A stretch of 64,000 bases of DNA from Thermoanaerobaculia bacterium (GTDB lineage Bacteria; Acidobacteriota; Thermoanaerobaculia; Gp7-AA8): assembly GCA_035482045.1 (NCBI GenBank), contig DATHRD010000015.1, forward strand, positions 14,597 to 78,596, in the 5' to 3' direction. The number at the start of each line of letters is the position of its first letter. Within the stretch, counting starts at the first letter, position 1. Both the position numbers and the translations under genes were made by a program. This document shows positions 1-64,000 of this stretch, piece after piece. Under the pieces are notes generated by a model. That model searched no databases. It worked only from the letters and a program-made list of their open reading frames with translations, and was not told the DNA's origin.

Positions 1-1
1 T

Positions 2-157
2 GGCAATGCCCTTCAGGCGAACGGATACGACATCCATCCACACCGTCATGTGCGCGACCAGCTCGATGATCGAATGAACGTTCGGAAGAGGATGGGCGTG
101 GGCCTGTTCGTCCGTCACGTTGTCGAGAAGAGGACGGATGGCGACGCCGGTCCATGA
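2..157 (+). CDS. 3-prime end of an unidentified upstream CDS (partial; start lies outside the window)
   Basis: Open frame from the window edge ending ...VVEKRTDGDAGP with TGA at 155-157. The stop overlaps the ATG at 154 in an ATGA arrangement. No family recognised. Confidence 0.2.
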   Translation, partial: GNALQANGYDIHPHRHVRDQLDDRMNVRKRMGVGLFVRHVVEKRTDGDAGP

Positions 158-261
158 TGGTCCACCCCAGGCCCGGTTCAATTGGTCGAGAATGCGTTCG
201 ATCGCTCGCATGGACGGCGATTCTGCTACATTCGCGCCCCAACGCAAATCGAGGAGCGTCG

Positions 262-1050
262 ATGAGTTACGTCGTAGGTGAGTGGCTGAATCTCGCCGTC
301 CGCTGGACGCACGTCTTCGCGGCGATCATGTGGGTCGGGCAGACGTATTTCTTCACCTGGCTCGACCACACCTTCCAGGGAGAGAAGCAGGTCTGGATGG
401 TGCACAGCGGCGGTTTCTACATCGTCGACAAACAGAAGCGACCGGAACTGCTGAACCAGACGCTGCACTGGTTCAAATGGGAGGCGTTCTTCACGCTCGT
501 GTCGGGCTTTCTGCTGCTCATCCTCGTCTACTACGGCGGGGGCATCATGGTCGACGAAAGCGTCCTGAAGATCACGGCGTGGCAGGCGGCCGGACTCAGT
601 CTGGTCCTCATCGCGGCCTGCTGGTTCCTGTACGACTTTCTCTGGATCTCGCCGCTGCGAAGGTACGAGGTGGCGGGGACAATCGTCTCGTACCTGCTCC
701 TCGTCGGGGCCATCGTCGGTTCCACGCACCTCTTCTCCTCGCGGGCGGCATATATGCAGATCGGCGCCACGCTCGGCACGTTCATGGCGTTGAACGTCTG
801 GGTGCGCATCCTTCCGGCGCAGCGGCAGCTCATCGCGGCGGTGAAGGCCGGCGGTGAGCCGGACATGCGCCTGGCCGACCTCGCCAAGCAGCGCTCGAAG
901 CAGAACACGTTCATCGTCCTTCCCGTCGTCTTCATCATGATCAGCAGTCACTTCCCCGTCGCCACCTACGGCAGTCAGTACAACTGGCTCGTGCTGGCGG
1001 TGCTCGTGCTGGTGGGGTGGGGTGTAGCGAAGGTCATTCGTACGCGGTAG
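262..1050 (+). CDS. DUF989 / urate-oxidase-N-like polytopic membrane protein (PuuD membrane-domain-like, no cytochrome c domain seen)
   Basis: ORF 154..1050. Hydrophobic protein begins MSYVVGEWLNLAVRWTHVFAAIMWVGQTYFF at internal ATG 262, preceded by GAGGAG. Several predicted TM helices. Sits in a purine-catabolism neighbourhood. Confidence 0.5.
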   Translation: MSYVVGEWLNLAVRWTHVFAAIMWVGQTYFFTWLDHTFQGEKQVWMVHSGGFYIVDKQKRPELLNQTLHWFKWEAFFTLVSGFLLLILVYYGGGIMVDESVLKITAWQAAGLSLVLIAACWFLYDFLWISPLRRYEVAGTIVSYLLLVGAIVGSTHLFSSRAAYMQIGATLGTFMALNVWVRILPAQRQLIAAVKAGGEPDMRLADLAKQRSKQNTFIVLPVVFIMISSHFPVATYGSQYNWLVLAVLVLVGWGVAKVIRTR

Positions 1051-1145
1051 CGCGGTAGCGCGGTCGCGGGGTTGCGCGGTCTCGCGGTTTTCAACACCCG
1101 AGACCCCGAAACCGCGAGACCGCGAAACCGCGAAACCGCACACAG
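1045..1145. repeat. GC-rich palindromic intergenic element of the GCGGTCTCGCGG / CCGCGAGACCGC family
   Basis: gcggtagcgcggtagcgcggtcgcggggttgcgcggtctcgcggtttt...gaaaccgcgagaccgcgaaaccgcgaaaccgc. Inverted arms with internal short direct repeats. Confidence 0.7.
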
Positions 1146-1153
1146 GAGCTCAT

Positions 1154-2482
1154 TTGAAACGCACTCTCTCCGACAACGACATTCGCTCCGCCGCGGCGAA
1201 GCTCGATCCTGCTCTCACCAGATTCATGGCTCGCTTCCCGGAAGACTCAGGAGCCCGGCAGCCGGTGCACACGGTTTATGGCGGGGCACATCTCTTCAAG
1301 AGCGACACGACGCAGAAACTCGGCGTGCTGGCGCTGCGGGCTCTCGATGAGTACGGACCGGACGCGGCCACGCTTGGGAACGCCATCGGGATCGACCCGC
1401 GCTTCCAGGACGTCGTCTACGCGCGCGTCCTGGAGAAGCTCCGCCGCGAACCGGTCGAGGATTTCCGCATCGATTTCGAGGACGGCTACGGCAACCGCGC
1501 CGATGAGGAGGAGGACGGCCACGCCGCCGCTGCCGCGCACGAGGTTGCGGCGGGGATGAAGAACGGAACGCTGCCTCCCTTCATCGGCATTCGCATCAAA
1601 CAGTTCTCTCAGGAGCTGATGCCGCGTTCGATCCGCACGCTCGATATCTTCGTCTCGACGCTGCTCGATGACGCGGGTCTGCTGCCCCCCAACTTTGTCG
1701 TGACTCTGCCGAAGATCCAGTTGCCGCACCAGGTCACGGCGATGGCCGATCTTCTCGACGCCATGGAACCGAAGCTCGGCCTGGCGCATCACGCGCTCCG
1801 CTTCGAGTTCATGATCGAGACGACCCAGGCCATCCTGAGCGAGAACGGCGTCTCCAACCTGCCGCTCTTTCTCGACGCCGCGCGCGGGCGGGCCGTGGCC
1901 GCGCACTTCGGCACGTACGACTACACGGCGAGCTGCAACATCACCGCGGAGCATCAGCGGATGGACCACCCCGCCTGCGACTTCGCCCGCCACATGATGC
2001 AGGTGGCCTACGCTGGGACAGGTCTCTGGTTGTCGGATGGCGCCACGAACATCATGCCGATCGCGCCGCATCGCGTCACGCTCACAGCGCGGCAAATCGA
2101 GGAGAACCGCTCGGTCGTCCACCGCGCCTGGCGATTGCACGCCGATCACATCCGGAACTCGCTCATCAACGCGTACTACCAGGGATGGGACCTCAATCCG
2201 GCGCAGCTTCCGACGCGGTATGCCGCCGTCTACTCGTTTTTCCTGGAAGGCTTGCAGGCGGCCACTGATCGTTTACACAACTTCATCGAAAAGGCTGGCC
2301 AAGCCACCCTCGTCGGCGATGTTTTCGACGATGCCGCCACCGGACAGGGACTGCTCAACTACTTCCTCCGCGCGCTCAACTGCGGCGCCATCACGGAAGA
2401 GGAAGCGCTCGCCACGGGTCTGACTCTCGACGAGCTTCGCAGCCGCAGCTTCGTGAAGATCATGAAGGGGCGGAGGAAATGA
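1154..2482 (+). CDS. HpcH/HpaI/CitE-like aldolase-lyase family protein
   Basis: TTG start with AGGAG 5 nt upstream. Motifs RIDFEDGYG (DxEDA-like metal site) and FEFMIETTQAI (mIET motif) typical of the CitE/HpcH fold. Function in this locus unknown. Confidence 0.5.
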   Translation: MKRTLSDNDIRSAAAKLDPALTRFMARFPEDSGARQPVHTVYGGAHLFKSDTTQKLGVLALRALDEYGPDAATLGNAIGIDPRFQDVVYARVLEKLRREPVEDFRIDFEDGYGNRADEEEDGHAAAAAHEVAAGMKNGTLPPFIGIRIKQFSQELMPRSIRTLDIFVSTLLDDAGLLPPNFVVTLPKIQLPHQVTAMADLLDAMEPKLGLAHHALRFEFMIETTQAILSENGVSNLPLFLDAARGRAVAAHFGTYDYTASCNITAEHQRMDHPACDFARHMMQVAYAGTGLWLSDGATNIMPIAPHRVTLTARQIEENRSVVHRAWRLHADHIRNSLINAYYQGWDLNPAQLPTRYAAVYSFFLEGLQAATDRLHNFIEKAGQATLVGDVFDDAATGQGLLNYFLRALNCGAITEEEALATGLTLDELRSRSFVKIMKGRRK

Positions 2483-2490
2483 CCGCTCGT

Positions 2491-2841
2491 CTAACTTCCT
2501 CGATATGTTGAATATCCGAAGGGGCTGAGAAGCAACGGCACGTGAAAGTGCTGTGCCCCTTCGCTCACAATGAACTCGATCACCACCCGCGGAAAGAAAC
2601 CCTCGGGGTTGTAGGAGCCGGTATCGAACGAGAGCCGATACCTGCCGGCCTCCGGCATTTCGTCAGCGAGTTTCAGCCGTCCGCCGGCGTCCGTCGAACC
2701 GGTCGCGACGATCACCCATCCTTCGCGATCCATCTGGGGCAGGCGTGCTTCGGCCATATATGGACCGTGGCTCAGCGTGACCGCCAGGCCCGCTGCCGGT
2801 AGTCCCTTTGCGGTGTCGAGTACATGAGTCGAGATACCCAT
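2491..2841 (-). CDS. uraH: 5-hydroxyisourate hydrolase (transthyretin-like)
   Basis: MGISTHVLDTAKGLPAAG ... C-terminal YRGS signature. GGAGAC upstream of ATG 2841. Confidence 0.85.
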   Translation of the reverse strand: MGISTHVLDTAKGLPAAGLAVTLSHGPYMAEARLPQMDREGWVIVATGSTDAGGRLKLADEMPEAGRYRLSFDTGSYNPEGFFPRVVIEFIVSEGAQHFHVPLLLSPFGYSTYRGS

Positions 2842-2923
2842 TGTTGTCTCCACTCGGCGGCAAGACGCCGCCGAGCCAGCCGGCGGGACCCTTCGGCTCC
2901 GCTCAGGGCAGGCGCCAGCGCTC

Positions 2924-4411
2924 CTACCCTACCAACTTCATCAGCCGTAGCTTTGTGATCTTCATCTGCTCCTCGGCGGCGAGGCGCAGTTCGTCTTCAG
3001 GCGAATTCTCCAGCCGTTGCCAGGCCATGGCCAGCATCTCATCGGCGCTGCGGCCGGTGGCGCAGACGATGTAGATGTATCCGAAGCGCGCCTCGTACTC
3101 GCGATTCGCCGCTGCCAGTGCGTCCATGCTCTCGCTCGACGCCGAGGCGGTTCCCGACTGCTCCTGCTGTTCCCATCGTGAACCGGACCCGTCGCCGATG
3201 CGCGGATGTGCGGCGAAGGCTTCGCGCCAGTCGTCAGGCTTCAACGCGTGCCAGATCTGCTCGGCCTGGTGAATGAGATCGCTCCAGGCCGGGAACGGAC
3301 GCGCCCCGGTCATCCGCCGCACCCACTCGGTTGAGCCGCAGCAGTTCCTGAGCTGCATGGCCGCGAGCTCGTCCGTCAACGTATTGACGTACCTGACCAC
3401 AGCTTCGCCGCGGCCTTCCTCGGTGGCCACGCCGTGCACGCGCAGCCGGCTGACGCCGCCGTCAGGGAAGACATTGAGCCGCAGGTGCGTCACCGGCCCG
3501 TTCTGTGCCAGCTCGTCGATGAAGATGTGACGGGTATGGCCTTGCAGCTTCGTGCGCGGCAGTACCTCGAACCACTCAGCGTCGATGAGCGCCGCTCCCG
3601 CGGCGGCAAACGCGCGGGTGCCGTCGATCGAGCAGGTGTCTGGGTAGTTGCCTTTGAAATGGTTGGTGTCGATCTCGACACGCCGTATCAGCCCCTCGGC
3701 GGCGAGCTGCACGATGACCCAGTCGTTCCCCGGACCGCGCCGCCGCTTCGTCTCCCACCCATCGCTCATGTTGACGGCGCGGTCCGGCATGATCAAGTTG
3801 TGCTTCGGTCCGAAGAACATGTCGCTGCAGGCCAGCACGTCGCCGCCGTGCTCCGCCGCCGCGAGGTCGGTCTCGATGGACAGCCCGCCTTCACGCCGCC
3901 ACTCGGGGACGACCTGGCCGTGCACACGGAGCCGCGCTACGCCACCGTCGGGATAAATGTGGAGCCGCAGATGGGTGAAGGCGTACGGCGTGTCGACCGC
4001 AAAAGGGTTCTCGCTGTCACCTTTCAGTTCGGACTTCGGAAGGATCTCGATCCAGTTCGCCGCCAGAAGCGCCTCAACGTCGCTTTCTGGCGGAGTTGCA
4101 CACGCTTCGATGGAGCAATGCGACGGATAGTTGCCGCGAAAGAAAGCCGTATCGACGACGACCCCGCGAATCACACCGCGAAGGCCGAGGCGGATGATGG
4201 CGAAGTCATGGCCGGGAGTGCGCTTGCGGCGGCTTTCCCATCCATCCATCCACTTTCCGCGGTCTGTGTACTCGTATTCCTTCCACACCGGCTTCGCGGG
4301 GCGAAGCAGGTTCTCCTTCTCCGCGAAGTAATCGTCGGTGGCATAGAGCACCGATCCGCCGAGGCGCTCGGAGGCTAGGTCCAGCAGCTCTTGAAAATCG
4401 GTTTTGCTCAT
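2924..4411 (-). CDS. bifunctional allantoicase (two allantoicase repeats) fused to a C-terminal OHCU decarboxylase domain
   Basis: Two allantoicase repeats (KWMDGWESRRKR ... DGWETKRRRGPGNDW). C-terminal AFAAHPRIGD...FGYIYIVCATGRSADEML is OHCU decarboxylase-like. Start taken at MSKTDF (4411). The in-frame upstream ATG at 4477 lies inside a palindromic repeat. Confidence 0.75.
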   Translation of the reverse strand: MSKTDFQELLDLASERLGGSVLYATDDYFAEKENLLRPAKPVWKEYEYTDRGKWMDGWESRRKRTPGHDFAIIRLGLRGVIRGVVVDTAFFRGNYPSHCSIEACATPPESDVEALLAANWIEILPKSELKGDSENPFAVDTPYAFTHLRLHIYPDGGVARLRVHGQVVPEWRREGGLSIETDLAAAEHGGDVLACSDMFFGPKHNLIMPDRAVNMSDGWETKRRRGPGNDWVIVQLAAEGLIRRVEIDTNHFKGNYPDTCSIDGTRAFAAAGAALIDAEWFEVLPRTKLQGHTRHIFIDELAQNGPVTHLRLNVFPDGGVSRLRVHGVATEEGRGEAVVRYVNTLTDELAAMQLRNCCGSTEWVRRMTGARPFPAWSDLIHQAEQIWHALKPDDWREAFAAHPRIGDGSGSRWEQQEQSGTASASSESMDALAAANREYEARFGYIYIVCATGRSADEMLAMAWQRLENSPEDELRLAAEEQMKITKLRLMKLVG

Positions 4412-4515
4412 GAACGAACCGAGACGAATGTTGAATGTTGAACGTTGAGTGTTAAATGTTGAATGAAGGTCAGCCACTCAACATTCACCACTGAACATTC
4501 AACATTCAACATTCG
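4405..4515. repeat. imperfect long inverted repeat built from tandem AATGTTG heptamers, AT-rich relative to the rest of the window
   Basis: acgaatgttgaatgttgaacgttgagtgttaaatgttgaatg ... cactcaacattcaccactgaacattcaacattcaacattcgt. Overlaps the 3-prime end of allantoinase and the 5-prime region of the allantoicase fusion gene. Confidence 0.8.
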
Positions 4516-5878
4516 TTCTCCGAACCCACTCCCCAATCGCATTGCCAAGATGCCGCCCATCCTCCCACACCTTGTGGCCACGGACATACGTCGCTCGGAC
4601 GACGCCGGTGAGCGTCTCGCCGGCATACGGCGTGACCTTGTGCCGATGTTGAACGAGCTCCTCTCGAACGACGAAATGCGCATCCGGATCGAAGACGACG
4701 ATGTCGGCGTCGAAGCCGGCGGCCAGCTTTCCTTTGCGGTCGCCGAGTCCTGCCAGCGTTGCCGGGCCGGTCGTCATCAGATGGACAATCTGCTCGAACG
4801 CAATGCCGCGCTTCTTCGCCTCGGTCCAGACAATCGGCAGGCCGAACTGCAGCGAGGCGATTCCGCCCCAGGCCCGCGCGATGTCGACTGCGTCCATCCG
4901 TTTCAGCTCCGGTGTACACGGGGAGTGATCGCTGACGACGGCGGTGAAGAGTCCCTCGCGGAGGCCGCGCCACAGCTCCTCGCGGTTGGCGTGACCGCGG
5001 ATCGGCGGGGCGCACTTGAACTCCGTCGCTCCGTCCGGCACCTGCTCGGCGTCGAAGTAGAGATAATGCGGCGTGGTCTCGGCAGTCAGCGGCCCGTGCG
5101 CGTCGCGGGCGCGGCGAAGCGCATCGAGCCCGTTCGCCGAGGAGAGGTGGACGATGTGGGCATGCGTCCCAGTCTTCCGCGCCAGCGCGTAGACGAGTGC
5201 GATCGCTTCATCCTCGGCTTCGGCGGGACGTGTGGCGAGGTAGCTCGCATACGAACGATCGTGGCCCGCCGGCGCGTGGATGTGCTCCGGCAATTCCGCG
5301 TGGACCAGCAGAGGCGCGCCGGTGTCCCGCAACGCGTTCAATGCCTCTTCCAGTCCGCGAGCATCGAGATGGCCAAACTCCGGCACTCCCGAGTCGACGA
5401 GAAAGCATTTGAAGCCGCACGCTCCGGCTTCGAGCATGGCCCGAAGCTGTCCCGAGTTTCCCGGCACCGCGCCGCCCCACAACGCCACGTCGACGCGACA
5501 CTTCCCATCGAGAGCGCGCACCTTCGTCTCCAGCGCCGCAACGGATGTCGTCGGAGGGATCGAGTTCAAGGGCATATCGACGACCGTGGTCACGCCACCG
5601 GCCGCCGCCGCCCGTGTGGCCGTCTCGAACCCTTCCCATTCCGTCCGCCCCGGCTCGTTGACGTGTACGTGCGAGTCCACGATGCCGGGCATGAGGGTGA
5701 GACCGCCGTAGTCTTCGAACGGGGCTCCCGCGGGGACGTCGTCGAATTCGCTGACGCGCTCGATCACTTGCCCGTTGACGTGAATCGTCGACGGCCGGAT
5801 ACCATGCGGCGTGACGACGCTACGGCTGCGGAGGATCACGTTTCGGATGATAGCGGAGGCAATGTATGTCTCGAACAC
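4499..5878 (-). CDS. allB: allantoinase
   Basis: GIVDSHVHVNEPGRTEWEGFETATRAAAAGGVTTVVDMPLNSIPPTT and WGGAVPGN motifs of cyclic-amidohydrolase allantoinase. Confidence 0.85.
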   Translation of the reverse strand: MFETYIASAIIRNVILRSRSVVTPHGIRPSTIHVNGQVIERVSEFDDVPAGAPFEDYGGLTLMPGIVDSHVHVNEPGRTEWEGFETATRAAAAGGVTTVVDMPLNSIPPTTSVAALETKVRALDGKCRVDVALWGGAVPGNSGQLRAMLEAGACGFKCFLVDSGVPEFGHLDARGLEEALNALRDTGAPLLVHAELPEHIHAPAGHDRSYASYLATRPAEAEDEAIALVYALARKTGTHAHIVHLSSANGLDALRRARDAHGPLTAETTPHYLYFDAEQVPDGATEFKCAPPIRGHANREELWRGLREGLFTAVVSDHSPCTPELKRMDAVDIARAWGGIASLQFGLPIVWTEAKKRGIAFEQIVHLMTTGPATLAGLGDRKGKLAAGFDADIVVFDPDAHFVVREELVQHRHKVTPYAGETLTGVVRATYVRGHKVWEDGRHLGNAIGEWVRRTNVEC

Positions 5879-5912
5879 GCGCGCGGTGGGTGTGTTGACT
5901 TGTCATCCACTC

Positions 5913-6154
5913 TGTCATCCTGAGCCTGCCGGAGCCGCTGAGCGAGCGCAGCGCGAGTGCGGCGGAGGACGGCGAAGGATCTCCAGATGCGCTGCTTGGG
6001 GCAGAAGCACAGATGGGGTTTTGTCGTTGATCTTCCTCACAAAAACCACAGTTTCGCTACTGCCCCAGGCGCTGCCACTGGAGATCCTTCGCCGTCCTCC
6101 GCCGCTCTTCGCTCGCTACGCTCGCTCAGCGGCTGCGGCAGTCTCAGGATGACA
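5913..6154. mobile_element. MITE-like non-autonomous element, copy 1: about 74-bp near-perfect terminal inverted repeats with TGTCATCCTGAG termini
   Basis: Left arm tgtcatcctgagcctgccggagccgctgagcgagcgcagcgcgagtgcggcggaggacggcgaaggatctccag. Right arm ctggagatccttcgccgtcctccgccgctcttcgctcgctacgctcgctcagcggctgcggcagtctcaggatgaca. Central region of about 90 bp. A partial direct copy of the terminus (tgtcatcc) lies 12 bp upstream. Confidence 0.6.
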
Positions 6155-6194
6155 AATTGCCAATAGGGTTTCTTCACGGAGACCTGCGTTTCCT

Positions 6195-8540
6195 TCACGG
6201 CTGCGGTGCCGCCACTTCCCTCGCATCGCTTCCCCGTGCCGCCCGCCGGTACGCCGTCATCCGCGTCAAAATCTCTTCCCCCGTTGCCGGCGCGTTCAGT
6301 TTCGGGATCTCACCACCGCTGAGGTACGACAGCGCGTTCTTCACAGCCATCCAGACCGAGATGGCCAAGACGAGCGGGGGCTCGCCGGTCGCTTTGCTGG
6401 AGCGGATGTTGAGCGCGTTCTCCGCGTCGATCCAGTCGACATTGAAAACAGGCGGGACATCCTGGATGTTCGGGATCTTGTACGTCGTCGGCGAGTGCGA
6501 GAGGAGGTTGCCCTTGGCGTCGTAGCGCAACTCTTCGTTCGTGAGCCAGCCCATGCCCTGAATGAATGCACCGGTGATCTGGCCGCGGTCGATGCCGGGG
6601 TTGATCGGCTTGCCGATGTCCATCAGCAGGTCGGAGCGACGCACCTGCATCATGCCGGTGAAGCGATCGATCTCGACCTCGGAGATCGCCGTGCCCTGGG
6701 TGAAGTAGAGGAACGGCGTGCCGCGGCCCTTGTCCGCATCCCAGTCCAACCCCTGCGTCGCATAGAAACCGCGTTCGCCGAGGGAAACGCGCTCGATGTG
6801 ACACATCTTCACGAGAGCCGCAAAGGTGAGGCGCGGCTCCGGCACCCGGCGATCGAAGACGTCGCCGTCCTCGAAGACCACGTCATCGACGGATGGTGCC
6901 ACGGAGCCGGCGCGGCCGAAGTGCTCCGCGGCGACGGCCGCCATGCGTGATCGAATCTTCCGGCAGGCGTCGGCGGCGGCGCTGCCGTTGAGGTCCGCGC
7001 CGCTGGAGGCCGCCGTGGCCGAGGTGTTGTTGTTCTTCTCCGTCGACGTCGTCATCAGAAGGACGCGCTCGGCATCAATCCCCAGCTCATCGGCCACGAT
7101 CTGACGGATCTTCGTGTTGACGCCTTGACCCATCTCTGTCGCGCCGGTCGAGACCTGCACGGAGCCGTCGAGGTAGACGTTTACGAGGGCGTTGGCCTGG
7201 TTGAGGAACTTGGTGTTGAACGAGATGCCGAACTTCACCGCGGTACAGGCGATGCCGCGAAGATGGGTGCGCGAGGCCGCGTTGAAGCTGGCCACCTCGG
7301 CGGCACGCTTCGCGTAGTGGCCGCGTTTCGCGATCTCGTCGAAAAGATGAGGCAGGTGATTGTTGCGGACGACTTGACCGTAGGGCGTGATGTTGCGGTC
7401 GTCGATGCCGTAGCAGTTGCGGCGGCGGACTTCCAGCGGATCCATCTTCAGAATGACCGCGATCTCTTCCAGGATGTTCTCGATCGTGGCAATTCCCTGC
7501 GGTCCGCCGAAGCCGCGGAAGGCGGTGTTCGGCGGGTAATTGGTGCGACAAACCGTGCCGCGAATCAAGACGTCGGGCAGGTAATAGGCGTTGTCGGCGT
7601 GCGTCATGGCGCGCCCCAGGACCGCCGTCGAGAGGTCGGCGAAGGCGCCGCCGTCCGAGTAGAAATCGATGCGTGCGCCGGTGATCACGCCGTCGTCGTC
7701 GAACGCGACTCTGTAGTCGTTCTGGAACGGATGTCGCCCGCCGGTGACGCACATGTCGTCGTCTTTCGTGTAGGCGATGCGCGCCGGGCGCTTGAGCTTG
7801 TGTGCCACGAGTGCCGCAATCGCGGCAGGGTGCGTGGCCTGACACTCTTTCCCGCCAAAGCCGCCGCCCATCCTCTTGGTGACCACCGTTACCTTGTTGA
7901 TCGGCAGCCCGAGCAGATGAGCGATGACGTCCTGAACCTCGGAAGGGTTCTGCGTCGATGAGTGGACCGTGAGCTGATCGAATTCACCAGGCACGGCGAT
8001 CGCTGCCTGCGACTCAAGGTAGAAGTGATCCTGGCCGCCGCTGATGAACGTCCCCTCGAGAATGTGAGCGGCGGAAGCGAAGGCCGCCTCGACGTCGCCG
8101 CGCTGGATGGTCATCGTCCTGCCGATGAACAGGCAGCGCCGCTTCGCTTCGTCGATCGTGAACACCGGCTCCAGTTCTTCGATATCGACCCCGATGGTCG
8201 CCTTGGCCGCGCGGATGGCCGCGCGCGACTCGGCGGCGATGACGACGATCGGGTGCCCGATAAACGACGCCACGTCTTCGGCCAGGAGCAGTTCGTCCTG
8301 AATGATCGGCCCGAATAGGTTGTGGTGAAGATCGCGATAGGTGAAGAGTCCTGCGACGCCTGGCACCCTCCGCGCCGCATCGAGCTCGATCGAGCGGATC
8401 CGTCCATGGGCGACCGGCGACCAGACGAAGTCGACGATCAGCTCCCCGCGCAGCGGCGCCATGTCGTCGACGTACACCGACTCGCCGCTCACATGGCCGA
8501 CCGCCGAATCATGAGGGATGTTCTTTCCGACCGAGGACAT
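6195..8540 (-). CDS. xdhB: xanthine dehydrogenase molybdopterin-binding large subunit
   Basis: 781 aa. Ald_Xan_dh-like sequence throughout (e.g. FGGKE, molybdopterin-binding regions). Confidence 0.85.
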   Translation of the reverse strand: MSSVGKNIPHDSAVGHVSGESVYVDDMAPLRGELIVDFVWSPVAHGRIRSIELDAARRVPGVAGLFTYRDLHHNLFGPIIQDELLLAEDVASFIGHPIVVIAAESRAAIRAAKATIGVDIEELEPVFTIDEAKRRCLFIGRTMTIQRGDVEAAFASAAHILEGTFISGGQDHFYLESQAAIAVPGEFDQLTVHSSTQNPSEVQDVIAHLLGLPINKVTVVTKRMGGGFGGKECQATHPAAIAALVAHKLKRPARIAYTKDDDMCVTGGRHPFQNDYRVAFDDDGVITGARIDFYSDGGAFADLSTAVLGRAMTHADNAYYLPDVLIRGTVCRTNYPPNTAFRGFGGPQGIATIENILEEIAVILKMDPLEVRRRNCYGIDDRNITPYGQVVRNNHLPHLFDEIAKRGHYAKRAAEVASFNAASRTHLRGIACTAVKFGISFNTKFLNQANALVNVYLDGSVQVSTGATEMGQGVNTKIRQIVADELGIDAERVLLMTTSTEKNNNTSATAASSGADLNGSAAADACRKIRSRMAAVAAEHFGRAGSVAPSVDDVVFEDGDVFDRRVPEPRLTFAALVKMCHIERVSLGERGFYATQGLDWDADKGRGTPFLYFTQGTAISEVEIDRFTGMMQVRRSDLLMDIGKPINPGIDRGQITGAFIQGMGWLTNEELRYDAKGNLLSHSPTTYKIPNIQDVPPVFNVDWIDAENALNIRSSKATGEPPLVLAISVWMAVKNALSYLSGGEIPKLNAPATGEEILTRMTAYRRAARGSDAREVAAPQP

Positions 8541-8610
8541 GGAATTTGTAAGTATACGGCGGCGACAATGCTATATTAGCCGTACCTAAACAAACGCGAA
8601 GGCAATCTCT
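8541..8610. promoter_or_regulatory. AT-rich divergent promoter region between xdhB and the secreted-protein gene
   Basis: ttgtaagtatacggcggcgacaatgctatattag: TTGTAA and TGcTATATT-like boxes in an otherwise high-GC context. Spacing is not ideal, so treated as a low-confidence call. Confidence 0.3.
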
Positions 8611-10596
8611 ATGCGACATGTCGCCGTTGCGGCTGTGTTTCTGCTCGTCTGTCCGATCGCTATCGCCCAGCACCTCCACGCCACTACCGCCCCCGGGCGA
8701 GTCTCGCCGTGCGACAAAAAATTCGCGGAGGCTGTCAGCCAGCCGCAATTTGCGAACCGCGAGTGGGTAGTCACCAGCAACGGGACGGCGCAGAAGTACT
8801 TCGACCAAGGATTGACGCAGTATTACGGATTCAACTTTGAAGAGGCGCTGCGCAACTTCCGCGGAGCGGCGGCAGCCGATAGCACACTGGCCATGGCATA
8901 TTGGGGCATCGCGCTCGCGGCGGGCCCGAACATCAACCTCGGCATGGACGATCCGTGTCGCGCTGTGGCGCTGAAGGCGATCCTGGCTGCGGAGGAGCGG
9001 GCGAAGACGGGCAAAGACGACAGAGCCAAGCTGGCGCGCGCTCTGATCCACGCACTCTCGTTACGCTACAACGATCCGGGCGATCCGGTGTCGGAGGCAG
9101 TCGCCTACAGCGTCGCCATGGGCAAGATTTGGGACCAATACAAGGACCAACGCTCTGGCATCGGCGTCAGCGTTAATGTCGGCGCACTCTACGCCGAGAG
9201 TATGCTTGATCTACGCCCGTGGGGCGTGTACGACCATTGCAAGAGCGCTGCGCTCGAGACTCTCCAAATTGAGAGCGTCCTGGAGAACTGCATAGACAAT
9301 TCTCGCGACGCTCTCGGCGCGAATCACTTCTGGATACACACGGTCGAAGGGGGGCCCAAACCGGACACAGACCGGGATTTTTGGAGCGCGGAATTGCTGA
9401 CGCGGCTGGTTCCCGCGTCGGGGCATCTGGTGCACATGCCGTCGCACATTTTTCTGCTGAACGGCCAATACCTAAATTCTTTGAATAGCAACGTGCAGGC
9501 CGTGAACGCCGATTTAAGCGAGTACGAGGAATCCTGCCGCGGCTCGTACACGGTGTATAGCGCTAATGACAAATGCCCGCAGCTCTATTACGGCCACTAC
9601 CAAAGCCACAACTACTTCTTCGGCACCGTCTCCGCCACATTTCTCGGGCGAAGCGAGCAAGCGGTGAAACTAGCGTGCGACACGAGCGCGCACGCGCAGC
9701 GCTTCTCGGCCAATGAGCCGGAGTTGCAGCGATACATGACGGCGCCGCTCCTGACTCTGGTGATGAACCGCAACTGGTGCGCAGTCCTCAAGGAGCCGGA
9801 GCCACCCGAGGAGTGCTACATGTGCCCGTTTGTGCCGGATAAGTACCCGCTGAACGGTTGCCACATCCTTAGTTCCGTGCGGCATTGGGCGCGCGGGATG
9901 GCGTACATCGCCGGCGCCAACGACGACTCCAGCACATGCAAAGTCCAAGCACCCGATATCGCCAGGTCGCGCGGGGAGTATGACGCGATGGCGAAGGAGA
10001 TGACCAAGATCGTTCCTCCCACGCCGATCGGATGGGGTAACAACAGCGCCGCGGCGGTGCTGGCCATCGCTCAGTCGATGCTGAGGGCGCGCATCAGTTG
10101 GGCGAAAGGTCAGTGCGCGAAGTTCGGTGAGTGCAAAGCGGGCGGTTTGTGTGAGAAGGGTGGTCAGTGCGAGGCAGCCCTGGACGAGGCCATTTCGCAT
10201 CTGAAGCTCGCGGTCACGCACGAGGACGCGCTGGGATACGACGAGCCTCCACAGTGGTTCGCCCCCACCCGCGAGGCTCTCGGCGGCGCCTACCTGCAGC
10301 TAGGAGAGCTCCATCTTGCGGAGCAAGTATTCGATGAAGAGCTTGAGCGCCACCCGGCGAGCGGCCGCGCTCTCTATGGCAAGATGCGTGCACAAGGGAA
10401 AACCGACGATCTCGCTTTCTGCACTGCGTGGGCGAACGCTGATTACACGATGACCGACGAGGATCTTTGGCCGGCTGCGATACTCGATGCCAAGAGCAAT
10501 GTCGTAACGACATGCGGAAAAGAGATAAAGGCTCTGTCTAAAAAGAGTTGCTCAAATCCTTCGCTTCCGATCTCCTGCCCCACAAAGATGGAGTGA
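8611..10596 (+). CDS. secreted Cys-rich hypothetical protein with C-terminal TPR-like region
   Basis: Signal peptide MRHVAVAAVFLLVCPIAIAQ. Many Cys residues. C-terminal TPR-like segment. No family recognised. Inserted between xdhB and xdhA on the opposite strand. Confidence 0.6.
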   Translation: MRHVAVAAVFLLVCPIAIAQHLHATTAPGRVSPCDKKFAEAVSQPQFANREWVVTSNGTAQKYFDQGLTQYYGFNFEEALRNFRGAAAADSTLAMAYWGIALAAGPNINLGMDDPCRAVALKAILAAEERAKTGKDDRAKLARALIHALSLRYNDPGDPVSEAVAYSVAMGKIWDQYKDQRSGIGVSVNVGALYAESMLDLRPWGVYDHCKSAALETLQIESVLENCIDNSRDALGANHFWIHTVEGGPKPDTDRDFWSAELLTRLVPASGHLVHMPSHIFLLNGQYLNSLNSNVQAVNADLSEYEESCRGSYTVYSANDKCPQLYYGHYQSHNYFFGTVSATFLGRSEQAVKLACDTSAHAQRFSANEPELQRYMTAPLLTLVMNRNWCAVLKEPEPPEECYMCPFVPDKYPLNGCHILSSVRHWARGMAYIAGANDDSSTCKVQAPDIARSRGEYDAMAKEMTKIVPPTPIGWGNNSAAAVLAIAQSMLRARISWAKGQCAKFGECKAGGLCEKGGQCEAALDEAISHLKLAVTHEDALGYDEPPQWFAPTREALGGAYLQLGELHLAEQVFDEELERHPASGRALYGKMRAQGKTDDLAFCTAWANADYTMTDEDLWPAAILDAKSNVVTTCGKEIKALSKKSCSNPSLPISCPTKME

Positions 10597-10694
10597 GCTT
10601 TGGTGCCGGCTGAATGGGCTTGACGAAGGCGAGCCATGGCGGTTCCACGACACGAAACCGCGTCAACGATGTCAGCGTGGCTACGTCGTGACCG

Positions 10695-12164
10695 CTACAC
10701 CCGCGCGAAGCGACGTTCCGCCGCCTCTTCGAACACCTCGTACCAGAACTTCGCCATGATGTTCTCTGCGAGTTGCAGCCTGTAGTCGGCGGAGCCCCGC
10801 ACGTCGCTGATCGGCTTGATCTCGTCGCGGGCGATGCGGCCGGCGTGCTCGAAGGTATCAAGGGTGGCCGTCTTGCCGGCCAGGAAGGCTTCCGTGTGCG
10901 GGAGGCGGATGACGGTAGGGGCGACGCCGCCGTAGGCGATGATGGCGTGGTCGATCCGATCGCCGCTGATTGCCAATCGAATGGCGGCGGTGAAGGCGGA
11001 GATGTCGAGATCCTTGCGTCGCGAGACCTTGTAGAGCTTGAGCGTGTCGCGGACGATGGGGATGCGAACGCTGGTGATGATCTCGTCGGGATGGAGATCG
11101 AACTTCCGGTATCCGAGGTAGAAGCGGTCGATCGGAACGGTGCGAGTGCCGCCGTTCAGCGCGAGGGTGGCGCCGGCGACGAAGAGATAAGGCAACGTGT
11201 CGGCGATTGGAGAGCCGTTGGCGATGTTGCCGACCAGCGTTCCGGCGTTCTTGATCTGAGGTGAGCCGAACACGGCCAGGATGCCCGCCAGCTCGGGGAT
11301 GCGATCGGCGATGAACGTCTCGAAGTCGGCGAGCGTCGCATTCGCGCCGGCGACGATCGCGCCGTCTTCTTCGCGCAACTCGTTGAGCGATGCGATCTTC
11401 GACAGTGACAGCATCGCCGGCGCGGCGAGGTTCCGCTTGTTGACCCAGACGCCGACGTCGGTCCCCCCCTGCACGATCGTGCATCCGGGATGGCCGCGTT
11501 TGAAGGCGATTGCCTCGTCGAGCGTGGCCAGCGCGCAGAAGGAGCCGACCTCCACGGAATCGCTTGCATCCGGAAGATCGGGATAGCGGTCGCGCATCTT
11601 GCTGATCGGCGCGCCGTCGATCGCCAGCGCGGCCTTGATGATCGGCTCGTAGCCGGTGCAGCGGCAGAGGTTTCCGGTCAGCCCGTCACGTACCTGTTTT
11701 TCATCGACCCGGTCACAGCGCTCGAACATTCCGGCCATGGCCATGACGAAGCCGGGCGTGCAGTAGCCGCACTGCGCGCCGTGGCAACGAACCATGGCCT
11801 CCTGAACAGGATGGAGAACGTTTTTACGCGGAGACGCGGAGACGCGGAGGGAGTCCTCTTTTCTCCGCGTCTCCGCGCCTCCGCGTGAAACGGTTTTCGT
11901 TTCGCTCAATCCTTCCACCGTGACGATCGATGATCCATCGAGCTGCGCGAGCGAAAGGATGCAGGCGTTGACCGGACGATAGTCGGCATCGGCCGTGCGC
12001 CGGGTCAATACCGTGCAGGCGCCGCAATCCCCTTCCTCGCAGACGATCTTCGTCCCAGTGGCAGCGACATCCTGTCGAAGATAGTTCGCGAGGGTCTCGA
12101 AGGCGACATCGCCGGCGATGCGATGTTCACGGCCGTTGATGTGGATGAGGATGTGGTCGCGCAC
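10695..12164 (-). CDS. xdhA: xanthine dehydrogenase small subunit (2Fe-2S and FAD-binding)
   Basis: EEGDCGACTV and CGYCTPGFVM ferredoxin motifs followed by an FAD-binding domain. Contains an unusual in-frame palindromic segment (separate feature). Confidence 0.85.
   Translation of the reverse strand: MRDHILIHINGREHRIAGDVAFETLANYLRQDVAATGTKIVCEEGDCGACTVLTRRTADADYRPVNACILSLAQLDGSSIVTVEGLSETKTVSRGGAETRRKEDSLRVSASPRKNVLHPVQEAMVRCHGAQCGYCTPGFVMAMAGMFERCDRVDEKQVRDGLTGNLCRCTGYEPIIKAALAIDGAPISKMRDRYPDLPDASDSVEVGSFCALATLDEAIAFKRGHPGCTIVQGGTDVGVWVNKRNLAAPAMLSLSKIASLNELREEDGAIVAGANATLADFETFIADRIPELAGILAVFGSPQIKNAGTLVGNIANGSPIADTLPYLFVAGATLALNGGTRTVPIDRFYLGYRKFDLHPDEIITSVRIPIVRDTLKLYKVSRRKDLDISAFTAAIRLAISGDRIDHAIIAYGGVAPTVIRLPHTEAFLAGKTATLDTFEHAGRIARDEIKPISDVRGSADYRLQLAENIMAKFWYEVFEEAAERRFARV
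11826..11888. repeat. near-perfect 24-bp-stem hairpin embedded in frame in the xdhA interdomain linker
   Basis: cgcggagacgcggagacgcggaggga gtcctctttt ctccgcgtctccgcgcctccgcg. Encodes the low-complexity segment VSRGGAETRRKEDSLRVSASPRKN. Confidence 0.8.
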
Positions 12165-12166
12165 GT

Positions 12167-13498
12167 CTACAGCCGCACGATCCCGTTATACGTCTCCGGC
12201 CGCCTGTCCCGATAGAACTGCCACGTATTGCGGACTTCGCGGATCTTGTCCATATCCAGATCCGCGGTCACGAGCGCGTCCGCATCGCGAGGGCCCACGG
12301 CCAGCATCTGGCCACGCGGATCGCAGAAGTAGCTCTGGCCGTAGAACTCGCCGATGTTCCATGGCGCCTCGTAACCAACGCGATTGATGGCGCCGACGAA
12401 GTAGCCGTTGGCCACCGCGTGCGCCGGCTGCTCGAGCTTCCAGAGGTACTCCGAGAGACCGGCTACCGTCGCGGAAGGGTTCATCACGATTTCCGCTCCG
12501 GCCAGGCCCAACTCCCGGGCGCCCTCGGGGAAGTGGCGGTCGTAGCAGATGTAGACGCCGACCTTGGCGTAGGCCGTATCGAACACCGGGTACCCGAGGT
12601 TGCCGGGACGGAAGTAGAACTTCTCCCAGAAACCGGGCGCGACGTGCGGAATGTGGTTCTTACGGTACTTGCCGAGGTACGTGCCGTCGGCGTCGATCAC
12701 GGCGGCGGTGTTGTAGTAGACGCCGGTCGACTCTTCCTCATACAGCGGCACGATGATGACCATGCTGTATTTCTTGGCGTACTCCTGCATCAGCTTCGTG
12801 GTCGGACCGTCCGGGATCCTCTCCACGGAGTCGTACCAACGCGTGCTCTGCTCGGCGCAGAAGTAAGGGCCGGTGAAGATCTCCTGCATGCAGAGGACCT
12901 GAACGCCCTCGGCGCCGGCCTGGTCGACATACTTGAGCGTGCGCTCAGTCTGGGCCTCGCGGATCTTCTCGAGCGATTCGCTCGTGTCACAGGCCAGGGA
13001 CGTCTGAATCAAACCACCTTTAACGATTCGGGACATGTGTTTTCTCTCCGATTGGGGCTCGCGGATTATACCGGCACGGCCGGTAGCGTTGGTCGCCCGA
13101 GGCTCCGCCACAACGTGCGCGTAATCAACGTTTTCGCGCGGAGCTTCGTCGGCGACGATGATCGTCGGTTGTGGCGGCTCCGGGGGCGGAGGTGGGGGTG
13201 CTGGCTGCGGCACCGGCTCCGGTTCAATGATCGGCAACGGTTCCGGATCGGCGTCCGGCAACGGCTCGGGATCTTCGGGAGGAGGTTCTGCGTAGGTCGG
13301 ACTCTCAGTCCGACCGGGCGGTGGTACGACCTCGGACGCGCGGTCGGATTGGAGGTCGGACTGGAGAGTCCGACCTCCGTTCGTCCGACCTACGTTGGCC
13401 TCGTCTGCCTTCTCGCGTTCCGCGTTCTTCCGCCGCCATGACCCGCCGGCGATGATGATGACGACTGCAACAAGGATGAGGATGGTGATGTAGGTCAT
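12167..13498 (-). CDS. beta-ureidopropionase-like CN-hydrolase (N-carbamoyl amidohydrolase), possibly with an N-terminal membrane anchor and Pro-rich linker
   Basis: Catalytic domain motifs: YRKNHIP, PVFDT, ICYDRHFP, GAEIVMNPSAT. Two candidate starts. ATG 13498 overlaps the NCS1 stop (ATGA) and gives a TM helix plus Pro-rich region. ATG 13036 is preceded by TATAAT and GGAGAG. Confidence 0.75.
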   Translation of the reverse strand: MTYITILILVAVVIIIAGGSWRRKNAEREKADEANVGRTNGGRTLQSDLQSDRASEVVPPPGRTESPTYAEPPPEDPEPLPDADPEPLPIIEPEPVPQPAPPPPPPEPPQPTIIVADEAPRENVDYAHVVAEPRATNATGRAGIIREPQSERKHMSRIVKGGLIQTSLACDTSESLEKIREAQTERTLKYVDQAGAEGVQVLCMQEIFTGPYFCAEQSTRWYDSVERIPDGPTTKLMQEYAKKYSMVIIVPLYEEESTGVYYNTAAVIDADGTYLGKYRKNHIPHVAPGFWEKFYFRPGNLGYPVFDTAYAKVGVYICYDRHFPEGARELGLAGAEIVMNPSATVAGLSEYLWKLEQPAHAVANGYFVGAINRVGYEAPWNIGEFYGQSYFCDPRGQMLAVGPRDADALVTADLDMDKIREVRNTWQFYRDRRPETYNGIVRL

Positions 13499-14994
13499 GC
13501 GGCGGAGGGAACCTCGACGATGCCGCTCGGGCGGAAGGTTTTCATCAACAGAAGGTGGGTGATCGCGGCGACGCCGAAGCCGACGAACCAGGCATAGTCG
13601 TACAGCGGGCGCAGCGCGGGAACGACCAGACCGATCCAGGCCGCGGTGCAGCCGAGGAGTGTGGCGAGGACAGCGCGCCAGTTCCAGCCGCCCGCGTATC
13701 GGTACGCTCCGTCGATTCGATAGAGATCACCGAGCACCAGCAGCTTTTTCCGCACGATCCAGTAGTCGACGATCATCACGCCGCCGATCGAGCCGAGCCC
13801 GCCCGAGTAGCCGAGGAGCCACGTGAAGATGTAACCCGAGGGATCCGCCAGCAGACGCCAGGGCTGCATGGCGATCGCCAGCAGGCCGGTGATCAGGCCG
13901 CCGGTGCGGAAGGAGATCCATTTCGGGAATGCGTTCGCGAAGTCGTTCGCCGGCGAGACCACGTTGGCGGCGATGTTCACGGAAAGCGTGGCGATGACGA
14001 CGGTGAACATCGAGATGGCCACGACCAGAGGCTGCTTGAACTGCGCCACGAGCTTGAGTGGATCCCACAGCTCGTTGATGCTCATCGTCGGATAGATGAC
14101 GACTGCAGCGGAGGTGATGAGCACCCCCATTGCCGCGAAGATGGTCATCGTCGTCGGCAGTGCCACCGTCTGACCGATGGCCTGCTCGCGCTGGCTGCGG
14201 CCGAAACGGGTGAAGTCGGGCATGTTCAGCGACAGCGTGGCCCAGAAGCCGATCATCGCCGTCAACGAGGGGATGAAGATCGGACGGAACTGTGCCCAGG
14301 TCTCGAACTTCCCCTTCTCGTGCAGAAGGTAGCCGAGGCCGTGCGCTCGCCAGACCGCCCATCCCAGAAGGAAGGCCGTCATGACGAGGACAAACGGAGC
14401 CGCCCAGTTCTCAAAGCGGCGAAGCAGGTCCATGCCGCGGTAAATGATCAGAATGTTGAGCAGCCAGAAGAGGAGAAACGAGATCCATTCGGTGGTCGGA
14501 TGCCCAACGAACCTGCCGAGGAGGGTGGGCCAGGAGGGAAGGATCGAGGTGAAGAAAGTGTGGAGCGCTTCCCCGCCGATCCAGGCCTGAATCCCGAACC
14601 AGCCGCAGGCGACGATGGCGCGCATGAGCGCCGGAAGGTTCGAGCCGATCGTCCCGTAACTGGCCCTGGCGAAGACCGGAAACGGAATGCCGTACTTGGT
14701 TCCGGCGTGTGAGTTGAGGAGGATGGGGATGAGGACGATGGTGTTGCCCACGAGGATCGTCAGCAGCGCCTGCCACCAGTTCATCCCCGCGCCGATGAGT
14801 CCCGACGACATCATGTAAGTGGGGATGCAGTGCGCCATGGCGATCCAGAGCGCGGCGTAGTTGTAGGTGGTCCAGTTCCGCCGTGCCACCGGCACCGGCG
14901 CGAGGTCGTGGTTGTAGAGAGGGCTGGTGCGAATCCCCTCCTCGGAGCGAAGCTCGACACGTCCGTCTTCGTGTTGGATGACTGCGTCAGTCAT
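13495..14994 (-). CDS. NCS1 family nucleobase/hydantoin/allantoin:cation symporter
   Basis: 12-TM protein with typical NCS1 sequence. Start taken at MTDAVIQ (14994). Confidence 0.8.
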   Translation of the reverse strand: MTDAVIQHEDGRVELRSEEGIRTSPLYNHDLAPVPVARRNWTTYNYAALWIAMAHCIPTYMMSSGLIGAGMNWWQALLTILVGNTIVLIPILLNSHAGTKYGIPFPVFARASYGTIGSNLPALMRAIVACGWFGIQAWIGGEALHTFFTSILPSWPTLLGRFVGHPTTEWISFLLFWLLNILIIYRGMDLLRRFENWAAPFVLVMTAFLLGWAVWRAHGLGYLLHEKGKFETWAQFRPIFIPSLTAMIGFWATLSLNMPDFTRFGRSQREQAIGQTVALPTTMTIFAAMGVLITSAAVVIYPTMSINELWDPLKLVAQFKQPLVVAISMFTVVIATLSVNIAANVVSPANDFANAFPKWISFRTGGLITGLLAIAMQPWRLLADPSGYIFTWLLGYSGGLGSIGGVMIVDYWIVRKKLLVLGDLYRIDGAYRYAGGWNWRAVLATLLGCTAAWIGLVVPALRPLYDYAWFVGFGVAAITHLLLMKTFRPSGIVEVPSAA

Positions 14995-15169
14995 TGATTG
15001 TCTCCGGATTCCCAAAATGACGGGTGAGGCGCATTGTGCCACACCGATCCGGCAGGACACCGAAGCCCGATGGATGACTTGACCGACTTGGGCGAGCGAT
15101 CACTGGAACTCGTCAATGGATCGTCAAATATCGCAAATCATGGATGTTACAGCGCCTTCGTGATTGATG

Positions 15170-15415
15170 ACAACACCATCGAGAATGGCGATGTCGCCAA
15201 GAAAGATGGCGATGTTGCCATCGAACATGGCGATGTTGCCTTCGAAAATGGCGATATCGCCCCCAAAGATGGTGATTTGCCAAAAAAGATGGCGATGTCG
15301 CCCCCAAAGACGGCGATGTTGCCATCAAGGTTGATGATGTTGCCAAAAAAATGATGATGTCGCCAAGAAAAATGGCGAGGTTGTCATCCGAAGTGAGGAC
15401 GTTGCCATCACTCTC
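15170..15415. repeat. tandem array of about 11 degenerate 21-bp units, each containing the palindrome ATGGCGATGTTGCCAT
   Basis: gatggcgatgttgccatcgaac / atggcgatgttgccttcgaaa / atggcgatatcgcccccaaa ... Low-GC relative to the flanks. Lies upstream of the NCS1 permease gene and downstream of the dihydropyrimidinase gene. Confidence 0.8.
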
Positions 15416-15482
15416 ACAGAGTTAAGCGTCCAGGTTCTGGACACCCTCGGGTCTCGAGGCTTGCGTGTCCCGTCCTCCGGCG

Positions 15483-16868
15483 CTACCTCGGAGAAAACGC
15501 CTGTCCCCGTTTGAGGAACTGCCCCTTCCCAGCCCGTCCGACGTACTTTCCCTCTTCGATCACCAGCTCGCCACGCGAAAGCACCGTCTTGGTTACCCCG
15601 CGAACCCGGCGCCCCTCGTAGCAGGAGTAGTCGACGTTCATGTGGTGGGTCCTGGCGCTGATGGTCATCTCTTCGTCCGGATCGAAGATGACGATGTCGG
15701 CGTCGCTGCCGACGGCGATCGTTCCTTTGCGTGGGAAGAGGCCGAAGATCTTCGCGGCCGCGGTCGACGTGATCTCGACGAAACGGTTGAGCGAGATGCG
15801 CCCCTCGGCCACGCCGCCGTCGTAGACGAGCGACATCCGGTTCTCCACGCCCGGCCCGCCGTTGGGGATCTTGGAGAAGTCGTTCTTGCCGAGCTCCTTC
15901 TGCTCTTTCATGCAGAACGGGCAGTGGTCGGTCGAGACGACCTGCAGGTCGTTGAACTTCAGCCCGCGCCACAGCTTGTCCTGGTTCCACTTATCGCGAA
16001 TGGGCGGCGTCATCACGTACTTGGCGCCTTCGAATCCGGGCTGTTCGTAGACGCTGTAGTCGAGGAAGAGGTACTGCGGGCAGGTCTCGGCGAAGGCGTT
16101 GATGCCCATATCGCGCGCCCGCGTCACTTCCTGCAGCGAGTCGTCGCAACTGAGATGGACGATGTAGACCGGCGCGTCCGCCATCTCGGCGAGAGCGATG
16201 GCGCGATGAACGCCCTCCGCCTCCGCTTTGGTAGGTCTCGTCAGGGCGTGGTATTTCGGCGCCGTCTTCCCCTCGGCCAGCGCCTTCTTGACGATGGCAT
16301 CGATGACGACGCCGTTCTCGGCGTGCATGCAGATCAACCCGCCGTTCTCACCCGCCGTCCCCATGGCCTTGAAGATCGTAGCGTCGTCGACGAGGAACAC
16401 TCCCGGATAGGCCATGAAGAGCTTGAAGCTCGACACCCCTTCGTCGATCATCCCCTTCATCTCCGGCAACCGCTCGTCCGGCAGATCGGTACAAATGAGA
16501 TGGAACCCGTAGTCGATCGACGTCTTTCCCTCGGCCTTGGCGTGCCATACGTCGACCGCCTGCCGCAGCGACTGTCCCTTGTACTGCACGGCGAAGTCGA
16601 TGATCGTCGTCGTCCCCCCGTGCGCCGCCGCGATCGTGCCGGTCTCGAACGTGTCGGATGCCGAGGTTCCACCGAACGGCAGTTCCATGTGCGTGTGCGG
16701 ATCGATCCCGCCGGGGATGACGAGCCGCCCCCTGGCATCGATGACCTTGTCGGCCTGAGCGTCGATCGACTTCCCGATCATGGCGATCGTCCCGTCCTCG
16801 ATGAGGATGTCCGCGCGGTAGTCGTCGACGGCGGTGACGATGCGACCGTTCTTGATGAGGGTGGTCAT
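15483..16868 (-). CDS. dihydropyrimidinase / D-hydantoinase
   Basis: MTTLIKNGRIVTA...IPGGIDPHTHM. Cyclic amidohydrolase, 461 aa. Confidence 0.85.
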   Translation of the reverse strand: MTTLIKNGRIVTAVDDYRADILIEDGTIAMIGKSIDAQADKVIDARGRLVIPGGIDPHTHMELPFGGTSASDTFETGTIAAAHGGTTTIIDFAVQYKGQSLRQAVDVWHAKAEGKTSIDYGFHLICTDLPDERLPEMKGMIDEGVSSFKLFMAYPGVFLVDDATIFKAMGTAGENGGLICMHAENGVVIDAIVKKALAEGKTAPKYHALTRPTKAEAEGVHRAIALAEMADAPVYIVHLSCDDSLQEVTRARDMGINAFAETCPQYLFLDYSVYEQPGFEGAKYVMTPPIRDKWNQDKLWRGLKFNDLQVVSTDHCPFCMKEQKELGKNDFSKIPNGGPGVENRMSLVYDGGVAEGRISLNRFVEITSTAAAKIFGLFPRKGTIAVGSDADIVIFDPDEEMTISARTHHMNVDYSCYEGRRVRGVTKTVLSRGELVIEEGKYVGRAGKGQFLKRGQAFSPR

Positions 16869-17200
16869 GGCTGGACTCCTTGGTTCAAGTAGCGCTCGAT
16901 GATCGCTTTCAGTTTGGGCAAATCTTCAGTCGCGGTGTCCCACACGCGATCATTGTCGATGTCGAAGTAAGAATGAATGAGGTGGTTGCGCATTCCGACG
17001 ACTTCGGGCCAGGGAATCTCAGGCAGCTCGGCGCGCACTGCCATTCCGATGCGTGCCGCTGCCTCGCCGACAATTTCAATCGATTTCACGATTGCGAGTG
17101 CGAGCTGGTCATCTCCGTCCAGATCAGCGCGGGTGCGGCCGGCAATGAATCGCTCGACACGCCCTGCGGATTCGACGATGTGACGGAGGCGCTCGATGTC
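16865..17200 (-). CDS. hepT: HepT-like HEPN toxin (DUF86) with no canonical start codon across its N-terminal homology
   Basis: Rx4HxY motif (MRNHLIHSYFDID). Family-like N-terminal sequence DIERLRHIVESAGRVERFIAGRTRADLDGDDQLALAIV continues in frame upstream of the annotated GTG (17089), up to the MntA stop. That stretch has no ATG, GTG or TTG. Confidence 0.6.
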   Translation of the reverse strand, partial: DIERLRHIVESAGRVERFIAGRTRADLDGDDQLALAIVKSIEIVGEAAARIGMAVRAELPEIPWPEVVGMRNHLIHSYFDIDNDRVWDTATEDLPKLKAIIERYLNQGVQP

Positions 17201-17501
17201 AGGCGGCGGAATACTGCACCTCGGCCGAATGAACGACTTGGTCGCGGAAATAGCGGCTCAGCTCTGCCGGTGTTCTGAGGTCAACCTTTCGCCCAAGCCG
17301 CTCACCGAGCTCGATCTCCATGCCCGCCATGGCGATGTATCCCACCCGCGCCCCTTCTTCGAACTCCACCAGCACATCGACATCGCTCTCCGGCCGAAAA
17401 CGGTCTGTCAGCACGGAGCCGAAAAGAGCCAGCTTGCGAATGTGGTTTCGCTTGCAGAACTCCGAAACGAACGCCGGATCGAGCTGAATATGCGCCGTCA
17501 T
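17199..17501 (-). CDS. mntA: MntA-like minimal nucleotidyltransferase antitoxin
   Basis: LFGSVLTDRFRPESDVDVLVEF (GS...DxD nucleotidyltransferase motif). Alternative starts up to 17552. Confidence 0.7.
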   Translation of the reverse strand: MTAHIQLDPAFVSEFCKRNHIRKLALFGSVLTDRFRPESDVDVLVEFEEGARVGYIAMAGMEIELGERLGRKVDLRTPAELSRYFRDQVVHSAEVQYSAA

Positions 17502-17578
17502 CGCACCGTGCATTCTAGCGCGATGCCTCAATTCGGGCGCCGTCGCCGGCATGGAGGCCGCCGTTTCGCTGCGCAGCT

Positions 17579-18853
17579 CTATCCCTTCCTTTGTTCCAAA
17601 GCCCGGTACCCGATATCCATTCGATACCTTGCTCCCTCGAACCGCACTTTCGGCGCGGCCTGGTACGCCTTGGCCAGCGCTTCGGAGAGGGTTGCCGCGC
17701 GCGCGCAGACGCTGGCCACACGGCCGGCGACGTTGATCATCTTGCCGCCGCGGGAGATGGTCCCGGCGTGGAAGACCGTCACCGCCGGGTCGTCGATCGG
17801 ATCGATGATGACTTCCTGCCCCTTCTGGAAGTCCTCGGGATAGCCATCGACAGCGACGACGACGCAGGCCGCGGCTTCCTTGACCCAGTTCAGCTTCGTG
17901 TCGCCGAGGTTGCCGCGGGCCACCTTGAGACAGAGATCGGCCAGGTCGTCTTCGAGGCGGAGCATCTGCACCTGCGTTTCCGGATCGCCGAAGCGGCAGT
18001 TGTACTCCAGCACTTTGGGACCCTTGGGCGTGAGCATCACGCCCGCATAGAGGCAGCCGGTGTACGGGCGTCCCTCATCGGTCATCCCCTGGATCGTCGG
18101 CATGATGATTGTCTTCACAATCTCCGCCGCCGCTTCACCGGTCAGGACCACGGCCGGTGAGTGCGCCCCCATGCCGCCGGTGTTGGGACCTGTCTCGCCG
18201 TCGAAGGCCTTCTTGTAGTCCTTGGCAGGGGCCAGCGAGACGAACTTCGTCCCGTCGGTCAGGACCATGAACGACACTTCCTCGCCGGTCAGGAACTCCT
18301 CGACCAGGATGCGATTCGCGGCGTTCCCGAACTTCTTCTCCTCGAACACGAGCCGGAGATACTCCTCCGCTTCCGCCTTCGATCCGATGATGACGACACC
18401 CTTGCCGGCGGCCAGCCCGTCGACCTTCATGACCGCGGGGTAGCCGAACTCCTTCAGCGCCGCTTTGGCCTCGTCGGACGACGAGCAGACACGGGCCTCG
18501 GCGGTAGGGATACCGTACTTGCGCATGAACTCTTTGGAGAACGCCTTCGACCCTTCCAGCTCCGCGGCCAGACGTGTCGGGCCGAAGATGGGCAGACCGC
18601 GTTTCTGAAACTCGTCAACGATGCCGAGGGTTAGCGGCAGTTCCGGGCCGACGATGGTCAGGTCCATCTTCAGCGTCTCGGCAAAATCTGCCAACTCGAT
18701 GATGTCGGCAACGCCGATGTTCACGCAGTCGCCGACGGCGGCGATCCCGGCGTTCCCCGGGGCCGCATAGACCTCCCTGACGAGAGGAGACTGGCGGAGT
18801 TTCCACGCGATCGCATGCTCGCGTGCCCCTTGCCCAACGACCAGAACGCGCAT
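17579..18853 (-). CDS. purD: phosphoribosylamine--glycine ligase
   Basis: MRVLVVGQGAREHAIAWKL... ATP-grasp domain. Full length, 424 aa. Confidence 0.9.
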   Translation of the reverse strand: MRVLVVGQGAREHAIAWKLRQSPLVREVYAAPGNAGIAAVGDCVNIGVADIIELADFAETLKMDLTIVGPELPLTLGIVDEFQKRGLPIFGPTRLAAELEGSKAFSKEFMRKYGIPTAEARVCSSSDEAKAALKEFGYPAVMKVDGLAAGKGVVIIGSKAEAEEYLRLVFEEKKFGNAANRILVEEFLTGEEVSFMVLTDGTKFVSLAPAKDYKKAFDGETGPNTGGMGAHSPAVVLTGEAAAEIVKTIIMPTIQGMTDEGRPYTGCLYAGVMLTPKGPKVLEYNCRFGDPETQVQMLRLEDDLADLCLKVARGNLGDTKLNWVKEAAACVVVAVDGYPEDFQKGQEVIIDPIDDPAVTVFHAGTISRGGKMINVAGRVASVCARAATLSEALAKAYQAAPKVRFEGARYRMDIGYRALEQRKG

Positions 18854-18879
18854 GAGGTAGGTGTTTGAATTCTAGCACG

Positions 18880-19076
18880 CGGTTGCGGGGTCGCGCGGCA
18901 GCGTGATTGCGCGGTCTCGCGGATTCGGTTGCTGAGTCGCTGGGTTACTGAGTTGCTGAGTCTACGGAAGCTGCCCAGCAACCCAGCAACCCCAGCAACC
19001 CAGCAACCCCAGCAATCCAGCAACTCAGCAACTCAGCAACCCAGCACCCCGAGACCGCGCAGCCGCGAGACCGCGT
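18880..19076. repeat. long imperfect inverted repeat made of GTTGCTGAG / CCCAGCAAC short tandem units, flanked by GCGGTCTCGCGG and CGCGAGACCGCG
   Basis: Left arm gcgcggtctcgcggattcggttgctgagtcgctgggttactgagttgctgagtc. Right arm ccagcaacccagcaaccccagcaacccagcaaccccagcaatccagcaactcagcaactcagcaacccagcaccccgagaccgcgcagccgcgagaccgcg. Confidence 0.8.
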
Positions 19077-19136
19077 CCAACGAAATCCGACACCCTCCAT
19101 AGACGTTCCCAACCCCGCCGCCGTACATGTGTCACG

Positions 19137-19757
19137 ATGGCTGCGGAAGTCCTCCGAATGATCCCGACGAAAGAGTCCGTGGAACCCGACGACCGCCAAC
19201 TGGTCGAACAGATCCGGCAGGGCGACGATGGGGCGTTTGAGACGCTCGTCCGCCGGAAGACCTCCAAGGTCTACGGCCTTTGCTACCGCGTCATCGGCAA
19301 TGGGGAGGACGCCAAGGACATCTCCCAGCTCGTCTTCCTCAAATTGTGGGAGAACCTCGAGAAATACGACTCGGCGTACGCCTTCGACACCTGGCTCTAC
19401 CGGATGGTGACGAACGTGGCCATCGATTTCATGCGCAACAAACAGTCGCGCGACAACGCCGTCAACTCCAACCTGCGGCTCGTCAAGACCTCGGTCGACC
19501 CGGAACAGACGGTGACCGTGCAGCGAAAAGAGGTCGAGTCTGTCTTCAACGTCGTCTCGGGCGTCCTGTCACCGAAGCAGAAGACGATCTTCGTCATGAG
19601 CGAGATGGAAGACCTCCGTTCTTCGGAGATCGCCAGGATCCTCGGCTGCCGCGAGTCGACGGTGCGCAATCACCTCTTCAACGCCCGCAAGCTGATGCAG
19701 CAGCAGTTGAAGAAACGCTTCCCCGAATACGCGCGGCTTTGGGAGGAATCGCGATGA
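19137..19757 (+). CDS. ECF-type RNA polymerase sigma factor
   Basis: Sigma-70 region 2 (YRMVTNVAIDFMR) and region 4 (SEIARILGCRESTVRNHL). Confidence 0.8.
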   Translation: MAAEVLRMIPTKESVEPDDRQLVEQIRQGDDGAFETLVRRKTSKVYGLCYRVIGNGEDAKDISQLVFLKLWENLEKYDSAYAFDTWLYRMVTNVAIDFMRNKQSRDNAVNSNLRLVKTSVDPEQTVTVQRKEVESVFNVVSGVLSPKQKTIFVMSEMEDLRSSEIARILGCRESTVRNHLFNARKLMQQQLKKRFPEYARLWEESR

Positions 19758-20281
19758 TCACGTGCCGGCAATTCCGCGCCAACCTCCAACCCGGCACGGC
19801 CGACGCCGCCCTGCTCGATCATCTTCGGCATTGCGATGCATGCCTCGACTACGCCATGGGCATCGATCCTGACCTCTTCTTCCGCTCCATCGGCGGCGAG
19901 GAGCTCGTTCCGCCCGGCGGCTTGGACGCCTTCGTCGGCGACGTGATGTCGCAGGTGCGGGTTCGTGGTGCGGAGACCTCACTCGCGCCGCGCCGTGCGG
20001 CCGGGGTATGGCAGCGGCTGGCGATCGCCGCGACCGTCGCTGCCGGTGTTACCGGCGCAACGCTCGTTTATCGCATCGAGCAGAGGCCGCCGGCCGCTCA
20101 TCCCACGCAAACGGCAGCCGCCGCCGTCAAGTCTGCCGTGGCCCGTTCGGCGGCTCTTGCGACGAAATCGTTCGTGGAAACGTATTCATCTCACAACGCG
20201 ACGATCGTCGAGGTGCCGAACGAGGGCAGCGACGCTAAAATCGTGATGATCTTCGACGACACATTGCCGGCGGACCTATGA
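19754..20281 (+). CDS. zinc-finger (HxxxCxxC) anti-sigma factor with a single TM segment
   Basis: HLRHCDACLD motif. ATGA overlap with the sigma stop. TM segment WQRLAIAATVAAGVTGATLV. Confidence 0.65.
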   Translation: MITCRQFRANLQPGTADAALLDHLRHCDACLDYAMGIDPDLFFRSIGGEELVPPGGLDAFVGDVMSQVRVRGAETSLAPRRAAGVWQRLAIAATVAAGVTGATLVYRIEQRPPAAHPTQTAAAAVKSAVARSAALATKSFVETYSSHNATIVEVPNEGSDAKIVMIFDDTLPADL

Positions 20282-20976
20282 ATCTGAAGCGCATTCTCCT
20301 GATGATTTCGATGATGGCCGTCCTCTGCGGCGCCGCCATCGCCGAGCCCCCGGAAGCAGCGGCCGACGCCAGGACGCCGCTGGCGGTGCGCTCGTTTACC
20401 TTCAAGTTCAAGCAGGCCGACAAGGCCGCGGCGGCCATCAAGCCGCTTCTGAGCACCGATGGCTCGATGTCGATCCAGCCCTCGACGAACTCGCTCGTCG
20501 TCACCGACCGCACCGACAATATGAAAGCGATCGCGAAGATGATCGGCGACTTCGACAAGGAGCCGCAGAGCTTCCGGCTCTACGTCCGCATCGTCGGCGC
20601 CTCGCGCGTCGAAGGGACGCCGAAGATTGCCGACGACCTCAAGGATGTGGCCCGGAAACTGGCCATCCTGCCGTACAACGCTTTCGAGAGCGTCGGTGAA
20701 GCGACGGTCCAGGGGAAGGAAGGCGACCCCGGTCTCATCGACATGCAGAGCGGTTATCGCGCCGACTTCCGTTTCGGTGAATACGATCCGGCCAGCGATT
20801 CGATCGCGGTCAACGGCCTGCACATCGCCAAACTCACGGGACCACAGAAGGACCAGCTCACGTCGCTGCTCACGACGACGCTGAACCTCGCCATCGGCCA
20901 GACATACATTCTCGGCGCGTCAAAAGATCCGCAAAGTCATCGCGCGTTGATGATCGTCCTCGTCGCTCGACGTTAA
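20278..20976 (+). CDS. secreted protein with secretin-N-like (STN/GspD N-domain-like) repeats
   Basis: Signal peptide MNLKRILLMISMMAVLCGAAIA. FKFKQADKAAAAIKPLL...NSLVVTDRTDNMKAIAKMI resembles secretin N domains. ATGA overlap with the anti-sigma stop. Confidence 0.5.
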   Translation: MNLKRILLMISMMAVLCGAAIAEPPEAAADARTPLAVRSFTFKFKQADKAAAAIKPLLSTDGSMSIQPSTNSLVVTDRTDNMKAIAKMIGDFDKEPQSFRLYVRIVGASRVEGTPKIADDLKDVARKLAILPYNAFESVGEATVQGKEGDPGLIDMQSGYRADFRFGEYDPASDSIAVNGLHIAKLTGPQKDQLTSLLTTTLNLAIGQTYILGASKDPQSHRALMIVLVARR

Positions 20977-21000
20977 GAGCGGCCATCCTCCTACGCATTC

Positions 21001-21040
21001 GGGGCGCGGCGACTCACCCTCCGCCGCGCCCCACTTTTTG
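21001..21040 (+). terminator. rho-independent terminator
   Basis: ggggcgcggcg actcaccctc cgccgcgcccc acttttt: 11-bp perfect stem followed by a T-run. Confidence 0.7.
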
Positions 21041-21076
21041 CGGTTCCGCGGTCTCGCAGGTTTCGCGGTCTCGCGG
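21041..21076. repeat. direct repeats of the cgcggtctcgc motif
   Basis: cggttccgcggtctcgcaggtttcgcggtctcgcgg. Confidence 0.6.
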
Positions 21077-21189
21077 TAAGGCGGCACGGACAAGAGTGCC
21101 TGTGCCTGAAAAGAAGGTTGCCGCGCGACGGCGCAACCTCGCGACCTCGTCTGCTATCCTTTGAGCTGTCGCCGTTTCGGAGGATTTCA

Positions 21190-22587
21190 ATGCGCAGATT
21201 CGTTTTCGCAGCCGCGGTTTGCACGCTCATCGCGCTTCCCCTGGCCGCTCAGAACACCGACATCGAGTCGCTCTCCGGCCTGCAGTTCAACTTCGGCAAT
21301 CCCGGTGCCCGCTCGCTCGGCATGGGCGGTGCGTTCCTCGGCCTGGCCGATGATGCGTCCGCCGCTGAGGCCAATCCGGCCGGGCTCACAATCCTGAGGA
21401 AGCCCGAGATCACGATCGAAGGGCGCAACTATCAGGAAGAACAGGTCTTCACGACGAGTGGCACGTATCCCGACCTCCAGCGCACTGCGTTCAGCCACTA
21501 CAGCCAACGCGTCGACCCGACCTTCGCCAGCATCGTCTATCCGACGAAGTACTTCACCTTCGGCGCCTACTACCACGAGCCCCTCCGCAATGAAGGGACG
21601 GGCCAGGTGGTGCCTGTGCGCAACACCTTCACCGGCGAGATCAAGACAGACGTCCCCAACTTCTTCCTCCCGGTCGACTCCAACGGCAATCCGACCGGCG
21701 GCCCGATCACGTCCGCCGCATGCGACGCTCTGCGCGTGAATAACCCGTTCGCCTGCCTCGAGTACACGGTCCTGCCCTTTCTCAGCTCCGTCAAGATTCA
21801 GGAAAGGACGCTCGGCGTGGCCGCGGCGTTCAAGATCGGCACCTTATCCTTCGGCGCCGCGGCGCGCTTCCAACGTTTCAACGAGACGGCCTTCACATTC
21901 CGCGTGACGCCGACGGGCGACTTCTCGAGCATCTCCGTGCAGGCTTCGAGCGACATCACCAGCAACAATTCCGTCGCCAAAGATCAGACCGACCTCACCT
22001 TCTCCGGCGGCTTCAAGTGGGCGCCGACCGACAAGTTCTCGCTCGGCGGCGTCTACAAGCAGGGAGCGAAGTACGCCACGCCGACCTTTGCCGCGAACGA
22101 CACCACCAACTTCGCGTTCGTCAAAGCCGCCGACACGACGTTCCATATCCCCGATGTCTTCGGCGCCGGCGTCTCCTACCGTCCCATCCCCGTGCTGACG
22201 GTCAACGCCGACGTCGTGCGTGTGAAGTACTCGAATCTCGTCGACGACTTCGTCTCCATCAATGCCACCGTGCGTGCCATCGATCATGCATACAAGGCGG
22301 CCGATGCCACGGAGCTCCACCTCGGCGGCGAGTACTTCTTCTCGACGAGGATTCCGTTCGCCATGCGCGCCGGCTACTGGCGCGACCCGCAGCACTCCAT
22401 CACCTACACGGGCCCGCTCCAGAACGCGGACGAGGTGGCCGCGGCGTTGCTCTTCCCGAAGACGAAGTCTCAGAACCACGTCTCCGTCGGCGCGGGCCTG
22501 GCATGGCCCCGCTTCCAGATCGACGCCGCCTACGACAGGTCGGAACTGTTCAAGGTCGGGTCGATTTCGATGGTGACGAGGTTCTAG
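21190..22587 (+). CDS. FadL/OmpP1/TodX-family outer membrane beta-barrel transporter
   Basis: Signal peptide MRRFVFAAAVCTLIALPLAAQ. N-terminal LGMGGAFLGLADDASAAEANPAGL (NPA motif). C-terminal aromatic residue (F). Confidence 0.65.
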   Translation: MRRFVFAAAVCTLIALPLAAQNTDIESLSGLQFNFGNPGARSLGMGGAFLGLADDASAAEANPAGLTILRKPEITIEGRNYQEEQVFTTSGTYPDLQRTAFSHYSQRVDPTFASIVYPTKYFTFGAYYHEPLRNEGTGQVVPVRNTFTGEIKTDVPNFFLPVDSNGNPTGGPITSAACDALRVNNPFACLEYTVLPFLSSVKIQERTLGVAAAFKIGTLSFGAAARFQRFNETAFTFRVTPTGDFSSISVQASSDITSNNSVAKDQTDLTFSGGFKWAPTDKFSLGGVYKQGAKYATPTFAANDTTNFAFVKAADTTFHIPDVFGAGVSYRPIPVLTVNADVVRVKYSNLVDDFVSINATVRAIDHAYKAADATELHLGGEYFFSTRIPFAMRAGYWRDPQHSITYTGPLQNADEVAAALLFPKTKSQNHVSVGAGLAWPRFQIDAAYDRSELFKVGSISMVTRF

Positions 22588-22589
22588 AG

Positions 22590-22734
22590 GTGGTTGCTGA
22601 GTTGCAAGGTTGCTGGGTCTCTCGGCAGCGCGGTCTCGCAGTAGCGCGGCGGCCACGAGCAGAGACCGCGAGACTTCGAAACCGCGAGACTTCGAGACCC
22701 AGCAACCCAGCAACCCGCATCACAGCAACCCGCA
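22590..22734. repeat. inverted repeat element combining GTTGCTG / CAGCAAC units with GCGGTCTCG / CGAGACCGC cores
   Basis: gttgctgagttgcaaggttgctgggtctc...gcggtctcg ... cgagaccgcgagacttcgaaaccgcgagacttcgagacccagcaacccagcaacccgcatcacagcaacccgcatcacag. Confidence 0.8.
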
Positions 22735-23382
22735 TCACAGCCCTTCCAGCGGCAAATCGAGCAGCTCGAACTTATCCCAGCCGCGAAAGTCGAAGTGCCA
22801 CCATTCGGATGGCAATGGGTCGAAGCCGTGGCTGATCATGGCCTCCCGCAGCTTGGCGCGATTCGCGAGAACCTCGGCCGGCAGGTCGTTGAAGTCCTGG
22901 CGCGCCCGAGGGGTGAAGTCGTCGTAGCCGGTGGGCATCGGCAGCTCGCGGCCGGTGTGCAGATCGATGAGCGTCAGATCGACGGCCGCGCCGCGGTTGT
23001 GACGCGAGCCTTTGGCCGGGTCGGCGACGAAGTCGGGATTGCGGATCGGTTTCCACATCTGTACAGTCACGCGATAGGGCCGATAGCCGTCGAAGATCTT
23101 CAACCCCAGCCCCTGGCGCGCCAGATCGCGCTCGACATCGTGCAGTGCGATCGCGGCCGGGCGGCGCAGGAAGACTCGCGGCACCGGATACAACTGCTCG
23201 TGCATGAAGTTGTTCGTGGTGGCGTAGCGCACGTCACGCGGGAGGTCGGTGATCTCGACCAGCCGTTTGTCGGGGTCGGCAGCCACGAGCCGGTCGTACT
23301 CGGCGACATCGCGGACGACGGGCGGATGCGTCGTCGCGCATGCGGTCGCAAGGAGCAGCAATAGGGCGAGGGCTCTTCTCAT
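22735..23382 (-). CDS. D-Ala-D-Ala dipeptidase (VanX/DdpX, M15 family) lipoprotein
   Basis: SRHNRGAAVDLTL and EWWHFD motifs. Lipobox LLLLATAC. Confidence 0.75.
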   Translation of the reverse strand: MRRALALLLLLATACATTHPPVVRDVAEYDRLVAADPDKRLVEITDLPRDVRYATTNNFMHEQLYPVPRVFLRRPAAIALHDVERDLARQGLGLKIFDGYRPYRVTVQMWKPIRNPDFVADPAKGSRHNRGAAVDLTLIDLHTGRELPMPTGYDDFTPRARQDFNDLPAEVLANRAKLREAMISHGFDPLPSEWWHFDFRGWDKFELLDLPLEGL

Positions 23383-24569
23383 CGCGACATCCCCGGCGCC
23401 ACTTTCGTCATGAAGTCTTCCATATTCTTCATCACCCGCTTCGAATCGTGGTTATTGAAGTCGAACCAGAGCATCAGCCGGTCGTCAGGGTGGAAACGCT
23501 CGGTGATCTGCTTCGCGATCATCTCGGCATTGCCGATGAGGGCGTTTTCCGTGGCACGCTGCACCTTCACCTCATCGAGCGTCCCCTCGAGCGCGCGCCA
23601 GTAATTGATCAATGCCGCCCGTGCCTCCTCGGCCGCACGCGGCGGATCGTCGTGGATGAAGACCAGGACCGTGCGAGGCATCAGCCGCCGCTGCCAGCCG
23701 CCGCCGTCCGGATGATATGCGGTAGCCATCCGCTCGTTCGTCTTCTGGATTTCGTCGCCCGGCGTGATCGATAGATTGAAAACGCCGACCGGCAGGATCG
23801 TGTTGGCGAAGACCTGCGTTGCCGCATCGTGCGAGCCGATCGACAGCCGCAGCAGCTCCATCCGCGATTCCCGCGGCACGATCTTCAGATTCGGAAACAC
23901 CCAGCGCGGCGCCAACGGAATCTCGTCGGCGCTCTGTCCGCAAGCGTCCACGACACGCTGCCAGTCGCCATCGGAGCGAAAGTCTTTCGGTTGAAGCGAG
24001 CGATTCGCGATCATCGACGAGCTCAGAGTCTCCCCGCGCAGCAAACGGAGAAAGATCTCCGTCGCCTCTTCGAAGATTTTGTTTTTCACCACCGGCCAGG
24101 CAGCTTCCTCCACCGGCGTGCGCGGCACGATCCCGTACGGGATGTTGATGAACGGAAAGCGGCCCGCCGCGAAGCCGATCGTGAGCAGGCGCCGCTCCTT
24201 CGGATCGAGCCCGTGGAGAGCGAGAAACGTCTTGATCCTCTCCGCTGCCGCGATTGGGCCGCCGTTGCAGAGGATGTTCATGATCGCCGATCCGACGCCG
24301 ATCTGCTTCGTCCTTGCGAAGATCCGATGCCCGAGCTGCAGGATGTCGGTATTGAGCCCGATCTCTCCGACGAAATGCGGGATGACCGCTCCCCGATTCG
24401 TCTTCTGAACCTCCGTCGACAGATGACTCTCCGCCACCCATGCCGTCCCGAACCCGAGCCGGTCCGCGAGGATCACCTGCTCGAAGAAGTTCTCGAACAT
24501 GACCCGCTCGCTCGGCATGTAGCCGTTGACCTCGGTCTGCGAGATGGAGAAGAAGACGTCGAGCTCCAT
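23379..24569 (-). CDS. LLM-class (luciferase-like) flavin-dependent oxidoreductase
   Basis: MELDVFFSISQTEV...DRLGFGTAWVAEHH-like N-terminus. Start chosen at internal M (24569). Confidence 0.65.
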   Translation of the reverse strand: MELDVFFSISQTEVNGYMPSERVMFENFFEQVILADRLGFGTAWVAESHLSTEVQKTNRGAVIPHFVGEIGLNTDILQLGHRIFARTKQIGVGSAIMNILCNGGPIAAAERIKTFLALHGLDPKERRLLTIGFAAGRFPFINIPYGIVPRTPVEEAAWPVVKNKIFEEATEIFLRLLRGETLSSSMIANRSLQPKDFRSDGDWQRVVDACGQSADEIPLAPRWVFPNLKIVPRESRMELLRLSIGSHDAATQVFANTILPVGVFNLSITPGDEIQKTNERMATAYHPDGGGWQRRLMPRTVLVFIHDDPPRAAEEARAALINYWRALEGTLDEVKVQRATENALIGNAEMIAKQITERFHPDDRLMLWFDFNNHDSKRVMKNMEDFMTKVAPGMSR

Positions 24570-24589
24570 GGCTTCGGGGATCGTATAGG

Positions 24590-24665
24590 AATGGGGGTGG
24601 GGAGTGGCGGGTGGGGAGTCGGAGAACCTATCATTCGGAATGACAGATATCCCCACCCTCCACTC
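24590..24665. repeat. G-rich / C-rich palindrome of the GGGGTGGGGAGTGG family in a divergent intergenic region
   Basis: atgggggtggggagtggcgggtggggagtcgg ... tccccaccctccactccc, followed by TATAAT at about 24668-24673. Confidence 0.75.
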
Positions 24666-24679
24666 CCTATAATCCCCGC

Positions 24680-25744
24680 GTGCCCTTCAACGAAAACCAC
24701 CCCGTCAACTTCGCGCGGGCGATGCCGAACTGGCAGCCGCTGGTCGAATATCGGCGGAATGGCGTCGCGGAGAACACGATCCACGGCGCTGTGTCGTGGG
24801 TTTCGGGGAGGAGCGTCGTCCATTCGTTCGGCGGCAACGTCGAGGTCTACGGGCGGTCGATGGTCAAGCCGATCATGATGAAGGTCTTCGTCCGCGAGTT
24901 TGCGCGGGCGCTCAATGGCGAGCAGAAGGCCATTTCCGTTGCCTCTCACAACGGTGACACCGAGCATGTGCGCGTGGCCCGGTCGATCCTCATGCAGGGC
25001 GAATGGGGCCTCATGCAGGCTCCGCTCGACGTCCCCCTCGTGCAGTTCGGCCGGCAGGTGCGTCGTCCGCGCCGCTGGTATCACTGCTGCTCGGGAGAGC
25101 ACGCGGCCATCCTTCGCGGCTGCAAGCTGAAAGGGTGGTCCCGCGTCGGCTACGTCTGGCCCCATCACCCCTTCTTCCAGGAGTATCTGGCCTACATTCG
25201 CCACGTCCTCGGCGGCGAGTGGAAGCAGGGGACGATCGCCAAGGACGGCTGCGGATTGCCGACGGTTTCGATGACCGTCACCGACCTGGCCAGGCTCTTC
25301 GCCAACCTCGTCACCGAGAAAAACGACGACTGGATCTGGCAGGCCATGATCGAACATCCCGACCTCATCGGCGGCTTCAATCGTCTCGACTCGACCGTCC
25401 TCAAGGCCTGTCACGGTCGCGTGCTGGCCAAGGAAGGCGCTGACGGACTCCTCGGGCTGGCCATCGAACATCCCGAGTATCCCGAGGGCCTCGGCGTGGT
25501 CGTGAAGATCGCGCACGGCTGGAACCCGCAAGCGACGTGGTACATCGCCCGTTACATCCTCGGCGTTTTGGGGTTCGAGTTCCGCAATCCCTACAAACTG
25601 CGCCGCCAGAAAGCGTTCATCGTCCCCGAGGTCATCCCGCCGGGTCTCAGAGACCGGATGGCCGCCATCGTCCCGTGGGACTCATGGGATCCGGACATCG
25701 ACAAATGGGAGTTCGAGCCGGAGGAGTTCCTTGCCGCTCGCTAA
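24680..25744 (+). CDS. asparaginase_II (PF06089)-like protein
   Basis: HCCSGEHAA and DGCGLPT resemble the Cys-Lys-Cys zinc-site motifs of Rhizobium-type asparaginase II. GTG 24680 lies 7 nt after the TATAAT. Alternative ATG at 24722. Confidence 0.5.
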   Translation: MPFNENHPVNFARAMPNWQPLVEYRRNGVAENTIHGAVSWVSGRSVVHSFGGNVEVYGRSMVKPIMMKVFVREFARALNGEQKAISVASHNGDTEHVRVARSILMQGEWGLMQAPLDVPLVQFGRQVRRPRRWYHCCSGEHAAILRGCKLKGWSRVGYVWPHHPFFQEYLAYIRHVLGGEWKQGTIAKDGCGLPTVSMTVTDLARLFANLVTEKNDDWIWQAMIEHPDLIGGFNRLDSTVLKACHGRVLAKEGADGLLGLAIEHPEYPEGLGVVVKIAHGWNPQATWYIARYILGVLGFEFRNPYKLRRQKAFIVPEVIPPGLRDRMAAIVPWDSWDPDIDKWEFEPEEFLAAR

Positions 25745-27155
25745 CTTCATCGGAGGCGTCTTCGTTCCGCCGCACTCCGGTGCGTACTTCGACGACATCA
25801 ACCCTGCCACCGCCGAGGTCATCGCGCAGATTCCGGATAGTGACGAACGCGATATCGAGGATGCCGTGGGCGCGGCGAAAGCGGTGTTTCCGGCATGGTC
25901 GCGCACGCCTGCCGCGGAACGAAGCAACCTGCTTCTGAGGCTCGCCGATCTCATCGAACTGAACCTCGACGAGCTTGCCCGATGCGAGTCGATCGACAAC
26001 GGCAAGACGATCTCGCTGGCGAGGCGGTTGGACATCCCTAGGGCCGTGGCCAACTTCCGTTTCTTCGCCACGGCCATCCTCCACCAGTCCAGCGAGGCCC
26101 ACATCACGGATGCGACCGCTCTGAATTACACATTGCGGCAACCGCTCGGCGTCGTCGGTCTGATTTCGCCATGGAATCTGCCACTTTATCTGCTCTCATG
26201 GAAGATCGCCCCGGCCGTCGCCACGGGAAACACGTGCGTCGCCAAGCCGAGCGAGCTGACGCCGCTGACAGCCAATCGCCTGGCCGAGTTGTCGATCGAA
26301 GCAAGGATCCCGCCGGGCGTGATCAACATCGTCCACGGCTACGGCAACAAGGCCGGACGTGCGCTGACCTGTCACGAGGACGTCGCCGCGATCTCTTTCA
26401 CCGGCGGTACGGTCACCGGTGCCGCCGTGGCGGCAAACGCCGCGCCGCGATTCAAGAAGCTCTCTCTCGAGCTCGGGGGCAAAAACCCGAACATCATCTT
26501 CGCCGATGCCGATCTCGACGACGCTGTGGCCACGTCGATCCGTTCCAGCTTCTGGAACCAGGGAGAGATCTGTCTCTGCGGATCGCGCATCTTGGTCGAG
26601 CGTTCCATCCACGATGAATTCGTCGGGCGTTTTACCGCAGGCGTGAAGAAACTGCGCATCGGCGATCCGCTCGACGACGCCACCGACATCGGCGCTCTGA
26701 TCAGCGAGGTCCACCTGCAAAAGGTCATGGGGTACATCGATCTGGCAACGAAAGAGGGCGGCACCGTCGTGGCCGGTGGTCATCGCCTGGATCGTTCCGG
26801 CTATTTCGTCGAGCCGACGATCGTGACCGGCCTTGGGTGCGATTGCCGCGTTCTGCAGGAAGAGATCTTCGGTCCCGTGGTGACCGTCACCCCCTTCGAC
26901 AGCGAGGAGGAAGCCGTCCGCTTTGCCAACTCCACACGCTACGGCCTCTCCGCCACCGTCTGGACGCGCGACCTTTCGCGGGCCCATCGTGTCGCCGCAT
27001 CGCTCGATGCCGGCACGGTTTGGATCAACTGCTGGCTCCTCCGCGACCTCCGCGTCCCCTTCGGTGGGATGAAGGAGAGCGGGGTAGGACGCGAGGGGGG
27101 CGTCGAGTCGCTGGAGTTCTTTACCGAGGCGAAGAATGTTTGCGTGAGGATCTAG
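25731..27155 (+). CDS. NAD(P)-dependent aldehyde dehydrogenase (hydroxy/aminomuconic semialdehyde dehydrogenase-like)
   Basis: ELGGKNP, catalytic QGEICLCGSR, FGGMKESG. Confidence 0.8.
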   Translation: MPLANFIGGVFVPPHSGAYFDDINPATAEVIAQIPDSDERDIEDAVGAAKAVFPAWSRTPAAERSNLLLRLADLIELNLDELARCESIDNGKTISLARRLDIPRAVANFRFFATAILHQSSEAHITDATALNYTLRQPLGVVGLISPWNLPLYLLSWKIAPAVATGNTCVAKPSELTPLTANRLAELSIEARIPPGVINIVHGYGNKAGRALTCHEDVAAISFTGGTVTGAAVAANAAPRFKKLSLELGGKNPNIIFADADLDDAVATSIRSSFWNQGEICLCGSRILVERSIHDEFVGRFTAGVKKLRIGDPLDDATDIGALISEVHLQKVMGYIDLATKEGGTVVAGGHRLDRSGYFVEPTIVTGLGCDCRVLQEEIFGPVVTVTPFDSEEEAVRFANSTRYGLSATVWTRDLSRAHRVAASLDAGTVWINCWLLRDLRVPFGGMKESGVGREGGVESLEFFTEAKNVCVRI

Positions 27156-27159
27156 AGGT

Positions 27160-28338
27160 CTACGGCGTCTTCGGTACCAGGACCCAATCCGTCTTCACCC
27201 TCGCGCTCTCGTTGCCTGTCTTGTCGACCGACACCACCTCGTAGTAGTACGAGATGCCACGTTCGACGCCGGTGTCACGGTAGTTGGTGGCGGTGAGGAG
27301 GACGATTGGCGTCATCGGGATAGTGCCGACCGAATGCAGGTTCTCGATCCCCGATCCCTCGGTGCGATAGACCTTGTAGCCGGCCAGATCTGGGGCTTCG
27401 ACCGGGTTCCAGACCAGGCGGACCGCGCCGGTCTCGACAAGCGCGGTCAGGCCGGTGGGTGGTGGTGGAGGAACAAGGTCCTTGAAGATTGCGCCGGCAA
27501 TGGGTGAGGGGTCGCTCTCAATACGCGGAGATCCTGCTGCGGCGAGCGCGGTGACGAAGTAGTCGTGCGGGCCGTAGGAAGGGTTGTCCGTGTATGTCGC
27601 GGCCGTCACCGGCGAGGTATTGACCGGTGTCGCGAACTCGTCGGCCGGCTGGTCGTGCGGGAATCGATAGATGTTGTACCCGGCGATCGATGGTTTCTTT
27701 GCGCCGCTGATCGACGTGTCGGGAGCGGCCCAGGTCAGCACGACACCCTCGCGCCGCGCGGTTGCGGTGAGCGCGGTTGGCGCAACCGGCACGTCCATCG
27801 GCACGATGGGTACGAGGTTCGAGAGGTCACTGCTCGCCGATGTGCCCTCGGTGACGACGGCGTAGGTGACACGGATCGGGCGGCCGTCGCTTCCATGGAT
27901 TGGCGGCGTGTCCTCGTACGTCAGACGTGCTCCCGTGGTCGCGGCCGGCAACTTGGCCGCCTCGATGCTGTCGATACGGGCCCGGCGCTTCAGGAACTGA
28001 GGTGCGCTGAGAGGCGGCACTTTCGTAAAGGGTTGCATGTTCTGCGCAACGGCAGATTCGGGCTCCCGAAGTGCCGGCGAGACCGGCGCCGGCGAAGCTG
28101 CCGTCGCGACCGGCGTCTCTTCGATCGAGCGCCAGACCACGATGTGCTTGATGCCTGTCATGCTCTTGCCCGCCGTGGTCAGAGACGGGTAGCCCCACGA
28201 CAGGAGAACTTTGGGACCGCGCTGTGCTACAAGAAGATCGGTCGTCGCTTTCGGGATGACCGGCACAGGCGGATGCGGATCGCCGCGTTTGCCGCATGCC
28301 ACGACAGCGAACAGAAAAAGCACCGCAAGTTTTCTCAC
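27160..28338 (-). CDS. lipoprotein with fibronectin-III-like repeats
   Basis: Lipobox LFLFAVVACG. Repeated beta-rich segments ending in GYKVYR / GYNIYR. Confidence 0.5.
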   Translation of the reverse strand: MRKLAVLFLFAVVACGKRGDPHPPVPVIPKATTDLLVAQRGPKVLLSWGYPSLTTAGKSMTGIKHIVVWRSIEETPVATAASPAPVSPALREPESAVAQNMQPFTKVPPLSAPQFLKRRARIDSIEAAKLPAATTGARLTYEDTPPIHGSDGRPIRVTYAVVTEGTSASSDLSNLVPIVPMDVPVAPTALTATARREGVVLTWAAPDTSISGAKKPSIAGYNIYRFPHDQPADEFATPVNTSPVTAATYTDNPSYGPHDYFVTALAAAGSPRIESDPSPIAGAIFKDLVPPPPPTGLTALVETGAVRLVWNPVEAPDLAGYKVYRTEGSGIENLHSVGTIPMTPIVLLTATNYRDTGVERGISYYYEVVSVDKTGNESARVKTDWVLVPKTP

Positions 28339-28369
28339 CGTTGCGGAATTCTAACGGACAGGAAGCCTC

Positions 28370-30205
28370 ATGTGCGGAATCATCGGATATGTCGGGACGC
28401 GCGACGTCGTGCCGGTCCTGATCGGCGGGCTGAAAAAGCTCGAATATCGCGGCTACGACAGCGCGGGTATCGCCATCGTCGACAGTAACGGCGTGCAGAT
28501 CGTGCGCGCCGAGGGGAAACTGTCGAACCTCGAGGCAAAACTGGACAACCGTCCGCTCCACGGTACGTTCGGAATGGGCCACACGCGTTGGGCCACGCAC
28601 GGCAAACCGAACGAGAACAACGCCCATCCTCATCGCGACTGCAGCGGGAAAGTCGTGGTCATCCACAACGGCATCATCGAGAACTTCCTGCCCATCAAAC
28701 AGCGGCTGCAGAAGGCGGGGCACGAGTTCAAGACCGAGACCGATACGGAAGTCGTGGCCCACCTCATCGAAGAAAACATGAAGGATGGGACGAAGTTCGT
28801 CGAGGCCGTGAGGAAGACACTCAAAGAGTTGGAAGGCCACTACGCGCTGGTGATGATCGACGGCAACGAGCCCGGCACGATCGTGGCCGCGAAGCAGGGA
28901 CCTCCTCTGGTGGTCGGCCTGGGCGAAAACGAAAACTTCATCGCGTCTGACGTCGCGCCTCTCCTCGCCTACACGCGCGACGTCATCTATCTCGAGGATG
29001 GCGAGTACGCCGTCGTCGACCAGACCCACGTCTCCGTCTTCGATCAGGACGATCGGAAGATCGAGAGCGAACCGAAGCGCATCCTCTGGGATGCCGTCAT
29101 GGCCGAGAAGGAAGGCTACCGGCACTACATGCTCAAGGAGATTCACGAGCAGTCGCGGGCCGTTCGTGACACGTTCACCGGCCGGATGTTCGAGGAGTCG
29201 GGCGAGATTTTCTTCAACGACCTGCAGCTCGCGCCGGACGATTGGGCGAAGATCCGAAAGGTTCACATCGTTGCCTGCGGCACGTCGTGGCACGCGGGCC
29301 TGGTCGGCAAGTTCCTGCTCGAGGAGGCCGCCCGCATTCCCATCGAGGTCGATTATGGGTCGGAGTACCGCTATCGCAATCCGATCATCGACGCGAGTAC
29401 GCTCGTCGTCGGTGTCACGCAGTCGGGCGAGACCGCCGACACGATCGCCGGGATGCAGGAAGCGAAACGGCGGGGCGCGAAACTCATCACAATCTGCAAC
29501 GTCATCGGTGCCGCGGCCACGCGGATGTCGGATGGCGCGATCTACACGAACGCCGGGCCCGAGATCGGGGTTGCCTCGACGAAGGCGTTCACGACGCAGC
29601 TCACGGCCTTCTATCTTCTCGCGCTCTACATCCGCCAGCTCCGCGGCGAGGCGGTCGGCAATCGCCGCAAGGCCATGCACGAGATGAGCGCGATCCCGCA
29701 CAAGATCGAAGATCTTCTGGCCAAGCAGGAGAAGCACATCGAGGCCCTGGCGCACAAGTACGCGAAATCACAGGATTTCCTCTTCCTGGGCCGTGGCGTG
29801 CACTACCCGATCGCGCTCGAGGGGGCGCTCAAGCTCAAGGAGATCTCGTACATTCATGCCGAGGGCTATCCGGCGGGGGAGATGAAACACGGACCGATCG
29901 CCCTCATCGACGAGAACCTTCCGGTCGTGGCTATCGCCACGCACACGCCGGTATATGAGAAGGTCGTCTCCAACTTGCAGGAAGTGAAAGCGCGCGACGG
30001 CAAATTGATCGTGATCTGCGACGAGGGCGACGAGGCTATCCACAAGCTCGCCGACGACGTGATCGAGATCCCTTCGACGATCGAGCCCCTCCAGCCGATT
30101 CTCTCGGTCATCCCGACCCAACTCCTCGCGTACTACATCGCCTTGCGTCGCGGCTGCGACGTCGATCAGCCACGGAATCTGGCAAAGAGCGTGACCGTGG
30201 AGTGA
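28370..30205 (+). CDS. glmS: glutamine--fructose-6-phosphate aminotransferase
   Basis: MCGIIGYVG... N-terminal Cys. Two SIS domains. Ends ...VTVE. Confidence 0.95.
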   Translation: MCGIIGYVGTRDVVPVLIGGLKKLEYRGYDSAGIAIVDSNGVQIVRAEGKLSNLEAKLDNRPLHGTFGMGHTRWATHGKPNENNAHPHRDCSGKVVVIHNGIIENFLPIKQRLQKAGHEFKTETDTEVVAHLIEENMKDGTKFVEAVRKTLKELEGHYALVMIDGNEPGTIVAAKQGPPLVVGLGENENFIASDVAPLLAYTRDVIYLEDGEYAVVDQTHVSVFDQDDRKIESEPKRILWDAVMAEKEGYRHYMLKEIHEQSRAVRDTFTGRMFEESGEIFFNDLQLAPDDWAKIRKVHIVACGTSWHAGLVGKFLLEEAARIPIEVDYGSEYRYRNPIIDASTLVVGVTQSGETADTIAGMQEAKRRGAKLITICNVIGAAATRMSDGAIYTNAGPEIGVASTKAFTTQLTAFYLLALYIRQLRGEAVGNRRKAMHEMSAIPHKIEDLLAKQEKHIEALAHKYAKSQDFLFLGRGVHYPIALEGALKLKEISYIHAEGYPAGEMKHGPIALIDENLPVVAIATHTPVYEKVVSNLQEVKARDGKLIVICDEGDEAIHKLADDVIEIPSTIEPLQPILSVIPTQLLAYYIALRRGCDVDQPRNLAKSVTVE

Positions 30206-30214
30206 TCGGAAGAC

Positions 30215-30288
30215 AGATAGGAGTGTCTGTGCCTGCCAAAGTCGATCCCGTTCCACTCCACGACTTCTGTAAATTTCCGCAGCCGATG
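30215..30288. repeat. 20-bp inverted repeat pair in the glmS-alkA intergenic region
   Basis: acagataggagtgtctgtgcc ... ggcacagacactcctgtctgt. Confidence 0.5.
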
Positions 30289-30289
30289 T

Positions 30290-31090
30290 GTGGCACAGAC
30301 GGCACAGACACTCCTGTCTGTGCGGTGTGAAAATGCATTCGTGACAGCACTCGCCTACACCTCTCCCTATGACTGGGACGCCATCCTCGCCTTCCTCCGT
30401 CCGCGCGCGATCGCCGGCGTCGAAGTAATCAGCGCGGATGCCTACGAACGTGGCGGAGTGCAGGTAACGCATGACGCAACCAGGAAGGTCGTGATCGTCA
30501 GCGACCCTTCGCAGGCCGATCGCGTGCGGACGATGTTCGATCTCGATGCCGACATCGTCGCGATCGAGAAGCGGCTCGGGCGTGACCCCATGCTTGCGCC
30601 GCTCGTTCGCGCGCATCGCGGTATTCGCGTTCCGGGGACTTGGGACCCCTTCGAGATGGCTGTCCGGGCCGTGGTCGGGCAGCAGATCAGCGTGGCCGGG
30701 GCGACTACGATCATGGGGCGCATCGCTACGCGCCATGGCGTCACTCCCGAGTCGCTGATGCGCGCACGAGCGAACCCGGGAATGCCGCAGGCGCGCTGGA
30801 GCTCGATTCGCGGGTTGGCCCGTGCAGTGGCCCGCGGCGAGGTCACGTTCGAGCGCGGTACGACCCTCGAAGAGTCGATCGGCCGGCTGACATCGCTGCC
30901 CGGTATCGGTCCATGGACGGCCCACTACGTCGCCATGCGCGCCCTTCGCGAGCCCGACGCCTTCCCGCACACCGACCTCGGCATCCGCAAGGCTGCCGGC
31001 ATGATCGGTGACCGCGAGCTACTGGCGCGGGCGGAGGGGTGGCGGCCTTATCGGGCGTATGCCGCCATGTTGCTGTGGCGCAGTCTGTAG
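30290..31090 (+). CDS. DNA-3-methyladenine glycosylase II-like (HhH-GPD, AlkA family)
   Basis: HhH-GPD fold: LTSLPGIGPWTAHYVAMRAL plus a catalytic Asp region. Start codon uncertain. Confidence 0.65.
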   Translation: MAQTAQTLLSVRCENAFVTALAYTSPYDWDAILAFLRPRAIAGVEVISADAYERGGVQVTHDATRKVVIVSDPSQADRVRTMFDLDADIVAIEKRLGRDPMLAPLVRAHRGIRVPGTWDPFEMAVRAVVGQQISVAGATTIMGRIATRHGVTPESLMRARANPGMPQARWSSIRGLARAVARGEVTFERGTTLEESIGRLTSLPGIGPWTAHYVAMRALREPDAFPHTDLGIRKAAGMIGDRELLARAEGWRPYRAYAAMLLWRSL

Positions 31091-31114
31091 CGGCGTTATG
31101 ATCAAACGCGGCCG

Positions 31115-31594
31115 ATGACGACCTTCACCTACGTCGATACGCCGATCGGCGCACTGCTCGTCGCGGGAGACACGGACGGCATCGTCGAGATCCATTTCGC
31201 TGGCGCGAAGCCGAGATCGGACTGGGTGCGCGACGACGACTCTCTCGCGGACGCGGCCTCACAGTTGCGCGCGTACTTTGACGGCGAGCTGCGCGCGTTC
31301 GACCTTCCGCTGAAAACGGATGGAACCGAGTTCCAGCAGAGGGTCTGGAGCGCATTGCGCAAGATTCCGTACGGCGAGACGACCACCTACACCGCCATCG
31401 CCGAACGAATTGGAAGGCCGAGCGCTGTGCGCGCGGTTGGGGCCGCGAACGGCGCGAATCCGATCCCCATCGTGATCCCCTGTCATCGCGTCATCGGAGC
31501 GAGCGGTTCGATGACCGGCTTCGGCGGAGGAATCGACGTAAAGAAGCGACTGCTCGCGCTCGAAGCACGGGTGTCGGGTCGAACGCTCTTTTGA
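31115..31594 (+). CDS. ogt: methylated-DNA--protein-cysteine methyltransferase
   Basis: IPCHRVI active site. ...IPYGETTTY... DNA-binding region. Confidence 0.9.
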   Translation: MTTFTYVDTPIGALLVAGDTDGIVEIHFAGAKPRSDWVRDDDSLADAASQLRAYFDGELRAFDLPLKTDGTEFQQRVWSALRKIPYGETTTYTAIAERIGRPSAVRAVGAANGANPIPIVIPCHRVIGASGSMTGFGGGIDVKKRLLALEARVSGRTLF

Positions 31595-31628
31595 ACCCCT
31601 TCCGCACTGACGTAAACTGGCTGCTTCC

Positions 31629-33044
31629 ATGATCCTGCTGCCAATCGGGCGCGATGACGCGGTCATTCGCCGCCATGCCTGGGTTTCGTACTCCATCATC
31701 GGCCTGAACATCTTCGTCTGGCTGGCCATGGCCGTGTACGAGACGGCGGGCGGCAGCGCACACGCCAACGAGCAATGGGTGAAGACGATGCGCTTCTTCA
31801 TCGCGCATCCTTACCTGCACGTTCCGCCGTCGATCGACCTTCTCGTGCCCCCTTCGCTCAAGGTGCGCGTTGCGGCGACGGCCACGCCGCCGGCGGCCTC
31901 GGTGGATGTGCAGGGGGAACAGGCGACATTTGACGGCATGGCCGAAGATCTCGAGCGCGCCTACAAAGCTCTGCCAAGCATCCGTTTTGGCTACACTCCC
32001 GCGGAGGGGGGCGTCGTCCGCATCTTCACAGCGATGTTCATCCACCTCGGTTTTCTGCACCTTTTCGGCAACCTCCTCTTCTTTTTCATCTCGGGGCCGT
32101 TTGTGGAGGATGTCTTCGGCCGTCCGCTATTCGCTTTTCTCTACTTAAGCGGTGGTGTGGTGGCAACACTCGTCTTCGCCGCGAAGCATCCGGGCAGCAA
32201 CATATCGCTCGTCGGTGCCTCGGGCGCGATCGCCGCGGTGATGGGGGCTTACCTCGTCCGTTTCCTCAACTCGAAGGTGGAGTTCATCCTCATTCCGTTT
32301 CTGCTGGTGTGGAGGTGGAACTTCCGCTTTCACATGCCGGCCTTCGTCGCGCTTCCGCTCTGGTTCGCACAACAGTTCTACCTGACGACGACCGAGACAT
32401 CGGGTGGCGGGACGGCCTTCTCCGCGCACGTGGGCGGTTTTCTTTACGGCGTCGTCATCGCGCTCATGGTCAGGTTGCTGGGCATCGAGGAAAAGTTCGT
32501 CGCGCCTCTAGTCGAGAAGGAAACGACGTGGAAAGCGGACGACCGCCTGGTGCAAGCGGTAGCGGCCAGAGACGCCGGCGATCTCGACCGCGCGCGGACG
32601 TTGATCGCGGCGCTGCTGGCCGAACAGCCCCGCAACATCGACGCGCTTCGCTTCGCTCTCGACGCCTCGGTTGATGAACGAGCGCGCGACGGGTATGCCA
32701 CACGGCTGCTGGCGCGTGACATCGAAGAGAAGCACGATGATTCCGCCGTCGATCTGATTCGCGAGTTGCAAGCGGAACGGTTGCCGCATTTCCTGGCTCG
32801 CGCCGCGCAGTTCGCCGAGCGGCGCGGCCAGCGTGATTGGGCGATCGTCCTATACGAGTCGCTTTGCGATATCGAGACGACCGGCGTCAACGCCATCGGC
32901 CCGCTCGTCAAGCTTGGGACTCTGCGGAAGCTGTCCGGAGACGCCGCCGGCGCGCGCGACGCGCTGACAAGAGCGCGGCATCATCCCGACTGCTCACCGG
33001 AATGGGCTGCGAACGTCGAGGCGAAGCTGCAGCAATTGGCGTAA
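31629..33044 (+). CDS. rhomboid-family intramembrane serine protease with a C-terminal TPR-like domain
   Basis: GASGAI (catalytic Ser) and the downstream His in the rhomboid core. Soluble C-terminal helical-repeat region. Confidence 0.75.
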   Translation: MILLPIGRDDAVIRRHAWVSYSIIGLNIFVWLAMAVYETAGGSAHANEQWVKTMRFFIAHPYLHVPPSIDLLVPPSLKVRVAATATPPAASVDVQGEQATFDGMAEDLERAYKALPSIRFGYTPAEGGVVRIFTAMFIHLGFLHLFGNLLFFFISGPFVEDVFGRPLFAFLYLSGGVVATLVFAAKHPGSNISLVGASGAIAAVMGAYLVRFLNSKVEFILIPFLLVWRWNFRFHMPAFVALPLWFAQQFYLTTTETSGGGTAFSAHVGGFLYGVVIALMVRLLGIEEKFVAPLVEKETTWKADDRLVQAVAARDAGDLDRARTLIAALLAEQPRNIDALRFALDASVDERARDGYATRLLARDIEEKHDDSAVDLIRELQAERLPHFLARAAQFAERRGQRDWAIVLYESLCDIETTGVNAIGPLVKLGTLRKLSGDAAGARDALTRARHHPDCSPEWAANVEAKLQQLA

Positions 33045-33046
33045 CG

Positions 33047-34129
33047 TCAGCCGCGCGCGATCCAGCCGCCGCCGAGGCAGAGATCGCCGTCGTAGAAGAC
33101 AACTGCCTGACCGGGGGCGACGGCGCGGAGCTTCTGCGCGAACTGGACGCGGGCGCGGTCGCCGGCGAGCGGCGTAACCGTCGCGGCGACGTCGGCCGAA
33201 CGTGAACGAACGCGGGCCTGGACCTCGATCGGTCCGGACGGGGTCTCACCGCTGATCCAGTGAACGCGCCCGGCGACCAGCTCATCACGCTCCAGATCCG
33301 ACGCTTCGCCGACTACCACGCGCCTCGTGAACGGGTTCACGTCGAGGACGTACATCCGCTCGGCTGTTCCGCCGATGTCGAGGCCGCGTCGCTGCCCGAT
33401 GGTGAAGTGGTAGTACCCGTCATGGGTGCCGACCACGTTGCCGTCGACGTCGACGATCTCACCGGCCGCGTCTCCCGGTGCGATCGATGCCTCGCGCTCG
33501 ACGATGGCCGCGTAGCTGTCTTTCTGTGGCACAAAGCAGATCTCGTACGATTCCTTCTTCTGCGCCACCACGAGGCCTGCCGCCTCGGCGACGTCCCTGA
33601 CCTGCGGCTTGGTCATCTCGCCCAGCGGGAAGAGCGCGCCGGCGAGTTGCTCCTGCGTCAGCTCGAAGAGGAAGTACGACTGATCCTTGGCCAGATGCCG
33701 GGCCTTGCGCAACTCGAACCGGCCGGCGTCGTCGCGGGTAATGCGGGCGTAGTGGCCGGTGGCAATTCTCTCGGCACCGATGGCCCGCGCTTTCTCGTGG
33801 AAAAGGTCGAATTTCACGTGTGTGTTGCAGAGCACACACGGGCTGGGGGTCAGGCCGCTCAGGTACGACTGAACGAACGGAGTGATGACCTTTTCGTGAA
33901 AGTTCTGCTCCAGATTCAGCGTGAAGTGGGGGATCTCGAGCTTCCAGGCCACACGGCGGGCGTCGGCGAGATCGTCGATCGTGCAGCAGCCGCCGTAGGT
34001 CGTGTCGGCATTGGCCAGGTTGTCGTACATCTGCATCGACAGACCGACGACATCATGTCCGGCCGACTTGAGAATGTACGCGGCGGTCGACGAATCGACC
34101 CCGCCTGACATGGCTACAGCGACTTTCAA
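33047..34129 (-). CDS. mnmA: tRNA-specific 2-thiouridylase
   Basis: (M)KVAVAMSGGVDSS PP-loop. TTG start at 34129 with GGAGGG upstream. The longer in-frame ORF up to 34621 appears spurious. Confidence 0.85.
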   Translation of the reverse strand: MKVAVAMSGGVDSSTAAYILKSAGHDVVGLSMQMYDNLANADTTYGGCCTIDDLADARRVAWKLEIPHFTLNLEQNFHEKVITPFVQSYLSGLTPSPCVLCNTHVKFDLFHEKARAIGAERIATGHYARITRDDAGRFELRKARHLAKDQSYFLFELTQEQLAGALFPLGEMTKPQVRDVAEAAGLVVAQKKESYEICFVPQKDSYAAIVEREASIAPGDAAGEIVDVDGNVVGTHDGYYHFTIGQRRGLDIGGTAERMYVLDVNPFTRRVVVGEASDLERDELVAGRVHWISGETPSGPIEVQARVRSRSADVAATVTPLAGDRARVQFAQKLRAVAPGQAVVFYDGDLCLGGGWIARG

Positions 34130-34198
34130 GGCCCTCCGAGAAGCACCCGCGGAGAGTGCGATATTCCGAAAGGCACCTGTTGTGCATGTGAATGAACC

Positions 34199-34657
34199 GT
34201 GGTCCAAACAGGTGAAGAGGTGACGGAGAAACCTCCGTTTTGCGTATTGGTGGTTGACGATGACCCGAGCATCCGGCGGATGATCGTGGCAGCGCTCAAG
34301 CGCGACGGCTATGTCTTTCATGAAGCACCGAACGGGAAAGAGGCCCTCGACCTCATGCGAAGCGAGCACCCGAACGTCGTCGTGCTCGATCTGATGATGC
34401 CGGTCCTTTCCGGTTGGGACGTGCTGCAGGCGCGCGAGCTGGAGCCGGAGCTGAAGAGCATCCCGGTCATCATCATCAGCGCGAATCGCGCTCCCGAGGT
34501 TGCCACGGCGGTCGACAAGGGTATTTGTGCCTTCCTGCCGAAGCCGTTCGATATCGGTGCGCTGAGTGCGCTCGTGAGAAGCTGTCTGCCGGTGACGGGG
34601 CAGTCCCGCGCCTTGGCTCACGCCCAGGACGGCGAGGCAAAAGCACCGGCCTGCTGA
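34199..34657 (+). CDS. single-domain CheY-like response regulator
   Basis: VLVVDDDPSIRRMI...VVLDLMMPVLSGWDVL (phospho-acceptor Asp context). Confidence 0.8.
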   Translation: MVQTGEEVTEKPPFCVLVVDDDPSIRRMIVAALKRDGYVFHEAPNGKEALDLMRSEHPNVVVLDLMMPVLSGWDVLQARELEPELKSIPVIIISANRAPEVATAVDKGICAFLPKPFDIGALSALVRSCLPVTGQSRALAHAQDGEAKAPAC

Positions 34658-34677
34658 GCCCTGATACCATTCGCTCC

Positions 34678-35172
34678 ATGTGGGTGAGCATCATCATGGG
34701 AAGCGATTCGGACGCCGAGGTCATGTCGCAGGCCTGCGCGGCACTCGATGAGTTTGGCGTCGCCTACGAGATGAAGGTCGCATCCGCGCACCGGAGTCCG
34801 GACCGAACGAAACAGATCATCATCGACGCGGAGCGCGACGGGGCGGCCGTATTCATCGCCGGAGCGGGGATGGCGGCCCATCTGCCGGGCGTCGTGGCGT
34901 CGTTCACCACGAAGCCGGTCATCGGCGTACCGCTCGCGGGAGGAGCGTTGCAGGGACTCGATGCCCTGCTGGCGGTCGTGCAGATGCCGCCTGGAGTCCC
35001 GGTGGCCACCGTGGCGGTCGGCGGCGCTCGAAACGCGGGCATCCTTGCGGCGCAGATCATCGCTCTGACGGACGAGGGCCTCGCGGCGCGGCTGCGCGAA
35101 CAGCGCGTCTCGATGGCGGATGCCGTTGGGAAGAAGTCGAAGAAGGTCGAACGCTCGACGAGAGTGGATTAG
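34678..35172 (+). CDS. purE: N5-carboxyaminoimidazole ribonucleotide mutase
   Basis: MWVSIIMGSDSD...AGAGMAAHLPGVVA. Confidence 0.9.
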   Translation: MWVSIIMGSDSDAEVMSQACAALDEFGVAYEMKVASAHRSPDRTKQIIIDAERDGAAVFIAGAGMAAHLPGVVASFTTKPVIGVPLAGGALQGLDALLAVVQMPPGVPVATVAVGGARNAGILAAQIIALTDEGLAARLREQRVSMADAVGKKSKKVERSTRVD

Positions 35173-35178
35173 TAGGAG

Positions 35179-36093
35179 ATGGCTCCTCACGACCATCATC
35201 ACGAAGCTCGCGGCGCAACCGTATCGCGCAAGCTGATGGTTGCTTCCATCGCCACGGCGATTTTCGTTGGCGTGGAGGTAGTGGTCGGAATCGAAGCGAG
35301 ATCGCTCGCTTTGATCGGCGATGCGCTCCACAACGTGACCGACACGTTGGCGCTCCTTCTGGCCTTGTTCGCCGTGCGCCTGGAGAGGCGGCCGGCTACG
35401 AGCGCGAAATCCTACGGCTGGCACCGCGCCGGCGTGCTGGCGGCCTTCATCAACGCCGGCGCACTGGCGGCGTTCACGATCTTCCTCTTCGTCGCATCCG
35501 CACAACGGCTGCGCACTCCCGTGCCCGTCAACAGCACGGCCATGCTCATCACCGCCGCGGCAGCGCTGCTCCTCAACGGCTCGATCACACTCTGGCTTCG
35601 CGGCCATGGGCACGATCTCAATCTTCGGGGCGCCATGCTTCACATGCTCGGCGACGCCATCTCCTCGGCGGGGATCATCGCGGCCGCTCTCCTGATCCGC
35701 TCGACCGGTGCCCTGTTCTGGGATCCGGCCGTCTCCGTCGCCATCGGCATTCTGATCCTCTGGAGCAGTTGGGGGATTCTGCGCGAAGCCATCAACCTGC
35801 TGCTAGAAGGGACGCCGTCCGGCATCGATCCGGAGGCGGTGACGCGCGCGATCGCGGCACTCGACGGCGTTGACGGTGTGCATCACCTTCACATCTGGGC
35901 TCTCGGCGCGTCGCGGCCGGCGCTGTCGTGTCATCTCATGGTCGGGGATATCCCGGTCCGGTCGACGGGCAATCTGCTCGCGCGGGTCAACGGACTCCTG
36001 GAGCATGAATACGGGATCGCGCACACGACGATCCAGTTCGAGTTCGCGAGCTGCGATACCGACGACCCGTACTGCGTGCCGTACGAAACGTAA
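35179..36093 (+). CDS. cation diffusion facilitator (CzcD/ZitB-like) metal efflux transporter
   Basis: His-rich N-terminus. 6 TM helices with the HNVTD motif. C-terminal cytoplasmic domain. Confidence 0.8.
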   Translation: MAPHDHHHEARGATVSRKLMVASIATAIFVGVEVVVGIEARSLALIGDALHNVTDTLALLLALFAVRLERRPATSAKSYGWHRAGVLAAFINAGALAAFTIFLFVASAQRLRTPVPVNSTAMLITAAAALLLNGSITLWLRGHGHDLNLRGAMLHMLGDAISSAGIIAAALLIRSTGALFWDPAVSVAIGILILWSSWGILREAINLLLEGTPSGIDPEAVTRAIAALDGVDGVHHLHIWALGASRPALSCHLMVGDIPVRSTGNLLARVNGLLEHEYGIAHTTIQFEFASCDTDDPYCVPYET

Positions 36094-36094
36094 C

Positions 36095-37087
36095 CTACCT
36101 CTTCGCGCGGAGCGCGGCCTCGTGAGCACGCGCACGATCGAGCGCCTTTTCGAGGGTGCGAACGACCTCGCTCGCGGAGGCCAGCAGCGACTCCAGCTCC
36201 ACCCGCTCCGCGCCCGTGTCGTGAATCTCCGTGGCACCCGCGGCAAACGGGTCGTCTGCCCCGTCCGGCTCGACCTCGACGGCGACCACGGCGCCGAAGG
36301 GATCTTCCTCTTCAGCTACGTGGACTTCGATCGGTTCCGCCTCGAACGGTGAGACCGTGACCGTCTCGTCGGCGTCGAACGACGGCTGGGCAGGCGTCGT
36401 TTTCATCGACAGCTTCGGAGTTCCCGCCGACGTCGGCGTCACGCCCGATCTCGCTGACATATCCGGCGCGCCAAGCTCCGGCTCCTCGTGCAACGTCGTG
36501 TCGACGTTGTTCTTGAGATTGTCGAGGATGCGGGATACCGCGGCGCGGAGCGTAGCAGTGACGCCGCTACCGGTGATGGCCGCCGCCTCAACGGTCGGTA
36601 CTCCGTTCGGATTCAAATACTCGTTCATCACCTCGACCGAGTCGATGTTCGGCAGGTCACGCTTGTTGTACTGGTAAACCAGGGCCACTTTCCCCGGATC
36701 GATGCGGTTGATCCGGAGATTCGTCTTCAGGTTCTCCAGGCTGTCGAGGTTCGAGTCGCGCATCGTCGACTGCGAGTCGGCCACGAAGACCACGCCGTCG
36801 GCACCGCGCAGCACGAGCTTTCTCGTGGCGTTGTAGAACACCTGGCCGGGCACGGTGTAGAGCTGCACGCGTACTTTCTGACCGGCGATCGTGCCCAGCT
36901 CCATCGGCATGAAGTCGAAAAAGAGGGTCCGGTCCGTCTCCGTCGACATCGAGATCATCTTGCCCTTGTTGTCGAGCTTCGGATTTCCGTAGATCTTCTC
37001 GAGATTCGTGGTCTTCCCGCACAGGCCTGGCCCGTAATAGACGAGCTTGACCGTCACCTCGTTGATCGCCTTGTTGATCAGGACCAT
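36095..37087 (-). CDS. mglA: MglA-family Ras-like small GTPase with a long acidic C-terminal extension
   Basis: KLVYYGPGLCGKTTNLEKI...STETDRTLFFDF...LYTVPGQVFY...YQYNKRDLP is near-identical to MglA core motifs. About 130 aa of extra acidic C-terminus. No mglB adjacent. Confidence 0.8.
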   Translation of the reverse strand: MVLINKAINEVTVKLVYYGPGLCGKTTNLEKIYGNPKLDNKGKMISMSTETDRTLFFDFMPMELGTIAGQKVRVQLYTVPGQVFYNATRKLVLRGADGVVFVADSQSTMRDSNLDSLENLKTNLRINRIDPGKVALVYQYNKRDLPNIDSVEVMNEYLNPNGVPTVEAAAITGSGVTATLRAAVSRILDNLKNNVDTTLHEEPELGAPDMSARSGVTPTSAGTPKLSMKTTPAQPSFDADETVTVSPFEAEPIEVHVAEEEDPFGAVVAVEVEPDGADDPFAAGATEIHDTGAERVELESLLASASEVVRTLEKALDRARAHEAALRAKR

Positions 37088-37099
37088 GGCGGGATTAGC

Positions 37100-37240
37100 T
37101 TACCTGATGTTGGGGGGTGGGGAGTGGGGGTGGGGAGTGGGAGAGGGAGTCGCGGTGGGAAGCTACTGCTCTGAAATCCAACTCCCAACTGCCACTCCCA
37201 CCCCCCACTCCCCACTCCCCACCCCCCACCCCGCGATATC
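37100..37240. repeat. G-rich / C-rich long palindrome of the GGGGTGGGGAGTGG family between mglA-like and eda-like genes
   Basis: ggggggtggggagtgggggtggggagtgggagagggag ... ctcccaactgccactcccaccccccactccccactccccaccccccacccc. Confidence 0.8.
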
Positions 37241-37248
37241 CTTTCCTC

Positions 37249-37926
37249 ATGTCCCGCAAAGAACTGTTCGAAAAAGTGTCGCTGGAGCAGATCATCGGTG
37301 TCGTGCGTGAAGAGAGCGTCGAGGCCGCTGAGTCGGTGGCCGAGGCGTATGCGCGCAACGGTATCCGCCTCCTGGAGGTGACGTTGACGACGCCCAAGGC
37401 GTTCGACCTCATTGCCCGATTCGCGCAGAAGTACGCGCCGCTCGACGTCGTCATCGCCGCGGGCACCGTGCGCAGTTCAAACGACGCCGCACAGGCACAG
37501 CGGGCTGGCGCAAGGGTCATCGTCTCGCCCCACACCGACGTGGGCGTGATCGAGTACGCGAATGAGAACGATCTTCTCTGCGTCGCCGGCGCCGGTACAG
37601 CCACGGAAATCGTTCGTGCATTCGAGGCTGGCTGCGACATCGTGAAGGTGTTCCCGGCGCTCTACCTCGGCGGTCCCGACTACATCCGAACACTGCGCGG
37701 TCCGATTCGCGACGTGCCGATGCTGGCCGGCGGCCCGGTGCCGCTCGACGCGATCGAAAGCTATCTCGATGCCGGCTGCATCGCCGTGAACCTCGGAGCC
37801 TCGCTGGCCGTGCCGGAGTTGGTGCAGACCGAGCAGTGGGAGGAGATCGGCCGCCGCGCGCTTCTGGCGACCTCGATTGTGCAGTCGCGCAACGTCGCCG
37901 TCGAGTCCGACTCTTACGTCCACTGA
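37249..37926 (+). CDS. eda: KDPG / 4-hydroxy-2-oxoglutarate aldolase family protein
   Basis: IRLLEVTLTTP, IAAGTVRS, GTATEIVRAFEAGCDIVKVFPA. Confidence 0.7.
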   Translation: MSRKELFEKVSLEQIIGVVREESVEAAESVAEAYARNGIRLLEVTLTTPKAFDLIARFAQKYAPLDVVIAAGTVRSSNDAAQAQRAGARVIVSPHTDVGVIEYANENDLLCVAGAGTATEIVRAFEAGCDIVKVFPALYLGGPDYIRTLRGPIRDVPMLAGGPVPLDAIESYLDAGCIAVNLGASLAVPELVQTEQWEEIGRRALLATSIVQSRNVAVESDSYVH

Positions 37927-37928
37927 TC

Positions 37929-39239
37929 GTGAGCGGATTGATTCAGAAGGCATACCTCGTTCCGGGGCAGCCGCATATTCTCCTTGCGCCGGACCGCAGC
38001 TCGGGCTGGGCGTCGCTCCGGCAGAGCTACGAGGCGATCGGCCGTGAGATCGAACGCTCCGGCGCGGAGCTGATGCTGCTCTATTCGACGCAATGGTTCT
38101 CCGTCATCGGCCATCTTTTCCAGACCGCTCCGAATCCGAAATGGACGTTGGTCGATCAAAACTGGTACGAGCTCGGCGAGATCCCCTATTCGTTCCGCGT
38201 CGATCCGGAGTTCGGAACGCTCTACGCCGGCATCTGCAAGGATCTCGGCATGCAGACGGCGACCGTCGACTATCACGGCTTCCCGATCGACACCGGTACC
38301 GTCGTCGCTCTCAAGCTGCTCAATCCCAACAATGCCGTGCCCGCGTCCGTGGTCTCGTGCAACATCTACGCGGAGCGCGATGAGACACGCGCCCTCGGCC
38401 GCGCCGCCCGGACCGCGATCGACCGCTACGGCAGAAAGACGATCGTCGTGGTGGTCTCGAATCTCTCCAACCGCTACGAGGTCGGCGACATCGACCCGGC
38501 ACAGGACCACATCTCCTCGTCGAAGGACGACGAATGGAACCGCAAGATCCTGGAGATGCTGGGCGAAGGCCGGCTCGAGGATGTGGCCCAGGTTGCCCGC
38601 GAGTTCGGCCGCGAGGCCAATGCCGACATGGGTTTCAAGGCCATCTGGTGGCTGGGCGCGCTCGCGGGCGAGAACAACAAGTACGACGGCAAGGTGTGGG
38701 ACTACCAGCCGGTCTGGGGTACGGGAAACGCGCTCGTCGAGCTGACGCCCAATCTGCACAAGGAGCTCGACTTCGAGAAGGAGTTCGACGAGGGGCCCGT
38801 CGATGCAGGAACGGGGCTGGAATCGCACAACGTGATCGCCGGCGGTTCAGAGGCGCTCGAGTCGGGCTTCAAGATCATCGCGCCCCAGGCTGCTTCTCCC
38901 GTCGGTGCCTATCCTCACGCACGCCGCGTTGGCGATCTGCTCTTCCTTTCCGGCATCGGGCCGCGGCGGCCGGTCACCAATGAAATCCCCGAAGGGATCG
39001 AGGCTCAGACGCGGGCCGCGGTCGACAATGTCCGGGCGATTCTCGAAGCGGCGGGCAGCTCGCTGGAGAAAATCCTGGACGTGACTGTCTATTTGACTGA
39101 CATGAAAGGCGACTTCGAGCGATTCAACCGGGTTTATACCGAGGTCCTCGGGATGATCCAGCCCACACGCACCACCGTGGGGGTCGACTCGTTGCCGACC
39201 CCGATCTCCGTCGAGATGAAGATCATCGCGTCAGCCTGA
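37929..39239 (+). CDS. class III extradiol ring-cleavage dioxygenase (LigB family) fused to a C-terminal RidA/YjgF-like domain
   Basis: GTG start immediately after the eda stop. C-terminal AYPHARRVGDLLFLSGIGP...VTVYLTDM is RidA-like. N-terminal about 300 aa is LigB-like. Confidence 0.45.
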   Translation: MSGLIQKAYLVPGQPHILLAPDRSSGWASLRQSYEAIGREIERSGAELMLLYSTQWFSVIGHLFQTAPNPKWTLVDQNWYELGEIPYSFRVDPEFGTLYAGICKDLGMQTATVDYHGFPIDTGTVVALKLLNPNNAVPASVVSCNIYAERDETRALGRAARTAIDRYGRKTIVVVVSNLSNRYEVGDIDPAQDHISSSKDDEWNRKILEMLGEGRLEDVAQVAREFGREANADMGFKAIWWLGALAGENNKYDGKVWDYQPVWGTGNALVELTPNLHKELDFEKEFDEGPVDAGTGLESHNVIAGGSEALESGFKIIAPQAASPVGAYPHARRVGDLLFLSGIGPRRPVTNEIPEGIEAQTRAAVDNVRAILEAAGSSLEKILDVTVYLTDMKGDFERFNRVYTEVLGMIQPTRTTVGVDSLPTPISVEMKIIASA

Positions 39240-39868
39240 TGACTCTCATCGACATTTCGCCTGTGATCGATGCCGCGATCAACGTCTGGCCGGGCGATAC
39301 ACCGTTCGTACGGACGATCAACGCCGACTTGAACGACGGCGCGAACCTGACGCTCAGCGACATCCGGACGTCGCTGCACGTCGGCGCGCATGCCGACGCG
39401 CCGAGCCATTACGTCGCGAACGGCGCCGACATCGCCTCGCGGCCGCTCGATCTCTACCTCGGCCTCTGCGTCGTTGTACACGTCGACGTCGCGCGCGGGG
39501 AGCGAATTACGCCCGACCATGTCGCGGACAAGTGCGAGGCTCTCACTGCACCGCGCGTCCTCTTTCGCACGGGGACGTTTCCCGACCATCGCCACTGGAA
39601 CAACGACTTCGCCAGCCTCTCACCCGAGCTGGTCGACGATCTCCACCACCACGGCGTTCGCCTCATCGGCATCGACACCCCCTCGGTCGATCCGTTCGAC
39701 TCGAAAGCGCTCGAGGCGCATCAAGCCTTCGCCAGGAACGACATGGCCATGCTCGAGGGACTCGTGCTCGACGGTGTCGAAGAAAGGGAGTACGAGCTGA
39801 TCGCTCTGCCGCTGCGAATCAAGGGTGCCGATGCCAGTCCCCTGCGGGCGGTGCTGCGAACGCTGTGA
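39239..39868 (+). CDS. cyclase-family protein (kynurenine formamidase KynB-like)
   Basis: HVGAHADAPSHY metal-binding motif of the cyclase / arylformamidase family. Confidence 0.6.
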   Translation: MTLIDISPVIDAAINVWPGDTPFVRTINADLNDGANLTLSDIRTSLHVGAHADAPSHYVANGADIASRPLDLYLGLCVVVHVDVARGERITPDHVADKCEALTAPRVLFRTGTFPDHRHWNNDFASLSPELVDDLHHHGVRLIGIDTPSVDPFDSKALEAHQAFARNDMAMLEGLVLDGVEEREYELIALPLRIKGADASPLRAVLRTL

Positions 39869-39879
39869 CCGAGGCCCCA

Positions 39880-40215
39880 GAGTCGATGTTTTGTCTCCCG
39901 GAGCAAAAGCTTTGACTCCCAGAGCCCAAGTCTTGACTCCCAGAGTCGAAGTTTTGACTGACAGAGTCGAAGTTTTGACTCCCGGAGTCGAAGTTTTGAC
40001 TCCCGGAGTCGCACTTTAGACTCCCAGAGTCGCACTTTAGACTCCCAGAGTCGCACTTTAGACTTCCGGAGTCGCACTTTAGACTTCCGGAGTCGCACTT
40101 TAGACTTCCGGAGTCGCACTTTAGACTCCCAGAGTCGCACTTTAGACTCTCAGAGTCGCACTTTAGACTCTCAGAGTCGCACTTTAGACTCTCAGAGTCG
40201 ATGCTTAGGCTCACT
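39880..40215. repeat. tandem array of about 15 copies of a 21-bp unit GAGTCGCACTTTAGACTCCCA, forming continuous alternating palindromes GAGTC...GACTC
   Basis: Early copies are the variant gagtcgaagttttgactccc[ag]. Later copies are gagtcgcactttagact[ct]cc[ag]. Lies in a convergent 3-prime/3-prime intergenic region. Confidence 0.85.
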
Positions 40216-40257
40216 GAGCGCCCTCGAGGCCCGAATAGCGGAACTTAACGGCGCCGG

Positions 40258-41316
40258 CTAGAGGCTCCGGTAGACCTCCATCAGTCTGGCGGCCGCTCTC
40301 TCGTAACCGAAGAGCTCCGATTGTTCGTACGCGCGTCGGCGGAGATCGGCGAGGTCACCGTTCGATGCCGCAATCACCTTCGAGGCCGTTGCATCCGGTG
40401 TTCCGTTATCGGCAATGAGCCGCGGTGCGAGATCGCCGAGCAGCGCGGACATCCCTTCGAGCGGAAACGTGACCGGCACGACCCCGCAGGCCATCGCCTC
40501 GAGAACCGCACGATGTCCTTCATCCGAGCCGCGGGCGGTGAAGAGGAGGACATCCGCGGCCCGGTAATACTCGGCAAGATCGTCCTCATGGTAACCGGCC
40601 CAGATCACGTCGATCGCGAGATCGCGCGCCAGGTTTTCGAGTGCGGGCCTGTGTTCGCCGTGTCCCACGATCATGAGGCGCGCGTTCGCGATCTCGCGCC
40701 GCACCAGGGAAAAGGTTCGCAGTACTTTTTCGAAGCCACGACCCTTCGAAAGCTTGCCGATCGCCAGCAGGAGCAAAACCTCCGGGCCGAGGCCGTAGTG
40801 TTCGCGGACGTCGCGTCCGATGGGAGTGAATTGCCGCTGAGGAATCGGCGGAGGAGTGAATTGAGGCTCGTGCCCGCGGATCGGCAAGGCATCGATAAAC
40901 GAGTCGTTGACGACGCAGATCCGGGCGGTGCGGGCGATCAGCCATCTCGTGAACAGATCGCCTCGTATCGCGCGCCGCGCGTGAAACGTTCGCACGACTT
41001 CAGTCCGCTTGCCGCGCGTTGCGAAATACGCGAGCCAATGGTCGTAGGTGAGGTGCGCGTGAATGACCTCGAATCGGTGATGATCGATGAGCCGCCCGAT
41101 CGTGTCGGCGGTGCTTGCGAACGAAAAGGGGTTCTGCGCTTTGGCGATGATGGGGTGCGCGAAATCGTGATGCCCGATCTTTTTCTGCAGCTTGTAGCCG
41201 CCGACGTATGCGAAGTGCGCGTCGACGCCGGCTTCCCGAAGCGCCTCTGTTTCGGCAAACGCCGGGGCGGCCGCGCCGGTCCATCGATTGCCGGCGGCGA
41301 GGTGGAGGACTTTCAT
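40258..41316 (-). CDS. GT4-family glycosyltransferase
   Basis: C-terminal EGHRAVLEAMACGVPVV-like motif (E...E). Start MKVLHLAAGNRWTGAA. Confidence 0.75.
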   Translation of the reverse strand: MKVLHLAAGNRWTGAAAPAFAETEALREAGVDAHFAYVGGYKLQKKIGHHDFAHPIIAKAQNPFSFASTADTIGRLIDHHRFEVIHAHLTYDHWLAYFATRGKRTEVVRTFHARRAIRGDLFTRWLIARTARICVVNDSFIDALPIRGHEPQFTPPPIPQRQFTPIGRDVREHYGLGPEVLLLLAIGKLSKGRGFEKVLRTFSLVRREIANARLMIVGHGEHRPALENLARDLAIDVIWAGYHEDDLAEYYRAADVLLFTARGSDEGHRAVLEAMACGVVPVTFPLEGMSALLGDLAPRLIADNGTPDATASKVIAASNGDLADLRRRAYEQSELFGYERAAARLMEVYRSL

Positions 41317-41319
41317 GCG

Positions 41320-41414
41320 GTTTTGTGGCTGCGGTCTTGCGGTCGCGGAGTGAAAGGCGGCGCTTCCGCGCAACCTCGCAACCGCGAGACCGCGATGTTA
41401 CACTCCGCGCCGCC
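41320..41414. repeat. GCGGTC / GACCGC palindromic element directly abutting two divergent start codons
   Basis: gcggtcttgcggtcgcgg ... cgcaaccgcgagaccgcg ATG. Left arm abuts the GT4 ATG on the minus strand. Confidence 0.75.
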
Positions 41415-41654
41415 ATGGCAATTCAGCCTCAGCTCCTCGAAATACTGGCCTGCCCGATCTGCAAGGAAGAGGTCCGACCCGTGCCTCTTTCGGATGCACG
41501 CCGCGTTACGGTACGCGACAAATTCCGCGACAAGATGCGCGGCGAGGAGCTCGTCGTCGAAGAGGGGCTGCAGTGCGTGAAGTGTCACCGTGTTTATCCC
41601 ATCGTCAGCGACATTCCGGTAATGCTCCTCGACGAAGCGTTCGAAGAAGCGTGA
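41415..41654 (+). CDS. Trm112/YcaR-like small zinc-ribbon protein (UPF0434)
   Basis: LEILACPICK...LQCVKCHRVYPIVSDIPVML. Confidence 0.7.
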   Translation: MAIQPQLLEILACPICKEEVRPVPLSDARRVTVRDKFRDKMRGEELVVEEGLQCVKCHRVYPIVSDIPVMLLDEAFEEA

Positions 41655-41663
41655 CGCCCGCCC

Positions 41664-42872
41664 GTGTCTCTCGCCAGACGTCTCGGCCTTCCTGAAGAGA
41701 CGCCCAAACCGGTCGCGCTGGCAGTCCTCTTTTACCTCGGTCATCTTTTCTGCGCCGGTTGGGCGGCCTCGTCCGAGATATTCGCGTTCGCGACGATGGT
41801 GACGGTCGGCTATGCGCTCTACCGGCGCCTGCTGGTCCCCTCGTTTCACATCCTCTACGTTCCGTTGGCGTTGTATGGACTCGACTCGACGGTCTCCTCG
41901 TTCGTGGCGGGCCGTCACATCCACACCTTCGGCGAGAGCGCGCTCTGGGGAAAGATGTTTCTCTTCCCGGCGGCGCTGATTCTCTTTCGAAACGTCCCAC
42001 GGAGCCGCGTGGCGGCTCTGCGGATGCTTCTCATCTTCGGCGTCTTCTCGGCGGGCTACGGCTTTGTGCAGTATTTTGCGCTGAGCGCACACCACGATCT
42101 CGATCACCGCATCACCGGCCCCGCGGCGCACGTGATGACTCTGTCGGGATTGCTCCTGCCCGTGGCGCTTTTGTTTCTCGTACTCTGGATCTACGACCTG
42201 CGCAATATGTTGCTCATCGCCGGCGTGGCGATGACGCACTTTGCTCTGCTGCTCACGTTCACACGCAGCGTGTGGCTTGGCTGGGTCGCGGCCGTGGCCG
42301 TCCTGCTCGTGCTGAAGTGGCCGAAAGCGTTGGCCTGGGCGGTGCCGGTGGCCATTCTGGCCGTCAGTTTCGCTCCGCTGCCCTTTTTCAGCAGGGTTGT
42401 CTCCAGCTTTGACGTGAGGCAGTCGTCGAACCTCGATCGAATCCGGATGGCGGAAGCCGGCATCGAGATCATCAAGGACTACCCGCTTTTCGGCGTAGGT
42501 CCGGCGAACGTCAAGGAAACCTATCCCCTTTACCGCAAGCACGATGCGCCCCGCTTCCGTATCCCACACCTGCACAACAACGTCATCCAGCTCTGGGCTG
42601 AGCGGGGGATCCTCGGGCTGGTGGCCTACCTCTTCCTCCAGTTTCTCTTCCTGCGCGCGTGTGCCCATGCTTGGGGGGGGCCGGCCACGAAGTTCGCGGA
42701 GGCCGGCGTCGCCGTGGCGGTCGGGCTGGCCGTGGCCGGCCTGTTCGAGTTCAACTTCGGCGATACCGAAGTCTTCTGGATGCTGCTGGACGTCTTCGCG
42801 CTCGTGATCGCCTTCATCGAACGGCCTCAGCCGTCGAATGAAGCCCTGTCGGCTGGTGTTCCGGGATCGTAA
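41664..42872 (+). CDS. O-antigen ligase / Wzy_C-domain polytopic membrane protein
   Basis: IPHLHNNVIQLWAERGILG matches the H..N....E.G signature of WaaL/Wzy_C. Confidence 0.6.
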   Translation: MSLARRLGLPEETPKPVALAVLFYLGHLFCAGWAASSEIFAFATMVTVGYALYRRLLVPSFHILYVPLALYGLDSTVSSFVAGRHIHTFGESALWGKMFLFPAALILFRNVPRSRVAALRMLLIFGVFSAGYGFVQYFALSAHHDLDHRITGPAAHVMTLSGLLLPVALLFLVLWIYDLRNMLLIAGVAMTHFALLLTFTRSVWLGWVAAVAVLLVLKWPKALAWAVPVAILAVSFAPLPFFSRVVSSFDVRQSSNLDRIRMAEAGIEIIKDYPLFGVGPANVKETYPLYRKHDAPRFRIPHLHNNVIQLWAERGILGLVAYLFLQFLFLRACAHAWGGPATKFAEAGVAVAVGLAVAGLFEFNFGDTEVFWMLLDVFALVIAFIERPQPSNEALSAGVPGS

Positions 42873-42974
42873 CCTTATCCCTGCCAGCCAGCGTCTGGAG
42901 AAGAAAACCGGTTGTAACCTTTCCCCGCGAGCTTGCGTCAAGTAGAGAGAACCGGGCCCGTAACCTTTCCCAGC

Positions 42975-43586
42975 ATGCCTTCGTCAAAGAAGAGAAACCG
43001 GGATTTGAAACGCCTGACCGATCAGGAGTTGATGGATCTCGTTCAGGCGGGTGATTTTTCTCCCGCCGCGGAGATTTACGAACGCTATTCGAGCCGTATC
43101 TACAGTTTTGCCTACCGCTTCCTGAGGAACAGCGAGGCGGCCGAGGACATAACCCAGGAAGTCTTCATCAAGATCATGAAACGCGCGGCCCAGTTTCACG
43201 GTGGATCAAAACTTTCGACGTGGCTTCTCGCAATCACGGCCAATTCCTGCCGCGACCACCTGAGGAAACAGGAGAACAGGCCGAAAGCAGGAGAGGATGT
43301 TTTGATCGAACTTCCCGCGCCATACGAGCTCTCGCCGGAGCGGTACATGGAGCGGCGCGACGCGGAAAGACGGATTCAGGAAGCGCTGACGGTGCTCACG
43401 CCCGACCAGCGCGAAGCCATTCTGCTCTCGCGGTACCAGGGACTCTCGTACGCCGAGATCGCGCAGGTTGCCGGTTGTTCGGAGGGAGCGGTGAAGACGA
43501 GAGTATTTCGCGCCATGGAGGTGCTGAAGAAAGCGCTGACCGGCGGTGCCCATGGAGGTGACCAATGCCTGACTGTGATGCCATGA
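42975..43586 (+). CDS. ECF-type sigma factor
   Basis: Sigma-70 regions 2 and 4 (SYAEIAQVAGCSEGAVKTRVFRA). Confidence 0.8.
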   Translation: MPSSKKRNRDLKRLTDQELMDLVQAGDFSPAAEIYERYSSRIYSFAYRFLRNSEAAEDITQEVFIKIMKRAAQFHGGSKLSTWLLAITANSCRDHLRKQENRPKAGEDVLIELPAPYELSPERYMERRDAERRIQEALTVLTPDQREAILLSRYQGLSYAEIAQVAGCSEGAVKTRVFRAMEVLKKALTGGAHGGDQCLTVMP

Positions 43587-44584
43587 GAGAAAACATGCCC
43601 CTGCTGCTGACCGAGTCGCTGGACCCGGTGCAGCGTGAGCTGACCCATCAGCACATCGAAACGTGCCCGGCCTGCACCAGAGACTGGTCTTCGTACAAAG
43701 AGACCTGGCGGATGCTCGACAGCCTTCCAGAGCTGGAAGTACCGGCTCGCGTGAAGCAGCGTTTCCTGGCCGGGATCGCACCGGAGCTTGCGGAAACGAA
43801 TGTTGTTCCATTCCATCGCGGTCGAGCGGTCCGCTGGCTGGCGCAGGCGGCAGCGATCGTCATCGTCGGCGGCAGCGCGTTCTATGCCGGCCACCGTGTG
43901 GCACCAAGGGTTCAGCTCAACCCGACAGAGGCAAGGGTGAGTGGTGTTCAGCAGCTTGTGCCTGCGGCCGCCTATTCGATCGCGGAATCGCGCGTCCTTC
44001 CCGCGGCTTCGATCAGCCCGCAAATCGAGGGACGGCCCGACATCCAGAACGTGCAATTCACCGATGCCACGCCGTCAAACGATCAGATCGGCGTCTCATT
44101 CGACATCACGTCTCACGTGACCGTGACCGGGCATCCGACAGACAAGAGCATGGTCAGCCTGTTGCGCTACGTTCTCGAGAACGAAGACCGGGAGTCGCCG
44201 TCGCGCTCGCGTGCCATCGACTGGGTCCGTTCGACGTACTCGCGTGTCGACAAGCCGGCCCCGGAGATCATCGACGCGCTGGCGAACGTGTTGCGCAACG
44301 ACCAGCACCAGGGTGTGCGCATCAAAGCCGCCGACACGCTGCAGTCGCTGCGGTCGGCGATGACCGACAGCACACGTGATGCGCTCGTCGAGGCGTTGAA
44401 AAACGATCCCAACCCGGCCGTCCGCATCAAAGCGGTCGAGGCATTGGCGAAGCTCGCGCGCAGCGGCGCCCCCCTCGATCCGGGGATGGTCGACATGCTC
44501 CGCCAGAAGGCTTCACAGGGTGACGAGAATGTTTATGTCCGCGTCAAAGCGGCAGAGGCACTGAGCAGCATTCAACCCCGATGA
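43565..44584 (+). CDS. anti-sigma factor: N-terminal zinc finger, TM helix, periplasmic HEAT-repeat domain
   Basis: HQHIETCPACTRDW. TM segment LAQAAAIVIVGGSAFYAG. C-terminal repeats ...VRIKAADTL... / ...VRIKAVEAL... / ...VRVKAAEAL.... Confidence 0.6.
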   Translation: MPDCDAMRENMPLLLTESLDPVQRELTHQHIETCPACTRDWSSYKETWRMLDSLPELEVPARVKQRFLAGIAPELAETNVVPFHRGRAVRWLAQAAAIVIVGGSAFYAGHRVAPRVQLNPTEARVSGVQQLVPAAAYSIAESRVLPAASISPQIEGRPDIQNVQFTDATPSNDQIGVSFDITSHVTVTGHPTDKSMVSLLRYVLENEDRESPSRSRAIDWVRSTYSRVDKPAPEIIDALANVLRNDQHQGVRIKAADTLQSLRSAMTDSTRDALVEALKNDPNPAVRIKAVEALAKLARSGAPLDPGMVDMLRQKASQGDENVYVRVKAAEALSSIQPR

Positions 44585-46143
44585 GATTGACGATACGAAT
44601 TTCCATTGCGGCTGTGACGGTGCTCTTCGCGGCGCAGCTCTTCGGCGCAGCGTTTGCGCCGGGCAACCGCATCGTGCGGGAGTTTCCAATCGATCCCGCC
44701 GGATCGATCTGGATCGAGAATCCCTTCGGCACCGTCGAAGTGATCGGCGGCGAGGGGAAGCTCGTCTCCGTCACGGCCGATCGGGTGATAACGGCCCCGG
44801 ATGCAGCCTCGATGAAGGACGCCGCGGACAGCGTGGGGATCGACTTCAAGGGCGACACGAAAGCTCTGCTCATGTGGACGGTCTTCCCCCCGGCGCATAA
44901 CGCGCGTTGGAACGTGGCGGTCAACTACGTGGTCCGGGTTCCCCGCGGCGTCAGCGTCAAGGTCGACTCGAAGCTGGCAGAGCACATCCGGGTATCGCAC
45001 CTGAGCGGCGGCGTCACGATCAACGGATTCGCCGGGACGGTGATCCTGGACGACGTCGCAGGAGCATCCTCGATCAGCATGGTCAATGGCCGGATCGTCT
45101 ACGACTACGCGCAGCGGCCTGTCTCGAAGGCGGTGGTGCAGGCGGTCAATGCCGACATCGACATCTACCTGCCTCCCAACTCGAGCTTCGATTGGATCGC
45201 GAACACGATCAACGGCGACATTCTGACGACGTTCCCCGTTCGCGGCGGCCGTTTCAGTGGAACGATATTCCACGGCACGGTCGGCTCGGGAGGGCCGACG
45301 ATCGACACGACGACGATGATGGGCCGCATCCTCGTGCAGGCCAAGGGAACGAAATTAAGTCAGGCCCAATCGGTGCGGGTCAACCAGGCCAGTCATCAGC
45401 CGGTTCCCGGCGATGTGCTGCTTCAGCCGCCGGTGAAGATTCAGTTGCCGTTCGTCAACGGCGACTTCAATTCGGCGGCCTCGGTAGCCGATGTCACGAT
45501 CAGCGAGGTGCGCGGCAACGCACATATCGTCTTCGGAGCCGGCCGGGTGGAGCTGGGTGCTGTCTATGGCCAGTGCAACGTGACCTCGATGGGGGGACCG
45601 CTGAACCTTGGCGACATCATCGGCGCACTCTTCGCGCATACGGGCGCCGGTGACATCTACGTGCGTGTCGCCCGGATGGGGGGACAGGTTACGACGGACG
45701 GCGGCACCATTCGCGTCATCGTTGCCGGTGGGCCGATGACGTTGCGTTCCGGCGGCGGTGACATCATCGTGCGCCAGGCTTCCGCGGCGATCGACGCCGA
45801 GACTACCTCCGGCGACGTCACGCTGACGGCAGATCCCAAACAGAAGACGCTCAAGGCCACGGCCCGCACACTGCAGGGAAATATCATCCTGAACGTCAGT
45901 CCACACTTCGCGGCGGACATCGACGCCACGATCCTGACAAGCGATCCCGACGTGAACGAGATGCACATCGACTTCAACGGTATCTCGGTGCGCCGCGAGC
46001 AGGTCGGCAATAAAACACGCATCCACGCCACCGGCAAGATCAACGGAGGCGGGGAGCGCGTCGAGCTCTACGCCGAGGAAGGCGACATCCATATCTCCGC
46101 GCACACGATCACCCCGATCAAAGTGGCCTCGCCGAAGCGGTAA
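44581..46143 (+). CDS. secreted DUF4097-type beta-strand repeat (putative adhesin) protein
   Basis: Signal peptide MRLTIRISIAAVTVLFAAQLFGAAFA. Repeated SGDV..T / GG.I beta-strand units. In an operon with the sigma / anti-sigma pair. Confidence 0.55.
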   Translation: MRLTIRISIAAVTVLFAAQLFGAAFAPGNRIVREFPIDPAGSIWIENPFGTVEVIGGEGKLVSVTADRVITAPDAASMKDAADSVGIDFKGDTKALLMWTVFPPAHNARWNVAVNYVVRVPRGVSVKVDSKLAEHIRVSHLSGGVTINGFAGTVILDDVAGASSISMVNGRIVYDYAQRPVSKAVVQAVNADIDIYLPPNSSFDWIANTINGDILTTFPVRGGRFSGTIFHGTVGSGGPTIDTTTMMGRILVQAKGTKLSQAQSVRVNQASHQPVPGDVLLQPPVKIQLPFVNGDFNSAASVADVTISEVRGNAHIVFGAGRVELGAVYGQCNVTSMGGPLNLGDIIGALFAHTGAGDIYVRVARMGGQVTTDGGTIRVIVAGGPMTLRSGGGDIIVRQASAAIDAETTSGDVTLTADPKQKTLKATARTLQGNIILNVSPHFAADIDATILTSDPDVNEMHIDFNGISVRREQVGNKTRIHATGKINGGGERVELYAEEGDIHISAHTITPIKVASPKR

Positions 46144-46152
46144 CGGTGTCGG

Positions 46153-48009
46153 CTACGCCTTATTCGCTGTGCGACGCCGCTTCGCGTGCAGGCGGTCGAT
46201 GAGCTTCGTCGTGGACCGGATCTGCTCGAGGATCTTCTCTTCGAGGCCCGCGCCCTTGGCCTTGAAGCTCTTCGCTTTGCGGAACACCTGACGGGCGCGA
46301 TCCTTCTGGCCGCTCTCGAGCAGGGCCATTCCGAGGTGCATGAGGTTCGTCGCTGTCGGTCCCAGATCGGCGGACTTCGTGAGGAAGTCGACCGCGTTCC
46401 CGAACTCGCGGCGTTTGAAGTACACCCATCCGAGGGCGGCCAGGGGGAACTGCTTCAGCTCCTTCGGCGAGTAGCGGAGCGCCAGTTGGGCCGACTCGAG
46501 GGCTTCGTCGAGGTTCTCTTCCATCTCGGCGAGGTTGTATGCCTTCTCGTAGTACGCGATCGACTTCGCGTAGTTGGAGGTGTAGTCGTGCAGCATCTCT
46601 TCGAGCGCGCGGTTGGCGTCTTTGAAGTTCCCCTCGGCGCGGAGTGCTTCGACGAGCGTCGTGTACGCAGCGGCCGCGACGACATCGGTCGGCCGCTGCC
46701 GCAACACGCGCCGCGCCGCCGCGATCGCCTCGGTGTTCATCTCCAGGTGCGAGCAGAGAAGCGCATAGGGCATCAGGATGCTGATGTTGTCGGGGTCGAC
46801 GGCCGAAGCGCGGCGATAGTGATCGAGGGCCTCGATGTAGTTTCCGCTCGTGGCCAGTCCTTCAGCGTGCTTGAACTCTTCGGCGGCCGGACCCTCCAGC
46901 GGGATGTGGCCGGAGATCCCTTCGTAGATTTTCACCGCCTGCTGGTACTCGATCTTGTTGGGGTTGAGCTCCAGCGCTTCCTGGAAGCAGTCGATGGCCT
47001 TGCGGTTCCAGTTGCGGTCCAGATAGCAAAGCCCGAGGTGATAGATCGCCTCCTCGTACTCCGGATCGAGCTTCAGCGCGGATTGGAAGGCCTTGATGGC
47101 GCGCTCGAGTTGGCCTTTGTCATAGAAGATCGTGCCGAGCAGGTAGTACGCCTGCGGCAACTGCTCGATCTGGATGGCCTTCTCCAGGAACTTCTGCGCA
47201 CGCAGCAGCTTGCCCTTGCGCGCGTAGATCGCGCCGAGCGAGAAGTACGGCAGGAACGACTCCTGTGAGATCTGGATGGCGCGCCGGAGCCATCGCTCAG
47301 CGCCTTTGAGATCCTGCCGCTCGTGGAGTAGCACGCCGTAGAAGACGGCCGCGTCGAAGTGATCGGGCTGCACCTCGAGCGTCCGTTCCAGATAGTGCTT
47401 GGCGCGATCGAGGTTTCCGTCGTTGAAGAACATCTCGCCGAGGAAGAACGACAGCTCGTAATTGTCGCGATCGAGCTTGAACGCCTCCTCGAGTGCCTTG
47501 ATGCCGCGATCGGGGTCAAAGGCATCGATGGCCGATTCGGCTTCCGCCAGTAGCTGCAGGAAGCGCTCGCGCCGCTCGCCGCGGAAGAGCGACATGATCC
47601 GGTCTTTCCGCTCGGTGAAGCGCTGCTTCTTTTCGAGAGCGAGCATCTGCTCGCCCATCTTCGATTCCCACAGTTCGACGAGCTCGTCCGCGGAGACGAC
47701 GTTCTTGCGCTCCAGAAGCTCCTTCACGGAAAGGAGGCCGGTCTGGTTGATGAAGATCGCCCGTTCATGTTTCTGCACGGCATCGACGACGCTCCGAAGC
47801 GTCTCGGCGCTGCGCTTGACGATCTCCTCGAGGCCGGAGACGCGCTCGAGCAGATGCTCGTCGAGAGATACGTCACCTTCCTCGTCGTACTCCTCGACTT
47901 CGTCTTCTTCGAAGGAGTTCACTCCCGAGAGAACGAGAAGCTTCGCCTGGCAGCGAAAGCAGTACTCGCGCTCGTCGTCATTCAACGCACTACAGGTCTG
48001 ACAGAGCAT
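46153..48009 (-). CDS. TPR-repeat protein with N-terminal double zinc ribbon
   Basis: CQTCSALNDDEREYCFRCQ followed by more than 10 TPR units. Confidence 0.7.
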   Translation of the reverse strand: MLCQTCSALNDDEREYCFRCQAKLLVLSGVNSFEEDEVEEYDEEGDVSLDEHLLERVSGLEEIVKRSAETLRSVVDAVQKHERAIFINQTGLLSVKELLERKNVVSADELVELWESKMGEQMLALEKKQRFTERKDRIMSLFRGERRERFLQLLAEAESAIDAFDPDRGIKALEEAFKLDRDNYELSFFLGEMFFNDGNLDRAKHYLERTLEVQPDHFDAAVFYGVLLHERQDLKGAERWLRRAIQISQESFLPYFSLGAIYARKGKLLRAQKFLEKAIQIEQLPQAYYLLGTIFYDKGQLERAIKAFQSALKLDPEYEEAIYHLGLCYLDRNWNRKAIDCFQEALELNPNKIEYQQAVKIYEGISGHIPLEGPAAEEFKHAEGLATSGNYIEALDHYRRASAVDPDNISILMPYALLCSHLEMNTEAIAAARRVLRQRPTDVVAAAAYTTLVEALRAEGNFKDANRALEEMLHDYTSNYAKSIAYYEKAYNLAEMEENLDEALESAQLALRYSPKELKQFPLAALGWVYFKRREFGNAVDFLTKSADLGPTATNLMHLGMALLESGQKDRARQVFRKAKSFKAKGAGLEEKILEQIRSTTKLIDRLHAKRRRTANKA

Positions 48010-48056
48010 GTGTGGGCGATTAGAACACCGTGGACGCTCTTCGTCATCCCCGAGAT

Positions 48057-48908
48057 TCAGGCTTTGCGATAGTCATAGAACCCGCGTCCACTTTTGCGTC
48101 CGAGCCAGCCGGCATCAACCATCTTCACCAGGAGGGGACAGGGCCGGTACTTCGGGTCGCCGAATCCTTCCTCCAGCACGCGAAGAATGGCCAGACAAAC
48201 ATCAAGGCCGATGAAGTCAGCGAGCGTGAGAGGTCCCATGGGATGGTTCATGCCCAGCTTCATCACGCCGTCGATCGACTCCGGCGTGGCCACGCCTTCG
48301 AACAGGGCAAAGATCGCCTCGTTGATCATCGGCATCAGCACGCGGTTGGAGACGAAACCGGGATAGTCATTGACCTCGATCGCCGTCTTTCCCAGCCGCG
48401 CCGACAGCTCGGCGACGCGTGCGTACGTCTCATCGCTGGTGGCGATGCCGCGGATGACTTCCACGAGGGTCATGACCGGCACGGGGTTCATGAAGTGCAT
48501 GCCGATCACCTTGTCGGGACGGTTCGTTGCCGCGGCGATCTTGGTGATGGAGATCGACGATGTATTCGAGGCCAGGATGCAATCGGCGCCGGTGAGTGAA
48601 TCAAGCGTGGTGAACAGTTGCGTCTTGGCGGCAAGATGCTCGCTGATGGCCTCGATGACGATGTCGGCGTCCGCCGCGGCGGACATGTCGCTCGTGGCGT
48701 GGATCCGTCCGAGAGCCTGCTGTTTGTCTTCGGCCGTGATCTTCCCCTTGTCGACGCCGCGCTGCAGGTTGGCGGAGATCGTCGACATACCGCTGGCGAG
48801 CATGGTCGAGGCGATGTCGATGAGGGTGACGCCGAAGCCGGATACGGCGGCCGTGTGGGCGATGCCGTTGCCCATCGTGCCGGCGCCGATCACGACGATC
48901 TGTTTCAT
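48057..48908 (-). CDS. hbd: 3-hydroxybutyryl-CoA / 3-hydroxyacyl-CoA dehydrogenase
   Basis: MKQIVVIGAGTMGNGIA Rossmann motif. C-terminal 3HCDH domain. Confidence 0.85.
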   Translation of the reverse strand: MKQIVVIGAGTMGNGIAHTAAVSGFGVTLIDIASTMLASGMSTISANLQRGVDKGKITAEDKQQALGRIHATSDMSAAADADIVIEAISEHLAAKTQLFTTLDSLTGADCILASNTSSISITKIAAATNRPDKVIGMHFMNPVPVMTLVEVIRGIATSDETYARVAELSARLGKTAIEVNDYPGFVSNRVLMPMINEAIFALFEGVATPESIDGVMKLGMNHPMGPLTLADFIGLDVCLAILRVLEEGFGDPKYRPCPLLVKMVDAGWLGRKSGRGFYDYRKA

Positions 48909-48988
48909 GGGCTCCCTCCAGACGGCGGCGAAGCCTACCACGTTGCAGAGGCGCTGGAAGCGGGCGTAAGATCACCAGTCCAGAGTCT

Positions 48989-50236
48989 ATGGCGTCTAAG
49001 TGCTTCATGTGCGGTGCGGCGATTGCGCGGGGAATCCTCTGCGAGCGATGTGACACGCCACGAAAACCAAAACAAGCACAAACAAAACAGAGTCCGGAGC
49101 CGACACTCGCGGCCGCTGAGCCACCACCGGTTCCAGTGAAACCCGCGGCCGAAGGTGGCAGTCAGCCACGGCGCTCCGCGGGCCCTGCGGCCGCGGCAGC
49201 CACGGCACCTGCTCCCGAACCGGAGCCGTTTCCCAAAGCTCCGCTGTTGCCGTTTCCCGTGGAGTCGGCGTCGCCGGCTATCACCAGCGTCGCCAACGTC
49301 ATCACGGCCGCCGGCGCTCCGGCGATTGTCCTCGGCGCCGACCGCGGCGTGAAGTTCATCACCGAGGAAGCGAAGAAGCTCTTCGGTGTGCCGCAGGCGG
49401 ACCTGTCCTCCGTCAAGCAGATCGAGGCGCTCAGCGGCGCCCGGATCGGTGAGCTGTCCGTTCCCGCGTCCACCGCGCTGCGTATCCGCAATCGCAACAT
49501 CCTCTTTTCCCTTGTGCCGATCTCGGGCGGTGCGATGGGAGCGGTGCTGATGTTCCGCGAAGCCGACACGATGAATCCTTCTCACGCGTCCTTCGTGGCG
49601 TTCGTGCGGGAGACTGTCTTCACCCCGTTGCGATCGTTGCGCGAGTCAGTGCTCGTGTCGTCCCGCGCGCGCCAGCGGGACCCGCTCCTCGAAGACTGGG
49701 CGGCCACGATCGATCAGATCCTCTCCTCTCTGGAGATGGCACCCGAAGTGGAAGAACCGGCACCGGCCGCACGGACCCCGAGAGTGGTCGACGTCATCCA
49801 CTCGGTGGCCAACCGCTTCGGTCCGTTCGCTGACCTGAAGAGCATCCAACTGCAGATCGACGTGCCGGAGCTCGAGGAGCAGTTCAGGAATCACGAGCAA
49901 CTCGTTGAAGCCCTCGGCATCATGATGGACAACTCGCTCCACTACGTTCCACCGGGCGGACAGGTCGTGGTCGGCGTCCGGTGGATGGAGCACAAAGGCA
50001 AGCCTCTGCTGCTTTTCTTCGTGATGGACAACGGTCCGGTCGTGCCGGAGCTGCTTCGTCAGGCCATCTTCGAGCCGGGCTTCGCATGGAATCCGCAGGC
50101 GGCCGAACGGACGGGGCGAAGTCTCTTCAAAGTTCGCGAGTTTGCGGCCGCGCACGCGGGGTCGGTCTGGGTCGAGTCAAAGACGGGGAAGGCATGTACC
50201 TTCTTCCTCCGCGTGCGGCCCGACGGCGTACGATAG
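48989..50236 (+). CDS. cytoplasmic sensor histidine kinase with N-terminal zinc ribbon and diverged H-box
   Basis: CFMCGAAIARGILCERCD. H-box-like SHASFVAFVRETVFTPL. HATPase_c segment (GIMMDNSLHYVPPGG ... GRSLFKVREFAAAHAGSVWVES). Confidence 0.55.
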   Translation: MASKCFMCGAAIARGILCERCDTPRKPKQAQTKQSPEPTLAAAEPPPVPVKPAAEGGSQPRRSAGPAAAAATAPAPEPEPFPKAPLLPFPVESASPAITSVANVITAAGAPAIVLGADRGVKFITEEAKKLFGVPQADLSSVKQIEALSGARIGELSVPASTALRIRNRNILFSLVPISGGAMGAVLMFREADTMNPSHASFVAFVRETVFTPLRSLRESVLVSSRARQRDPLLEDWAATIDQILSSLEMAPEVEEPAPAARTPRVVDVIHSVANRFGPFADLKSIQLQIDVPELEEQFRNHEQLVEALGIMMDNSLHYVPPGGQVVVGVRWMEHKGKPLLLFFVMDNGPVVPELLRQAIFEPGFAWNPQAAERTGRSLFKVREFAAAHAGSVWVESKTGKACTFFLRVRPDGVR

Positions 50237-50249
50237 TCGGCATGCTCCC

Positions 50250-50406
50250 TGTCATCCTGGGGCGGCGGCGCCCCGGAGGGGCAAAGCGCGCCGAAGGACC
50301 CCCAACGCGCTTGCATCGACGGATAACCACCACCCGCCCTGGTTACCAGGCTGGGGGTCGTTCGTCGTCCTGCACCCCTCCGGGGTTTCGGCGACTCAGG
50401 ATGACA
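50250..50406. mobile_element. MITE-like element, copy 2, with the same TGTCATCCTG...CAGGATGACA termini as copy 1
   Basis: tgtcatcctggggcggcggcgccccggaggggcaaagcgcg ... ccggggtttcggcgactcaggatgaca. Fills the convergent gap between the histidine kinase and the Spy-like gene. Confidence 0.6.
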
Positions 50407-50409
50407 GCA

Positions 50410-50784
50410 TTATTTCGGTCGCGGAGGCTGGCCCCGGTCGCGGCGTCGTGCTCCGATCTGCATCCGAAGCGTTTCGAACTTCGTCCGCTGCTCCGGCGTA
50501 AGGATGTGCTCGATCTCCGCGTTCGTGGCGTCCAGCTCCTGGCGCACTTGTGGTCGGACGGTGCTCATCGTCGCATCGATTTTCGCTCGATGGCGCTCGA
50601 TGATCTGCTGCACTTCGGTTTTCTGCTGCGGCGAGAGCTGCAGCGCACGGCCCAGGTTGTCGGCCATGCGCTCGGCGGAAAAGCGCGGGGCCCGGCGCGG
50701 GTAGTGGATCAGGTAGAGATGATCGCCGGCCACGCCGACGAGGACGCCGGTAATGAAAGCGACGACGACCACCACGGCCGCCAT
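50410..50784 (-). CDS. periplasmic LTXXQ-motif (Spy/CpxP-like) protein
   Basis: LQLSPQQKTEVQQI and LTPEQRTKFETLR motifs. N-terminal TM / signal segment MAAVVVVVAFITGVLVGVAG. Confidence 0.6.
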   Translation of the reverse strand: MAAVVVVVAFITGVLVGVAGDHLYLIHYPRRAPRFSAERMADNLGRALQLSPQQKTEVQQIIERHRAKIDATMSTVRPQVRQELDATNAEIEHILTPEQRTKFETLRMQIGARRRDRGQPPRPK

Positions 50785-50791
50785 GCGAGTG

Positions 50792-51115
50792 TTACTCGAC
50801 ACTGAACGTATCCCCTCCGACCGAGATGTCGACGCTCTGCGTGCTCGTGAGCGCATCGAGCGCCGTGGCTGGCGTTTCGCGAGGTTGTTCGAGCCACTGT
50901 ACGCCCAGCGCCGCCACGAGCGCGAGCGTGCCCAGTGAGGCTACGACGGGGCGGAACCAGCGGGCCAGAACAAGGGCGATGCCAGCCTGCGACTCGGCCG
51001 TGATCCGCTCGCGGACGCGCGCGGCGATGCGTGTGGTCATTATGTCGTCCGGCTCGAAACGGAGTTGCCGTGCCTCGCCGCGTAGTCGATCCAGGAAGTC
51101 GTCGTCCTCAGTCAT
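50792..51115 (-). CDS. small membrane anti-sigma-like protein
   Basis: 107 aa with a single TM helix (WFRPVVASLGTLALVAALGV). Overlaps the sigma gene stop. Confidence 0.4.
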   Translation of the reverse strand: MTEDDDFLDRLRGEARQLRFEPDDIMTTRIAARVRERITAESQAGIALVLARWFRPVVASLGTLALVAALGVQWLEQPRETPATALDALTSTQSVDISVGGDTFSVE

Positions 51116-51767
51116 TGCTGCCCCCGTGAAGGTCTGCGAGTTTCTCTTTCAGTTTGCCGCGGGCGAGCGATAGATGAGAGCGTACCGTCCCTTCGCTCAG
51201 TCCCGTCATCGTTGCGATTTCAGAGTGCCCGAATTCGTCGACCAGATACAAGCGTGCCACGATTCTCTGCATCTCCGGCAGTGACTCGATGCCGCGATCG
51301 ATCCGCTGCGCCAGCTCGTTCGCGATCGCGGGCAGGTCGGCGCGGTCGCGCCGCGCCGCCGGTGCCGCGTCGGTGATCTCTTCGTGCCGGAACCTCTTCC
51401 GATGCTTCATCACGTCGAGCGCCAGATTCGTCACGATGCGGTAGATCCATGGTCCGAACGGTTCGCCGGTCTTGAACCGTCCGACGCTCTCGAACGCCTT
51501 GACGAACGCCTCCTGCGCCAGGTCCTCCGCGTCGGCCGCGTTGCGTACGATTCCCCAGCCGATCGAGACCACCCGCTTCATGTATTTCGAAACGAGGTAG
51601 TCGTATGACCCGGCGTCGCCGGCTTTGACGGCGGCAATCGCACGCGCTTCAATCGGATCTTCGTTTGCTGCGCTTCTCGTCTGCGCCCTCTCCGCCGAAA
51701 AAACCAGACGACCGAGCGCGAGGGGGCCGCCCGCGGCACCCCCGAACATCGACGTGGCGTCCATCAT
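51108..51767 (-). CDS. ECF-type sigma factor
   Basis: Regions 2 and 4 (IATMTGLSEGTVRSHLSLARGKL). Confidence 0.8.
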   Translation of the reverse strand: MMDATSMFGGAAGGPLALGRLVFSAERAQTRSAANEDPIEARAIAAVKAGDAGSYDYLVSKYMKRVVSIGWGIVRNAADAEDLAQEAFVKAFESVGRFKTGEPFGPWIYRIVTNLALDVMKHRKRFRHEEITDAAPAARRDRADLPAIANELAQRIDRGIESLPEMQRIVARLYLVDEFGHSEIATMTGLSEGTVRSHLSLARGKLKEKLADLHGGSND

Positions 51768-51771
51768 CTTC

Positions 51772-52242
51772 CTACTTGTCTGCGAGCTTTGCCATCCGCT
51801 GTTGCAGGAAGGCCGCAGCCTTGGTTCGTTGATCGGACGTTAGCACGTTGAGCGCCTTCGAGGCAGCGGCGAGCGTGTTCACCTTGATCTGCCGCTCGGC
51901 GTCGGCCTGCTTGTCGATCAGCGCCTGCGGGGTGGCCAGGTCGTTCGGGTTGGCGAGCAACGCCTGAGCGATCGACTGCCTTCCAGCCCGAAGTGCCGTG
52001 CGGTAGGGTTCATTCTGCGCCTGCAGGTCTGTGAAGATCTTCTTGATGTCGGTGGCCTGCTGATCCGAAAGTCCGAGTGCGGCTTTGGCCTTCCCCATGC
52101 GACCGAACATCATCATGCTGCTGCCACCCGTGCAGCCGTGTGCGCGGCTGGCGGCATGCAAGCGCTGCGCTACCGCGAACGGCACGGCGAGCGCGACGAT
52201 GAGGATCGCCGCCGCCGAGAAAATCAGAGTGCGCTTCTTCAT
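51772..52242 (-). CDS. periplasmic LTXXQ-motif (Spy/CpxP-like) protein
   Basis: Signal peptide MKKRTLIFSAAAILIVALAVPFAVAQ. LGLSDQQATDIKKIF and LTSDQRTKAAAFL. Confidence 0.6.
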   Translation of the reverse strand: MKKRTLIFSAAAILIVALAVPFAVAQRLHAASRAHGCTGGSSMMMFGRMGKAKAALGLSDQQATDIKKIFTDLQAQNEPYRTALRAGRQSIAQALLANPNDLATPQALIDKQADAERQIKVNTLAAASKALNVLTSDQRTKAAAFLQQRMAKLADK

Positions 52243-52325
52243 GAGGGTTCTCCTTGTTGCCGAAGAGGTTACGACGGTATGAGGGGAACGTTGAACATAT
52301 AATCCCGGCAACTCGATCCGCTCCT

Positions 52326-53627
52326 ATGCGCCCTCTTTTTGCAGCCATGGCTCTTATCGCCGCGGGTCTCAGCCCCGCTCTCGCGCAGCCTCTTGTCTGT
52401 CCCCCTGTCGCCTCCGTCGCCGGCCGTGCGTGCGACACGTTTCACTATCACGTGCAGATGTTCAAGCCGGATACCCGCGAGTTCGTCGAGCTTTACGGGG
52501 TCAACCAGTTCGCCTCGATGGCGGCTTGTGAACGTGCCCGCGATGTGCAGTTCAAACGCAACATGGCGGTTGTCGAGTTCTTTCGTGCGCAGAGGAGAGA
52601 CTGGTGGCAGGCCGACAAATTCGGGCAGTGCCATTGCGACATGACCGTCGAACGCGCCAGCCCGAACGCGTTGACGGACGCCGCGCGGGTCCAGCAGATC
52701 CACGACGCGGAAGAGGTTCGGCAACGCGTCCGGGAGCGCCTGCTCGATGCCAGAGTCCCGGCAGACGCAGAGCTGATCCGCGATCTGGCCCCGCCGGTCA
52801 GCACCACACCGCTCATCGGCGGTCCCAAGCTGGTGTCGATGCCGCCTCCGGTTGCGGCCACGACAGTCTCGGGCTCGCCCGACGATCTTCGGATCACGAA
52901 GGCGGTCGATACGACCCCAGCATCGACGACATCGCTCGATCTGCCTCTCGTCGATGTCCCGTTGCCGGGCATCGCGCCGGCCATGGAAACCGCTCCCGCC
53001 ACTACGCCGACGCAAGTGCCGCCGCCCTCCGTGCCGCAGACGTCTGCCCCGGCTCCAGTCAGCAACGCCCCGGCGCAAGCGGTTCCAGCACCGCAGCCCG
53101 CGCAACCTTCGCCAGCCCCCGTCTCCACCGAGCCGTTGGCCATCGTCGACGATCCCGATCTCCCGGCGCCTGAAGATGTCGCAGACGCCTTCGTCAGCTA
53201 TGAGTCGCAGCGTATCCAGAACGTGTTGAAGGTCAGCGGCAGCATCGGCGACGAATCGATCAAGGCTCAGGTGCTCGATGCCTGTACGCAGCGGATCCAA
53301 CTCCTTTCGAACCTTCGCTCGATCATCGTCGGGTCCGGTGCGAAGAGTCGTCTGGTCGCGGCCACGAATGTCGCGAGAAAAGAGAGCGACCGCCTGGCCG
53401 TGGTGGCAAAACTGTTCGGGAGTGACGTGCCGCCGCACTGGGCGCCCAAGGATGCGTCCGATGTGATCTTCGACCCGGGTGTCACGGACCCGGAGCGAGT
53501 GCTCCGCGACAGCTCGTCGTCCGATCAACAGAAACGCCACGCTCTCTACGTTCTGCTGGCGACGACATCGCCGACCGAGCAGCAGCAGATGTGGCTAAAC
53601 TCCGTGATCGAGGCGCTGCTGAAATGA
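52326..53627 (+). CDS. secreted hypothetical protein with Pro/Thr/Ala-rich linker
   Basis: Signal peptide MRPLFAAMALIAAGLSPALAQ. Low-complexity PAPQPAQPSPAP segment. No family recognised. Confidence 0.5.
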   Translation: MRPLFAAMALIAAGLSPALAQPLVCPPVASVAGRACDTFHYHVQMFKPDTREFVELYGVNQFASMAACERARDVQFKRNMAVVEFFRAQRRDWWQADKFGQCHCDMTVERASPNALTDAARVQQIHDAEEVRQRVRERLLDARVPADAELIRDLAPPVSTTPLIGGPKLVSMPPPVAATTVSGSPDDLRITKAVDTTPASTTSLDLPLVDVPLPGIAPAMETAPATTPTQVPPPSVPQTSAPAPVSNAPAQAVPAPQPAQPSPAPVSTEPLAIVDDPDLPAPEDVADAFVSYESQRIQNVLKVSGSIGDESIKAQVLDACTQRIQLLSNLRSIIVGSGAKSRLVAATNVARKESDRLAVVAKLFGSDVPPHWAPKDASDVIFDPGVTDPERVLRDSSSSDQQKRHALYVLLATTSPTEQQQMWLNSVIEALLK

Positions 53628-55423
53628 AACCAGAAACCAGAAACCAAGAACCAGAAACCAGAAACCAGAAACCAGCAAGCGTGCGGCGATCACGATTCTC
53701 ATTTCCGCCTTCTGGTTTCTGGTTTCTGGTTTCTGGTTTCTGCCTTCTGGTTTCTGCCTCCTGCCTTTTCGCGCAGGCGCCGCCAGCTTCGCCCGTTCCG
53801 GCGCAGCCCGCAGGCCCTCCTTCTCAGCCCGCCGCGTCCGCGGCCATGCCTCCGAGCGAAGAGTTCGTGAAGGCGGTTTACTTCGGCGAAAAGTTCGCCG
53901 AGATGAAGGATTACGCAAACGCCTATCAGCAGTTCGCGAAGGCGGACGCGCTGCAGCCCGATGTGCCAGGTGTGCTGTACAACATGGGGGTTCTCCTCGC
54001 CCGCGCCGGCCGCTTCTCGGAGGCACAGGCCAAGGTCGATCGCTACAACCAGCTCTTTCCGGCCGGTGCCGAGAAACCGCTCGTCGCCAAACTGCAACTC
54101 GATCTGGAGTTCGAGCGGGAGCTTCAAAAGAAACGGCAGACGGATGAGGAGTACACCGCCATCTTCACGAGGGGCCGGTTCCTTTACGGCAAGGGTGATC
54201 TTTCAGCCGCGCTCAAGCTGTTCCAGGACGCCGAGCAACAGCGCCCTACCGATCCGGCCGCCGTTTTCAACCAGGGCGTTGTCTATGAAAAGCTCGGGGA
54301 TCTGAACAGAGCGGCGGAGCGCTTTCACCGCTACGAAGAACTGGAGCCCGACGCGAACGCGAAGTCGTCGGCGGATCAGCGCCTGCTCGGTATCGAGAGC
54401 GAGATGTCGGACATGAAGACGAAGATTGTCTGCCCCTTCTGCGGATGGCGGCTGCCGATCGGGTCGATCTGGTGCCCGCACTGCTGGCACGGTCCGTATC
54501 TCACGTCACAATCGCACTGGAATTCGAGGCCGTGTACCGATGGAGCAACGGCGACGCGCGCGACGTATTACGCTGACGGTCGTTTCGCGAAAAACGATTC
54601 ACTGCCTTGTCTCTTCAACGGCATGATGCTCGACGCGCTCCGCTATACGCCTGACCGCCAGCGGCGAGTCCAGGAGACGCGCAAGGCCGAGGGGTGGACG
54701 TACAGCGGAGACCTCATCCAGGGGTGGCATGACCGGCAGGGCAATGAGATTCGTTACGTCCAGGGGGCCGACTACCTCGAAAAGATCGTTTCCCCCAGCG
54801 GCGGAGACCTGCTGCTGTTCAACGCTCACAAAGCGCCTGATGCCGGTATCTGGCTGCTCGATCGGGAGGATGTCGTCATCGACGGTCAGAAGTACACGTC
54901 GCGCTACACCTTCGACGCCCAGAATCGCGTCGCCGAGCAGCAGGTCGTTTATCAGAACGCCGCCGGCTGCAATGACGTCATCACGATGACGGCACTCGCC
55001 ACGTACACGAACGATCTTCTGGCGGGGTTGCAGATCCGCGGAGGTTATACGGGCACTGTCGTTCAGGGCTCGCCGCGCGTCGATTGGGAGGCCAACGTCG
55101 CCTTCTCCTATGACGTCAACGCGCGAGAGACGAAGGAAGAGCTGGCCGTGAGCTCGATGACGAAGACCTACACGGAAAAGCCCTACGGCATGATGCGTCA
55201 GGAAGTGGCCGCGCTCTATCCGGAAATGCGCGTCCGCAAACCGATCGAGAGGATCCTCTATCTCGGCGATCGCTGCGGTGTCTCCGGCACGACAGTCCTC
55301 GGCAATCCCGTCGACCTCCGGCCGTTCTATGCCCTCACTCCGAATCTGGCCGTGGCCATCGCCAGCGGCGTCACCCGTGCGACGGTGAGTTTCACGTATC
55401 CGGACTCGTATAGGGTTCGATAG
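53624..55423 (+). CDS. secreted TPR-containing protein; signal peptide encoded by a (GAAACCA)n / (TGGTTTC)n inverted repeat
   Basis: MKPETRNQEPETRNQKP...FWFLVSGFCLLVSASCLFAQA then TPR-like units. ATGA overlap with the upstream stop. Confidence 0.55.
   Translation: MKPETRNQEPETRNQKPASVRRSRFSFPPSGFWFLVSGFCLLVSASCLFAQAPPASPVPAQPAGPPSQPAASAAMPPSEEFVKAVYFGEKFAEMKDYANAYQQFAKADALQPDVPGVLYNMGVLLARAGRFSEAQAKVDRYNQLFPAGAEKPLVAKLQLDLEFERELQKKRQTDEEYTAIFTRGRFLYGKGDLSAALKLFQDAEQQRPTDPAAVFNQGVVYEKLGDLNRAAERFHRYEELEPDANAKSSADQRLLGIESEMSDMKTKIVCPFCGWRLPIGSIWCPHCWHGPYLTSQSHWNSRPCTDGATATRATYYADGRFAKNDSLPCLFNGMMLDALRYTPDRQRRVQETRKAEGWTYSGDLIQGWHDRQGNEIRYVQGADYLEKIVSPSGGDLLLFNAHKAPDAGIWLLDREDVVIDGQKYTSRYTFDAQNRVAEQQVVYQNAAGCNDVITMTALATYTNDLLAGLQIRGGYTGTVVQGSPRVDWEANVAFSYDVNARETKEELAVSSMTKTYTEKPYGMMRQEVAALYPEMRVRKPIERILYLGDRCGVSGTTVLGNPVDLRPFYALTPNLAVAIASGVTRATVSFTYPDSYRVR
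53625..53765. repeat. inverted repeat composed of tandem GAAACCA heptamers (left arm) and TGGTTTC heptamers (right arm)
   Basis: gaaaccagaaaccagaaaccaagaaccagaaaccagaaaccagaaacc ... ttctggtttctggtttctggtttctgccttctggtttctg. Confidence 0.85.
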
Positions 55424-55446
55424 GGCGCGGAGAAAGTCCAGCATCC

Positions 55447-56157
55447 ATGACCTGGTACCGGGAATGGTTCGGTGAGGAGTACCTGGAGCTCTATGCGCAT
55501 CGTGACGAGCACGAGGCCCGGCGGCAGGTCGCGTTCTTCCGCGAGCACTTCACTAAAGTCGACGGCATCATTCTTGACCTGGCCTGCGGTACGGGACGCC
55601 ACCTCGCGGAGATGAACGTGGAGGGCATCGTCGCAGTCGGCTGCGATCTTTCATTCACGCTCCTCCGTGCGGGCATCGACGAACATGGGCTGCTGCCGGT
55701 GGCACGCGCCGACATGCGCTCGTTGCCGTTCTGCAGCAACAGCTTCGGCGGCCTGGTCAACTTCTTCACGAGTTTCGGATACTTCGCGAAGGAAGACGAG
55801 AACCTGCAGGTGGTGCGCGAGATGGCGCGCGTACTGCGCTCCGGCGGCGTTTTCCTCTTCGACTATCTCAATGTCGACCGGGAGCTCGACAAGCTGGTCG
55901 AGCGCGAGACGCTGGATACGCCGAGCGGGCGGGTGGAGATCGAGCGGTGGTTCGACCCCCGTGACCGTTCGTTCAACAAACGGATCACGATCGGTCAAAA
56001 GCGTTACCTTGAGCGCGTTCGCGGATACGATCTCCATGAGATCTCCACGATGTTCACCTCCTCGGAACTGTTGATCCGCGAATCGTTTGGCGACTTTCAC
56101 GGCGCGCCGTTCGACGCCTCGTCGCCTCGTCTCATCCTGGTCGGGAGCAGAAGATGA
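55447..56157 (+). CDS. class I SAM-dependent methyltransferase
   Basis: ILDLACGTGRH motif I. Post-I acidic residue. Motif II LRSGGVFLFD. Confidence 0.75.
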   Translation: MTWYREWFGEEYLELYAHRDEHEARRQVAFFREHFTKVDGIILDLACGTGRHLAEMNVEGIVAVGCDLSFTLLRAGIDEHGLLPVARADMRSLPFCSNSFGGLVNFFTSFGYFAKEDENLQVVREMARVLRSGGVFLFDYLNVDRELDKLVERETLDTPSGRVEIERWFDPRDRSFNKRITIGQKRYLERVRGYDLHEISTMFTSSELLIRESFGDFHGAPFDASSPRLILVGSRR

Positions 56158-57680
56158 TGAGCGGCGCCGCGTTGGAGGCCGCCTGTCTTCGAATTCCGCT
56201 GACGACGTACGGCTTGAACCCATTCACGCTCGACTGGATGGCCGGCCACTCCAGCGCTACGCGGTTCCTTCCACGAAACGCGGCGGGGAGTTCCAGCCCG
56301 ACCGCCCATCCACCCGCCCTCGCGGACGCCCTGATCGCATCCAACCGCCAATGGGGCCGTGACGTCGGCGACGAAGTTCTCCGCTGGTCTCGCGGCGAGA
56401 CCTTCACGGTCATCGCCGGCCAGCAGGTCGGCTTCGCCGGCGGCCCGATCTACACACTGGCCAAGCTCACCGGAATGCTGAAGCTGAAGCGTGAAAACGA
56501 GAAGCGCGGCATTCCGACGACGGTTTTCTTCTGGCTGGCCACCGAAGACCACGACTTCGCGGAGGTGGCCACGCTGGCGTTGCCGAAGCGCGACCCGAAG
56601 CAGCAACTCGACCTCACGACATTTCGCGCGCGGCACCATGAATCGAAAACCGCCGTCGGCGGGCTGCCGGTCCCCGAGGAGCTGACGCGAGCGCTCGTCG
56701 AATACCTGGACATTCCCCGACCGGCATGGCTGCGCGAGGGCATCACCTTCCGGGACTCGTTCGCGGAGCTGATCAGCGAGGCAGTCGATGGCGGCTTCAT
56801 CCTCGTGGACGCGCTCCTTCCTGAGCTGCGCCGCGCCGGCGCGCCGGTGTTCGACGGGATACTCACGAACTGGGACCGCATTCAGCGCGAGCTGGAACTG
56901 CGCGCCGAGGCGCTGCAAAGTGCCGGTTACACGCCGCAGGTCGTGCCCCGTCCCGGCGAGGCGCACACGCTGCTCTTTGAGCTCGATGAGAACGGCCGGC
57001 GCGAGCTGATCGACAAGCCACGGCCGCTGGCCGCGCCGGAGAGGACATCGACTTCCGCGCTGACCCGTCCCCTGCTCCAGGATTCCGTGCTCCGCCCCGA
57101 CCTGTTCGTCGGGGGACCGGCCGAGGTCGCGTATTACGCGCAGATCGCGCCGCTGCACGAGCTACTCGGTATTGCCATGCCCCGCGTCGCGTTGCGCGCG
57201 CACGAGATGCTCGCGCCGAGGCGCATCGTGCGAACCGTTGCGCGCTACGACATCAGGCCCGAGGAGATTTTCGCCGGAGCCGACGCGCTGCTCGCGGCGC
57301 GCGAGCCCTCCGGCGTCGCCGAGGTACGGACCATCGCTCGAAACGCGCGGCACGAGCTCGCCGAACAGATCACCCGAATCGGCGAGATCGCGCTCCCTGC
57401 CGAGCACGCGCTCGCCCGCGCCATCAGCCGGTCCATCGGTCACATCGAGTACCACTTCGACAAACTGGCCGAACGCGCCATCCTCGGACTGGCGCGGAGG
57501 GATCGCGAGCGATATGCCGCCGTCCGCGAACTGGTGACCACGCTCGTTCCCGACGGCGTTGCCCAGGATCGCGTGACCGGCTGGTTCGGTTACTGGCAGG
57601 AGTATGGCCAGCATCTCGTCGGCCGCATGATCGATGAAGCGGAACAGGACGAGGATGTATGCAAGGTGGTGAGTTTGTGA
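56154..57680 (+). CDS. bshC: bacillithiol biosynthesis cysteine-adding enzyme BshC-like
   Basis: VIAGQQVGFAGGPIYTLAK resembles the BshC GQQ.G..GP.YT motif. About 508 aa. Adjacent to bshB and bshA. Confidence 0.6.
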   Translation: MMSGAALEAACLRIPLTTYGLNPFTLDWMAGHSSATRFLPRNAAGSSSPTAHPPALADALIASNRQWGRDVGDEVLRWSRGETFTVIAGQQVGFAGGPIYTLAKLTGMLKLKRENEKRGIPTTVFFWLATEDHDFAEVATLALPKRDPKQQLDLTTFRARHHESKTAVGGLPVPEELTRALVEYLDIPRPAWLREGITFRDSFAELISEAVDGGFILVDALLPELRRAGAPVFDGILTNWDRIQRELELRAEALQSAGYTPQVVPRPGEAHTLLFELDENGRRELIDKPRPLAAPERTSTSALTRPLLQDSVLRPDLFVGGPAEVAYYAQIAPLHELLGIAMPRVALRAHEMLAPRRIVRTVARYDIRPEEIFAGADALLAAREPSGVAEVRTIARNARHELAEQITRIGEIALPAEHALARAISRSIGHIEYHFDKLAERAILGLARRDRERYAAVRELVTTLVPDGVAQDRVTGWFGYWQEYGQHLVGRMIDEAEQDEDVCKVVSL

Positions 57681-58408
57681 TCGATGGACTCGAGCCGGTC
57701 GACCTGATTTTCTTCGGCGCGCATGCCGACGACATCGAGCTTTCGTGTGGCGGCACGATCGCGAAGGGGGTGCAGGACGGGCTGCGCATCGGCATCATCG
57801 AGCTGACGCGCGGCGAGCTGGGGACACGTGGCACGCCGCGGGTCCGCCGGCGCGAGGCGCTCAAGGCAGCGAAGATCCTGGGAGCCCGTTTCCGCGAGCA
57901 TCTCGACTTCGGAGACGGCGGCATGCGCACCGGCCGCGAGGAGGAGCTGCAGGTCATCGAGATCGTCCGCCGCTGCCGGCCGAAGCTCGTCTTCAGCATG
58001 TGGCCCGATGACCGGCATCCGGATCACATTCGAACCGGACGGATCGTCACCGAGGCGTCGTTCTACTCCGGGCTGCGCCAGTTGGAGACCGGCCTTCCCG
58101 CGCACCGGCCGCAGGCGACGATTTACTATCCGCAGAACTATCTCGTCACGCCGAGCTTCGTGGTCGACGTCACGAAGACCTGGAAGACGAAGATGCGCGC
58201 CGTCGCCGCGTTCAAGTCGCAGTTCTACGACCCGAAATCGAAAGAGCCGCCCACGTTCATCGCGGACAAGAAGTTTCTGGAGATGATCGAGGCGCGTGGC
58301 CGCCACTTCGGCGCGCTGATCGGCGTCGAGTTCGGCGAAGCGTTCATGACAAAGCAGCCGCCGAAGGTCGATGACGTGATCGCCGCGTACAGCGGGAGGG
58401 AGCCGTGA
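57656..58408 (+). CDS. bshB: PIG-L/LmbE-family deacetylase (BshB-like)
   Basis: LIFFGAHADDIELSCGGTIAK ... PDDRHPDH zinc-site motifs. Confidence 0.7.
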   Translation, partial: CMQGGEFVIDGLEPVDLIFFGAHADDIELSCGGTIAKGVQDGLRIGIIELTRGELGTRGTPRVRRREALKAAKILGARFREHLDFGDGGMRTGREEELQVIEIVRRCRPKLVFSMWPDDRHPDHIRTGRIVTEASFYSGLRQLETGLPAHRPQATIYYPQNYLVTPSFVVDVTKTWKTKMRAVAAFKSQFYDPKSKEPPTFIADKKFLEMIEARGRHFGALIGVEFGEAFMTKQPPKVDDVIAAYSGREP

Positions 58409-58414
58409 GAGCTG

Positions 58415-58493
58415 TTGCGAAGTGGCGCGGTTGCGGGGTCTCGCGGCGGCCGGCTACCGCGCGACCTCGGAACCGCGAGACTGCGAGACCGCG
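58415..58493. repeat. GCGGTCTCGCGG palindromic element abutting the bshA start codon
   Basis: gcggttgcggggtctcgcgg ... ccgcgagactgcgagaccgcg ATG. Confidence 0.75.
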
Positions 58494-59612
58494 ATGAGAA
58501 TCGGCATCACCTGCTATCCCACATTCGGAGGCTCGGGCGTTGTGGCCACGGAGCTCGGCGTCGCCCTGGCCCGCGGCGGCGACGACGTTCACTTCATAAG
58601 CTACGCCATGCCGTCGCGCCTCAACGTGCTGCACGAGCGCGTCCGCTTTCACGAGGTAACGGTCACGCCGTATCCCCTGTTTGATCCGTACCCGCCCTAC
58701 ACGCTGGCTCTGGCCACGAAGATGGCCGAGGTGGCCGTTTACGAAAAGCTCGACATCCTCCACGTGCACTACGCGATCCCGCACGCCATCAGCGCGCACC
58801 TGGCGCGCGAGATCGTCGGCTCGAAGGACCTTCGCTTCATCACGACGCTGCACGGTACCGACATAACGCTCGTCGGACGCGACGCAAGTTATCTGCCGAT
58901 CACCAGGTTCGGCATCGAGGTGTCCGACGGCGTGACCGCGGTGTCGGAATGGCTTCGAAAAGAGACCGCGAAGAACTTCGCCACCGAGAAGGAAATCGAA
59001 GTCATCCCGAACTTCGTCGATCCGGCCCGATTCCGCAAGCACGACAGCTCTCTCTCGAATCTTTTCTCCTCTTCGGGCGAGAAGCTGCTCTGTCATGTCT
59101 CCAACTTCCGCCCCGTCAAACGGATCATGGACGTGCTCGTGGTGTTCGAGCGCGTGTCGCGCGTGGTGCCCAGTCGTCTGGTGATGATCGGCGACGGCCC
59201 GGACCGTTCCCTCGCGGAGGCCTTCTGCCGCGACCATCACCTGCGCGAGAAAGTCTTTTTCCTCGGCAACGTTCCGAACCTCGAGGAGGTCGTTGGCGCC
59301 GCGGACGTTTTTCTCCTCCCGTCCGAGGCCGAGTCATTCGGTATGGCCGCTCTCGAAGCGATGGCCTCCGAGGTGCCGGTGATCGGCAGCCGTGCCGGCG
59401 GCCTGACCGAAGTCGTCGTGGAGGGAGAGACCGGCTACCTTCTCCCCGTCGGCGACGTCGAAGCGATGGCCGAGCGCGCCATCGAGATCCTCTCGAATCC
59501 CGACCTCCACCGCCGCCTGGGGCGGAATGGGCGGGATCTGGCGGAGGGGAAGTTCAACGTGAATCGTGTGGTGCCGAGGTATCGGGAGTTCTACGAGAGG
59601 GTGATCGGGTAG
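58494..59612 (+). CDS. bshA: GT4 glycosyltransferase BshA-like (N-acetylglucosaminyl-malate synthase)
   Basis: [22 protein letters not shown] is a BshA-type N-terminus. C-terminal E..E GT4 motif. Confidence 0.7.
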
Positions 59613-59657
59613 GGTGGGAACGCGTCATCACCGCGCGGCGTTAGAATAGTTGTCATC

Positions 59658-59870
59658 ATGTCTGGCAAAGTCATCATCACCACCCCGTTCCCGACGCCGG
59701 ATGAGGTTGCGGCCTACCTTCGCATCCCGCCGAAACGGGTCGCAGAGCTCCGGCGCATGATTGATGAAGTACGCGCGGAGACGTCGCGCAGTGATCGCAA
59801 CAAGAAGGCGCGGCGGAACGGCGGCCGAGCGCTTTCCACCCGCGGCAAAGCTACGCGCGCGAAGAAGTGA
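59658..59870 (+). CDS. small excisionase/AlpA-like HTH DNA-binding protein with basic tail
   Basis: TPDEVAAYLRIPPKRVAELRR resembles an HTH_17-type helix-turn-helix. Lys/Arg-rich C-terminus. Confidence 0.4.
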   Translation: MSGKVIITTPFPTPDEVAAYLRIPPKRVAELRRMIDEVRAETSRSDRNKKARRNGGRALSTRGKATRAKK

Positions 59871-59882
59871 GGTCGTACCACG

Positions 59883-60501
59883 GTGGCCACAAACCAGCCG
59901 AAGCCGCCGGTCGCCTTCATCAACATCCCATACGCGAAACAATACGAACGCGTGTATCTGGCGTTTATCGCCGGCACAGCCGGGTACGGTCTCGTTCCTA
60001 CGGCGGCTGTTCGGGACCCGTCGAGTCGGTTTCAGCTTGAACGCATTTACGAGCTGATCTCAACAGCTCAGTATTCGTTTCACGACCTGTCGTGGATGTC
60101 GCTCGATAGGAAATCGCCGCGGACACCACGTCTTAATATGGCCTTCGAGCTCGGGCTGGCTGTAGCGGTCAGCCGGGCTGCAGGCGCAGATCATCAGTGG
60201 TTCGCATTCGACACAGTCGCCTACCGTCTAGACAAGGCACTGAGTGATCTTGGCGGGATACGGCCACGAATCCGACCGATCGCCCGAGAGCGTCCTCCGC
60301 GCGCTGATGAACGTTCTCGGACGCGTGAGCGACCGGCCAACTTTTGCAAACCTGATCAACACCTATCGTGAGGTTGAAAAAGTGGCGCGACGAATCAAAC
60401 GCAATTACTCTCGTGATCTCTTTGATACGAAGCCTTTCAACGAATTGGTCTTTGTCGCCAGTGAAACAGCGCAACGATTCACACCAACAATTGCTGGCTG
60501 A
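59883..60501 (+). CDS. hypothetical protein split over two overlapping frames (possible frameshift); weak TIR-like resemblance
   Basis: ORF 59883..60371 (VAFINIPYAK ... YSFHDLSWM ... AFELGLAVAV) and ORF 60244..60501 (GTG start, protein-like sequence). The tail of the first ORF is Arg-rich and junk-like after about 60240. Confidence 0.3.
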
Positions 60502-60543
60502 ATATGGCTTCGACTGGACCCCTGAACGCCACGATAAGCGTCT

Positions 60544-60996
60544 TCACGATCCCTCCTCCCTCGCCAGCGTCCCCGAGAAAACCGCGTGGGGGGCTCGCTT
60601 GAGAATCTCGTTTCGAGCGATGGCGTAGCCAAGGATCGCGTCGACCAGCATGCGCCGCCCGTCGTGGGAGAAGAGGATCAGGACCTTTCGCTTGATCTCG
60701 CGGACTTCGACGATGTCTTCCCAGCGCATCCAACGCCCGCGCTTGCCGAACAGCTTCAGCACCCAGTTCTCGTACATCAGGCCGTCGTCGCTGAGGTAGA
60801 TGTGATCGCCGTACTGCACGGCAGCCGCGGCCAGCGTACCGAGGAAGAGCAGGATGAGGGCCACGATCGGCAGCGCCTCGATCTCCTTTTCACCCTTCGA
60901 CAGATAGTCGAACAGCAATGCCGCAGAGGCAAAGGACGCCGCGCAGGAGATCAGGCGCGCGACCGGCGTGCGGTCGAATTTGAGGATCTGAGACAT
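60544..60996 (-). CDS. small membrane protein with two TM helices and a bacterial-PH-like (DUF304/YdbS-like) C-terminal region
   Basis: TM segments LISCAASFASAALLF and LPIVALILLFLGTLAAAAV. C-terminal YENWVLKLFGKRGRWMRWEDIVEVREIK. Confidence 0.4.
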   Translation of the reverse strand: MSQILKFDRTPVARLISCAASFASAALLFDYLSKGEKEIEALPIVALILLFLGTLAAAAVQYGDHIYLSDDGLMYENWVLKLFGKRGRWMRWEDIVEVREIKRKVLILFSHDGRRMLVDAILGYAIARNEILKRAPHAVFSGTLAREEGS

Positions 60997-61007
60997 GGCG
61001 GGAAAGT

Positions 61008-61095
61008 ATAGGACGCGGTGTGTCGCGGTCTCGGGGTTGCGGGGTTACGAGGTCTCGGGGTTACGAGATCGCGGAGTGGGGGTTGCTGGGTTGCT
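61008..61095. repeat. GCGGTCTCG-family element forming the left flank of a 22-bp tandem array
   Basis: gcggtgtgtcgcggtctcggggttgcggggttacgaggtctcggggttacgagatcgcggagtgggggttgctgggttgc. Confidence 0.7.
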
Positions 61096-61129
61096 TAACG
61101 CGCGCATGGCCGGCGAAGCAGGCGACCGG

Positions 61130-61620
61130 TCAGTCATGGCTGTGAATCCGTCCATTCCAGACCCCGTGACTTGATGTCCCAGACCCCGAGACCTGATGTT
61201 CTGAACCCCGTGGATTGACGTCCCAAACCCCGAGACCTGACGTTCCACACTTCGGGACTCGCGTTCCGTACCCGGGACCTGACGTTCCGCACCCCGGGAC
61301 CTGACGTTCCGCACCCCGGGACCTGAGGTTCCGGACCCCGGGACCTGACGTTCCACACCCCGGGACCTGACGTTCCGGACCCCGAGACCTGACGTTCCGG
61401 ACCCCGAGACCTGACGTTCCGCACCCCGGGACCTGACGTTCCGGGCCCCGAAACCTGACGTTTCACACCCCGGGACCTGACGTTACGGACCCCGAGACCT
61501 GACATTACGCACCCTGGGACCTGACGTACCAAACCCCGAGACCTGACGTACCAAACCCCGAGACCTGACGTTACGGACCCCGAGACCTGACGTTACGGAC
61601 CCCGAGACCCGACGTTCCAC
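61130..61620. repeat. tandem array of about 20 degenerate copies of a 22-bp unit ACCCCGGGACCTGACGTTCCGC
   Basis: Copy variants accccgagacctgacgttccgg, accccgggacctgaggttccgg and others, with period 22. Closed by accgcgagaccgc at about 61620-61632. Confidence 0.85.
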
Positions 61621-61679
61621 ACCGCGAGACCGCATAACCTCGGCCCATGACCCACCTGCCGAAACTGCGCGACCGCGAA

Positions 61680-61702
61680 ACCTCGACTACAATCCCCGCC
61701 CC
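61680..61702 (+). promoter_or_regulatory. possible -10 element (TACAAT) 11 nt upstream of the proS ATG
   Basis: cgactacaatccccgccccATG. No Shine-Dalgarno sequence between the box and the start codon. Confidence 0.3.
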
Positions 61703-63415
61703 ATGCGCTGGAGCCAATATTTCATCAACACGTTGCGCGAAGTACCCGCTGACGCGGACGTCATCAGCCAGAAGCTGATGATGCGCGCCAGCATGATCCG
61801 CAAGGTCGCGGCGGGCATCTACACCTACCTCCCCCTGGGCCTTCGCTCGATGCAGAAGCTGGAAGCGATCGTACGCGAGGAGATGGGACGCGCCGGCGCC
61901 GTAGAGCTGTCGATGCCGACGATCCAGCCGGCCGAGCTATGGATGGAGTCGAAGCGCTGGGAGCGCTACGGCAAAGAGTTGCTGCGCGTCAAAGACCGCC
62001 ACGAGCGCGACTTCGTCTACGCGCCGACGGCGGAAGAGGTCATCACCGATACCGTTCGCGACGCCATCAACTCCTATCGCCTCCTGCCGGTGAATCTCTA
62101 TCAGATCCAGACGAAGTTCCGCGACGAAGTGCGCCCCCGCTTCGGCCTGATGCGTGGCCGCGAGTTCGTGATGAAGGATGCGTACTCGTTTCACGCCACG
62201 CGCGAATCGCTCGACGAGACGTACGAGAAGATGCGTGTCGCCTACAGCGCCGTCTTCCGCCGCTGCGCGCTGGACCATGTCGCCGTCGACGCCGACACCG
62301 GCAATATCGGCGGCTCGGCGTCGCACGAGTTCATGGTGCTGGCGCAGTCGGGCGAGGACGCGGTCGTGTCGTGTCCGAATTGCAATTACGGCGCGAACGT
62401 AGAGAAGGCGACGTCCACGTTCTTTCGCAGCGAGTTGGAGCCGGCAACGATGGTCGGGCTGGCCGCGGTCCACACGCCGGGCACTCAGTCGATCGACGAC
62501 GTCGGCAAGTTCCTCGGCAAGCCGACTTCGGAGCTGGTGAAGACGCTCGTCTTCGACACCGACAACGGTTGCGTGATGGTCCTGGTACGCGGCGACCGCG
62601 ACGGGAACGAGGTCAAGATCAAGAATCACCTCGGCGCGCAGTTCCTGGAGATGATGCCGGACACGCGGTTCGAACAAGCCACGGGCGGTCCGGTCGGCTA
62701 CTGCGGACCGGTTGGTACGAAGGCGCCGCGCGTTCTCGCCGACGTCTCCCTCAGGGGGCAGGTGAACTGGGTTGTCGGCGCCAATAAGCGCGATACGCAC
62801 CTCACCGGCGCGAATCCCGGCCGCGATTTTCCGGAGCCGGAGTACGGAGATTTCACGACCGTCTTTGCCGGCGATCCGTGCCCGCGGTGTGCCACGCCGC
62901 TGGAGATTTACCGCGGCATCGAGGTCGGTCACGTCTTCAAGCTCGGTACGAAGTACTCCGAGCCGATGAACTGCACGTTCCTCGACGAGAAGGGCGCGCG
63001 CCAGCCGATGATCATGGGCTGCTACGGCCTCGGCATCGGCCGTACGGTCGCCGCCGCCATCGAGCAGAGCCACGACGACGACGGCATCATCTGGCCGATG
63101 CCGATCGCGCCGTTCGAGGTGGTGGTGACGCAGATCGGCAAGGAAGACAACGTCCGTTCAACGGCCGGCGATATCTACCGCCAACTGTGCGACGCCGGTG
63201 TCGACGCAATCCTCGACGACCGCGACGAACGTCCGGGGGTGAAGTTCAAGGACGCGGACCTGATCGGCTTCCCGCTCCGCATCGGTGTGGGCGCGAAGAG
63301 CCTAGCCAACGGCCAGATCGAGTGGAGCTTCCGCAAGGATCGCGTGAAGCAGCTCGGAGCGGCGGATGAGGTCGTGGCGCGGGTGATCGAAGACGTGCGC
63401 AACGCGAGGGTGTGA
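61703..63415 (+). CDS. proS: prolyl-tRNA synthetase (bacterial type with editing domain)
   Basis: MRWSQYFINTLREVPADADVISQKLMMRA... Class II aminoacyl-tRNA synthetase motifs and anticodon-binding domain. 570 aa. Confidence 0.95.
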   Translation: MRWSQYFINTLREVPADADVISQKLMMRASMIRKVAAGIYTYLPLGLRSMQKLEAIVREEMGRAGAVELSMPTIQPAELWMESKRWERYGKELLRVKDRHERDFVYAPTAEEVITDTVRDAINSYRLLPVNLYQIQTKFRDEVRPRFGLMRGREFVMKDAYSFHATRESLDETYEKMRVAYSAVFRRCALDHVAVDADTGNIGGSASHEFMVLAQSGEDAVVSCPNCNYGANVEKATSTFFRSELEPATMVGLAAVHTPGTQSIDDVGKFLGKPTSELVKTLVFDTDNGCVMVLVRGDRDGNEVKIKNHLGAQFLEMMPDTRFEQATGGPVGYCGPVGTKAPRVLADVSLRGQVNWVVGANKRDTHLTGANPGRDFPEPEYGDFTTVFAGDPCPRCATPLEIYRGIEVGHVFKLGTKYSEPMNCTFLDEKGARQPMIMGCYGLGIGRTVAAAIEQSHDDDGIIWPMPIAPFEVVVTQIGKEDNVRSTAGDIYRQLCDAGVDAILDDRDERPGVKFKDADLIGFPLRIGVGAKSLANGQIEWSFRKDRVKQLGAADEVVARVIEDVRNARV

Positions 63416-63464
63416 TCTGAACGAGTCTGGCCGCGCGGCCTCCGCATGACGATATCGTTGCCGG

Positions 63465-64000
63465 TCAGTTCCGCCGTGCTTTCAGGTACTCCGCGACTTC
63501 CTCAACCGGCTTCGTGTTGAAGATCTCCTTCGCCGAGAGCCCTGCCTTGCGCGCCACCCAGGTGCCGCTGATGAGCGCGGCGTATTCGTGGACGGAGTGG
63601 GCGTCGGGATTGATGCTGAAGCCGACGCCGAGGTCCAGGGCGCGGCGGACGTGGCGCCAGTCGATATCGAGGCGGTTCGGATTGCCGTTGATCTCGATCA
63701 TCACCCCGCGCGCGGCTGCCTTCTCGAAGACACGCTCGTAGTCGATCGTGTAGCCGTCGCGCGAAAGGAGCTTGCGGCCGGTCAGATGGCCCAGGAATGT
63801 CACGTAAGGGTTGTCGAGCGCGCGCAACATGCGCTCCGTCATCTCGTCTTTCGGCATGTGGAACCGCGAATGGATCGAGGCGATGACGAAGTCGAATTTC
63901 GCCAGCGTCCTGGCATCGTAATCGATCGTGCCGTCCGGGAGAATGTCTGCCTCGGTGCCGCGGAAGACGCGCATCGGCGCGACATCGCCTTCGGTGGCGG
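63465..64000 (-). CDS. PHP-domain phosphoesterase (PolX-family C-terminal / histidinol-phosphatase-like), 5-prime partial
   Basis: ADILPDGTIDY...DFVIASIHS...GHLTGRKL...INPDAHS His/Asp metal ligands of the PHP fold. The ORF runs off the window end. Confidence 0.6.
   Translation of the reverse strand, partial: ATEGDVAPMRVFRGTEADILPDGTIDYDARTLAKFDFVIASIHSRFHMPKDEMTERMLRALDNPYVTFLGHLTGRKLLSRDGYTIDYERVFEKAAARGVMIEINGNPNRLDIDWRHVRRALDLGVGFSINPDAHSVHEYAALISGTWVARKAGLSAKEIFNTKPVEEVAEYLKARRN

Follow-up and report, generated by a model that had tools for sequence, protein, structure and literature searches.

Palindromic 21-bp repeat arrays between genes of uncultured Thermoanaerobaculia, viewed from a cyclase/glycosyltransferase junction

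The centromere and iteron arrays of plasmids include sopC of F, in which a 43-bp unit with an inverted repeat recurs 12 times, parC of R1 and the 20-bp repeats of pSK41. Cyanobacterial STRR sequences are hairpin-forming intergenic tandem repeats that occur lineage-wide, with 7-nt units that are not individually palindromic. In pneumococcal BOX elements, the central unit, boxB, is 45 nt long. BOX elements have the arrangement boxA–boxB(n)–boxC and are described as modular, intergenic and species-restricted, with a variable tandem centre and extensive secondary structure; they are judged to be parasites that transpose slowly and may affect the genes transcribed together with them (PMC3049150). 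The BrickBuilt MITE of Porphyromonas gingivalis is a spacer-less 23-nt minisatellite with a leader and a tail that have small inverted-repeat ends; it is present in 19 copies per genome, always intergenic, is restricted to its host and has been shown to have promoter activity (PMC4596501). The REP and BIME sequences of enterobacteria and pseudomonads are clustering extragenic palindromes found at 3′ ends and within operons, for which roles in mRNA stability, in termination and in supercoiling have been proposed (PMC3733652, PMC3116915). REPs carry a GTAG or CGTC tag (PMC3733652); they number in the hundreds, most of them single or paired, and are linked to RAYT transposases (PMC3733652, PMC3116915).

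Here we analyse a tandem array in a 64,000-nt stretch of contig DATHRD010000015.1 from a Thermoanaerobaculia bacterium (the window). The array is real and plainly non-random, but a feature of an ordinary kind, a lineage-specific interspersed palindromic minisatellite like BrickBuilt, BOX and BIME, and belongs to a family of arrays spread over the chromosomes of one clade.

The array at the cyclase/GT4 junction

TRF, run on the window, reports a repeat at 39876–40201 with a period of 21, 15.5 copies, 90–92% matches and 0% indels. The tandem 21-bp array given in a preliminary description of the window is thus confirmed in place, as 16 in-register units (Table 1), beyond which lies a very degenerate 17th unit at 40216–40236. 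The two-unit pattern GAGTC-N8-GACTC-N3-GAGTC-N8-GACTC occurs six times in the window, always within the array, versus 0.00 times in 100 dinucleotide shuffles. The same description had assigned GAGTC-N8-GACTC to every unit, which overstates its regularity: the motif is intact in 8 of 16 units, three carry GACTT, and units 1–4 and 16 are degenerate. Its statement that the junctions between units recreate GACTC-CCA-GAGTC stands in a looser form, with 12 junctions matching GACT[CT][CT][CG][AG]GAGTC, and falls as a claim about each junction. Related arrays likewise show decayed units at their edges. The flanking genes, a cyclase on the plus strand and a convergent GT4 glycosyltransferase on the minus strand, agree with Pfam annotation.

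Table 1. Positions in the window of the array, its sub-blocks and its flanks
Feature	Position	Strand	Description
Cyclase-family gene (Pfam Cyclase)	39239–39868	+	Stop 11 bp before the array
Direct repeat CGAGGCCC, left copy	39870–39877		8 bp, bracketing the array; read from the sequence
Direct repeat CGAGGCCC, right copy	40225–40232		8 bp, bracketing the array; read from the sequence
Palindromic array	39880–40215		16 in-register 21-bp units, GAGTC-N8-GACTC-N3; basis: TRF, register print and pattern statistics
Four degenerate edge units	39880–39963		GAGTCGATGTTTTGTCTCCCG, GAGCAAAAGCTTTGACTCCCA, GAGCCCAAGTCTTGACTCCCA, GAGTCGAAGTTTTGACTGACA
Two 'early' units	39964–40005		GAGTCGAAGTTTTGACTCCCG; arms reach 8 pairs (one G-U) on the + strand
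Nine 'late' units	40006–40194		GAGTCGCACTTTAGACT(C/T)(C/T)C(A/G); pairing limited to 5-bp arms
Copy-number-variable block	40048–40110		3 TTCCG units in the window, 4 in assembly L001
Two degenerate terminal units	40195–40236		GAGTCGATGCTTAGGCTCACT, GAGCGCCCTCGAGGCCCGAAT; the first (40195–40215) is counted in the 16
Relic of ancestral GT4 3′ coding tail	40245–40257	−	TTAACGGCGCCGG; beyond the premature stop; aligns to the longer L172 tail
GT4 glycosyltransferase gene (Glycos_transf_1 / Glyco_transf_4)	40258–41373	−	Convergent with the cyclase gene; C-terminal tail shorter than in orthologues

The view of the array as a chain of alternating palindromes in which many hairpins are possible holds up: the predicted folds of the two strands are much stronger than those of shuffles (z = −9.3 and −7.3), although a palindromic repeat gives such z-scores by construction. 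The 'early' units fold at −13.0 kcal/mol per unit on the plus strand and −9.4 on the minus strand, and the 'late' units at −7 to −9 kcal/mol per unit, with single hairpins at −3.7 and −5.9. The late units are laid out in blocks of identical variants (CCCA ×2, TTCCG ×3, CCCA ×1 and CTCA ×3).

An independent ENA assembly, L001, is identical to the window over 20.6 kb (20,630 bases) except for one extra 21-bp TTCCG unit. Further, one Logan contig ends inside the array and a JGI contig breaks in or at it. The strain is represented in the samples ENA ERZ27253567 and JGI 3300050821. The array recurs in independent assemblies and is not an assembly artefact. Given the blocks of identical variants and the counts of 16 and 17 units in two assemblies, it evolves by gain and loss of whole units.

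A CRISPR array was considered and rejected, as the units are contiguous and have no unique spacers, and the neighbours are the cyclase and GT4 genes. The window also holds many 7–8-nt 'mirror' arrays.

Comparison of orthologous junctions, two of them occupied and three empty, records how the array came to lie here. In L172, where the LigB-RidA protein is 90% identical to that of the window, the gene order is the same, the spacer is 5 bp and there is no array; in L174 and L175 (LigB-RidA 83% and 82% identical) the cyclase and GT4 genes overlap by 50 bp, again with no array. L176, with flanking genes 86–89% identical in nucleotide sequence, has a 612-bp spacer at the same junction that holds a different array, 23.8 copies of a 22-bp unit, GAAGG-GTGCGAA-CCTTC-CCCGA, with the 5-bp inverted arms GAAGG/CCTTC. 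The GT4 protein ends in …VYRSL-stop in the window, …VYRPF-stop in L176 and …VYGQLSSPSRR-stop in L172, and the L174 and L175 proteins extend further again, so that the window and L176 proteins are clipped at the same point, two residues after VYR. These sequences indicate that the array was gained recently at this junction, after the split from relatives with abutting or overlapping genes.

The clipping common to the window and L176 suggests one ancestral gain followed by complete turnover of the units. Local alignment of the window array edge to the L176 left flank was no better than alignment of shuffles, and because the two arrays could not be shown to be homologous, they may also have been gained independently; the window array could possibly have arisen de novo at the junction. 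The 8-bp direct repeat CGAGGCCC, which has no clean mapping onto the empty orthologous junctions, could represent either a duplicated target or a unit that has decayed. No transposase partner was found in the loci covered.

A family of arrays in one clade

A scan for the two-unit pattern in one genome per species, covering 185,579 species, returned 41 loci, 35 of which lie in five Thermoanaerobaculia MAGs. The complete 6.64-Mb chromosome OY970284.1 has 14 loci, Chersky.31_28 has 12 and SMAG_U12840 has 7. The six matches in genomes outside Thermoanaerobaculia were kept out of the family; three of the six were translated, and the Planctomycetota, Myxococcales and Streptomyces matches were rejected as members, being 7-aa repeats within long open reading frames. 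On metagenome contigs, a relaxed pattern, GAGKC…GMCTC, gave at least 119 stretches and, approximately, at least 45 arrays with four or more units. Viral contigs yielded three single pattern matches, which is chance level, and BLAST against plasmid and phage collections gave no match, and a phage or plasmid origin was rejected. The window organism belongs to the same clade, its GlmS being 93% identical to that of OY970284.1 and its LigB-RidA protein 100% identical to one from an NCBI Thermoanaerobaculia MAG. The preliminary description had allowed that the unit might be unique to its locus; surveyed across other loci and relatives, the architecture proves to be that of a multi-locus family of interspersed intergenic repeat arrays in one clade of uncultured soil Acidobacteria (Thermoanaerobaculia).

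Family members are built as [GAG(T/G)C-N8-G(A/C)CTC-N3]n, with 2–24 units per array and periods that are overwhelmingly 21 bp, some arrays having periods of 22 bp or compound periods of 42, 43, 63 and 64 bp. In most arrays the arms reach 7–8 of 8 pairs, a perfect example being GAGTCCAC-TA-GTGGACTC-GTG. N8 and N3 are uniform inside one array and different from locus to locus. No isolated units were found outside arrays in 334 kb of clade sequence. Among 27 unrelated arrays of the clade with 21–22-bp units, 8 carry perfect 5-bp arms, versus 2 expected.

The Thermoanaerobaculia arrays are all intergenic and occur in every gene context, including between convergent genes, upstream of pyk (pyruvate kinase), upstream of a secreted hydrolase and, within a ribosomal operon, between rimM and trmD. 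Where an ORF seems to contain an array, an open frame through the repeats has been joined to a real gene whose start comes after the array. At several loci that are orthologous in different species (L006 and L009, L007 and L018, L026 and L030, L008 and L024), arrays are kept with other N8 or arm variants. A shared mobile gene beside the arrays of L008 and L024 was considered and rejected, the genes being orthologous; from their sequences they read as probable trmFO-like orthologues. Composite arrays also occur in which GAGTC, GAGGC, hybrid and GAGGTC (22-bp) units adjoin, and the presence of such variants side by side implies that new ones emerge within an array and spread there. At arm position 4 most units pair, with T/A or G/C dominating, but mismatched hybrids (GAGGC…GACTC) are common, so that this position does not provide a clean covariation test. 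G-T and A-C mismatches, compared as a test of strand, came in few independent cases.

Most related arrays have a conserved leader of about 140 nt on one side (ending …GGCCAAAACTGGTAAGTCGGCGGACTCCGC) and a tail of about 55 nt on the other (GGGGTGCGCCGCATCTGCCGGAATTGGTGGTCAGCC…); a second, diverged flank type is also present. Profile searches place the leader at 34 loci and the tail at 22. Leader-like or tail-like motifs accompany 46 of the 53 arrays with enough flank, and the remaining seven are 'solo', the window array among them. At their array-proximal ends, leader and tail carry imperfect inverted repeats, which fold together into a closing stem, and non-orthologous leader copies are more than 85% alike. 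No compensatory base-pair changes were found in the leader across 15 sequences, the leader matches no Rfam family and a promoter scan of it gave no sigma-70 consensus. A small peptide in the leader was rejected, as every reading frame is interrupted by indels (1, 2 and 13 nt). The leader-to-tail orientation relative to the neighbouring gene differed in the examples checked, L018 and L041.

At the window array, neither leader nor tail was detected, even when nhmmer was run with --max over the local region, and the array is accordingly filed as a solo repeat module rather than as a complete element. For the same reason, any mobility ascribed to the window copy is inferred.

Candidate explanations for the array

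We lean, with considerable room for doubt, towards reading the window array as a non-coding, slippage-driven palindromic minisatellite from a lineage-specific interspersed-repeat family; it resembles selfish or near-neutral DNA more than it does a dedicated terminator. A solo array would have arrived at, or arisen in, the cyclase/GT4 junction and clipped the GT4 tail. Each unit would be a small palindrome able to pair with either neighbour, so that hairpins may stabilize slipped strands, and slippage or unequal exchange would then preferentially amplify palindromic variants, which would replace older units. Such amplification could account for the retention of 5-bp inverted arms and a 21–22-bp period despite sequence turnover. 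Both convergent mRNAs would gain a 3′ UTR capable of forming a chain of weak hairpins, and the effect on the host would be, at most, REP- or BOX-like side effects on transcript stability or read-through. Against this reading, the persistence of arrays at orthologous sites in different species, together with leaders more than 85% alike, hints at some selection.

A stronger role in transcription, in which a host-selected chain of hairpins terminates or insulates transcription or protects 3′ ends from exonucleases, is suggested by the position of the array between convergent genes, 11 bp past one stop codon, by the good folding of both strands and by the 7–8-bp stems of the early units, which are followed by GAAGTTTT on the plus strand; effects of this kind are described for REP and BOX elements (PMC3049150, PMC3733652). 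Yet a terminator scan found one weak site versus 0.8 expected, the nine late units offer 5-bp stems with at most three T and no U-run, and orthologous junctions with a 5-bp spacer or overlapping genes function with no array. The same evidence tells against the bidirectional terminator array of the preliminary description. Elsewhere in the family, arrays separate rimM from trmD or precede pyk and other genes, where termination would do harm, and the leader-to-tail orientation relative to the neighbouring gene is not constant (L018, L041). We consider this reading unlikely. The structured RNA that had also been proposed, as an independent gene for a multi-hairpin sRNA that might act as a sponge for an RNA-binding protein, is much less probable still. 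Repeated hairpins do recall sponges of the CsrB/RsmZ type, and the conserved leader of relatives could hold a promoter, but Rfam at gathering thresholds gives no match in the whole window, and a search of five related loci in E-value mode gave a single match, to malK-III, which at 32.4 bits falls short of the cut-off of 50, is located within an array of a relative and is driven by the repeat. Further, no sigma-70-like promoter was found by scanning, the leader shows no compensatory pairs in 15 sequences and is missing from the window copy, and within the unit it is the stem, not the loops, that is conserved. A repeat protein with an in-frame 7-residue period is hardly credible. Twenty-one bases make seven codons, two frames run open across the array and a minus-strand ORF (39819–40214) has a sub-threshold match to a heptad beta-roll (E = 3e-4, 21 bits versus a cut-off of 30); but these two, one per strand, are the only open frames of six, where all had been said to be open, the plus-strand frame has no start codon and the minus-strand ORF would overlap the 3′ end of the cyclase gene. 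Arrays of the family include 22-, 43- and 64-bp periods, the units of L025 have stops on both strands, the true gene starts in relatives come after the arrays and orthologous junctions exist with no array, and we therefore reject the coding reading that the preliminary description had kept in play. Nor is there much to recommend a role in restriction–modification or methylation through a cluster of PleI/MlyI (GAGTC) or GANTC sites. Every intact arm is both a GANTC and a GAGTC site, but GAGTC and GACTC are not avoided outside the array (51 and 47 in the window versus about 68 expected from base composition), and sister arrays use GAGGC, GAGGTC or GAAGG arms, which are not such sites; the suggested relevance of these Type IIS enzymes is accordingly set aside, and a role of this kind appears extremely improbable.

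Binding of a protein, offered in the preliminary description as a binding-site array, deserves closer attention, although we give it a low probability, similar to that of the host-selected hairpin chain. A dimeric protein would bind the GAGTC/GACTC half-sites, and the 21-bp period, equal to two helical turns, would put these sites on one face of the DNA as a cooperative nucleoprotein array, in the manner of plasmid centromeres and iterons (sopC, parC) or of a nucleoid-organising site. Half-sites and the 8 + 3 spacing are constant over dozens of loci while N8 and N3 vary between them, which agrees no less well with sequence-specific recognition than with hairpin selection, the constancy being partly by construction because the search pattern itself fixed those positions. 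Mismatched-arm hybrids (GAGGC…GACTC) also fit recognition, as selection for hairpins would disfavour the mismatches that are tolerated at arm position 4. Even those arrays of the clade that are not palindromic share the period (21 bp in 23 of 27, 22 bp in 4 of 27 and 20 or 23 bp in none), but a common period could be inherited from a founder unit. Against recognition, arm positions 6–8 vary among arrays and yet mostly stay complementary. About 20 arrays lie directly downstream of a gene for a small protein (143–161 aa) that reads toward the array. The family of this protein comprises 55 clusters among 5.8 billion, one homologue has a precomputed HTH_17 hit, and Pfam and NCBIfam searches of the protein gave no match; read by eye, its C-terminus is possibly ribbon-helix-helix-like. 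As a binder of the arrays this protein was rejected: the promoter region of its gene has AT-rich palindromic operators and no GAGTC, and relatives that have no arrays carry the gene as part of a TA-like XRE / SymE-toxin module. No homologue of the protein is encoded in the window. The array there is flanked by metabolic and cell-wall genes with no par or rep genes, and it has no plasmid match. Moreover, the L176 array at the same junction has other arms, GAAGG/CCTTC, and because of this difference in arm sequence one sequence-specific binder cannot explain both the window and the L176 arrays.

A bolder proposal, slightly less probable than the general protein-binding reading, is that the arrays are landing pads for a dimeric DNA-binding protein of the clade or, in a related version, a domesticated structural RNA or DNA module. 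As landing pads, they would have dozens of dimers coating a single face of the DNA, at some 15 sites or more in each chromosome, as a dispersed centromere-like or nucleoid-organising system that might be tied to the XRE / HTH_17 gene pair found beside about 20 arrays. As a structural module, they would be under selection for architecture rather than sequence, which would fit the occurrence of GAGTC/GACTC and GAAGG/CCTTC at one junction. If protein binding were the correct reading, the arrays would constitute a new kind of chromosomal array system.

Significance and comparison with known repeats

Read as palindromic minisatellites, the arrays add a previously undescribed interspersed-repeat family to an uncultured, abundant soil class; full-text literature searches turned up no paper connecting Thermoanaerobaculia with tandem repeats and no description of the family. 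The arrays break short-read assemblies, as several contigs end inside them, and they give rise to false long ORFs and extend real genes upstream. As copy number varies between near-identical strains, the arrays are potential strain markers. The cyclase/GT4 junction is known in an empty, an occupied and a replaced state, and these states form a natural series on the birth and turnover of palindromic minisatellites, and the same series shows the reshaping of gene 3′ ends through the clipped GT4 tail.

With cyanobacterial STRR sequences, the clade repeats share, by analogy only, a lineage-wide habit of short intergenic tandem repeats. The family resembles REP and BIME sequences in consisting of clustered extragenic palindromes, found at gene 3′ ends and in operons. 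In contrast to REPs, the window units have no GTAG or CGTC, neither tag is consistent across the family, and the family forms long uniform head-to-tail arrays, with no singletons in 334 kb. The resemblance to plasmid centromere and iteron arrays lies in the 21.0-bp period, in helix-phased inverted-repeat units with 5-bp arms and, in some relatives, in the location of arrays directly downstream of a gene for a small putative DNA-binding protein. Unlike those arrays, the family is chromosomal and occupies many loci, its arm sequence varies, no par or rep genes lie beside the window copy and there is no plasmid homology. Compared with BOX, the Thermoanaerobaculia elements are likewise modular with tandem central units, and differ in having no sequence similarity to BOX and no ORF formation seen. 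BrickBuilt differs in sequence, to which no similarity was found, and in phylum; further, each Thermoanaerobaculia unit is palindromic, the window copy has neither leader nor tail, and where BrickBuilt has promoter activity the related elements show no sigma-70 consensus. In architecture, the Thermoanaerobaculia elements resemble BrickBuilt in their 21–22-nt units, their leader of about 140 nt and tail of about 55 nt with inverted proximal ends, and their presence in at least 14 copies in one chromosome.

Modular elements and the gene pair beside the arrays

In related Thermoanaerobaculia genomes, most 21-bp arrays form the middle part of a modular element, in the order leader (~140 nt), array and tail (~55 nt), with the proximal ends of leader and tail inverted. 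Besides the four examples in the table, such elements occur at about 30 further loci, and six loci carry a second flank subtype (L005, L021, L034, L038, L039 and L042). The leader gave no Rfam match and no covariation. Arrays of 21-bp units, with arms GAGTC/GGCCTC or GAGTC/GACTC and possibly related to the Thermoanaerobaculia family, are also present on metagenome contigs of much lower G+C, at 0.42–0.46 (L048, L050, L062, L078, L091, L155 and L157) and at 0.48–0.51 (L063, L065, L066 and L099); one example unit is GAGGCCAGCGGATGACTCGCG.

About 20 arrays adjoin a divergent gene pair that encodes an XRE-type HTH protein (76–84 aa) and a protein of 143–161 aa (L149 and L154, see table; L035, L161, L010, L040, L043, L082/L170, L130, L117, L145, L092, L051, L039, L042, L143 and L033). 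The larger gene points towards the array, and several of its copies are frameshifted. One homologue of its product has a precomputed HTH_17 hit, and the C terminus, in our own reading of the sequence, appears ribbon-helix-helix-like. In the array-free relatives L166, L168 and L169, a SymE_toxin gene comes after this pair; the arrays may hitch-hike with this TA-like module or may have taken the place of its toxin. At L167, a symE remnant that lies downstream of an HTH_17-family gene is flanked by two arrays of other periods, and this region therefore seems to draw repeats of several kinds.

Coordinates of repeat arrays and associated genes in the window and at related loci
Feature	Sequence	Positions	Description
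Mirror array	Window	1043-1139	Intergenic
Mirror array	Window	4426-4514	Intergenic
Mirror array	Window	11826-11886	Intergenic
Mirror array	Window	18928-19075	Intergenic
Mirror array	Window	21042-21149	Intergenic
Mirror array	Window	22616-22741	Intergenic
Mirror array	Window	37111-37232	Intergenic; GGGGAGT/CCCACTC
Mirror array	Window	53626-53767	Intergenic
Mirror array	Window	58456-58494	Intergenic
Mirror array	Window	61015-61094	Intergenic
Second long array	Window	61155-61631	22 bp x 21.8, TTCCGGACCCCGAGACCTGACG
Third array	Window	15185-15407	21 bp x 9.6, ATGGCGATGTTGCCAACAAAG
Tandem copies	Window	42861-43002	46 bp x 3
ECF sigma-factor gene	Window	about 42996-43607	Sigma70_ECF
Modular element	L008	3058-3480	
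Modular element	L013	1066-1700	
Modular element	L041	302-822	
Modular element	L030	3678-4185	
Gene pair	L149	3693-4413	
Gene pair	L154	2645-3430	
Other array	L167	5739-5909	36 bp x 4.7
Other array	L167	6598-7022	43 bp x 9.3
Junction array	L176	5558-6080	22 bp x 23.8, GAAGG/CCTTC
Repeat	L171	2474-2763	93-97 bp, 2-3 copies
Repeat	L176	2575-2756	93-97 bp, 2-3 copies

Further arrays in the window and its close relatives

In the second long array of the window, directly preceded by a mirror array, the period cannot be divided evenly by 3, and 5-bp inverted arms are lacking, the best match being 4/5. Several units of the third array hold the mini-palindrome GGCGA-TG-TCGCC; this array is flanked by two minus-strand genes and is probably non-coding, because indels break its frames. 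The 46-bp copies lie immediately upstream of the ECF sigma-factor gene, and each contains GTAACC-N16-(G/T)CGTC; judged by the ECF promoter consensus, this is a candidate autoregulated ECF promoter in triplicate.

A close relative, L176 (LigB-RidA protein 94% identical), carries a different array from that of the window at the orthologous cyclase/GT4 junction, where its cyclase has lost the stop and is longer by 8 residues. Between the Ras-like and aldolase genes, L176 and a second close relative, L171, share the 93–97-bp repeat; in the window and in L174/L175, the corresponding genes are separated by a G-rich/C-rich mirror array.

Mirror arrays of short units

Many arrays in the window consist of a 7–8-nt unit repeated n times, a loop, and the reverse complement of that unit repeated n times, as in GAAACCA x7 followed by TGGTTTC x7. 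Six of these mirror arrays, when folded, gave hairpins of 20–50 bp, with folding energies between −44 and −93 kcal/mol and z scores from −7 to −11. The unit families CGCGGTCTCG and CCCAGCAAC were found again in related MAG loci, and the GGGGAGT/CCCACTC pair appears to be kept, at a seemingly corresponding position, in L174 and L175, whose orthologous cyclase/GT4 junctions are array-free. The mirror arrays are arguably no less striking than the main 21-bp palindromic array and, by analogy, are a genome-wide habit of STRR-like character.

What the first reader, a model, noticed from the sequence alone, without database searches (positions are those of the whole stretch)
53591..53790. The signal peptide of a secreted TPR protein is encoded by an inverted repeat of GAAACCA / TGGTTTC heptamers
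The (GAAACCA)n left arm is translated as a charged n-region (KPETRNQEPETRNQKP). The (TGGTTTC)n right arm gives the hydrophobic h-region (FWFLVSGFCLLVS), followed by an AQA-type cleavage site. A DNA or RNA hairpin of more than 40 bp is therefore superimposed on the translation start of the gene. The start ATG overlaps the upstream stop in an ATGA arrangement. This could be a translational or secretion attenuator, or a repeat element captured into a leader peptide.
Basis: seen in the sequence. Interest (0 to 1): 0.7.

Follow-up and report, generated by a model that had tools for sequence, protein, structure and literature searches.

The report
Signal peptide encoded by a heptamer hairpin
A soil Acidobacteriota genome carries many small hairpin-forming repeat elements, and one sits at the start of a gene for an exported protein, where one arm of the hairpin encodes the charged start of the export signal, the other arm encodes its greasy core, and the middle of the hairpin has been flipped compared with the closest relative.

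Summary
(GAAACCA)x7 at 53626-53675 and (TGGTTTC/TTCTGCC)x~8 at 53710-53767 form a hairpin of about 50 bp (z about -10). It begins 2 nt after an ATG that overlaps the upstream gene's TGA.

About 100 orthologous loci from Thermoanaerobaculia MAGs show:
1. The protein family always carries an N-terminal signal peptide, and the ATGA junction is ancestral.
2. Many lineages have a heptamer hairpin at exactly this junction, with at least five different unit sequences. The T-rich arm always encodes the hydrophobic core.
3. Of 29 distinct hairpin alleles, 25 are open and in frame from the ATGA start. Four are a short uORF whose TGA overlaps an ATG in the loop. None is in the third frame. Ribosomes therefore read the left arm.
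4. The window's loop is the reverse complement of the loop in a 96.6%-identical relative. The inversion removed the usual loop SD+ATG, leaving ATG 53624 as the best start. A second lineage flipped independently.
5. Inverted 7-8-mer arrays are a class-wide element, usually intergenic: 8 scored pairs (10 by eye) in this window, about 62 in 635 kb.

Any regulatory role, such as enforced translational coupling, is inferred and not shown. I rate it a new variant of known kinds.

The parts
52326..53627 (+). Upstream gene: a conserved hypothetical protein with no Pfam match, 433 aa from ATG 52326, with its own signal-peptide-like N-terminus. Its stop TGA at 53625-53627 overlaps the next start.
   Evidence: ORF list. 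No Pfam hit. The same 433-aa gene is called upstream in L001, L002 and L109. The C-terminal motif and the TGA/ATG overlap are conserved in about 70 loci.
53624..53626 (+). ATG start codon in the ATGA overlap with the upstream stop. It is the ancestral start of the TPR gene and the only good in-frame start in this allele.
   Evidence: In plain-signal-peptide orthologues the signal peptide begins at this ATG. JGI calls the 599-aa protein from here.
53626..53675 (+). 5' arm: (GAAACCA)x7 with one AGAACCA variant. It is translated as KPETRNQEPETRNQKP, a charged extension of the n-region.
   Evidence: Frame census. Mean hydropathy of the encoded unit is -3.0.
53676..53709 (+). Loop or spacer, translated ASVRRSRFSFPP. 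It is the reverse complement of the loop in close relatives. On the minus strand it carries the displaced GAAGGCGGAA-ATGAGAATCG (SD-like motif plus ATG, with the ATG at 53702-53700).
   Evidence: Comparison with L001. Flip-back simulation. Pattern hit at 53693-53702 on the minus strand.
53681..53683 (+). GTG in frame inside the loop. It is an alternative start, judged less likely because no SD-like motif precedes it and it was created by the inversion.
   Evidence: Inference.
53710..53767 (+). 3' arm: (TTCTGGT)x4, TTCTGCC, TTCTGGT, TTCTGCC, TCCTGCC. It is translated SGFWFLVSGFCLLVSASC, the hydrophobic core of the signal peptide.
   Evidence: The best 12-residue Kyte-Doolittle mean is 2.38, similar to orthologues' signal peptides. 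The homologous arm encodes FCLLLSAFCL in orthologues.
53768..53779 (+). c-region L-F-A-Q-A. The likely signal peptidase site is after A50 (between 53773 and 53774, LFA|QA), or alternatively after A52 (AQA|PP).
   Evidence: Conserved [A/G]-Q pattern across orthologues. No signal-peptide predictor was available, so this is inference.
53624..55423 (+). TPR-repeat protein gene (599 aa from ATG 53624). It has TPR repeats, a CxxC...CxxC motif and a conserved C-terminal region.
   Evidence: Pfam TPR_19, TPR_2 and TPR_11. 534 homologues. An exact 599-aa product is on record in JGI.
53846..53848 (+). ATG used by the NCBI annotation (525-aa product). It gives a protein with no signal peptide and was rejected as the true start.
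   Evidence: This Met is absent in distant orthologues.
53595..53702 (-). Antisense 35-codon ORF (MRIVIAARLLVSGFWFLVLGFWFLVSFQQRLDHGV). It was created when the inversion moved the former SD+ATG to the other strand, and is probably not expressed.
   Evidence: minus-strand ORF text.

Best explanation
This is one copy of a class-wide type of repeat element in Thermoanaerobaculia: two inverted tandem arrays of a 7-8-nt unit around a short unique loop. The elements normally fill intergenic spacers. At this locus the two genes had no spacer, because the stop and start overlap as ATGA, so the element lies inside the 5' end of the downstream gene and is translated.

The T-rich 3' arm encodes the hydrophobic core of the Sec-type signal peptide of a conserved exported TPR protein. 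The A-rich 5' arm encodes a charged extension of the n-region. This works because complementary codons have opposite hydropathy (middle A versus middle T). A hairpin with A-rich then T-rich polarity therefore spells 'charged, then hydrophobic' in every frame.

In most relatives the loop also carries its own SD-like GAAGG plus an ATG or GTG (M-R-I-V-I-A). In this strain the central segment was inverted by recombination between the arms. That start now lies on the other strand, and translation must begin at ATG 53624.

Inferred consequence: the hairpin starts 8 nt after that ATG and should block free 30S binding. The TPR protein would then be made mainly by ribosomes that have just terminated on the upstream gene and have already opened the base of the stem, which is enforced translational coupling.

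Shown here: the structure, the conservation, the frame constraint, the inversion and the genome-wide class. Inferred: actual export, the start codon used, and any coupling or attenuation effect.
For: 1. Structure and significance.
2. Orthologues all carry N-terminal signal peptides, and the ATGA junction is near universal.
3. Hairpins occur at the same junction in many lineages with units GAAGGCA, GAAACCA, GACAGCA, GAATGCA and GGTTGCT (z from -4 to -15), whereas plain alleles have z of about 0.
4. Frame census of 29 distinct hairpin alleles, fetched through the mature protein and so unbiased for frame: 25 in frame and open, 4 with a uORF TGA overlapping the loop ATG, 0 in the third frame. Total lengths range from 96 to 234 nt.
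5. The three lineages without a usable loop start (the window flip, the L091-93 flip and L109 with ATG>ACG) are all open from the ATGA start.
6. Right-arm-only alleles (L009, L010, L094, L095) show that the T-rich array alone serves as a signal peptide. L008 and L094 differ by a clean 41-nt indel flanked by AAATGA(A/G)G.
7. Inversion: rc(window loop) is GAAATGAGAATCGTGATCGCCGCACGC and the L001 loop is GAAATGAGAATCGTGATCGTGGCGCGC. L001 is 96.6% identical over 7.3 kb. The flipped state is identical in an independent ENA k141 contig, and the exact 599-aa product is on record from a JGI assembly. Flipping back in the best register regenerates an L003/L082-like N-terminus.
8. Arms co-vary: 93.9% of cells are paired and 7 of 31 pairs change on both sides, exceeding 500/500 shuffles; slid controls give 0-1.
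9. Hydropathy: the A-rich units score -1.3 to -3.0 and their complements +1.6 to +2.5. The window h-region scores 2.38 and the n-region has net charge +4.
10. Class-wide elements: 8 scored inverted 7-8-mer pairs (10 by eye) in the window, in tandem, divergent and convergent spacers, and 62 pairs in 635 kb of Thermoanaerobaculia DNA. A hairpin is also present in a 6.6-Mb chromosome-level assembly (L006). GAAACCA and GAAGGCA hairpins occur at many unrelated loci.
Against: - There is no experimental or read-level evidence. All sequences are metagenome assemblies, and inverted repeats are hard to assemble.
- No signal-peptide predictor could be run. A 24-residue n-region with acidic residues and a PPSG kink in the h-region are atypical. 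The mature part contains a zinc-ribbon-like CxxC...CxxC motif, which is unusual for an exported protein.
- The frame census is not phylogenetically independent; many alleles share an ancestral 33-nt left arm.
- Co-variation of the arms could come from arm-to-arm conversion through repeated inversions rather than from selection for pairing.
- Several lineages lost the left arm, or carry a plain signal peptide, with no visible cost, so the hairpin is not essential.
- GTG 53681 is in frame and cannot be excluded as the start.
Confidence: 0.7

Rival explanations
1. The repeat hairpin is a tolerated passenger with no regulatory effect. A genome-wide mutational process (slippage plus template switching or inverted duplication) seeds such hairpins wherever sequence constraint is loose, and a signal-peptide coding region is one such place. 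Selection acts only to keep the reading frame open and the T-rich arm hydrophobic.
For: The elements occur in every kind of spacer, including divergent promoter regions, so no single function fits. Hairpin, right-arm-only and plain alleles are interspersed in the tree of the mature protein. The left arm can be lost cleanly. The same units occur at many unrelated loci.
Against: A hairpin recurs at this one junction with at least five different units. The arms remain 85-95% complementary with compensatory changes. The unit next to the loop ATG keeps the SD-like GAAGG even where distal units changed to GAAACCA. A 50-bp stem starting 8 nt after a start codon is physically unlikely to be neutral for initiation; this last point rests on established knowledge of 30S binding and is an inference.
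Confidence: 0.35
2. Translation starts inside the loop at GTG 53681 (MRRSRFSFPPSGFWFLV...). The left arm is then an untranslated intercistronic hairpin arm, and only the right arm is coding.
For: Most relatives have an ATG or GTG in the loop, in frame and preceded by GAAGG. GTG 53681 is in frame and would give a textbook short n-region with net charge +3.
Against: This GTG exists only because of the inversion, and no SD-like sequence precedes it. It is partly paired in the predicted fold. If left arms were untranslated their length modulo 3 should be random, but the census is 25:4:0. L109 lacks any loop start yet stays open from the ATGA start.
Confidence: 0.15
3. The hairpin is a genetic switch. 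Inversion of the loop (start codon on or off the sense strand) and gain or loss of heptamer units (a +1 frame shift per unit) toggle expression or the leader form of the TPR protein, as the CTCTT repeats do in Neisseria opa leader peptides.
For: Both orientations exist between 96.6%-identical strains, and a second lineage flipped independently. The 7-nt units are not multiples of 3, and they encode a hydrophobic peptide in all frames, as in opa (PMC3960869). Both orientations are open in frame in the best register.
Against: No out-of-frame (OFF) allele occurs among 29. The flipped state is shared by L091 and L092, which differ by 4%, so flips are rare and stable. Contigs that are 99.9% identical (L092, L093) have the same repeat numbers. 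No recombinase gene was looked for. Consensus assemblies cannot show minority variants.
Confidence: 0.12
4. The NCBI annotation is right: the gene starts at ATG 53846, the protein is cytoplasmic, and the repeat is a non-coding intergenic hairpin such as a terminator or an mRNA-stabilising element.
For: NCBI calls a 525-aa product from 53846. Most other elements of this class are intergenic. The CxxC...CxxC motif suggests a cytoplasmic zinc ribbon.
Against: The 222 nt from 53624 to 53846 are open in frame. The region encodes a signal peptide plus a Pro/Ala linker in nearly all full-length orthologues, and this Met is not conserved in distant ones. A start at 53846 leaves no hydrophobic segment; the best Kyte-Doolittle mean is 0.62. 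No terminator-like site lies at the hairpin, whose stem is A/U-rich and is followed by only 4 U.
Confidence: 0.04

Closest known systems
Coding repeats in the leader peptide of Neisseria opa genes ((CTCTT)n)
   Same: A short pyrimidine-rich tandem repeat whose length is not a multiple of 3 lies in the leader-peptide coding region (PMC3960869). That it encodes the hydrophobic core in any frame rests on my own knowledge.
   Different: opa has a single direct array with no complementary arm, and its copy number varies at about 1e-3 per generation to switch the gene on and off. Here there are two inverted arrays forming a hairpin, both are translated, and no frame-shifted allele was seen.
Intergenic heptamer tandem repeats: cyanobacterial STRR, Beggiatoaceae TAACTGA repeats, Geobacter heptanucleotide elements
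   Same: These are 7-nt units in short tandem arrays, present in many copies per genome, mostly between genes and often just upstream of start codons, with unknown function (PMC4679880, PMC2700814; STRR from my own knowledge, named in PMC4748335).
   Different: The unit sequences and the phylum differ. Here the arrays come as inverted pairs forming long hairpins (the TAACTGA study reports 169 direct sets and one indirect). This copy is inside a coding sequence.
REP/BIME-type extragenic palindromes
   Same: Abundant, imperfect hairpin-forming elements that fill spacers between genes of an operon, proposed to affect mRNA stability, termination or supercoiling (PMC3733652).
   Different: REPs have a conserved family sequence (GTAG or CGTC heads) and are not built from tandem 7-8-mers. 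They are extragenic by definition, whereas this copy is translated.
Hairpin-associated minute inversions in plastid DNA (Kelchner and Wendel 1996, cited in PMC7393888)
   Same: The loop between two short inverted repeats is found in either orientation in close relatives, and the change is recurrent.
   Different: Those cases lie in non-coding plastid DNA. Here the flipped loop lies inside an open reading frame, carries a start codon with its SD-like motif, and both orientations remain translatable.
Translational coupling through overlapping stop and start (ATGA) with a structured downstream start
   Same: The overlap is conserved across the family, and a stable stem begins just downstream of the start. 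This is the classical arrangement in which the downstream cistron depends on translation of the upstream one (established knowledge).
   Different: The sequestering structure is a 50-bp repeat hairpin that is itself the coding sequence of the signal peptide. Dependence on upstream translation is not shown.

Membership tests
Sec-type (signal peptidase I) signal peptide | Positively charged n-region | tested here: met
   Net charge is +4 before the hydrophobic core from ATG 53624 (RRSR lies directly before it), or +3 from GTG 53681. At 24-31 residues it is unusually long.
Sec-type (signal peptidase I) signal peptide | Hydrophobic h-region of about 10-20 residues | tested here: met
   FWFLVSGFCLLV has a mean Kyte-Doolittle value of 2.38, against 2.4-2.9 for orthologues' signal peptides and 0.62 if the protein started at 53846.
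Sec-type (signal peptidase I) signal peptide | Small residues at -3 and -1 of a cleavage site after the h-region | tested here: inconclusive
   AQA|PP has Pro at +1, which is disfavoured. LFA|QA fits the [A/G]|Q pattern conserved in orthologues. No predictor was available.
Sec-type (signal peptidase I) signal peptide | Protein is actually exported and the peptide cleaved | not testable with these tools
   This needs a reporter fusion or N-terminal sequencing.
Intergenic heptamer tandem repeats (STRR / TAACTGA / Geobacter type) | Tandem 7-nt unit, at least 3 copies, many loci per genome, mostly intergenic | tested here: met
   8 scored inverted 7-8-mer pairs (10 by eye) in 64 kb and 62 pairs in 635 kb.
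Intergenic heptamer tandem repeats (STRR / TAACTGA / Geobacter type) | The family's own unit sequence (e.g. TAACTGA; GGGACCG/GGACCGG; CCCCAGT) | tested here: not met
   The units here are GAAACCA, GAAGGCA, GAATGTT, TGGGGAG, ACCGCGAG and CCCAGCAA. It is the same kind of element, not the same family.
Phase-variable coding repeat in a leader peptide (opa type) | Non-triplet short repeat inside the leader-peptide coding region | tested here: met
Phase-variable coding repeat in a leader peptide (opa type) | Copy-number variants that shift the frame (ON/OFF) among close relatives | tested here: not met
   None of the 29 alleles is out of frame without a coupled start. Contigs that are 99.9% identical have equal copy numbers. 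Minority variants within a population could not be examined.
Invertible DNA switch (site-specific, fimS/hin type) | Segment flanked by inverted repeats found in both orientations | tested here: met
   The window against L001, and L091-93 against L089.
Invertible DNA switch (site-specific, fimS/hin type) | Both orientations within one population, and a dedicated recombinase | not tested
   No reads were available and no recombinase search was made. Flips are stable over about 4% sequence divergence, which argues against rapid switching.
Hairpin-mediated minute inversion (plastid type) | Loop between short inverted repeats inverted between close relatives, recurrently | tested here: met
   Two independent lineages. 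The register I2 inversion reproduces the relatives' arrangement.
Intrinsic (Rho-independent) terminator | Short G+C-rich stem followed by a U-tract | tested here: not met
   No terminator-like site lies at 53600-53800. The stem is 52 bp and A/U-rich, and is followed by CUUUUC.
Known RNA family (Rfam) | Match reaching a family's gathering score | tested here: not met
   There were only generic long-hairpin hits to plant and animal miRNA precursors, at 39 bits against a gathering score of 184.
Translational coupling via ATGA overlap | Overlapping stop and start conserved across orthologues | tested here: met
   The TGA/ATG overlap is present in nearly all of about 75 loci.
Translational coupling via ATGA overlap | Downstream translation depends on upstream translation | not testable with these tools
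   This needs a reporter with a premature stop in the upstream gene.

The most novel reading that the evidence does not exclude
Thermoanaerobaculia have a genome-wide process that makes heptamer and octamer hairpins. Because complementary codons have opposite hydropathy, hairpins with A-rich then T-rich polarity act as ready-made signal-peptide modules (charged n-region plus hydrophobic core). These modules repeatedly replace or create leader peptides. At this gene they additionally form an invertible, slippage-prone unit that selects between two start codons and two leader forms, a new type of translational switch built from a repeat element.
Probability: 0.2. Interest if true: 0.8.

Novelty: new variant of a known kind. 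Interest (0 to 1): 0.6.

Why it matters
If confirmed, this shows a simple route by which non-coding repeat DNA becomes a functional protein-targeting signal. A hairpin of short A-rich and T-rich repeats encodes 'charged then hydrophobic' in every frame, so a signal peptide can arise or be replaced without point-by-point evolution.

It also bears on annotation. NCBI and JGI call this same gene with starts 222 nt apart, and hairpin elements of the same unit types elsewhere are called as spurious small ORFs.

It documents that Thermoanaerobaculia, abundant soil bacteria known mostly from MAGs, carry a dense population of hairpin repeats at gene junctions. The literature searches made here found no description of them.

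Finally, it gives a natural test case for how ribosomes initiate and elongate through a 50-bp stem, and for loop inversion inside a coding sequence.

Tried and rejected
- Rfam scan of 53000-54400 gave only sub-threshold miRNA-precursor look-alikes, which are generic hairpin matches.
- The promoter and terminator scan found nothing at the element, so 'terminator' was rejected.
- ATGAGAATCG, the loop start motif, also begins the gene at 58494. I tested it for enrichment and found 5 hits against 5.85 expected, so I treat it as coincidence.
- A search with the consensus leader peptide MKAEGRRQKAE...FCLLLSAFCL returned only 19 short hypothetical ORFs. This shows that GAAGGCA hairpins exist elsewhere, but it revealed no second protein family with a hairpin-encoded signal peptide.
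- The library-wide search with the window's first 60 residues gave the same picture for GAAACCA.
- I counted G.U pairs against A.C mismatches in predicted stems (47 against 13) to separate RNA-level from DNA-level constraint. MFE folding and protein-level selection against proline bias the count, and my stem-walking picked the wrong helix in about 10 loci, so I judged it inconclusive.
- An NJ tree intended to time the gain of the hairpin instead showed plain and hairpin alleles interspersed, so no single gain or loss scenario could be fixed.
- The JGI contig carrying the 599-aa call could not be read because the sample file is too large.
- Assembly artefact as the explanation for the flip was considered. 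It was rejected because identical sequence occurs in a k141 ENA contig, and a second flipped lineage is seen in three samples, including contigs that differ by 4%.


Full report
**1. The observation**

Positions 53624-53780 read ATGA, then seven GAAACCA units (one is AGAACCA), a 34-nt unique stretch, eight TTCTGGT/TTCTGCC units, and CTTTTCGCGCAGGCG.
- Tandem Repeats Finder reports 7.1 and 6.7 copies.
- The repeat finder gives arms of 51 nt at 88% complementarity, or 45 nt at 91%.
- A two-unit 14-mer occurs 11 times, all at this locus, against 0.19 expected; 0 of 100 shuffles reach that count.
- As RNA, 53600-53800 folds to -100.7 kcal/mol with z = -10.35. The main stem has 52 pairs.
The upstream ORF's TGA (53625-53627) overlaps ATG 53624.

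**2. Source and annotation**

The window is 63% G+C. The exact protein from ATG 53624 (599 aa) is on record from a JGI assembly. The exact protein from ATG 53846 (525 aa) is NCBI HSY48175.1, from a Thermoanaerobaculia MAG. Two pipelines therefore place the start 222 nt apart, which is the question the finding raises. Pfam finds TPR repeats in the protein and nothing in the upstream protein.

**3. What orthologues show**

A homologue search returned 534 relatives. Nearly all full-length ones begin with a signal-peptide-like segment ending in [A/G]-Q, followed by a Pro/Ala-rich linker and then ...EEF.KAV.

I fetched 77 loci from species-representative genomes, all Thermoanaerobaculia or Acidobacteriota MAGs, including two chromosome-level assemblies. 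I fetched another 29 from metagenomes.

In nearly every locus the upstream gene's TGA overlaps an ATG. In 'plain' alleles the signal peptide starts at that ATG (for example ATGATGATTCCG, MMIPALLFAVA). The ATGA start is therefore ancestral and functional.

Many lineages instead have a heptamer hairpin there. It consists of a left arm (GAAGGCA)n or (GAAACCA)n, a loop that usually contains GAAGG-N6-ATG/GTG AGA ATC GTG ATC GC (M/V-R-I-V-I-A), and a right arm (TTCTGCC)n or (TTCTGGT)n read as FCLLLSAFCL or LVSGFWFLVS, followed by [A/G]-Q.

More distant orthologues (56-62% identity) carry hairpins at the same junction built from other units: GACAGCA, GAATGCA and GGTTGCT. Folding gives z from -4 to -15 for hairpin alleles and about 0 for plain ones. 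L006 comes from a 6.6-Mb chromosome-level assembly and has the hairpin, so the element has also been assembled within a chromosome-scale sequence.

**4. Is the repeat translated?**

The right arm must be. It is the only hydrophobic segment between the start and the mature protein, and a start at 53846 leaves none (best 12-residue Kyte-Doolittle mean 0.62, against 2.38 with the arm). Alleles with a right arm only (L009, L010, L094, L095: MKGLIANVCVLLSAFCLIAQE) use it as an ordinary signal peptide.

For the left arm I made a census that is unbiased for frame, because the loci were found through the mature protein. Among 29 distinct hairpin alleles:
- 25 are open and in frame from the ATGA start, with total lengths of 96-234 nt;
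- 4 (L001, L008, L012, L014) are in the +1 frame, and there the short ORF ends in a TGA that overlaps the loop ATG, giving a second ATGA;
- none is in the third frame.

One-unit slippage shifts the frame by one, so an unconstrained left arm should populate all three frames. Three lineages lack a usable loop start: the window (flipped), L091-93 (flipped) and L109 (ATG>ACG). All three are open from the ATGA start.

The alleles are not phylogenetically independent, but they include at least a dozen different lengths and five unit types. I conclude that ribosomes read the left arm, either into the protein or up to a stop-start junction at the loop.

**5. The loop is inverted in this strain**

L001 is 96.6% identical to the window over 7.3 kb. 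It has GAAATGAGAATCGTGATCGTGGCGCGC between its arms. The reverse complement of the window's loop is GAAATGAGAATCGTGATCGCCGCACGC.

The window's orientation is identical in an ENA contig assembled with k = 141, and the exact 599-aa translation is recorded from a JGI assembly.

Inverting 53640-53740 in the best register (arms 53626-70 and 53710-54) regenerates MKPETRNQKPETRNQKAEMRIVIAARLLVSGF... (breakpoints 53660-53720 retain Q-E-P), which matches the N-termini of L003 and L082. Other registers introduce stops.

A second flip is seen in L091, L092 and L093. Their loop GTTAGTTGCGATCATTCTCAC is the reverse complement of a loop like that of L089 (GTGAGAATCGTGATCGCGGCTAAC). L091 and L092 differ by 4% yet are both flipped, so flips are rare and stable.

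The flip moved the SD-like GAAGGCGGAA and the ATG to the minus strand, where they now head a 35-codon antisense ORF. On the sense strand only ATG 53624, or the SD-less GTG 53681, remains.

**6. Why a hairpin can encode a signal peptide**

Each A-rich unit translates, in all three frames, to a hydrophilic and mostly basic heptapeptide: ETRNQKP, EGRRQKA, DSRQQTA. Its complement translates to a hydrophobic one: WFLVSGF, CLLPSAF, CCLLSAV. Mean hydropathy is -1.3 to -3.0 for the A-rich units and +1.6 to +2.5 for their complements. This follows from the genetic code, where a middle A pairs with a middle T. An A-rich then T-rich hairpin therefore spells the n-region and h-region of a signal peptide.

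**7. The element class**

The window contains 10 composite inverted 7-8-mer elements by eye; 8 pairs were scored by the TRF-based census. The eight scored pairs are at 1043-1139, 4426-4514, 11826-11886, 18928-19050, 21047-21149, 37111-37232 (scored twice) and 53626-53756; by eye, further elements lie at 22590-22745, 58425-58494 and 61015-61094. They occur in tandem, divergent and convergent spacers. Several fill the whole spacer and overlap a stop codon or abut a start codon.

Across 635 kb of fetched Thermoanaerobaculia DNA there are 62 such pairs with many unit sequences, often at the junction after the TPR gene as well. Peptide searches show GAAACCA and GAAGGCA hairpins at many unrelated loci, usually called as spurious small ORFs. 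The finding is thus one member of a class. It is unusual only in being translated.

**8. Arm co-evolution**

I built an alignment by hand from nine alleles with the same architecture, with arms in register and the loop replaced by AAAA.
- 93.9% of cells pair.
- 7 of 31 pairs change on both sides (for example G-C to A-U at the innermost pair, and A-U to U-A in GCTGAAGG/CCTTCAGC).
- This exceeds all 500 shuffles; slid registers give 0-1.

The pattern may reflect selection for pairing, or conversion between arms through repeated inversions. The present data cannot separate the two.

**9. Mechanism**

Shown here:
- the hairpin;
- its conservation;
- the frame constraint;
- the inversion;
- the class.

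Inferred:
- The protein is exported using this leader.
- ATG 53624 is the start.
- Because the stem begins 8 nt after that ATG, free 30S subunits are hindered. Initiation then depends on ribosomes terminating at the overlapping TGA, which have already opened the base of the stem. That would be enforced translational coupling.

In relatives with a forward loop, the GAAGG unit next to the loop ATG is retained even where distal units became GAAACCA. This suggests a second start that is presented in the loop or opened by ribosomes crossing the left arm.

The main rival is that the hairpin is a tolerated passenger. That view is supported by clean loss of the left arm (a 41-nt indel flanked by AAATGA(A/G)G) and by plain and hairpin alleles being interspersed in the tree.

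**10. Comparison with known systems**

- The closest analogue for coding is the (CTCTT)n leader-peptide repeat of Neisseria opa genes (PMC3960869). That is a single direct array which switches frames at high rate, and no frame-shifted allele was found here.
- The closest analogues for the element class are intergenic heptamer repeats: TAACTGA in Beggiatoaceae (PMC4679880), heptanucleotide elements in Geobacter (PMC2700814), cyanobacterial STRR, and REP-type palindromes (PMC3733652). The units differ, and those are not described as translated hairpins.
- The loop flip resembles hairpin-associated minute inversions in plastid DNA (Kelchner and Wendel 1996, cited in PMC7393888), but here it lies inside an ORF and displaces a start codon.
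- Rfam has no matching family, and there is no terminator-like site.

I found no description of a signal peptide encoded by both arms of a repeat hairpin. The literature search was limited to four queries.

**11. Verdict**

The element is best described as a new variant of known kinds: a short-tandem-repeat hairpin exapted into a translated leader peptide, with a strain-specific loop inversion. Interest is moderate to high (0.6). The anatomy and the comparative pattern are striking and make clear predictions, but function is unproven and all data come from metagenome assemblies.

Noticed in passing
window 61155-61631; 39876-40201; 15185-15407: Three long tandem arrays with 21-22-nt units: 22 nt x 21.8, 21 nt x 15.5 and 21 nt x 9.6. 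At least the first two lie in intergenic spacers (one divergent, one convergent). The 22-mer CCCCGAGACCTGACGTTCCGGA contains a CCGAGACC core related to the ACCGCGAG octamer. They are not CRISPR arrays because there are no spacers.
   Followed up: partly
window 1043-1139, 4426-4514, 11826-11886, 18880-19080, 21040-21150, 22590-22745, 37108-37232, 58425-58494, 61015-61094: Nine further inverted 7-8-mer tandem-array hairpins. Two octamer families recur and are nested inside one another in either order (ACCGCGAG/CTCGCGGT and CCCAGCAA/TTGCTGGG). Several fill the whole spacer between co-directional genes and contain the upstream stop codon or abut the next start codon.
   Followed up: partly
window 37111-37232: The (TGGGGAG)n / (ACTCCCC)n hairpin lies in a divergent promoter region between genes starting at 37087 (minus strand) and 37249 (plus strand). 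The G-rich arm could also form a G-quadruplex.
   Followed up: no
window 5956-6108 and 50249-50407: Two long imperfect palindromes that are not simple tandem arrays: arms of 67 nt at 81% complementarity and 56 nt at 77%. The second begins CTGTCATCCTG... and ends ...CAGGATGACAG, between convergent genes. It may be a different repeat family.
   Followed up: no
orthologous loci L003-L109 (junction about 150-230 nt upstream of the match start): Plain signal-peptide cassettes (MMIPALLFAVAVAQQ, MIAFFFAVALAQQ) and hairpin cassettes are interspersed on the tree of the mature protein. For example, L085 (hairpin) sits among L083, L084, L087 and L088 (plain), and L013, L096 and L097 (plain) sit among L014, L016 and L100 (hairpin). 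This suggests exchange of leader cassettes by recombination, or repeated replacement.
   Followed up: partly
L011 4079-4182, L029 4047-4131, L040 4076-4172, L058 4067-4273, L059 4067-4173, L027 2024-2105: In several relatives another heptamer hairpin, with different units, sits immediately after the TPR gene's stop codon, before the methyltransferase gene. Both ends of this gene therefore attract such elements.
   Followed up: no
L029 2327-2442: At the same ATGA junction, one distant orthologue has a hairpin of opposite polarity, with the T-rich GGTTGCT arm first. It is still open in frame and lies in front of an ordinary signal peptide (…RWRLLILLLLALPLAAQ).
   Followed up: partly
window 58494-58507: The gene that starts directly after the hairpin at 58425-58494 begins ATGAGAATCGGCAT. 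This is identical to the loop start of the TPR hairpin in L081 (MRIGI...). The 10-mer is not enriched in the window, so it is probably coincidence.
   Followed up: yes
window 54431-54484 (residues about 270-287 of the 599-aa protein): The exported TPR protein contains an invariant CPFCG...WCPHCWHG motif, like a zinc ribbon. This is unusual for a periplasmic or secreted protein. It may form disulfides, or it may call the predicted location into question.
   Followed up: no
window 21001-21045: A textbook intrinsic terminator (GGGGCGCGGCG...CGCCGCGCCCC followed by ACTTTTTG) lies directly upstream of a repeat hairpin. This suggests that the repeat hairpins are not the genome's terminators.
   Followed up: no
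window 51108-52311 (minus strand): An ECF sigma factor gene and a gene for an LTXXQ/heavy-metal-resistance family periplasmic protein lie divergently upstream of the two-gene unit. This arrangement is conserved in L001 and L109.
   Followed up: no

Follow-up and report, generated by a model that had tools for sequence, protein, structure and literature searches.

The window, i.e. the whole 64-kb stretch of DNA analysed here, contains a pair of divergently oriented genes: a small conserved ORF with two hydrophobic segments on the minus strand, and proS, the gene for prolyl-tRNA synthetase, on the plus strand. The region between them is occupied by a tandem array of a 22-bp unit, which is itself part of a larger, 672-bp element with inverted ends, see Table 1. 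The initial annotation had placed the array in the divergent intergenic region between a small membrane-protein gene and proS, and this is correct. The window comes from an uncultured bacterium of the Thermoanaerobaculia (Acidobacteriota). The small ORF belongs to no Pfam family, and its orthologue (149-155 aa) is found at the same position in all relatives examined. Besides proS and this membrane ORF, the neighbourhood contains a bsh operon and a gene with a PHP domain.

Table 1. Features of the proS intergenic region and tandem-repeat hairpins elsewhere in the window.
Feature	Position	Strand	Remarks
Tandem-7-8-mer hairpin	1043-1139		
Tandem-7-8-mer hairpin	4426-4514		
Tandem-7-8-mer hairpin	11826-11886		
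Tandem-7-8-mer hairpin	18928-19075		
Tandem-7-8-mer hairpin	21042-21149		weak fold, z = -2.6
Tandem-7-8-mer hairpin	22616-22741		
Tandem-7-8-mer hairpin	37111-37232		
Tandem-7-8-mer hairpin	53626-53767		
Tandem-7-8-mer hairpin	58430-58500		weak fold, z = -2.3
Small conserved ORF, 150 aa, two hydrophobic segments	60544-60996	-	HSY48182.1, Thermoanaerobaculia MAG
-10-like hexamer TATACT (AGTATA on +)	61005-61010	-	8 nt upstream of the small ORF ATG; left border of the insertion site
G-rich left arm, tandem 8-, 16- and 24-nt units	61015-61094	+	holds GCGGTCTCG at 61025-61033
Whole lineage-specific element, 672 bp	61016-61687		fills the interval between the two -10 boxes
Non-repeat spacer between left arm and array ("loop" side)	61095-61154		last ~25 nt are GCTGTGAATCCGTCCATTCC
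22-bp minisatellite, consensus TTCCGGACCCCGAGACCTGACG	61155-61631	+	477 bp; 40% C on the + strand
ACCGCGAGACCGC, closes the array	61621-61633	+	inverted partner of 61025-61037, 13 nt, 92% complementary
Outer right inverted repeat CCGAAACTGCGCGACCGCGAAAC	61659-61681	+	partner of 61020-61042, 23 nt, 78% complementary
-10-like hexamer TACAAT	61688-61693	+	9 nt upstream of the proS ATG; right border; invariant in all relatives
proS, prolyl-tRNA synthetase, 570 aa	61703-63415	+	HSY48183.1

The tandem 22-bp array of the initial annotation is confirmed by Tandem Repeats Finder, which reports a period of 22, 21.8 copies, 82% matches, 0% indels and a score of 520. The self-match of the array is 0.79 at lag 22 and 0.77 at lag 44, while it does not exceed 0.38 at any lag other than a multiple of 22. 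A 16-nt core, ACCCCGRGACCTGACG, is found 18 times with at most two mismatches in the 64-kb window, and all 18 copies are within the array. By chance one would expect about 0.13 matches, and 100 shuffles never gave as many as 18. Relative to the unit given in the initial annotation, the consensus is rotated and has A for G at one position. The 22-mer of the initial annotation has 14 copies within three mismatches, but an exact match is found only once, at 61291.

All units are in direct orientation, head to tail, and 17 of the 20 are distinct variants. The units are degenerate at the left end of the array and grow more uniform rightwards, with a 2-nt shift of the register at a pair of short units (61243-61268). 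Within the unit, the 16-nt core is well conserved compared with the six variable linker positions, and this is true both here and in a second array described below. The plus strand of the array is C-rich and G-poor, and a GGA triplet is present in every unit on both strands. The unit had been described as partly palindromic. This holds for CCCGGG and ACGT, which are its only palindromic parts, but the array has no folding signal, and the description is weak. In contrast, the statement that the array is bracketed by members of the GCGGTCTCG family is borne out by inverted copies at 61025 (+) and 61625 (-). This 9-mer has 13 copies in the 64-kb window, where 3.2 are expected.

The array is non-coding, as first annotated. 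The plus strand contains 6-8 stop codons in every frame and, as 22 is not a multiple of three, an indel of one unit would shift the frame. The ORFs that cross the array, including the open frames on the minus strand, have no Pfam family and no homologue in a translation search, and a protein-coding repeat can thus be rejected. There is a risk of false ORFs, as the gene caller of one pipeline put a 159-aa "gene" on the array. Neither is the array a CRISPR: the units abut with a period of 22 and without spacers, and there are no cas genes among the Pfam labels of the genes called within +/-10 kb.

The interpretation given in the initial annotation holds in part only. A string of small RNA hairpins, which it had proposed, is rejected. 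Folded alone, the array has a z-score of -1.4 on the plus strand and -1.2 on the minus strand against dinucleotide shuffles, i.e. neither strand folds better than its shuffles, while z-scores of -5.6 to -12.6 are seen for real hairpins nearby. Known RNA families were also rejected: Rfam 15 gives no match at the gathering score in the window, none at E <= 5 in 60900-61800 and none in the locus of the second array, and tRNA and tmRNA genes were not found. A plasmid iteron or phage origin was rejected since the array has no match in plasmid and phage collections (blastn) or in viral contigs (pattern scan). From the sequence, a G-quadruplex array was set aside as well, as the G4 runs of the minus strand are 18 nt apart and too distant for stable quadruplexes.

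The array is present at the same place in three assemblies from different pipelines. One of them is an independent ENA assembly, ERZ27253567 (L001), which overlaps the window by 12.3 kb. In this overlap there is one mismatch and one gap, and the gap is exactly one 22-bp unit. The unit missing from L001 is one of two identical adjacent units, and the order of the remaining variants is the same. Thus, the array is the most changeable stretch of these 12.3 kb. A JGI contig has an intergenic gap of 706 bp, as in the window. The assembly artefact that the initial annotation had named as a possible refutation is rejected, as these assemblies have the array in the same place. Copy-number variation, which it had proposed to check, is seen as one unit fewer in L001 than in the window; the assemblies compared for copy number are short-read assemblies, and this difference could in principle be a collapse of two identical adjacent units by the assembler. 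With head-to-tail non-coding units of ~10-100 bp and a whole-unit difference between near-identical assemblies, the array has the properties of a VNTR.

The corresponding loci in relatives were fetched via ProS homologues, and the eight closest relatives were compared. The divergent pair of the small ORF and proS is kept in all relatives examined. However, in six of the eight (ProS 89-93% identical) only 41-44 bp are found between the two genes. The two start codons are 706 bp apart in the window and 684 bp apart in L001 (ProS 100% in both), compared with 44 bp in L126 (93%) and L131 (92.6%), 42 bp in L122/L123 (91%) and L124 (89%) and 41 bp in L127/L128 (89%). L125 and L129 (both 88%) have gaps of 381 and 126 bp, respectively. 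Every locus has the same layout: CAT, 8-11 nt, AGTATA (AGTAAA in L127), the intervening DNA, TACAAT, 9 nt and ATG. In the empty-site relatives, 10-15 bp are found between the two -10 boxes. The L126 junction consists of AGTATAGGACG, gcctgcgcga and TACAAT, while in the window AGTATAGGACG is followed by 672 bp and then TACAAT. This comparison shows that the element is an addition exactly between two outward-pointing -10-like boxes. No clear target-site duplication is seen when the filled site of the window is compared with the empty site of L126, and the flanks have diverged.

In L125 and L129 this site is occupied by other short-tandem-repeat hairpins. Their arms are GTTGCTGG/CCAGCAAC and GGTCTCG/CGCGACC, and the 22-mer is absent from both elements. 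Their right end is shared with the window element: ACCTCGAA directly precedes TACAAT, reading ...ACCTCGA(C/A) before the hexamer. Taken together, the comparative data weigh against a conserved role of the array at proS. The array was also rejected as a T-box, leader or other conserved regulator of proS, because the sites of the relatives are empty and the -10 box is 9 nt from the ATG.

Between 61000 and 61702, good -10-like hexamers are limited to the two conserved ones, both of which point away from the array, and a generic promoter scan of the region detects no sigma-70-like promoter. In L001, five of 14 genes have TAnAAT 8-11 nt before the ATG and lack a Shine-Dalgarno sequence, which suggests that near-leaderless mRNAs may be common in the source organism. 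With TACAAT 9 nt before its ATG, the proS mRNA would be near-leaderless and start downstream of the array. We infer that the array is located upstream of both transcription starts and outside either mRNA. In the empty-site relatives, the -10 boxes are so close to each other that the divergent promoters must overlap. In the window lineage, the same promoters would be separated by about 660-670 bp, and the DNA upstream of each would now come from the element.

The G-rich left arm of the element contains two copies of GGTCTCGGGGTT (61027-61038 and 61051-61062), which is the reverse complement of the 22-mer core. The 12-13-mers of this arm, (A)GGTCTCGGGGT(T), are a perfect complement of the core in at least 10 units of the array. 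Thus, the array can be read as an overgrown C-rich arm. Compared by eye, the 16-nt unit of the left arm in reverse complement (TCGTAACCCCGAGACC) matches the 22-mer variant GACGTACCAAACCCCGAGACCT except for about six inserted bases. When the element is folded (61005-61645; z = -2.4), the partners of the left arm are the final two or three units of the array and the terminal CACACCGCGAGACCGC. The GCTGTGAATCCGTCCATTCC that precedes the array is a degenerate unit.

Hairpins with tandem 7-8-mers in both arms are abundant in the intergenic regions of the window, with nine or more examples (Table 1). Seven of the nine listed are those with z-scores between -5.6 and -12.6. Several are built on GCGGTCTCG and GTTGCTGG units, as is the proS element. 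In these sister hairpins the G-rich arm has about half the length of the C-rich arm (e.g. 18928-18961 vs 18974-19050), and the same is seen in L125 and L129. The proS element is an extreme case of this trend towards a long C-rich arm. Two more minisatellites, both with a period of 21 bp and with palindromic cores, are found in the same 64 kb.

A second array was found by scanning metagenome contigs with a two-unit pattern. Among the matches listed there is one further 22-mer array, in the Thermoanaerobaculia-like contig Ga0210394_10000247 (L121), at an unrelated locus. Its ~19 units have the consensus of the window array, two unit variants are identical in both arrays, and a similar degenerate unit comes first. 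A scan of genome contigs with the 16-mer core gave single chance hits only among the matches listed. The 22-mer is thus a small dispersed family. Upstream of the L121 array there is an ABC permease gene, for which the closest named homologues are found in Thermoanaerobaculia, and a promoter-like match, TTGACA-17-TATATA, is found ~160 bp after the end of the array; the window array ends ~55 bp before the TACAAT of proS. In L130, an orthologue of the permease with 93% identity is directly followed by an ACT-domain gene, with no array. Judged from these loci, both known arrays are lineage-specific. Within the 1.7-kb L121 locus no complementary G-rich arm is found, and the terminal repeats are also absent. 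An origin as an overgrown arm can therefore not explain the L121 copy without a transfer step.

We suggest that the array is a minisatellite, or VNTR, that changes by slipped-strand mispairing or unequal recombination, that it has no sequence-specific function and that its effect, if any, is architectural; this is the probable explanation. The 672-bp inverted-repeat element would have settled between two divergent, near-leaderless promoters, exactly where their -10 boxes stand back to back, and it would belong to the class of intergenic hairpins with short-tandem-repeat arms that is abundant in this genome. The 22-bp unit could have arisen from the 16-nt unit of the opposite arm by the addition of about six bases. 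The C-rich arm may then have overgrown, (i) by amplification of the 22-bp unit to about 21 copies and (ii) with whole units still being gained and lost, where slipped-strand mispairing or unequal recombination would drive the growth. Judged from the sequence alone, the array would not be transcribed. It would be without sequence-specific function, i.e. a neutral or merely architectural minisatellite, and the only likely effect would be that two formerly overlapping promoters have moved apart and had their upstream DNA replaced.

As the initial annotation had also proposed, the array could be a row of phased sites for a DNA-binding protein. Such a protein, with an architectural, insulating or regulatory role, would coat ~480 bp upstream of both promoters, which we consider rather unlikely. 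A recognition site would look much like the conserved 16-nt core with its variable 6-nt linker, seen both here and in L121, and downstream of each of the two known arrays there is a promoter-like sequence. A period of 22 bp also comes near two helical turns. As the two other arrays in the same 64 kb have a period of 21 bp, and palindromic cores, such a period may be favoured and not accidental. However, at 10.5 bp per turn a 22-bp period drifts by ~34 degrees per unit, so that the sites would leave one face of the helix. Further, the unit is asymmetric and not palindromic, the 64 kb contain no isolated copies of the core with at most two mismatches outside the array, none of the neighbouring genes co-occurs with the array, and the array is missing in six of the eight close relatives, in which the two genes and the two -10 boxes are retained.

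It is likewise doubtful that the array arrived as the ready-made cargo of a non-autonomous, MITE- or BOX-like mobile element and did not grow in place from a hairpin arm. The 22-mer, its shared unit variants and its degenerate leading unit at the unrelated L121 locus would agree with such cargo, as would the clean empty sites in the relatives and the terminal inverted repeats, although the latter, with 23 nt at 78% and 13 nt at 92%, are weak for a MITE. However, neither the G-rich arm nor the terminal repeats accompany the L121 copy, no target-site duplication is readable at the junctions, there is no transposase gene nearby, and the array is unmatched in phage and plasmid collections and in viral contigs. 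The related hairpins at the identical site in L125 and L129 also speak against cargo, and fit long residence and turnover in place.

More speculatively, the 22-bp array and the two 21-bp arrays could together be lineage-specific, helically phased minisatellites that are kept for a role at the DNA level, e.g. by binding a dedicated architectural protein or by insulating promoters, with the copy number tuning expression. In this scenario, the complementarity that the arms of the source hairpins keep during unit replacement, as seen in L129, would point to active copying from arm to arm. We regard this as quite unlikely.

It is very unlikely that the array is transcribed and acts as RNA, be it as a long 5' leader of proS, as a sponge RNA rich in repeats or as small hairpins in a row. 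The GGA triplet of each unit, on both strands, is what a CsrA-type sponge would have, and the C-rich, G-poor plus strand is similar to a Rho loading region. However, neither strand folds better than shuffled sequence, Rfam is empty at E <= 5, no sigma-70-like promoter is found in the region, no -10-like hexamer is aimed into the array, the TACAAT 9 nt before the proS ATG implies an mRNA that starts downstream of it, and close relatives lack the array. Finally, although the 477 bp of the array exceed the short-read length and sister arrays interrupt contigs in other assemblies, the array almost certainly exists in the cell and is not an artefact of assembly or a repeat created by collapse or expansion, given its identical location in three assemblies from different pipelines, the identical order of variants in the window and L001 save one unit, and the 17 distinct variants among 20 units, by which long k-mers are unique across the array.

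Several described types of repeats can be compared with the array. Mycobacterial MIRU units are 46-100 bp long and are located inside operons. They share with the array the head-to-tail intergenic units, the whole-unit changes between near-identical strains and the lack of coding potential, whereas the array is located between divergent promoters and is part of an inverted-repeat element. Plasmid iterons are direct repeats of 17-22 bp at replication origins, in 3-7 copies, next to a rep gene and an AT-rich origin. The array is similar in having direct repeats with a unit of ~22 bp, but it has ~21 copies, no rep gene, chromosomal housekeeping genes as neighbours and no match in plasmids. REP units are individually palindromic, alternate in orientation within BIMEs and have GTAG or CGTC tags (PMC3733652). 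The likeness is that of an intergenic, repeated and clustered sequence in a genome-wide family tied to hairpins; however, all units of the window array are direct and not palindromic, and it is no REP or BIME.

In its architecture the proS element comes nearest to the pneumococcal BOX, a composite intergenic repeat of boxA, tandem boxB modules and boxC. BOX elements have terminal inverted modules around a variable number of tandem internal modules, which add little to the fold of the ends (PMC3049150). They can be as long as 637 bp, with more variation between strains in the larger arrays (PMC3049150). Similarly, the proS element is 672 bp long, its inverted ends enclose about 21 units, the array is not self-folding, and there is a one-unit difference between assemblies. 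The BOX-like layout is given by the inverted pairs 61020-61042/61659-61681 and 61025-61037/61621-61633, which enclose the array. However, the proS element is GC-rich and without obvious sequence similarity to BOX, and its unit is 22 bp compared with 45 bp, with a copy number (~21) far above that usual for boxB. Two array loci are found among the matches listed, and the unit of the array would be derived from the complement of the opposite arm, which also differs from BOX. The kind of bacterial repeat DNA is a known one, and the array adds a new family to it.

The locus would be a concrete and datable case of intergenic growth in bacteria, in which a gap of 41-44 bp with two overlapping divergent promoters became one of 706 bp. 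The growth would have occurred in one lineage via a repeat element, one arm of which ballooned into a minisatellite. It is also a warning for annotation, as such arrays attract false ORFs and break short-read assemblies. Binding of a protein, or tuning of the two promoters, would make the array a new type of control region with variable copy number; however, the evidence does not favour this.

For the hairpins of the window, the STRR (short tandemly repeated repetitive) sequences of cyanobacteria are the nearest described analogue. STRRs are intergenic tandem 7-bp repeats of unknown function that can form hairpins, e.g. between hupS and hupL (PMC2670836). The window hairpins have tandem units of 7-8 nt in both arms, and the left arm of the proS element is among these. 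The differences are that the phylum is Acidobacteriota (Thermoanaerobaculia) and that the 22-bp array is one-armed and not self-complementary; a stable hairpin with tandem 7-8-nt units in both arms is not formed by the 22-mer array. Our literature search found no paper on such repeats in Thermoanaerobaculia or Acidobacteria, and Thermoanaerobaculia-like soil Acidobacteriota can be flagged as carriers of abundant STRR-like repeat hairpins. A separate observation concerns the turnover of these hairpins. The hairpin at 53626-53767 and its counterpart in L129 (2422-2560) keep their place and the complementarity of their arms while the unit itself is replaced. Such a replacement of the unit, with the arms kept complementary, is more unusual than the array itself.

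Nine intergenic hairpins in the window are built from tandem 7-8-nt repeats in one arm and their reverse complements in the other, similar to the STRR repeats of cyanobacteria. The repeated units include CGCGGTCT, GTTGCTGG, GGGGAGT, GAAACCA, GAATGTT and ACGCGGAG, and the neighbouring genes are co-directional, convergent or divergent. In seven of the nine, the fold is much stronger than that of shuffled sequences (z = -5.6 to -12.6), see the table.

Positions of repeat hairpins, tandem arrays and promoter-like hexamers
Feature	Locus	Position	Remarks
Repeat hairpin	window	1043-1139	
Repeat hairpin	window	4426-4514	
Repeat hairpin	window	11826-11886	
Repeat hairpin	window	18928-19075	
Repeat hairpin	window	21042-21149	weak fold, z = -2.6
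Repeat hairpin	window	22616-22741	
Repeat hairpin	window	37111-37232	
Repeat hairpin	window	53626-53767	
Repeat hairpin	window	58430-58500	bshB-bshA spacer; weak fold, z = -2.3
Repeat hairpin	L125	4203-4330	bshB-bshA spacer
Repeat hairpin	L129	7238-7346	bshB-bshA spacer
Second minisatellite	window	39876-40201	~15 copies, 21-bp unit GAGTCGCACTTTAGACTCCCA
Third minisatellite	window	15185-15407	~10 copies, 21-bp unit
Tandem unit	window	42861-43002	46-bp unit, 3 copies, 74% matches; between two co-directional genes
TAnAAT-type hexamer	L001	genes at 7978, 10001, 13443, 20488 (+); 9316 (-)	
TAnAAT-type hexamer	window	61005-61010, 61688-61693	

How the units change is seen at an orthologous site, i.e., window 53626-53767 and positions 2422-2560 of L129, the proS locus of a relative. 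Here both loci keep the loop (GCGATCACGATTCTC) and the flank, where the upstream gene has its stop codon. The unit differs in both arms, GAAACCA/TGGTTTC in the window vs GAAGGCA/TGCCTTC in L129. This is a compensatory unit swap, carried out wholesale over ~7 copies per arm. A few TTCTGCC units remain in the right arm of the window hairpin.

Three lineages, i.e., the window and the proS loci L125 and L129, also have a repeat hairpin in the spacer between bshB and bshA, and its units differ among them. In L125 and L129 the C-rich arm is ~2x the length of the G-rich arm. Two other relatives, L124 and L127, lack the spacer, as their bshB and bshA genes overlap.

The left arm of the hairpin at 37111-37232 (GGGGGGTGGGGAGTGGGGGTGGGGAGTGGG...) doubles as a strong G-quadruplex-type motif. 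The C-rich arm pairs with this motif, and it is conceivable that a quadruplex competes with the hairpin.

The second minisatellite sits between convergent cyclase and glycosyltransferase genes, contains GAGTC/GACTC inverted repeats within its unit and is strongly self-complementary (z = -9.3). The Logan contig L132 terminates within it, and the JGI gene list stops at the adjoining cyclase gene, so the JGI contig may also end at this array. In the third minisatellite, upstream of a cytosine/purine permease gene, the unit consists of a GGCGAYRTCGCC palindrome and a 9-nt A-rich spacer. The array also shows higher-order periodicity (62 and 83 bp), and its fold has z = -9.6 on the plus and -6.0 on the minus strand. 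The phasing of its A-tracts suggests curved DNA or an array to which a dimer binds.

One pipeline calls a 159-aa gene on the minus strand within the 22-bp array upstream of proS (positions 9454-9933 of L001, the near-identical ENA assembly ERZ27253567; window 61134-61635). This call is false, as stop codons are scarce there purely through the composition of the unit. In L124, L125, L127 and L131, the next gene after the small ORF encodes an 802-804-aa SLT-domain protein of the lytic transglycosylase family, which is absent from the window and L129. The corresponding stretch of the window, 59870-60540, has no convincing gene, and its GC content is lower (0.59 vs 0.63).

L121, a metagenome contig with a second 22-bp array, has a close match to the promoter consensus ~160 bp past the array (TTGACA, 17 nt, TATATA; minus strand). 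The ~190 nt that follow, up to the end of the locus, have hairpin potential, with no Rfam hit and no obvious ORF. Finally, among 14 genes in L001, 5 lack a Shine-Dalgarno sequence and carry a TAnAAT-type hexamer 8-11 nt 5' of the ATG. Going by this arrangement, mRNAs with no leader or almost none seem to be common in the lineage of the window.
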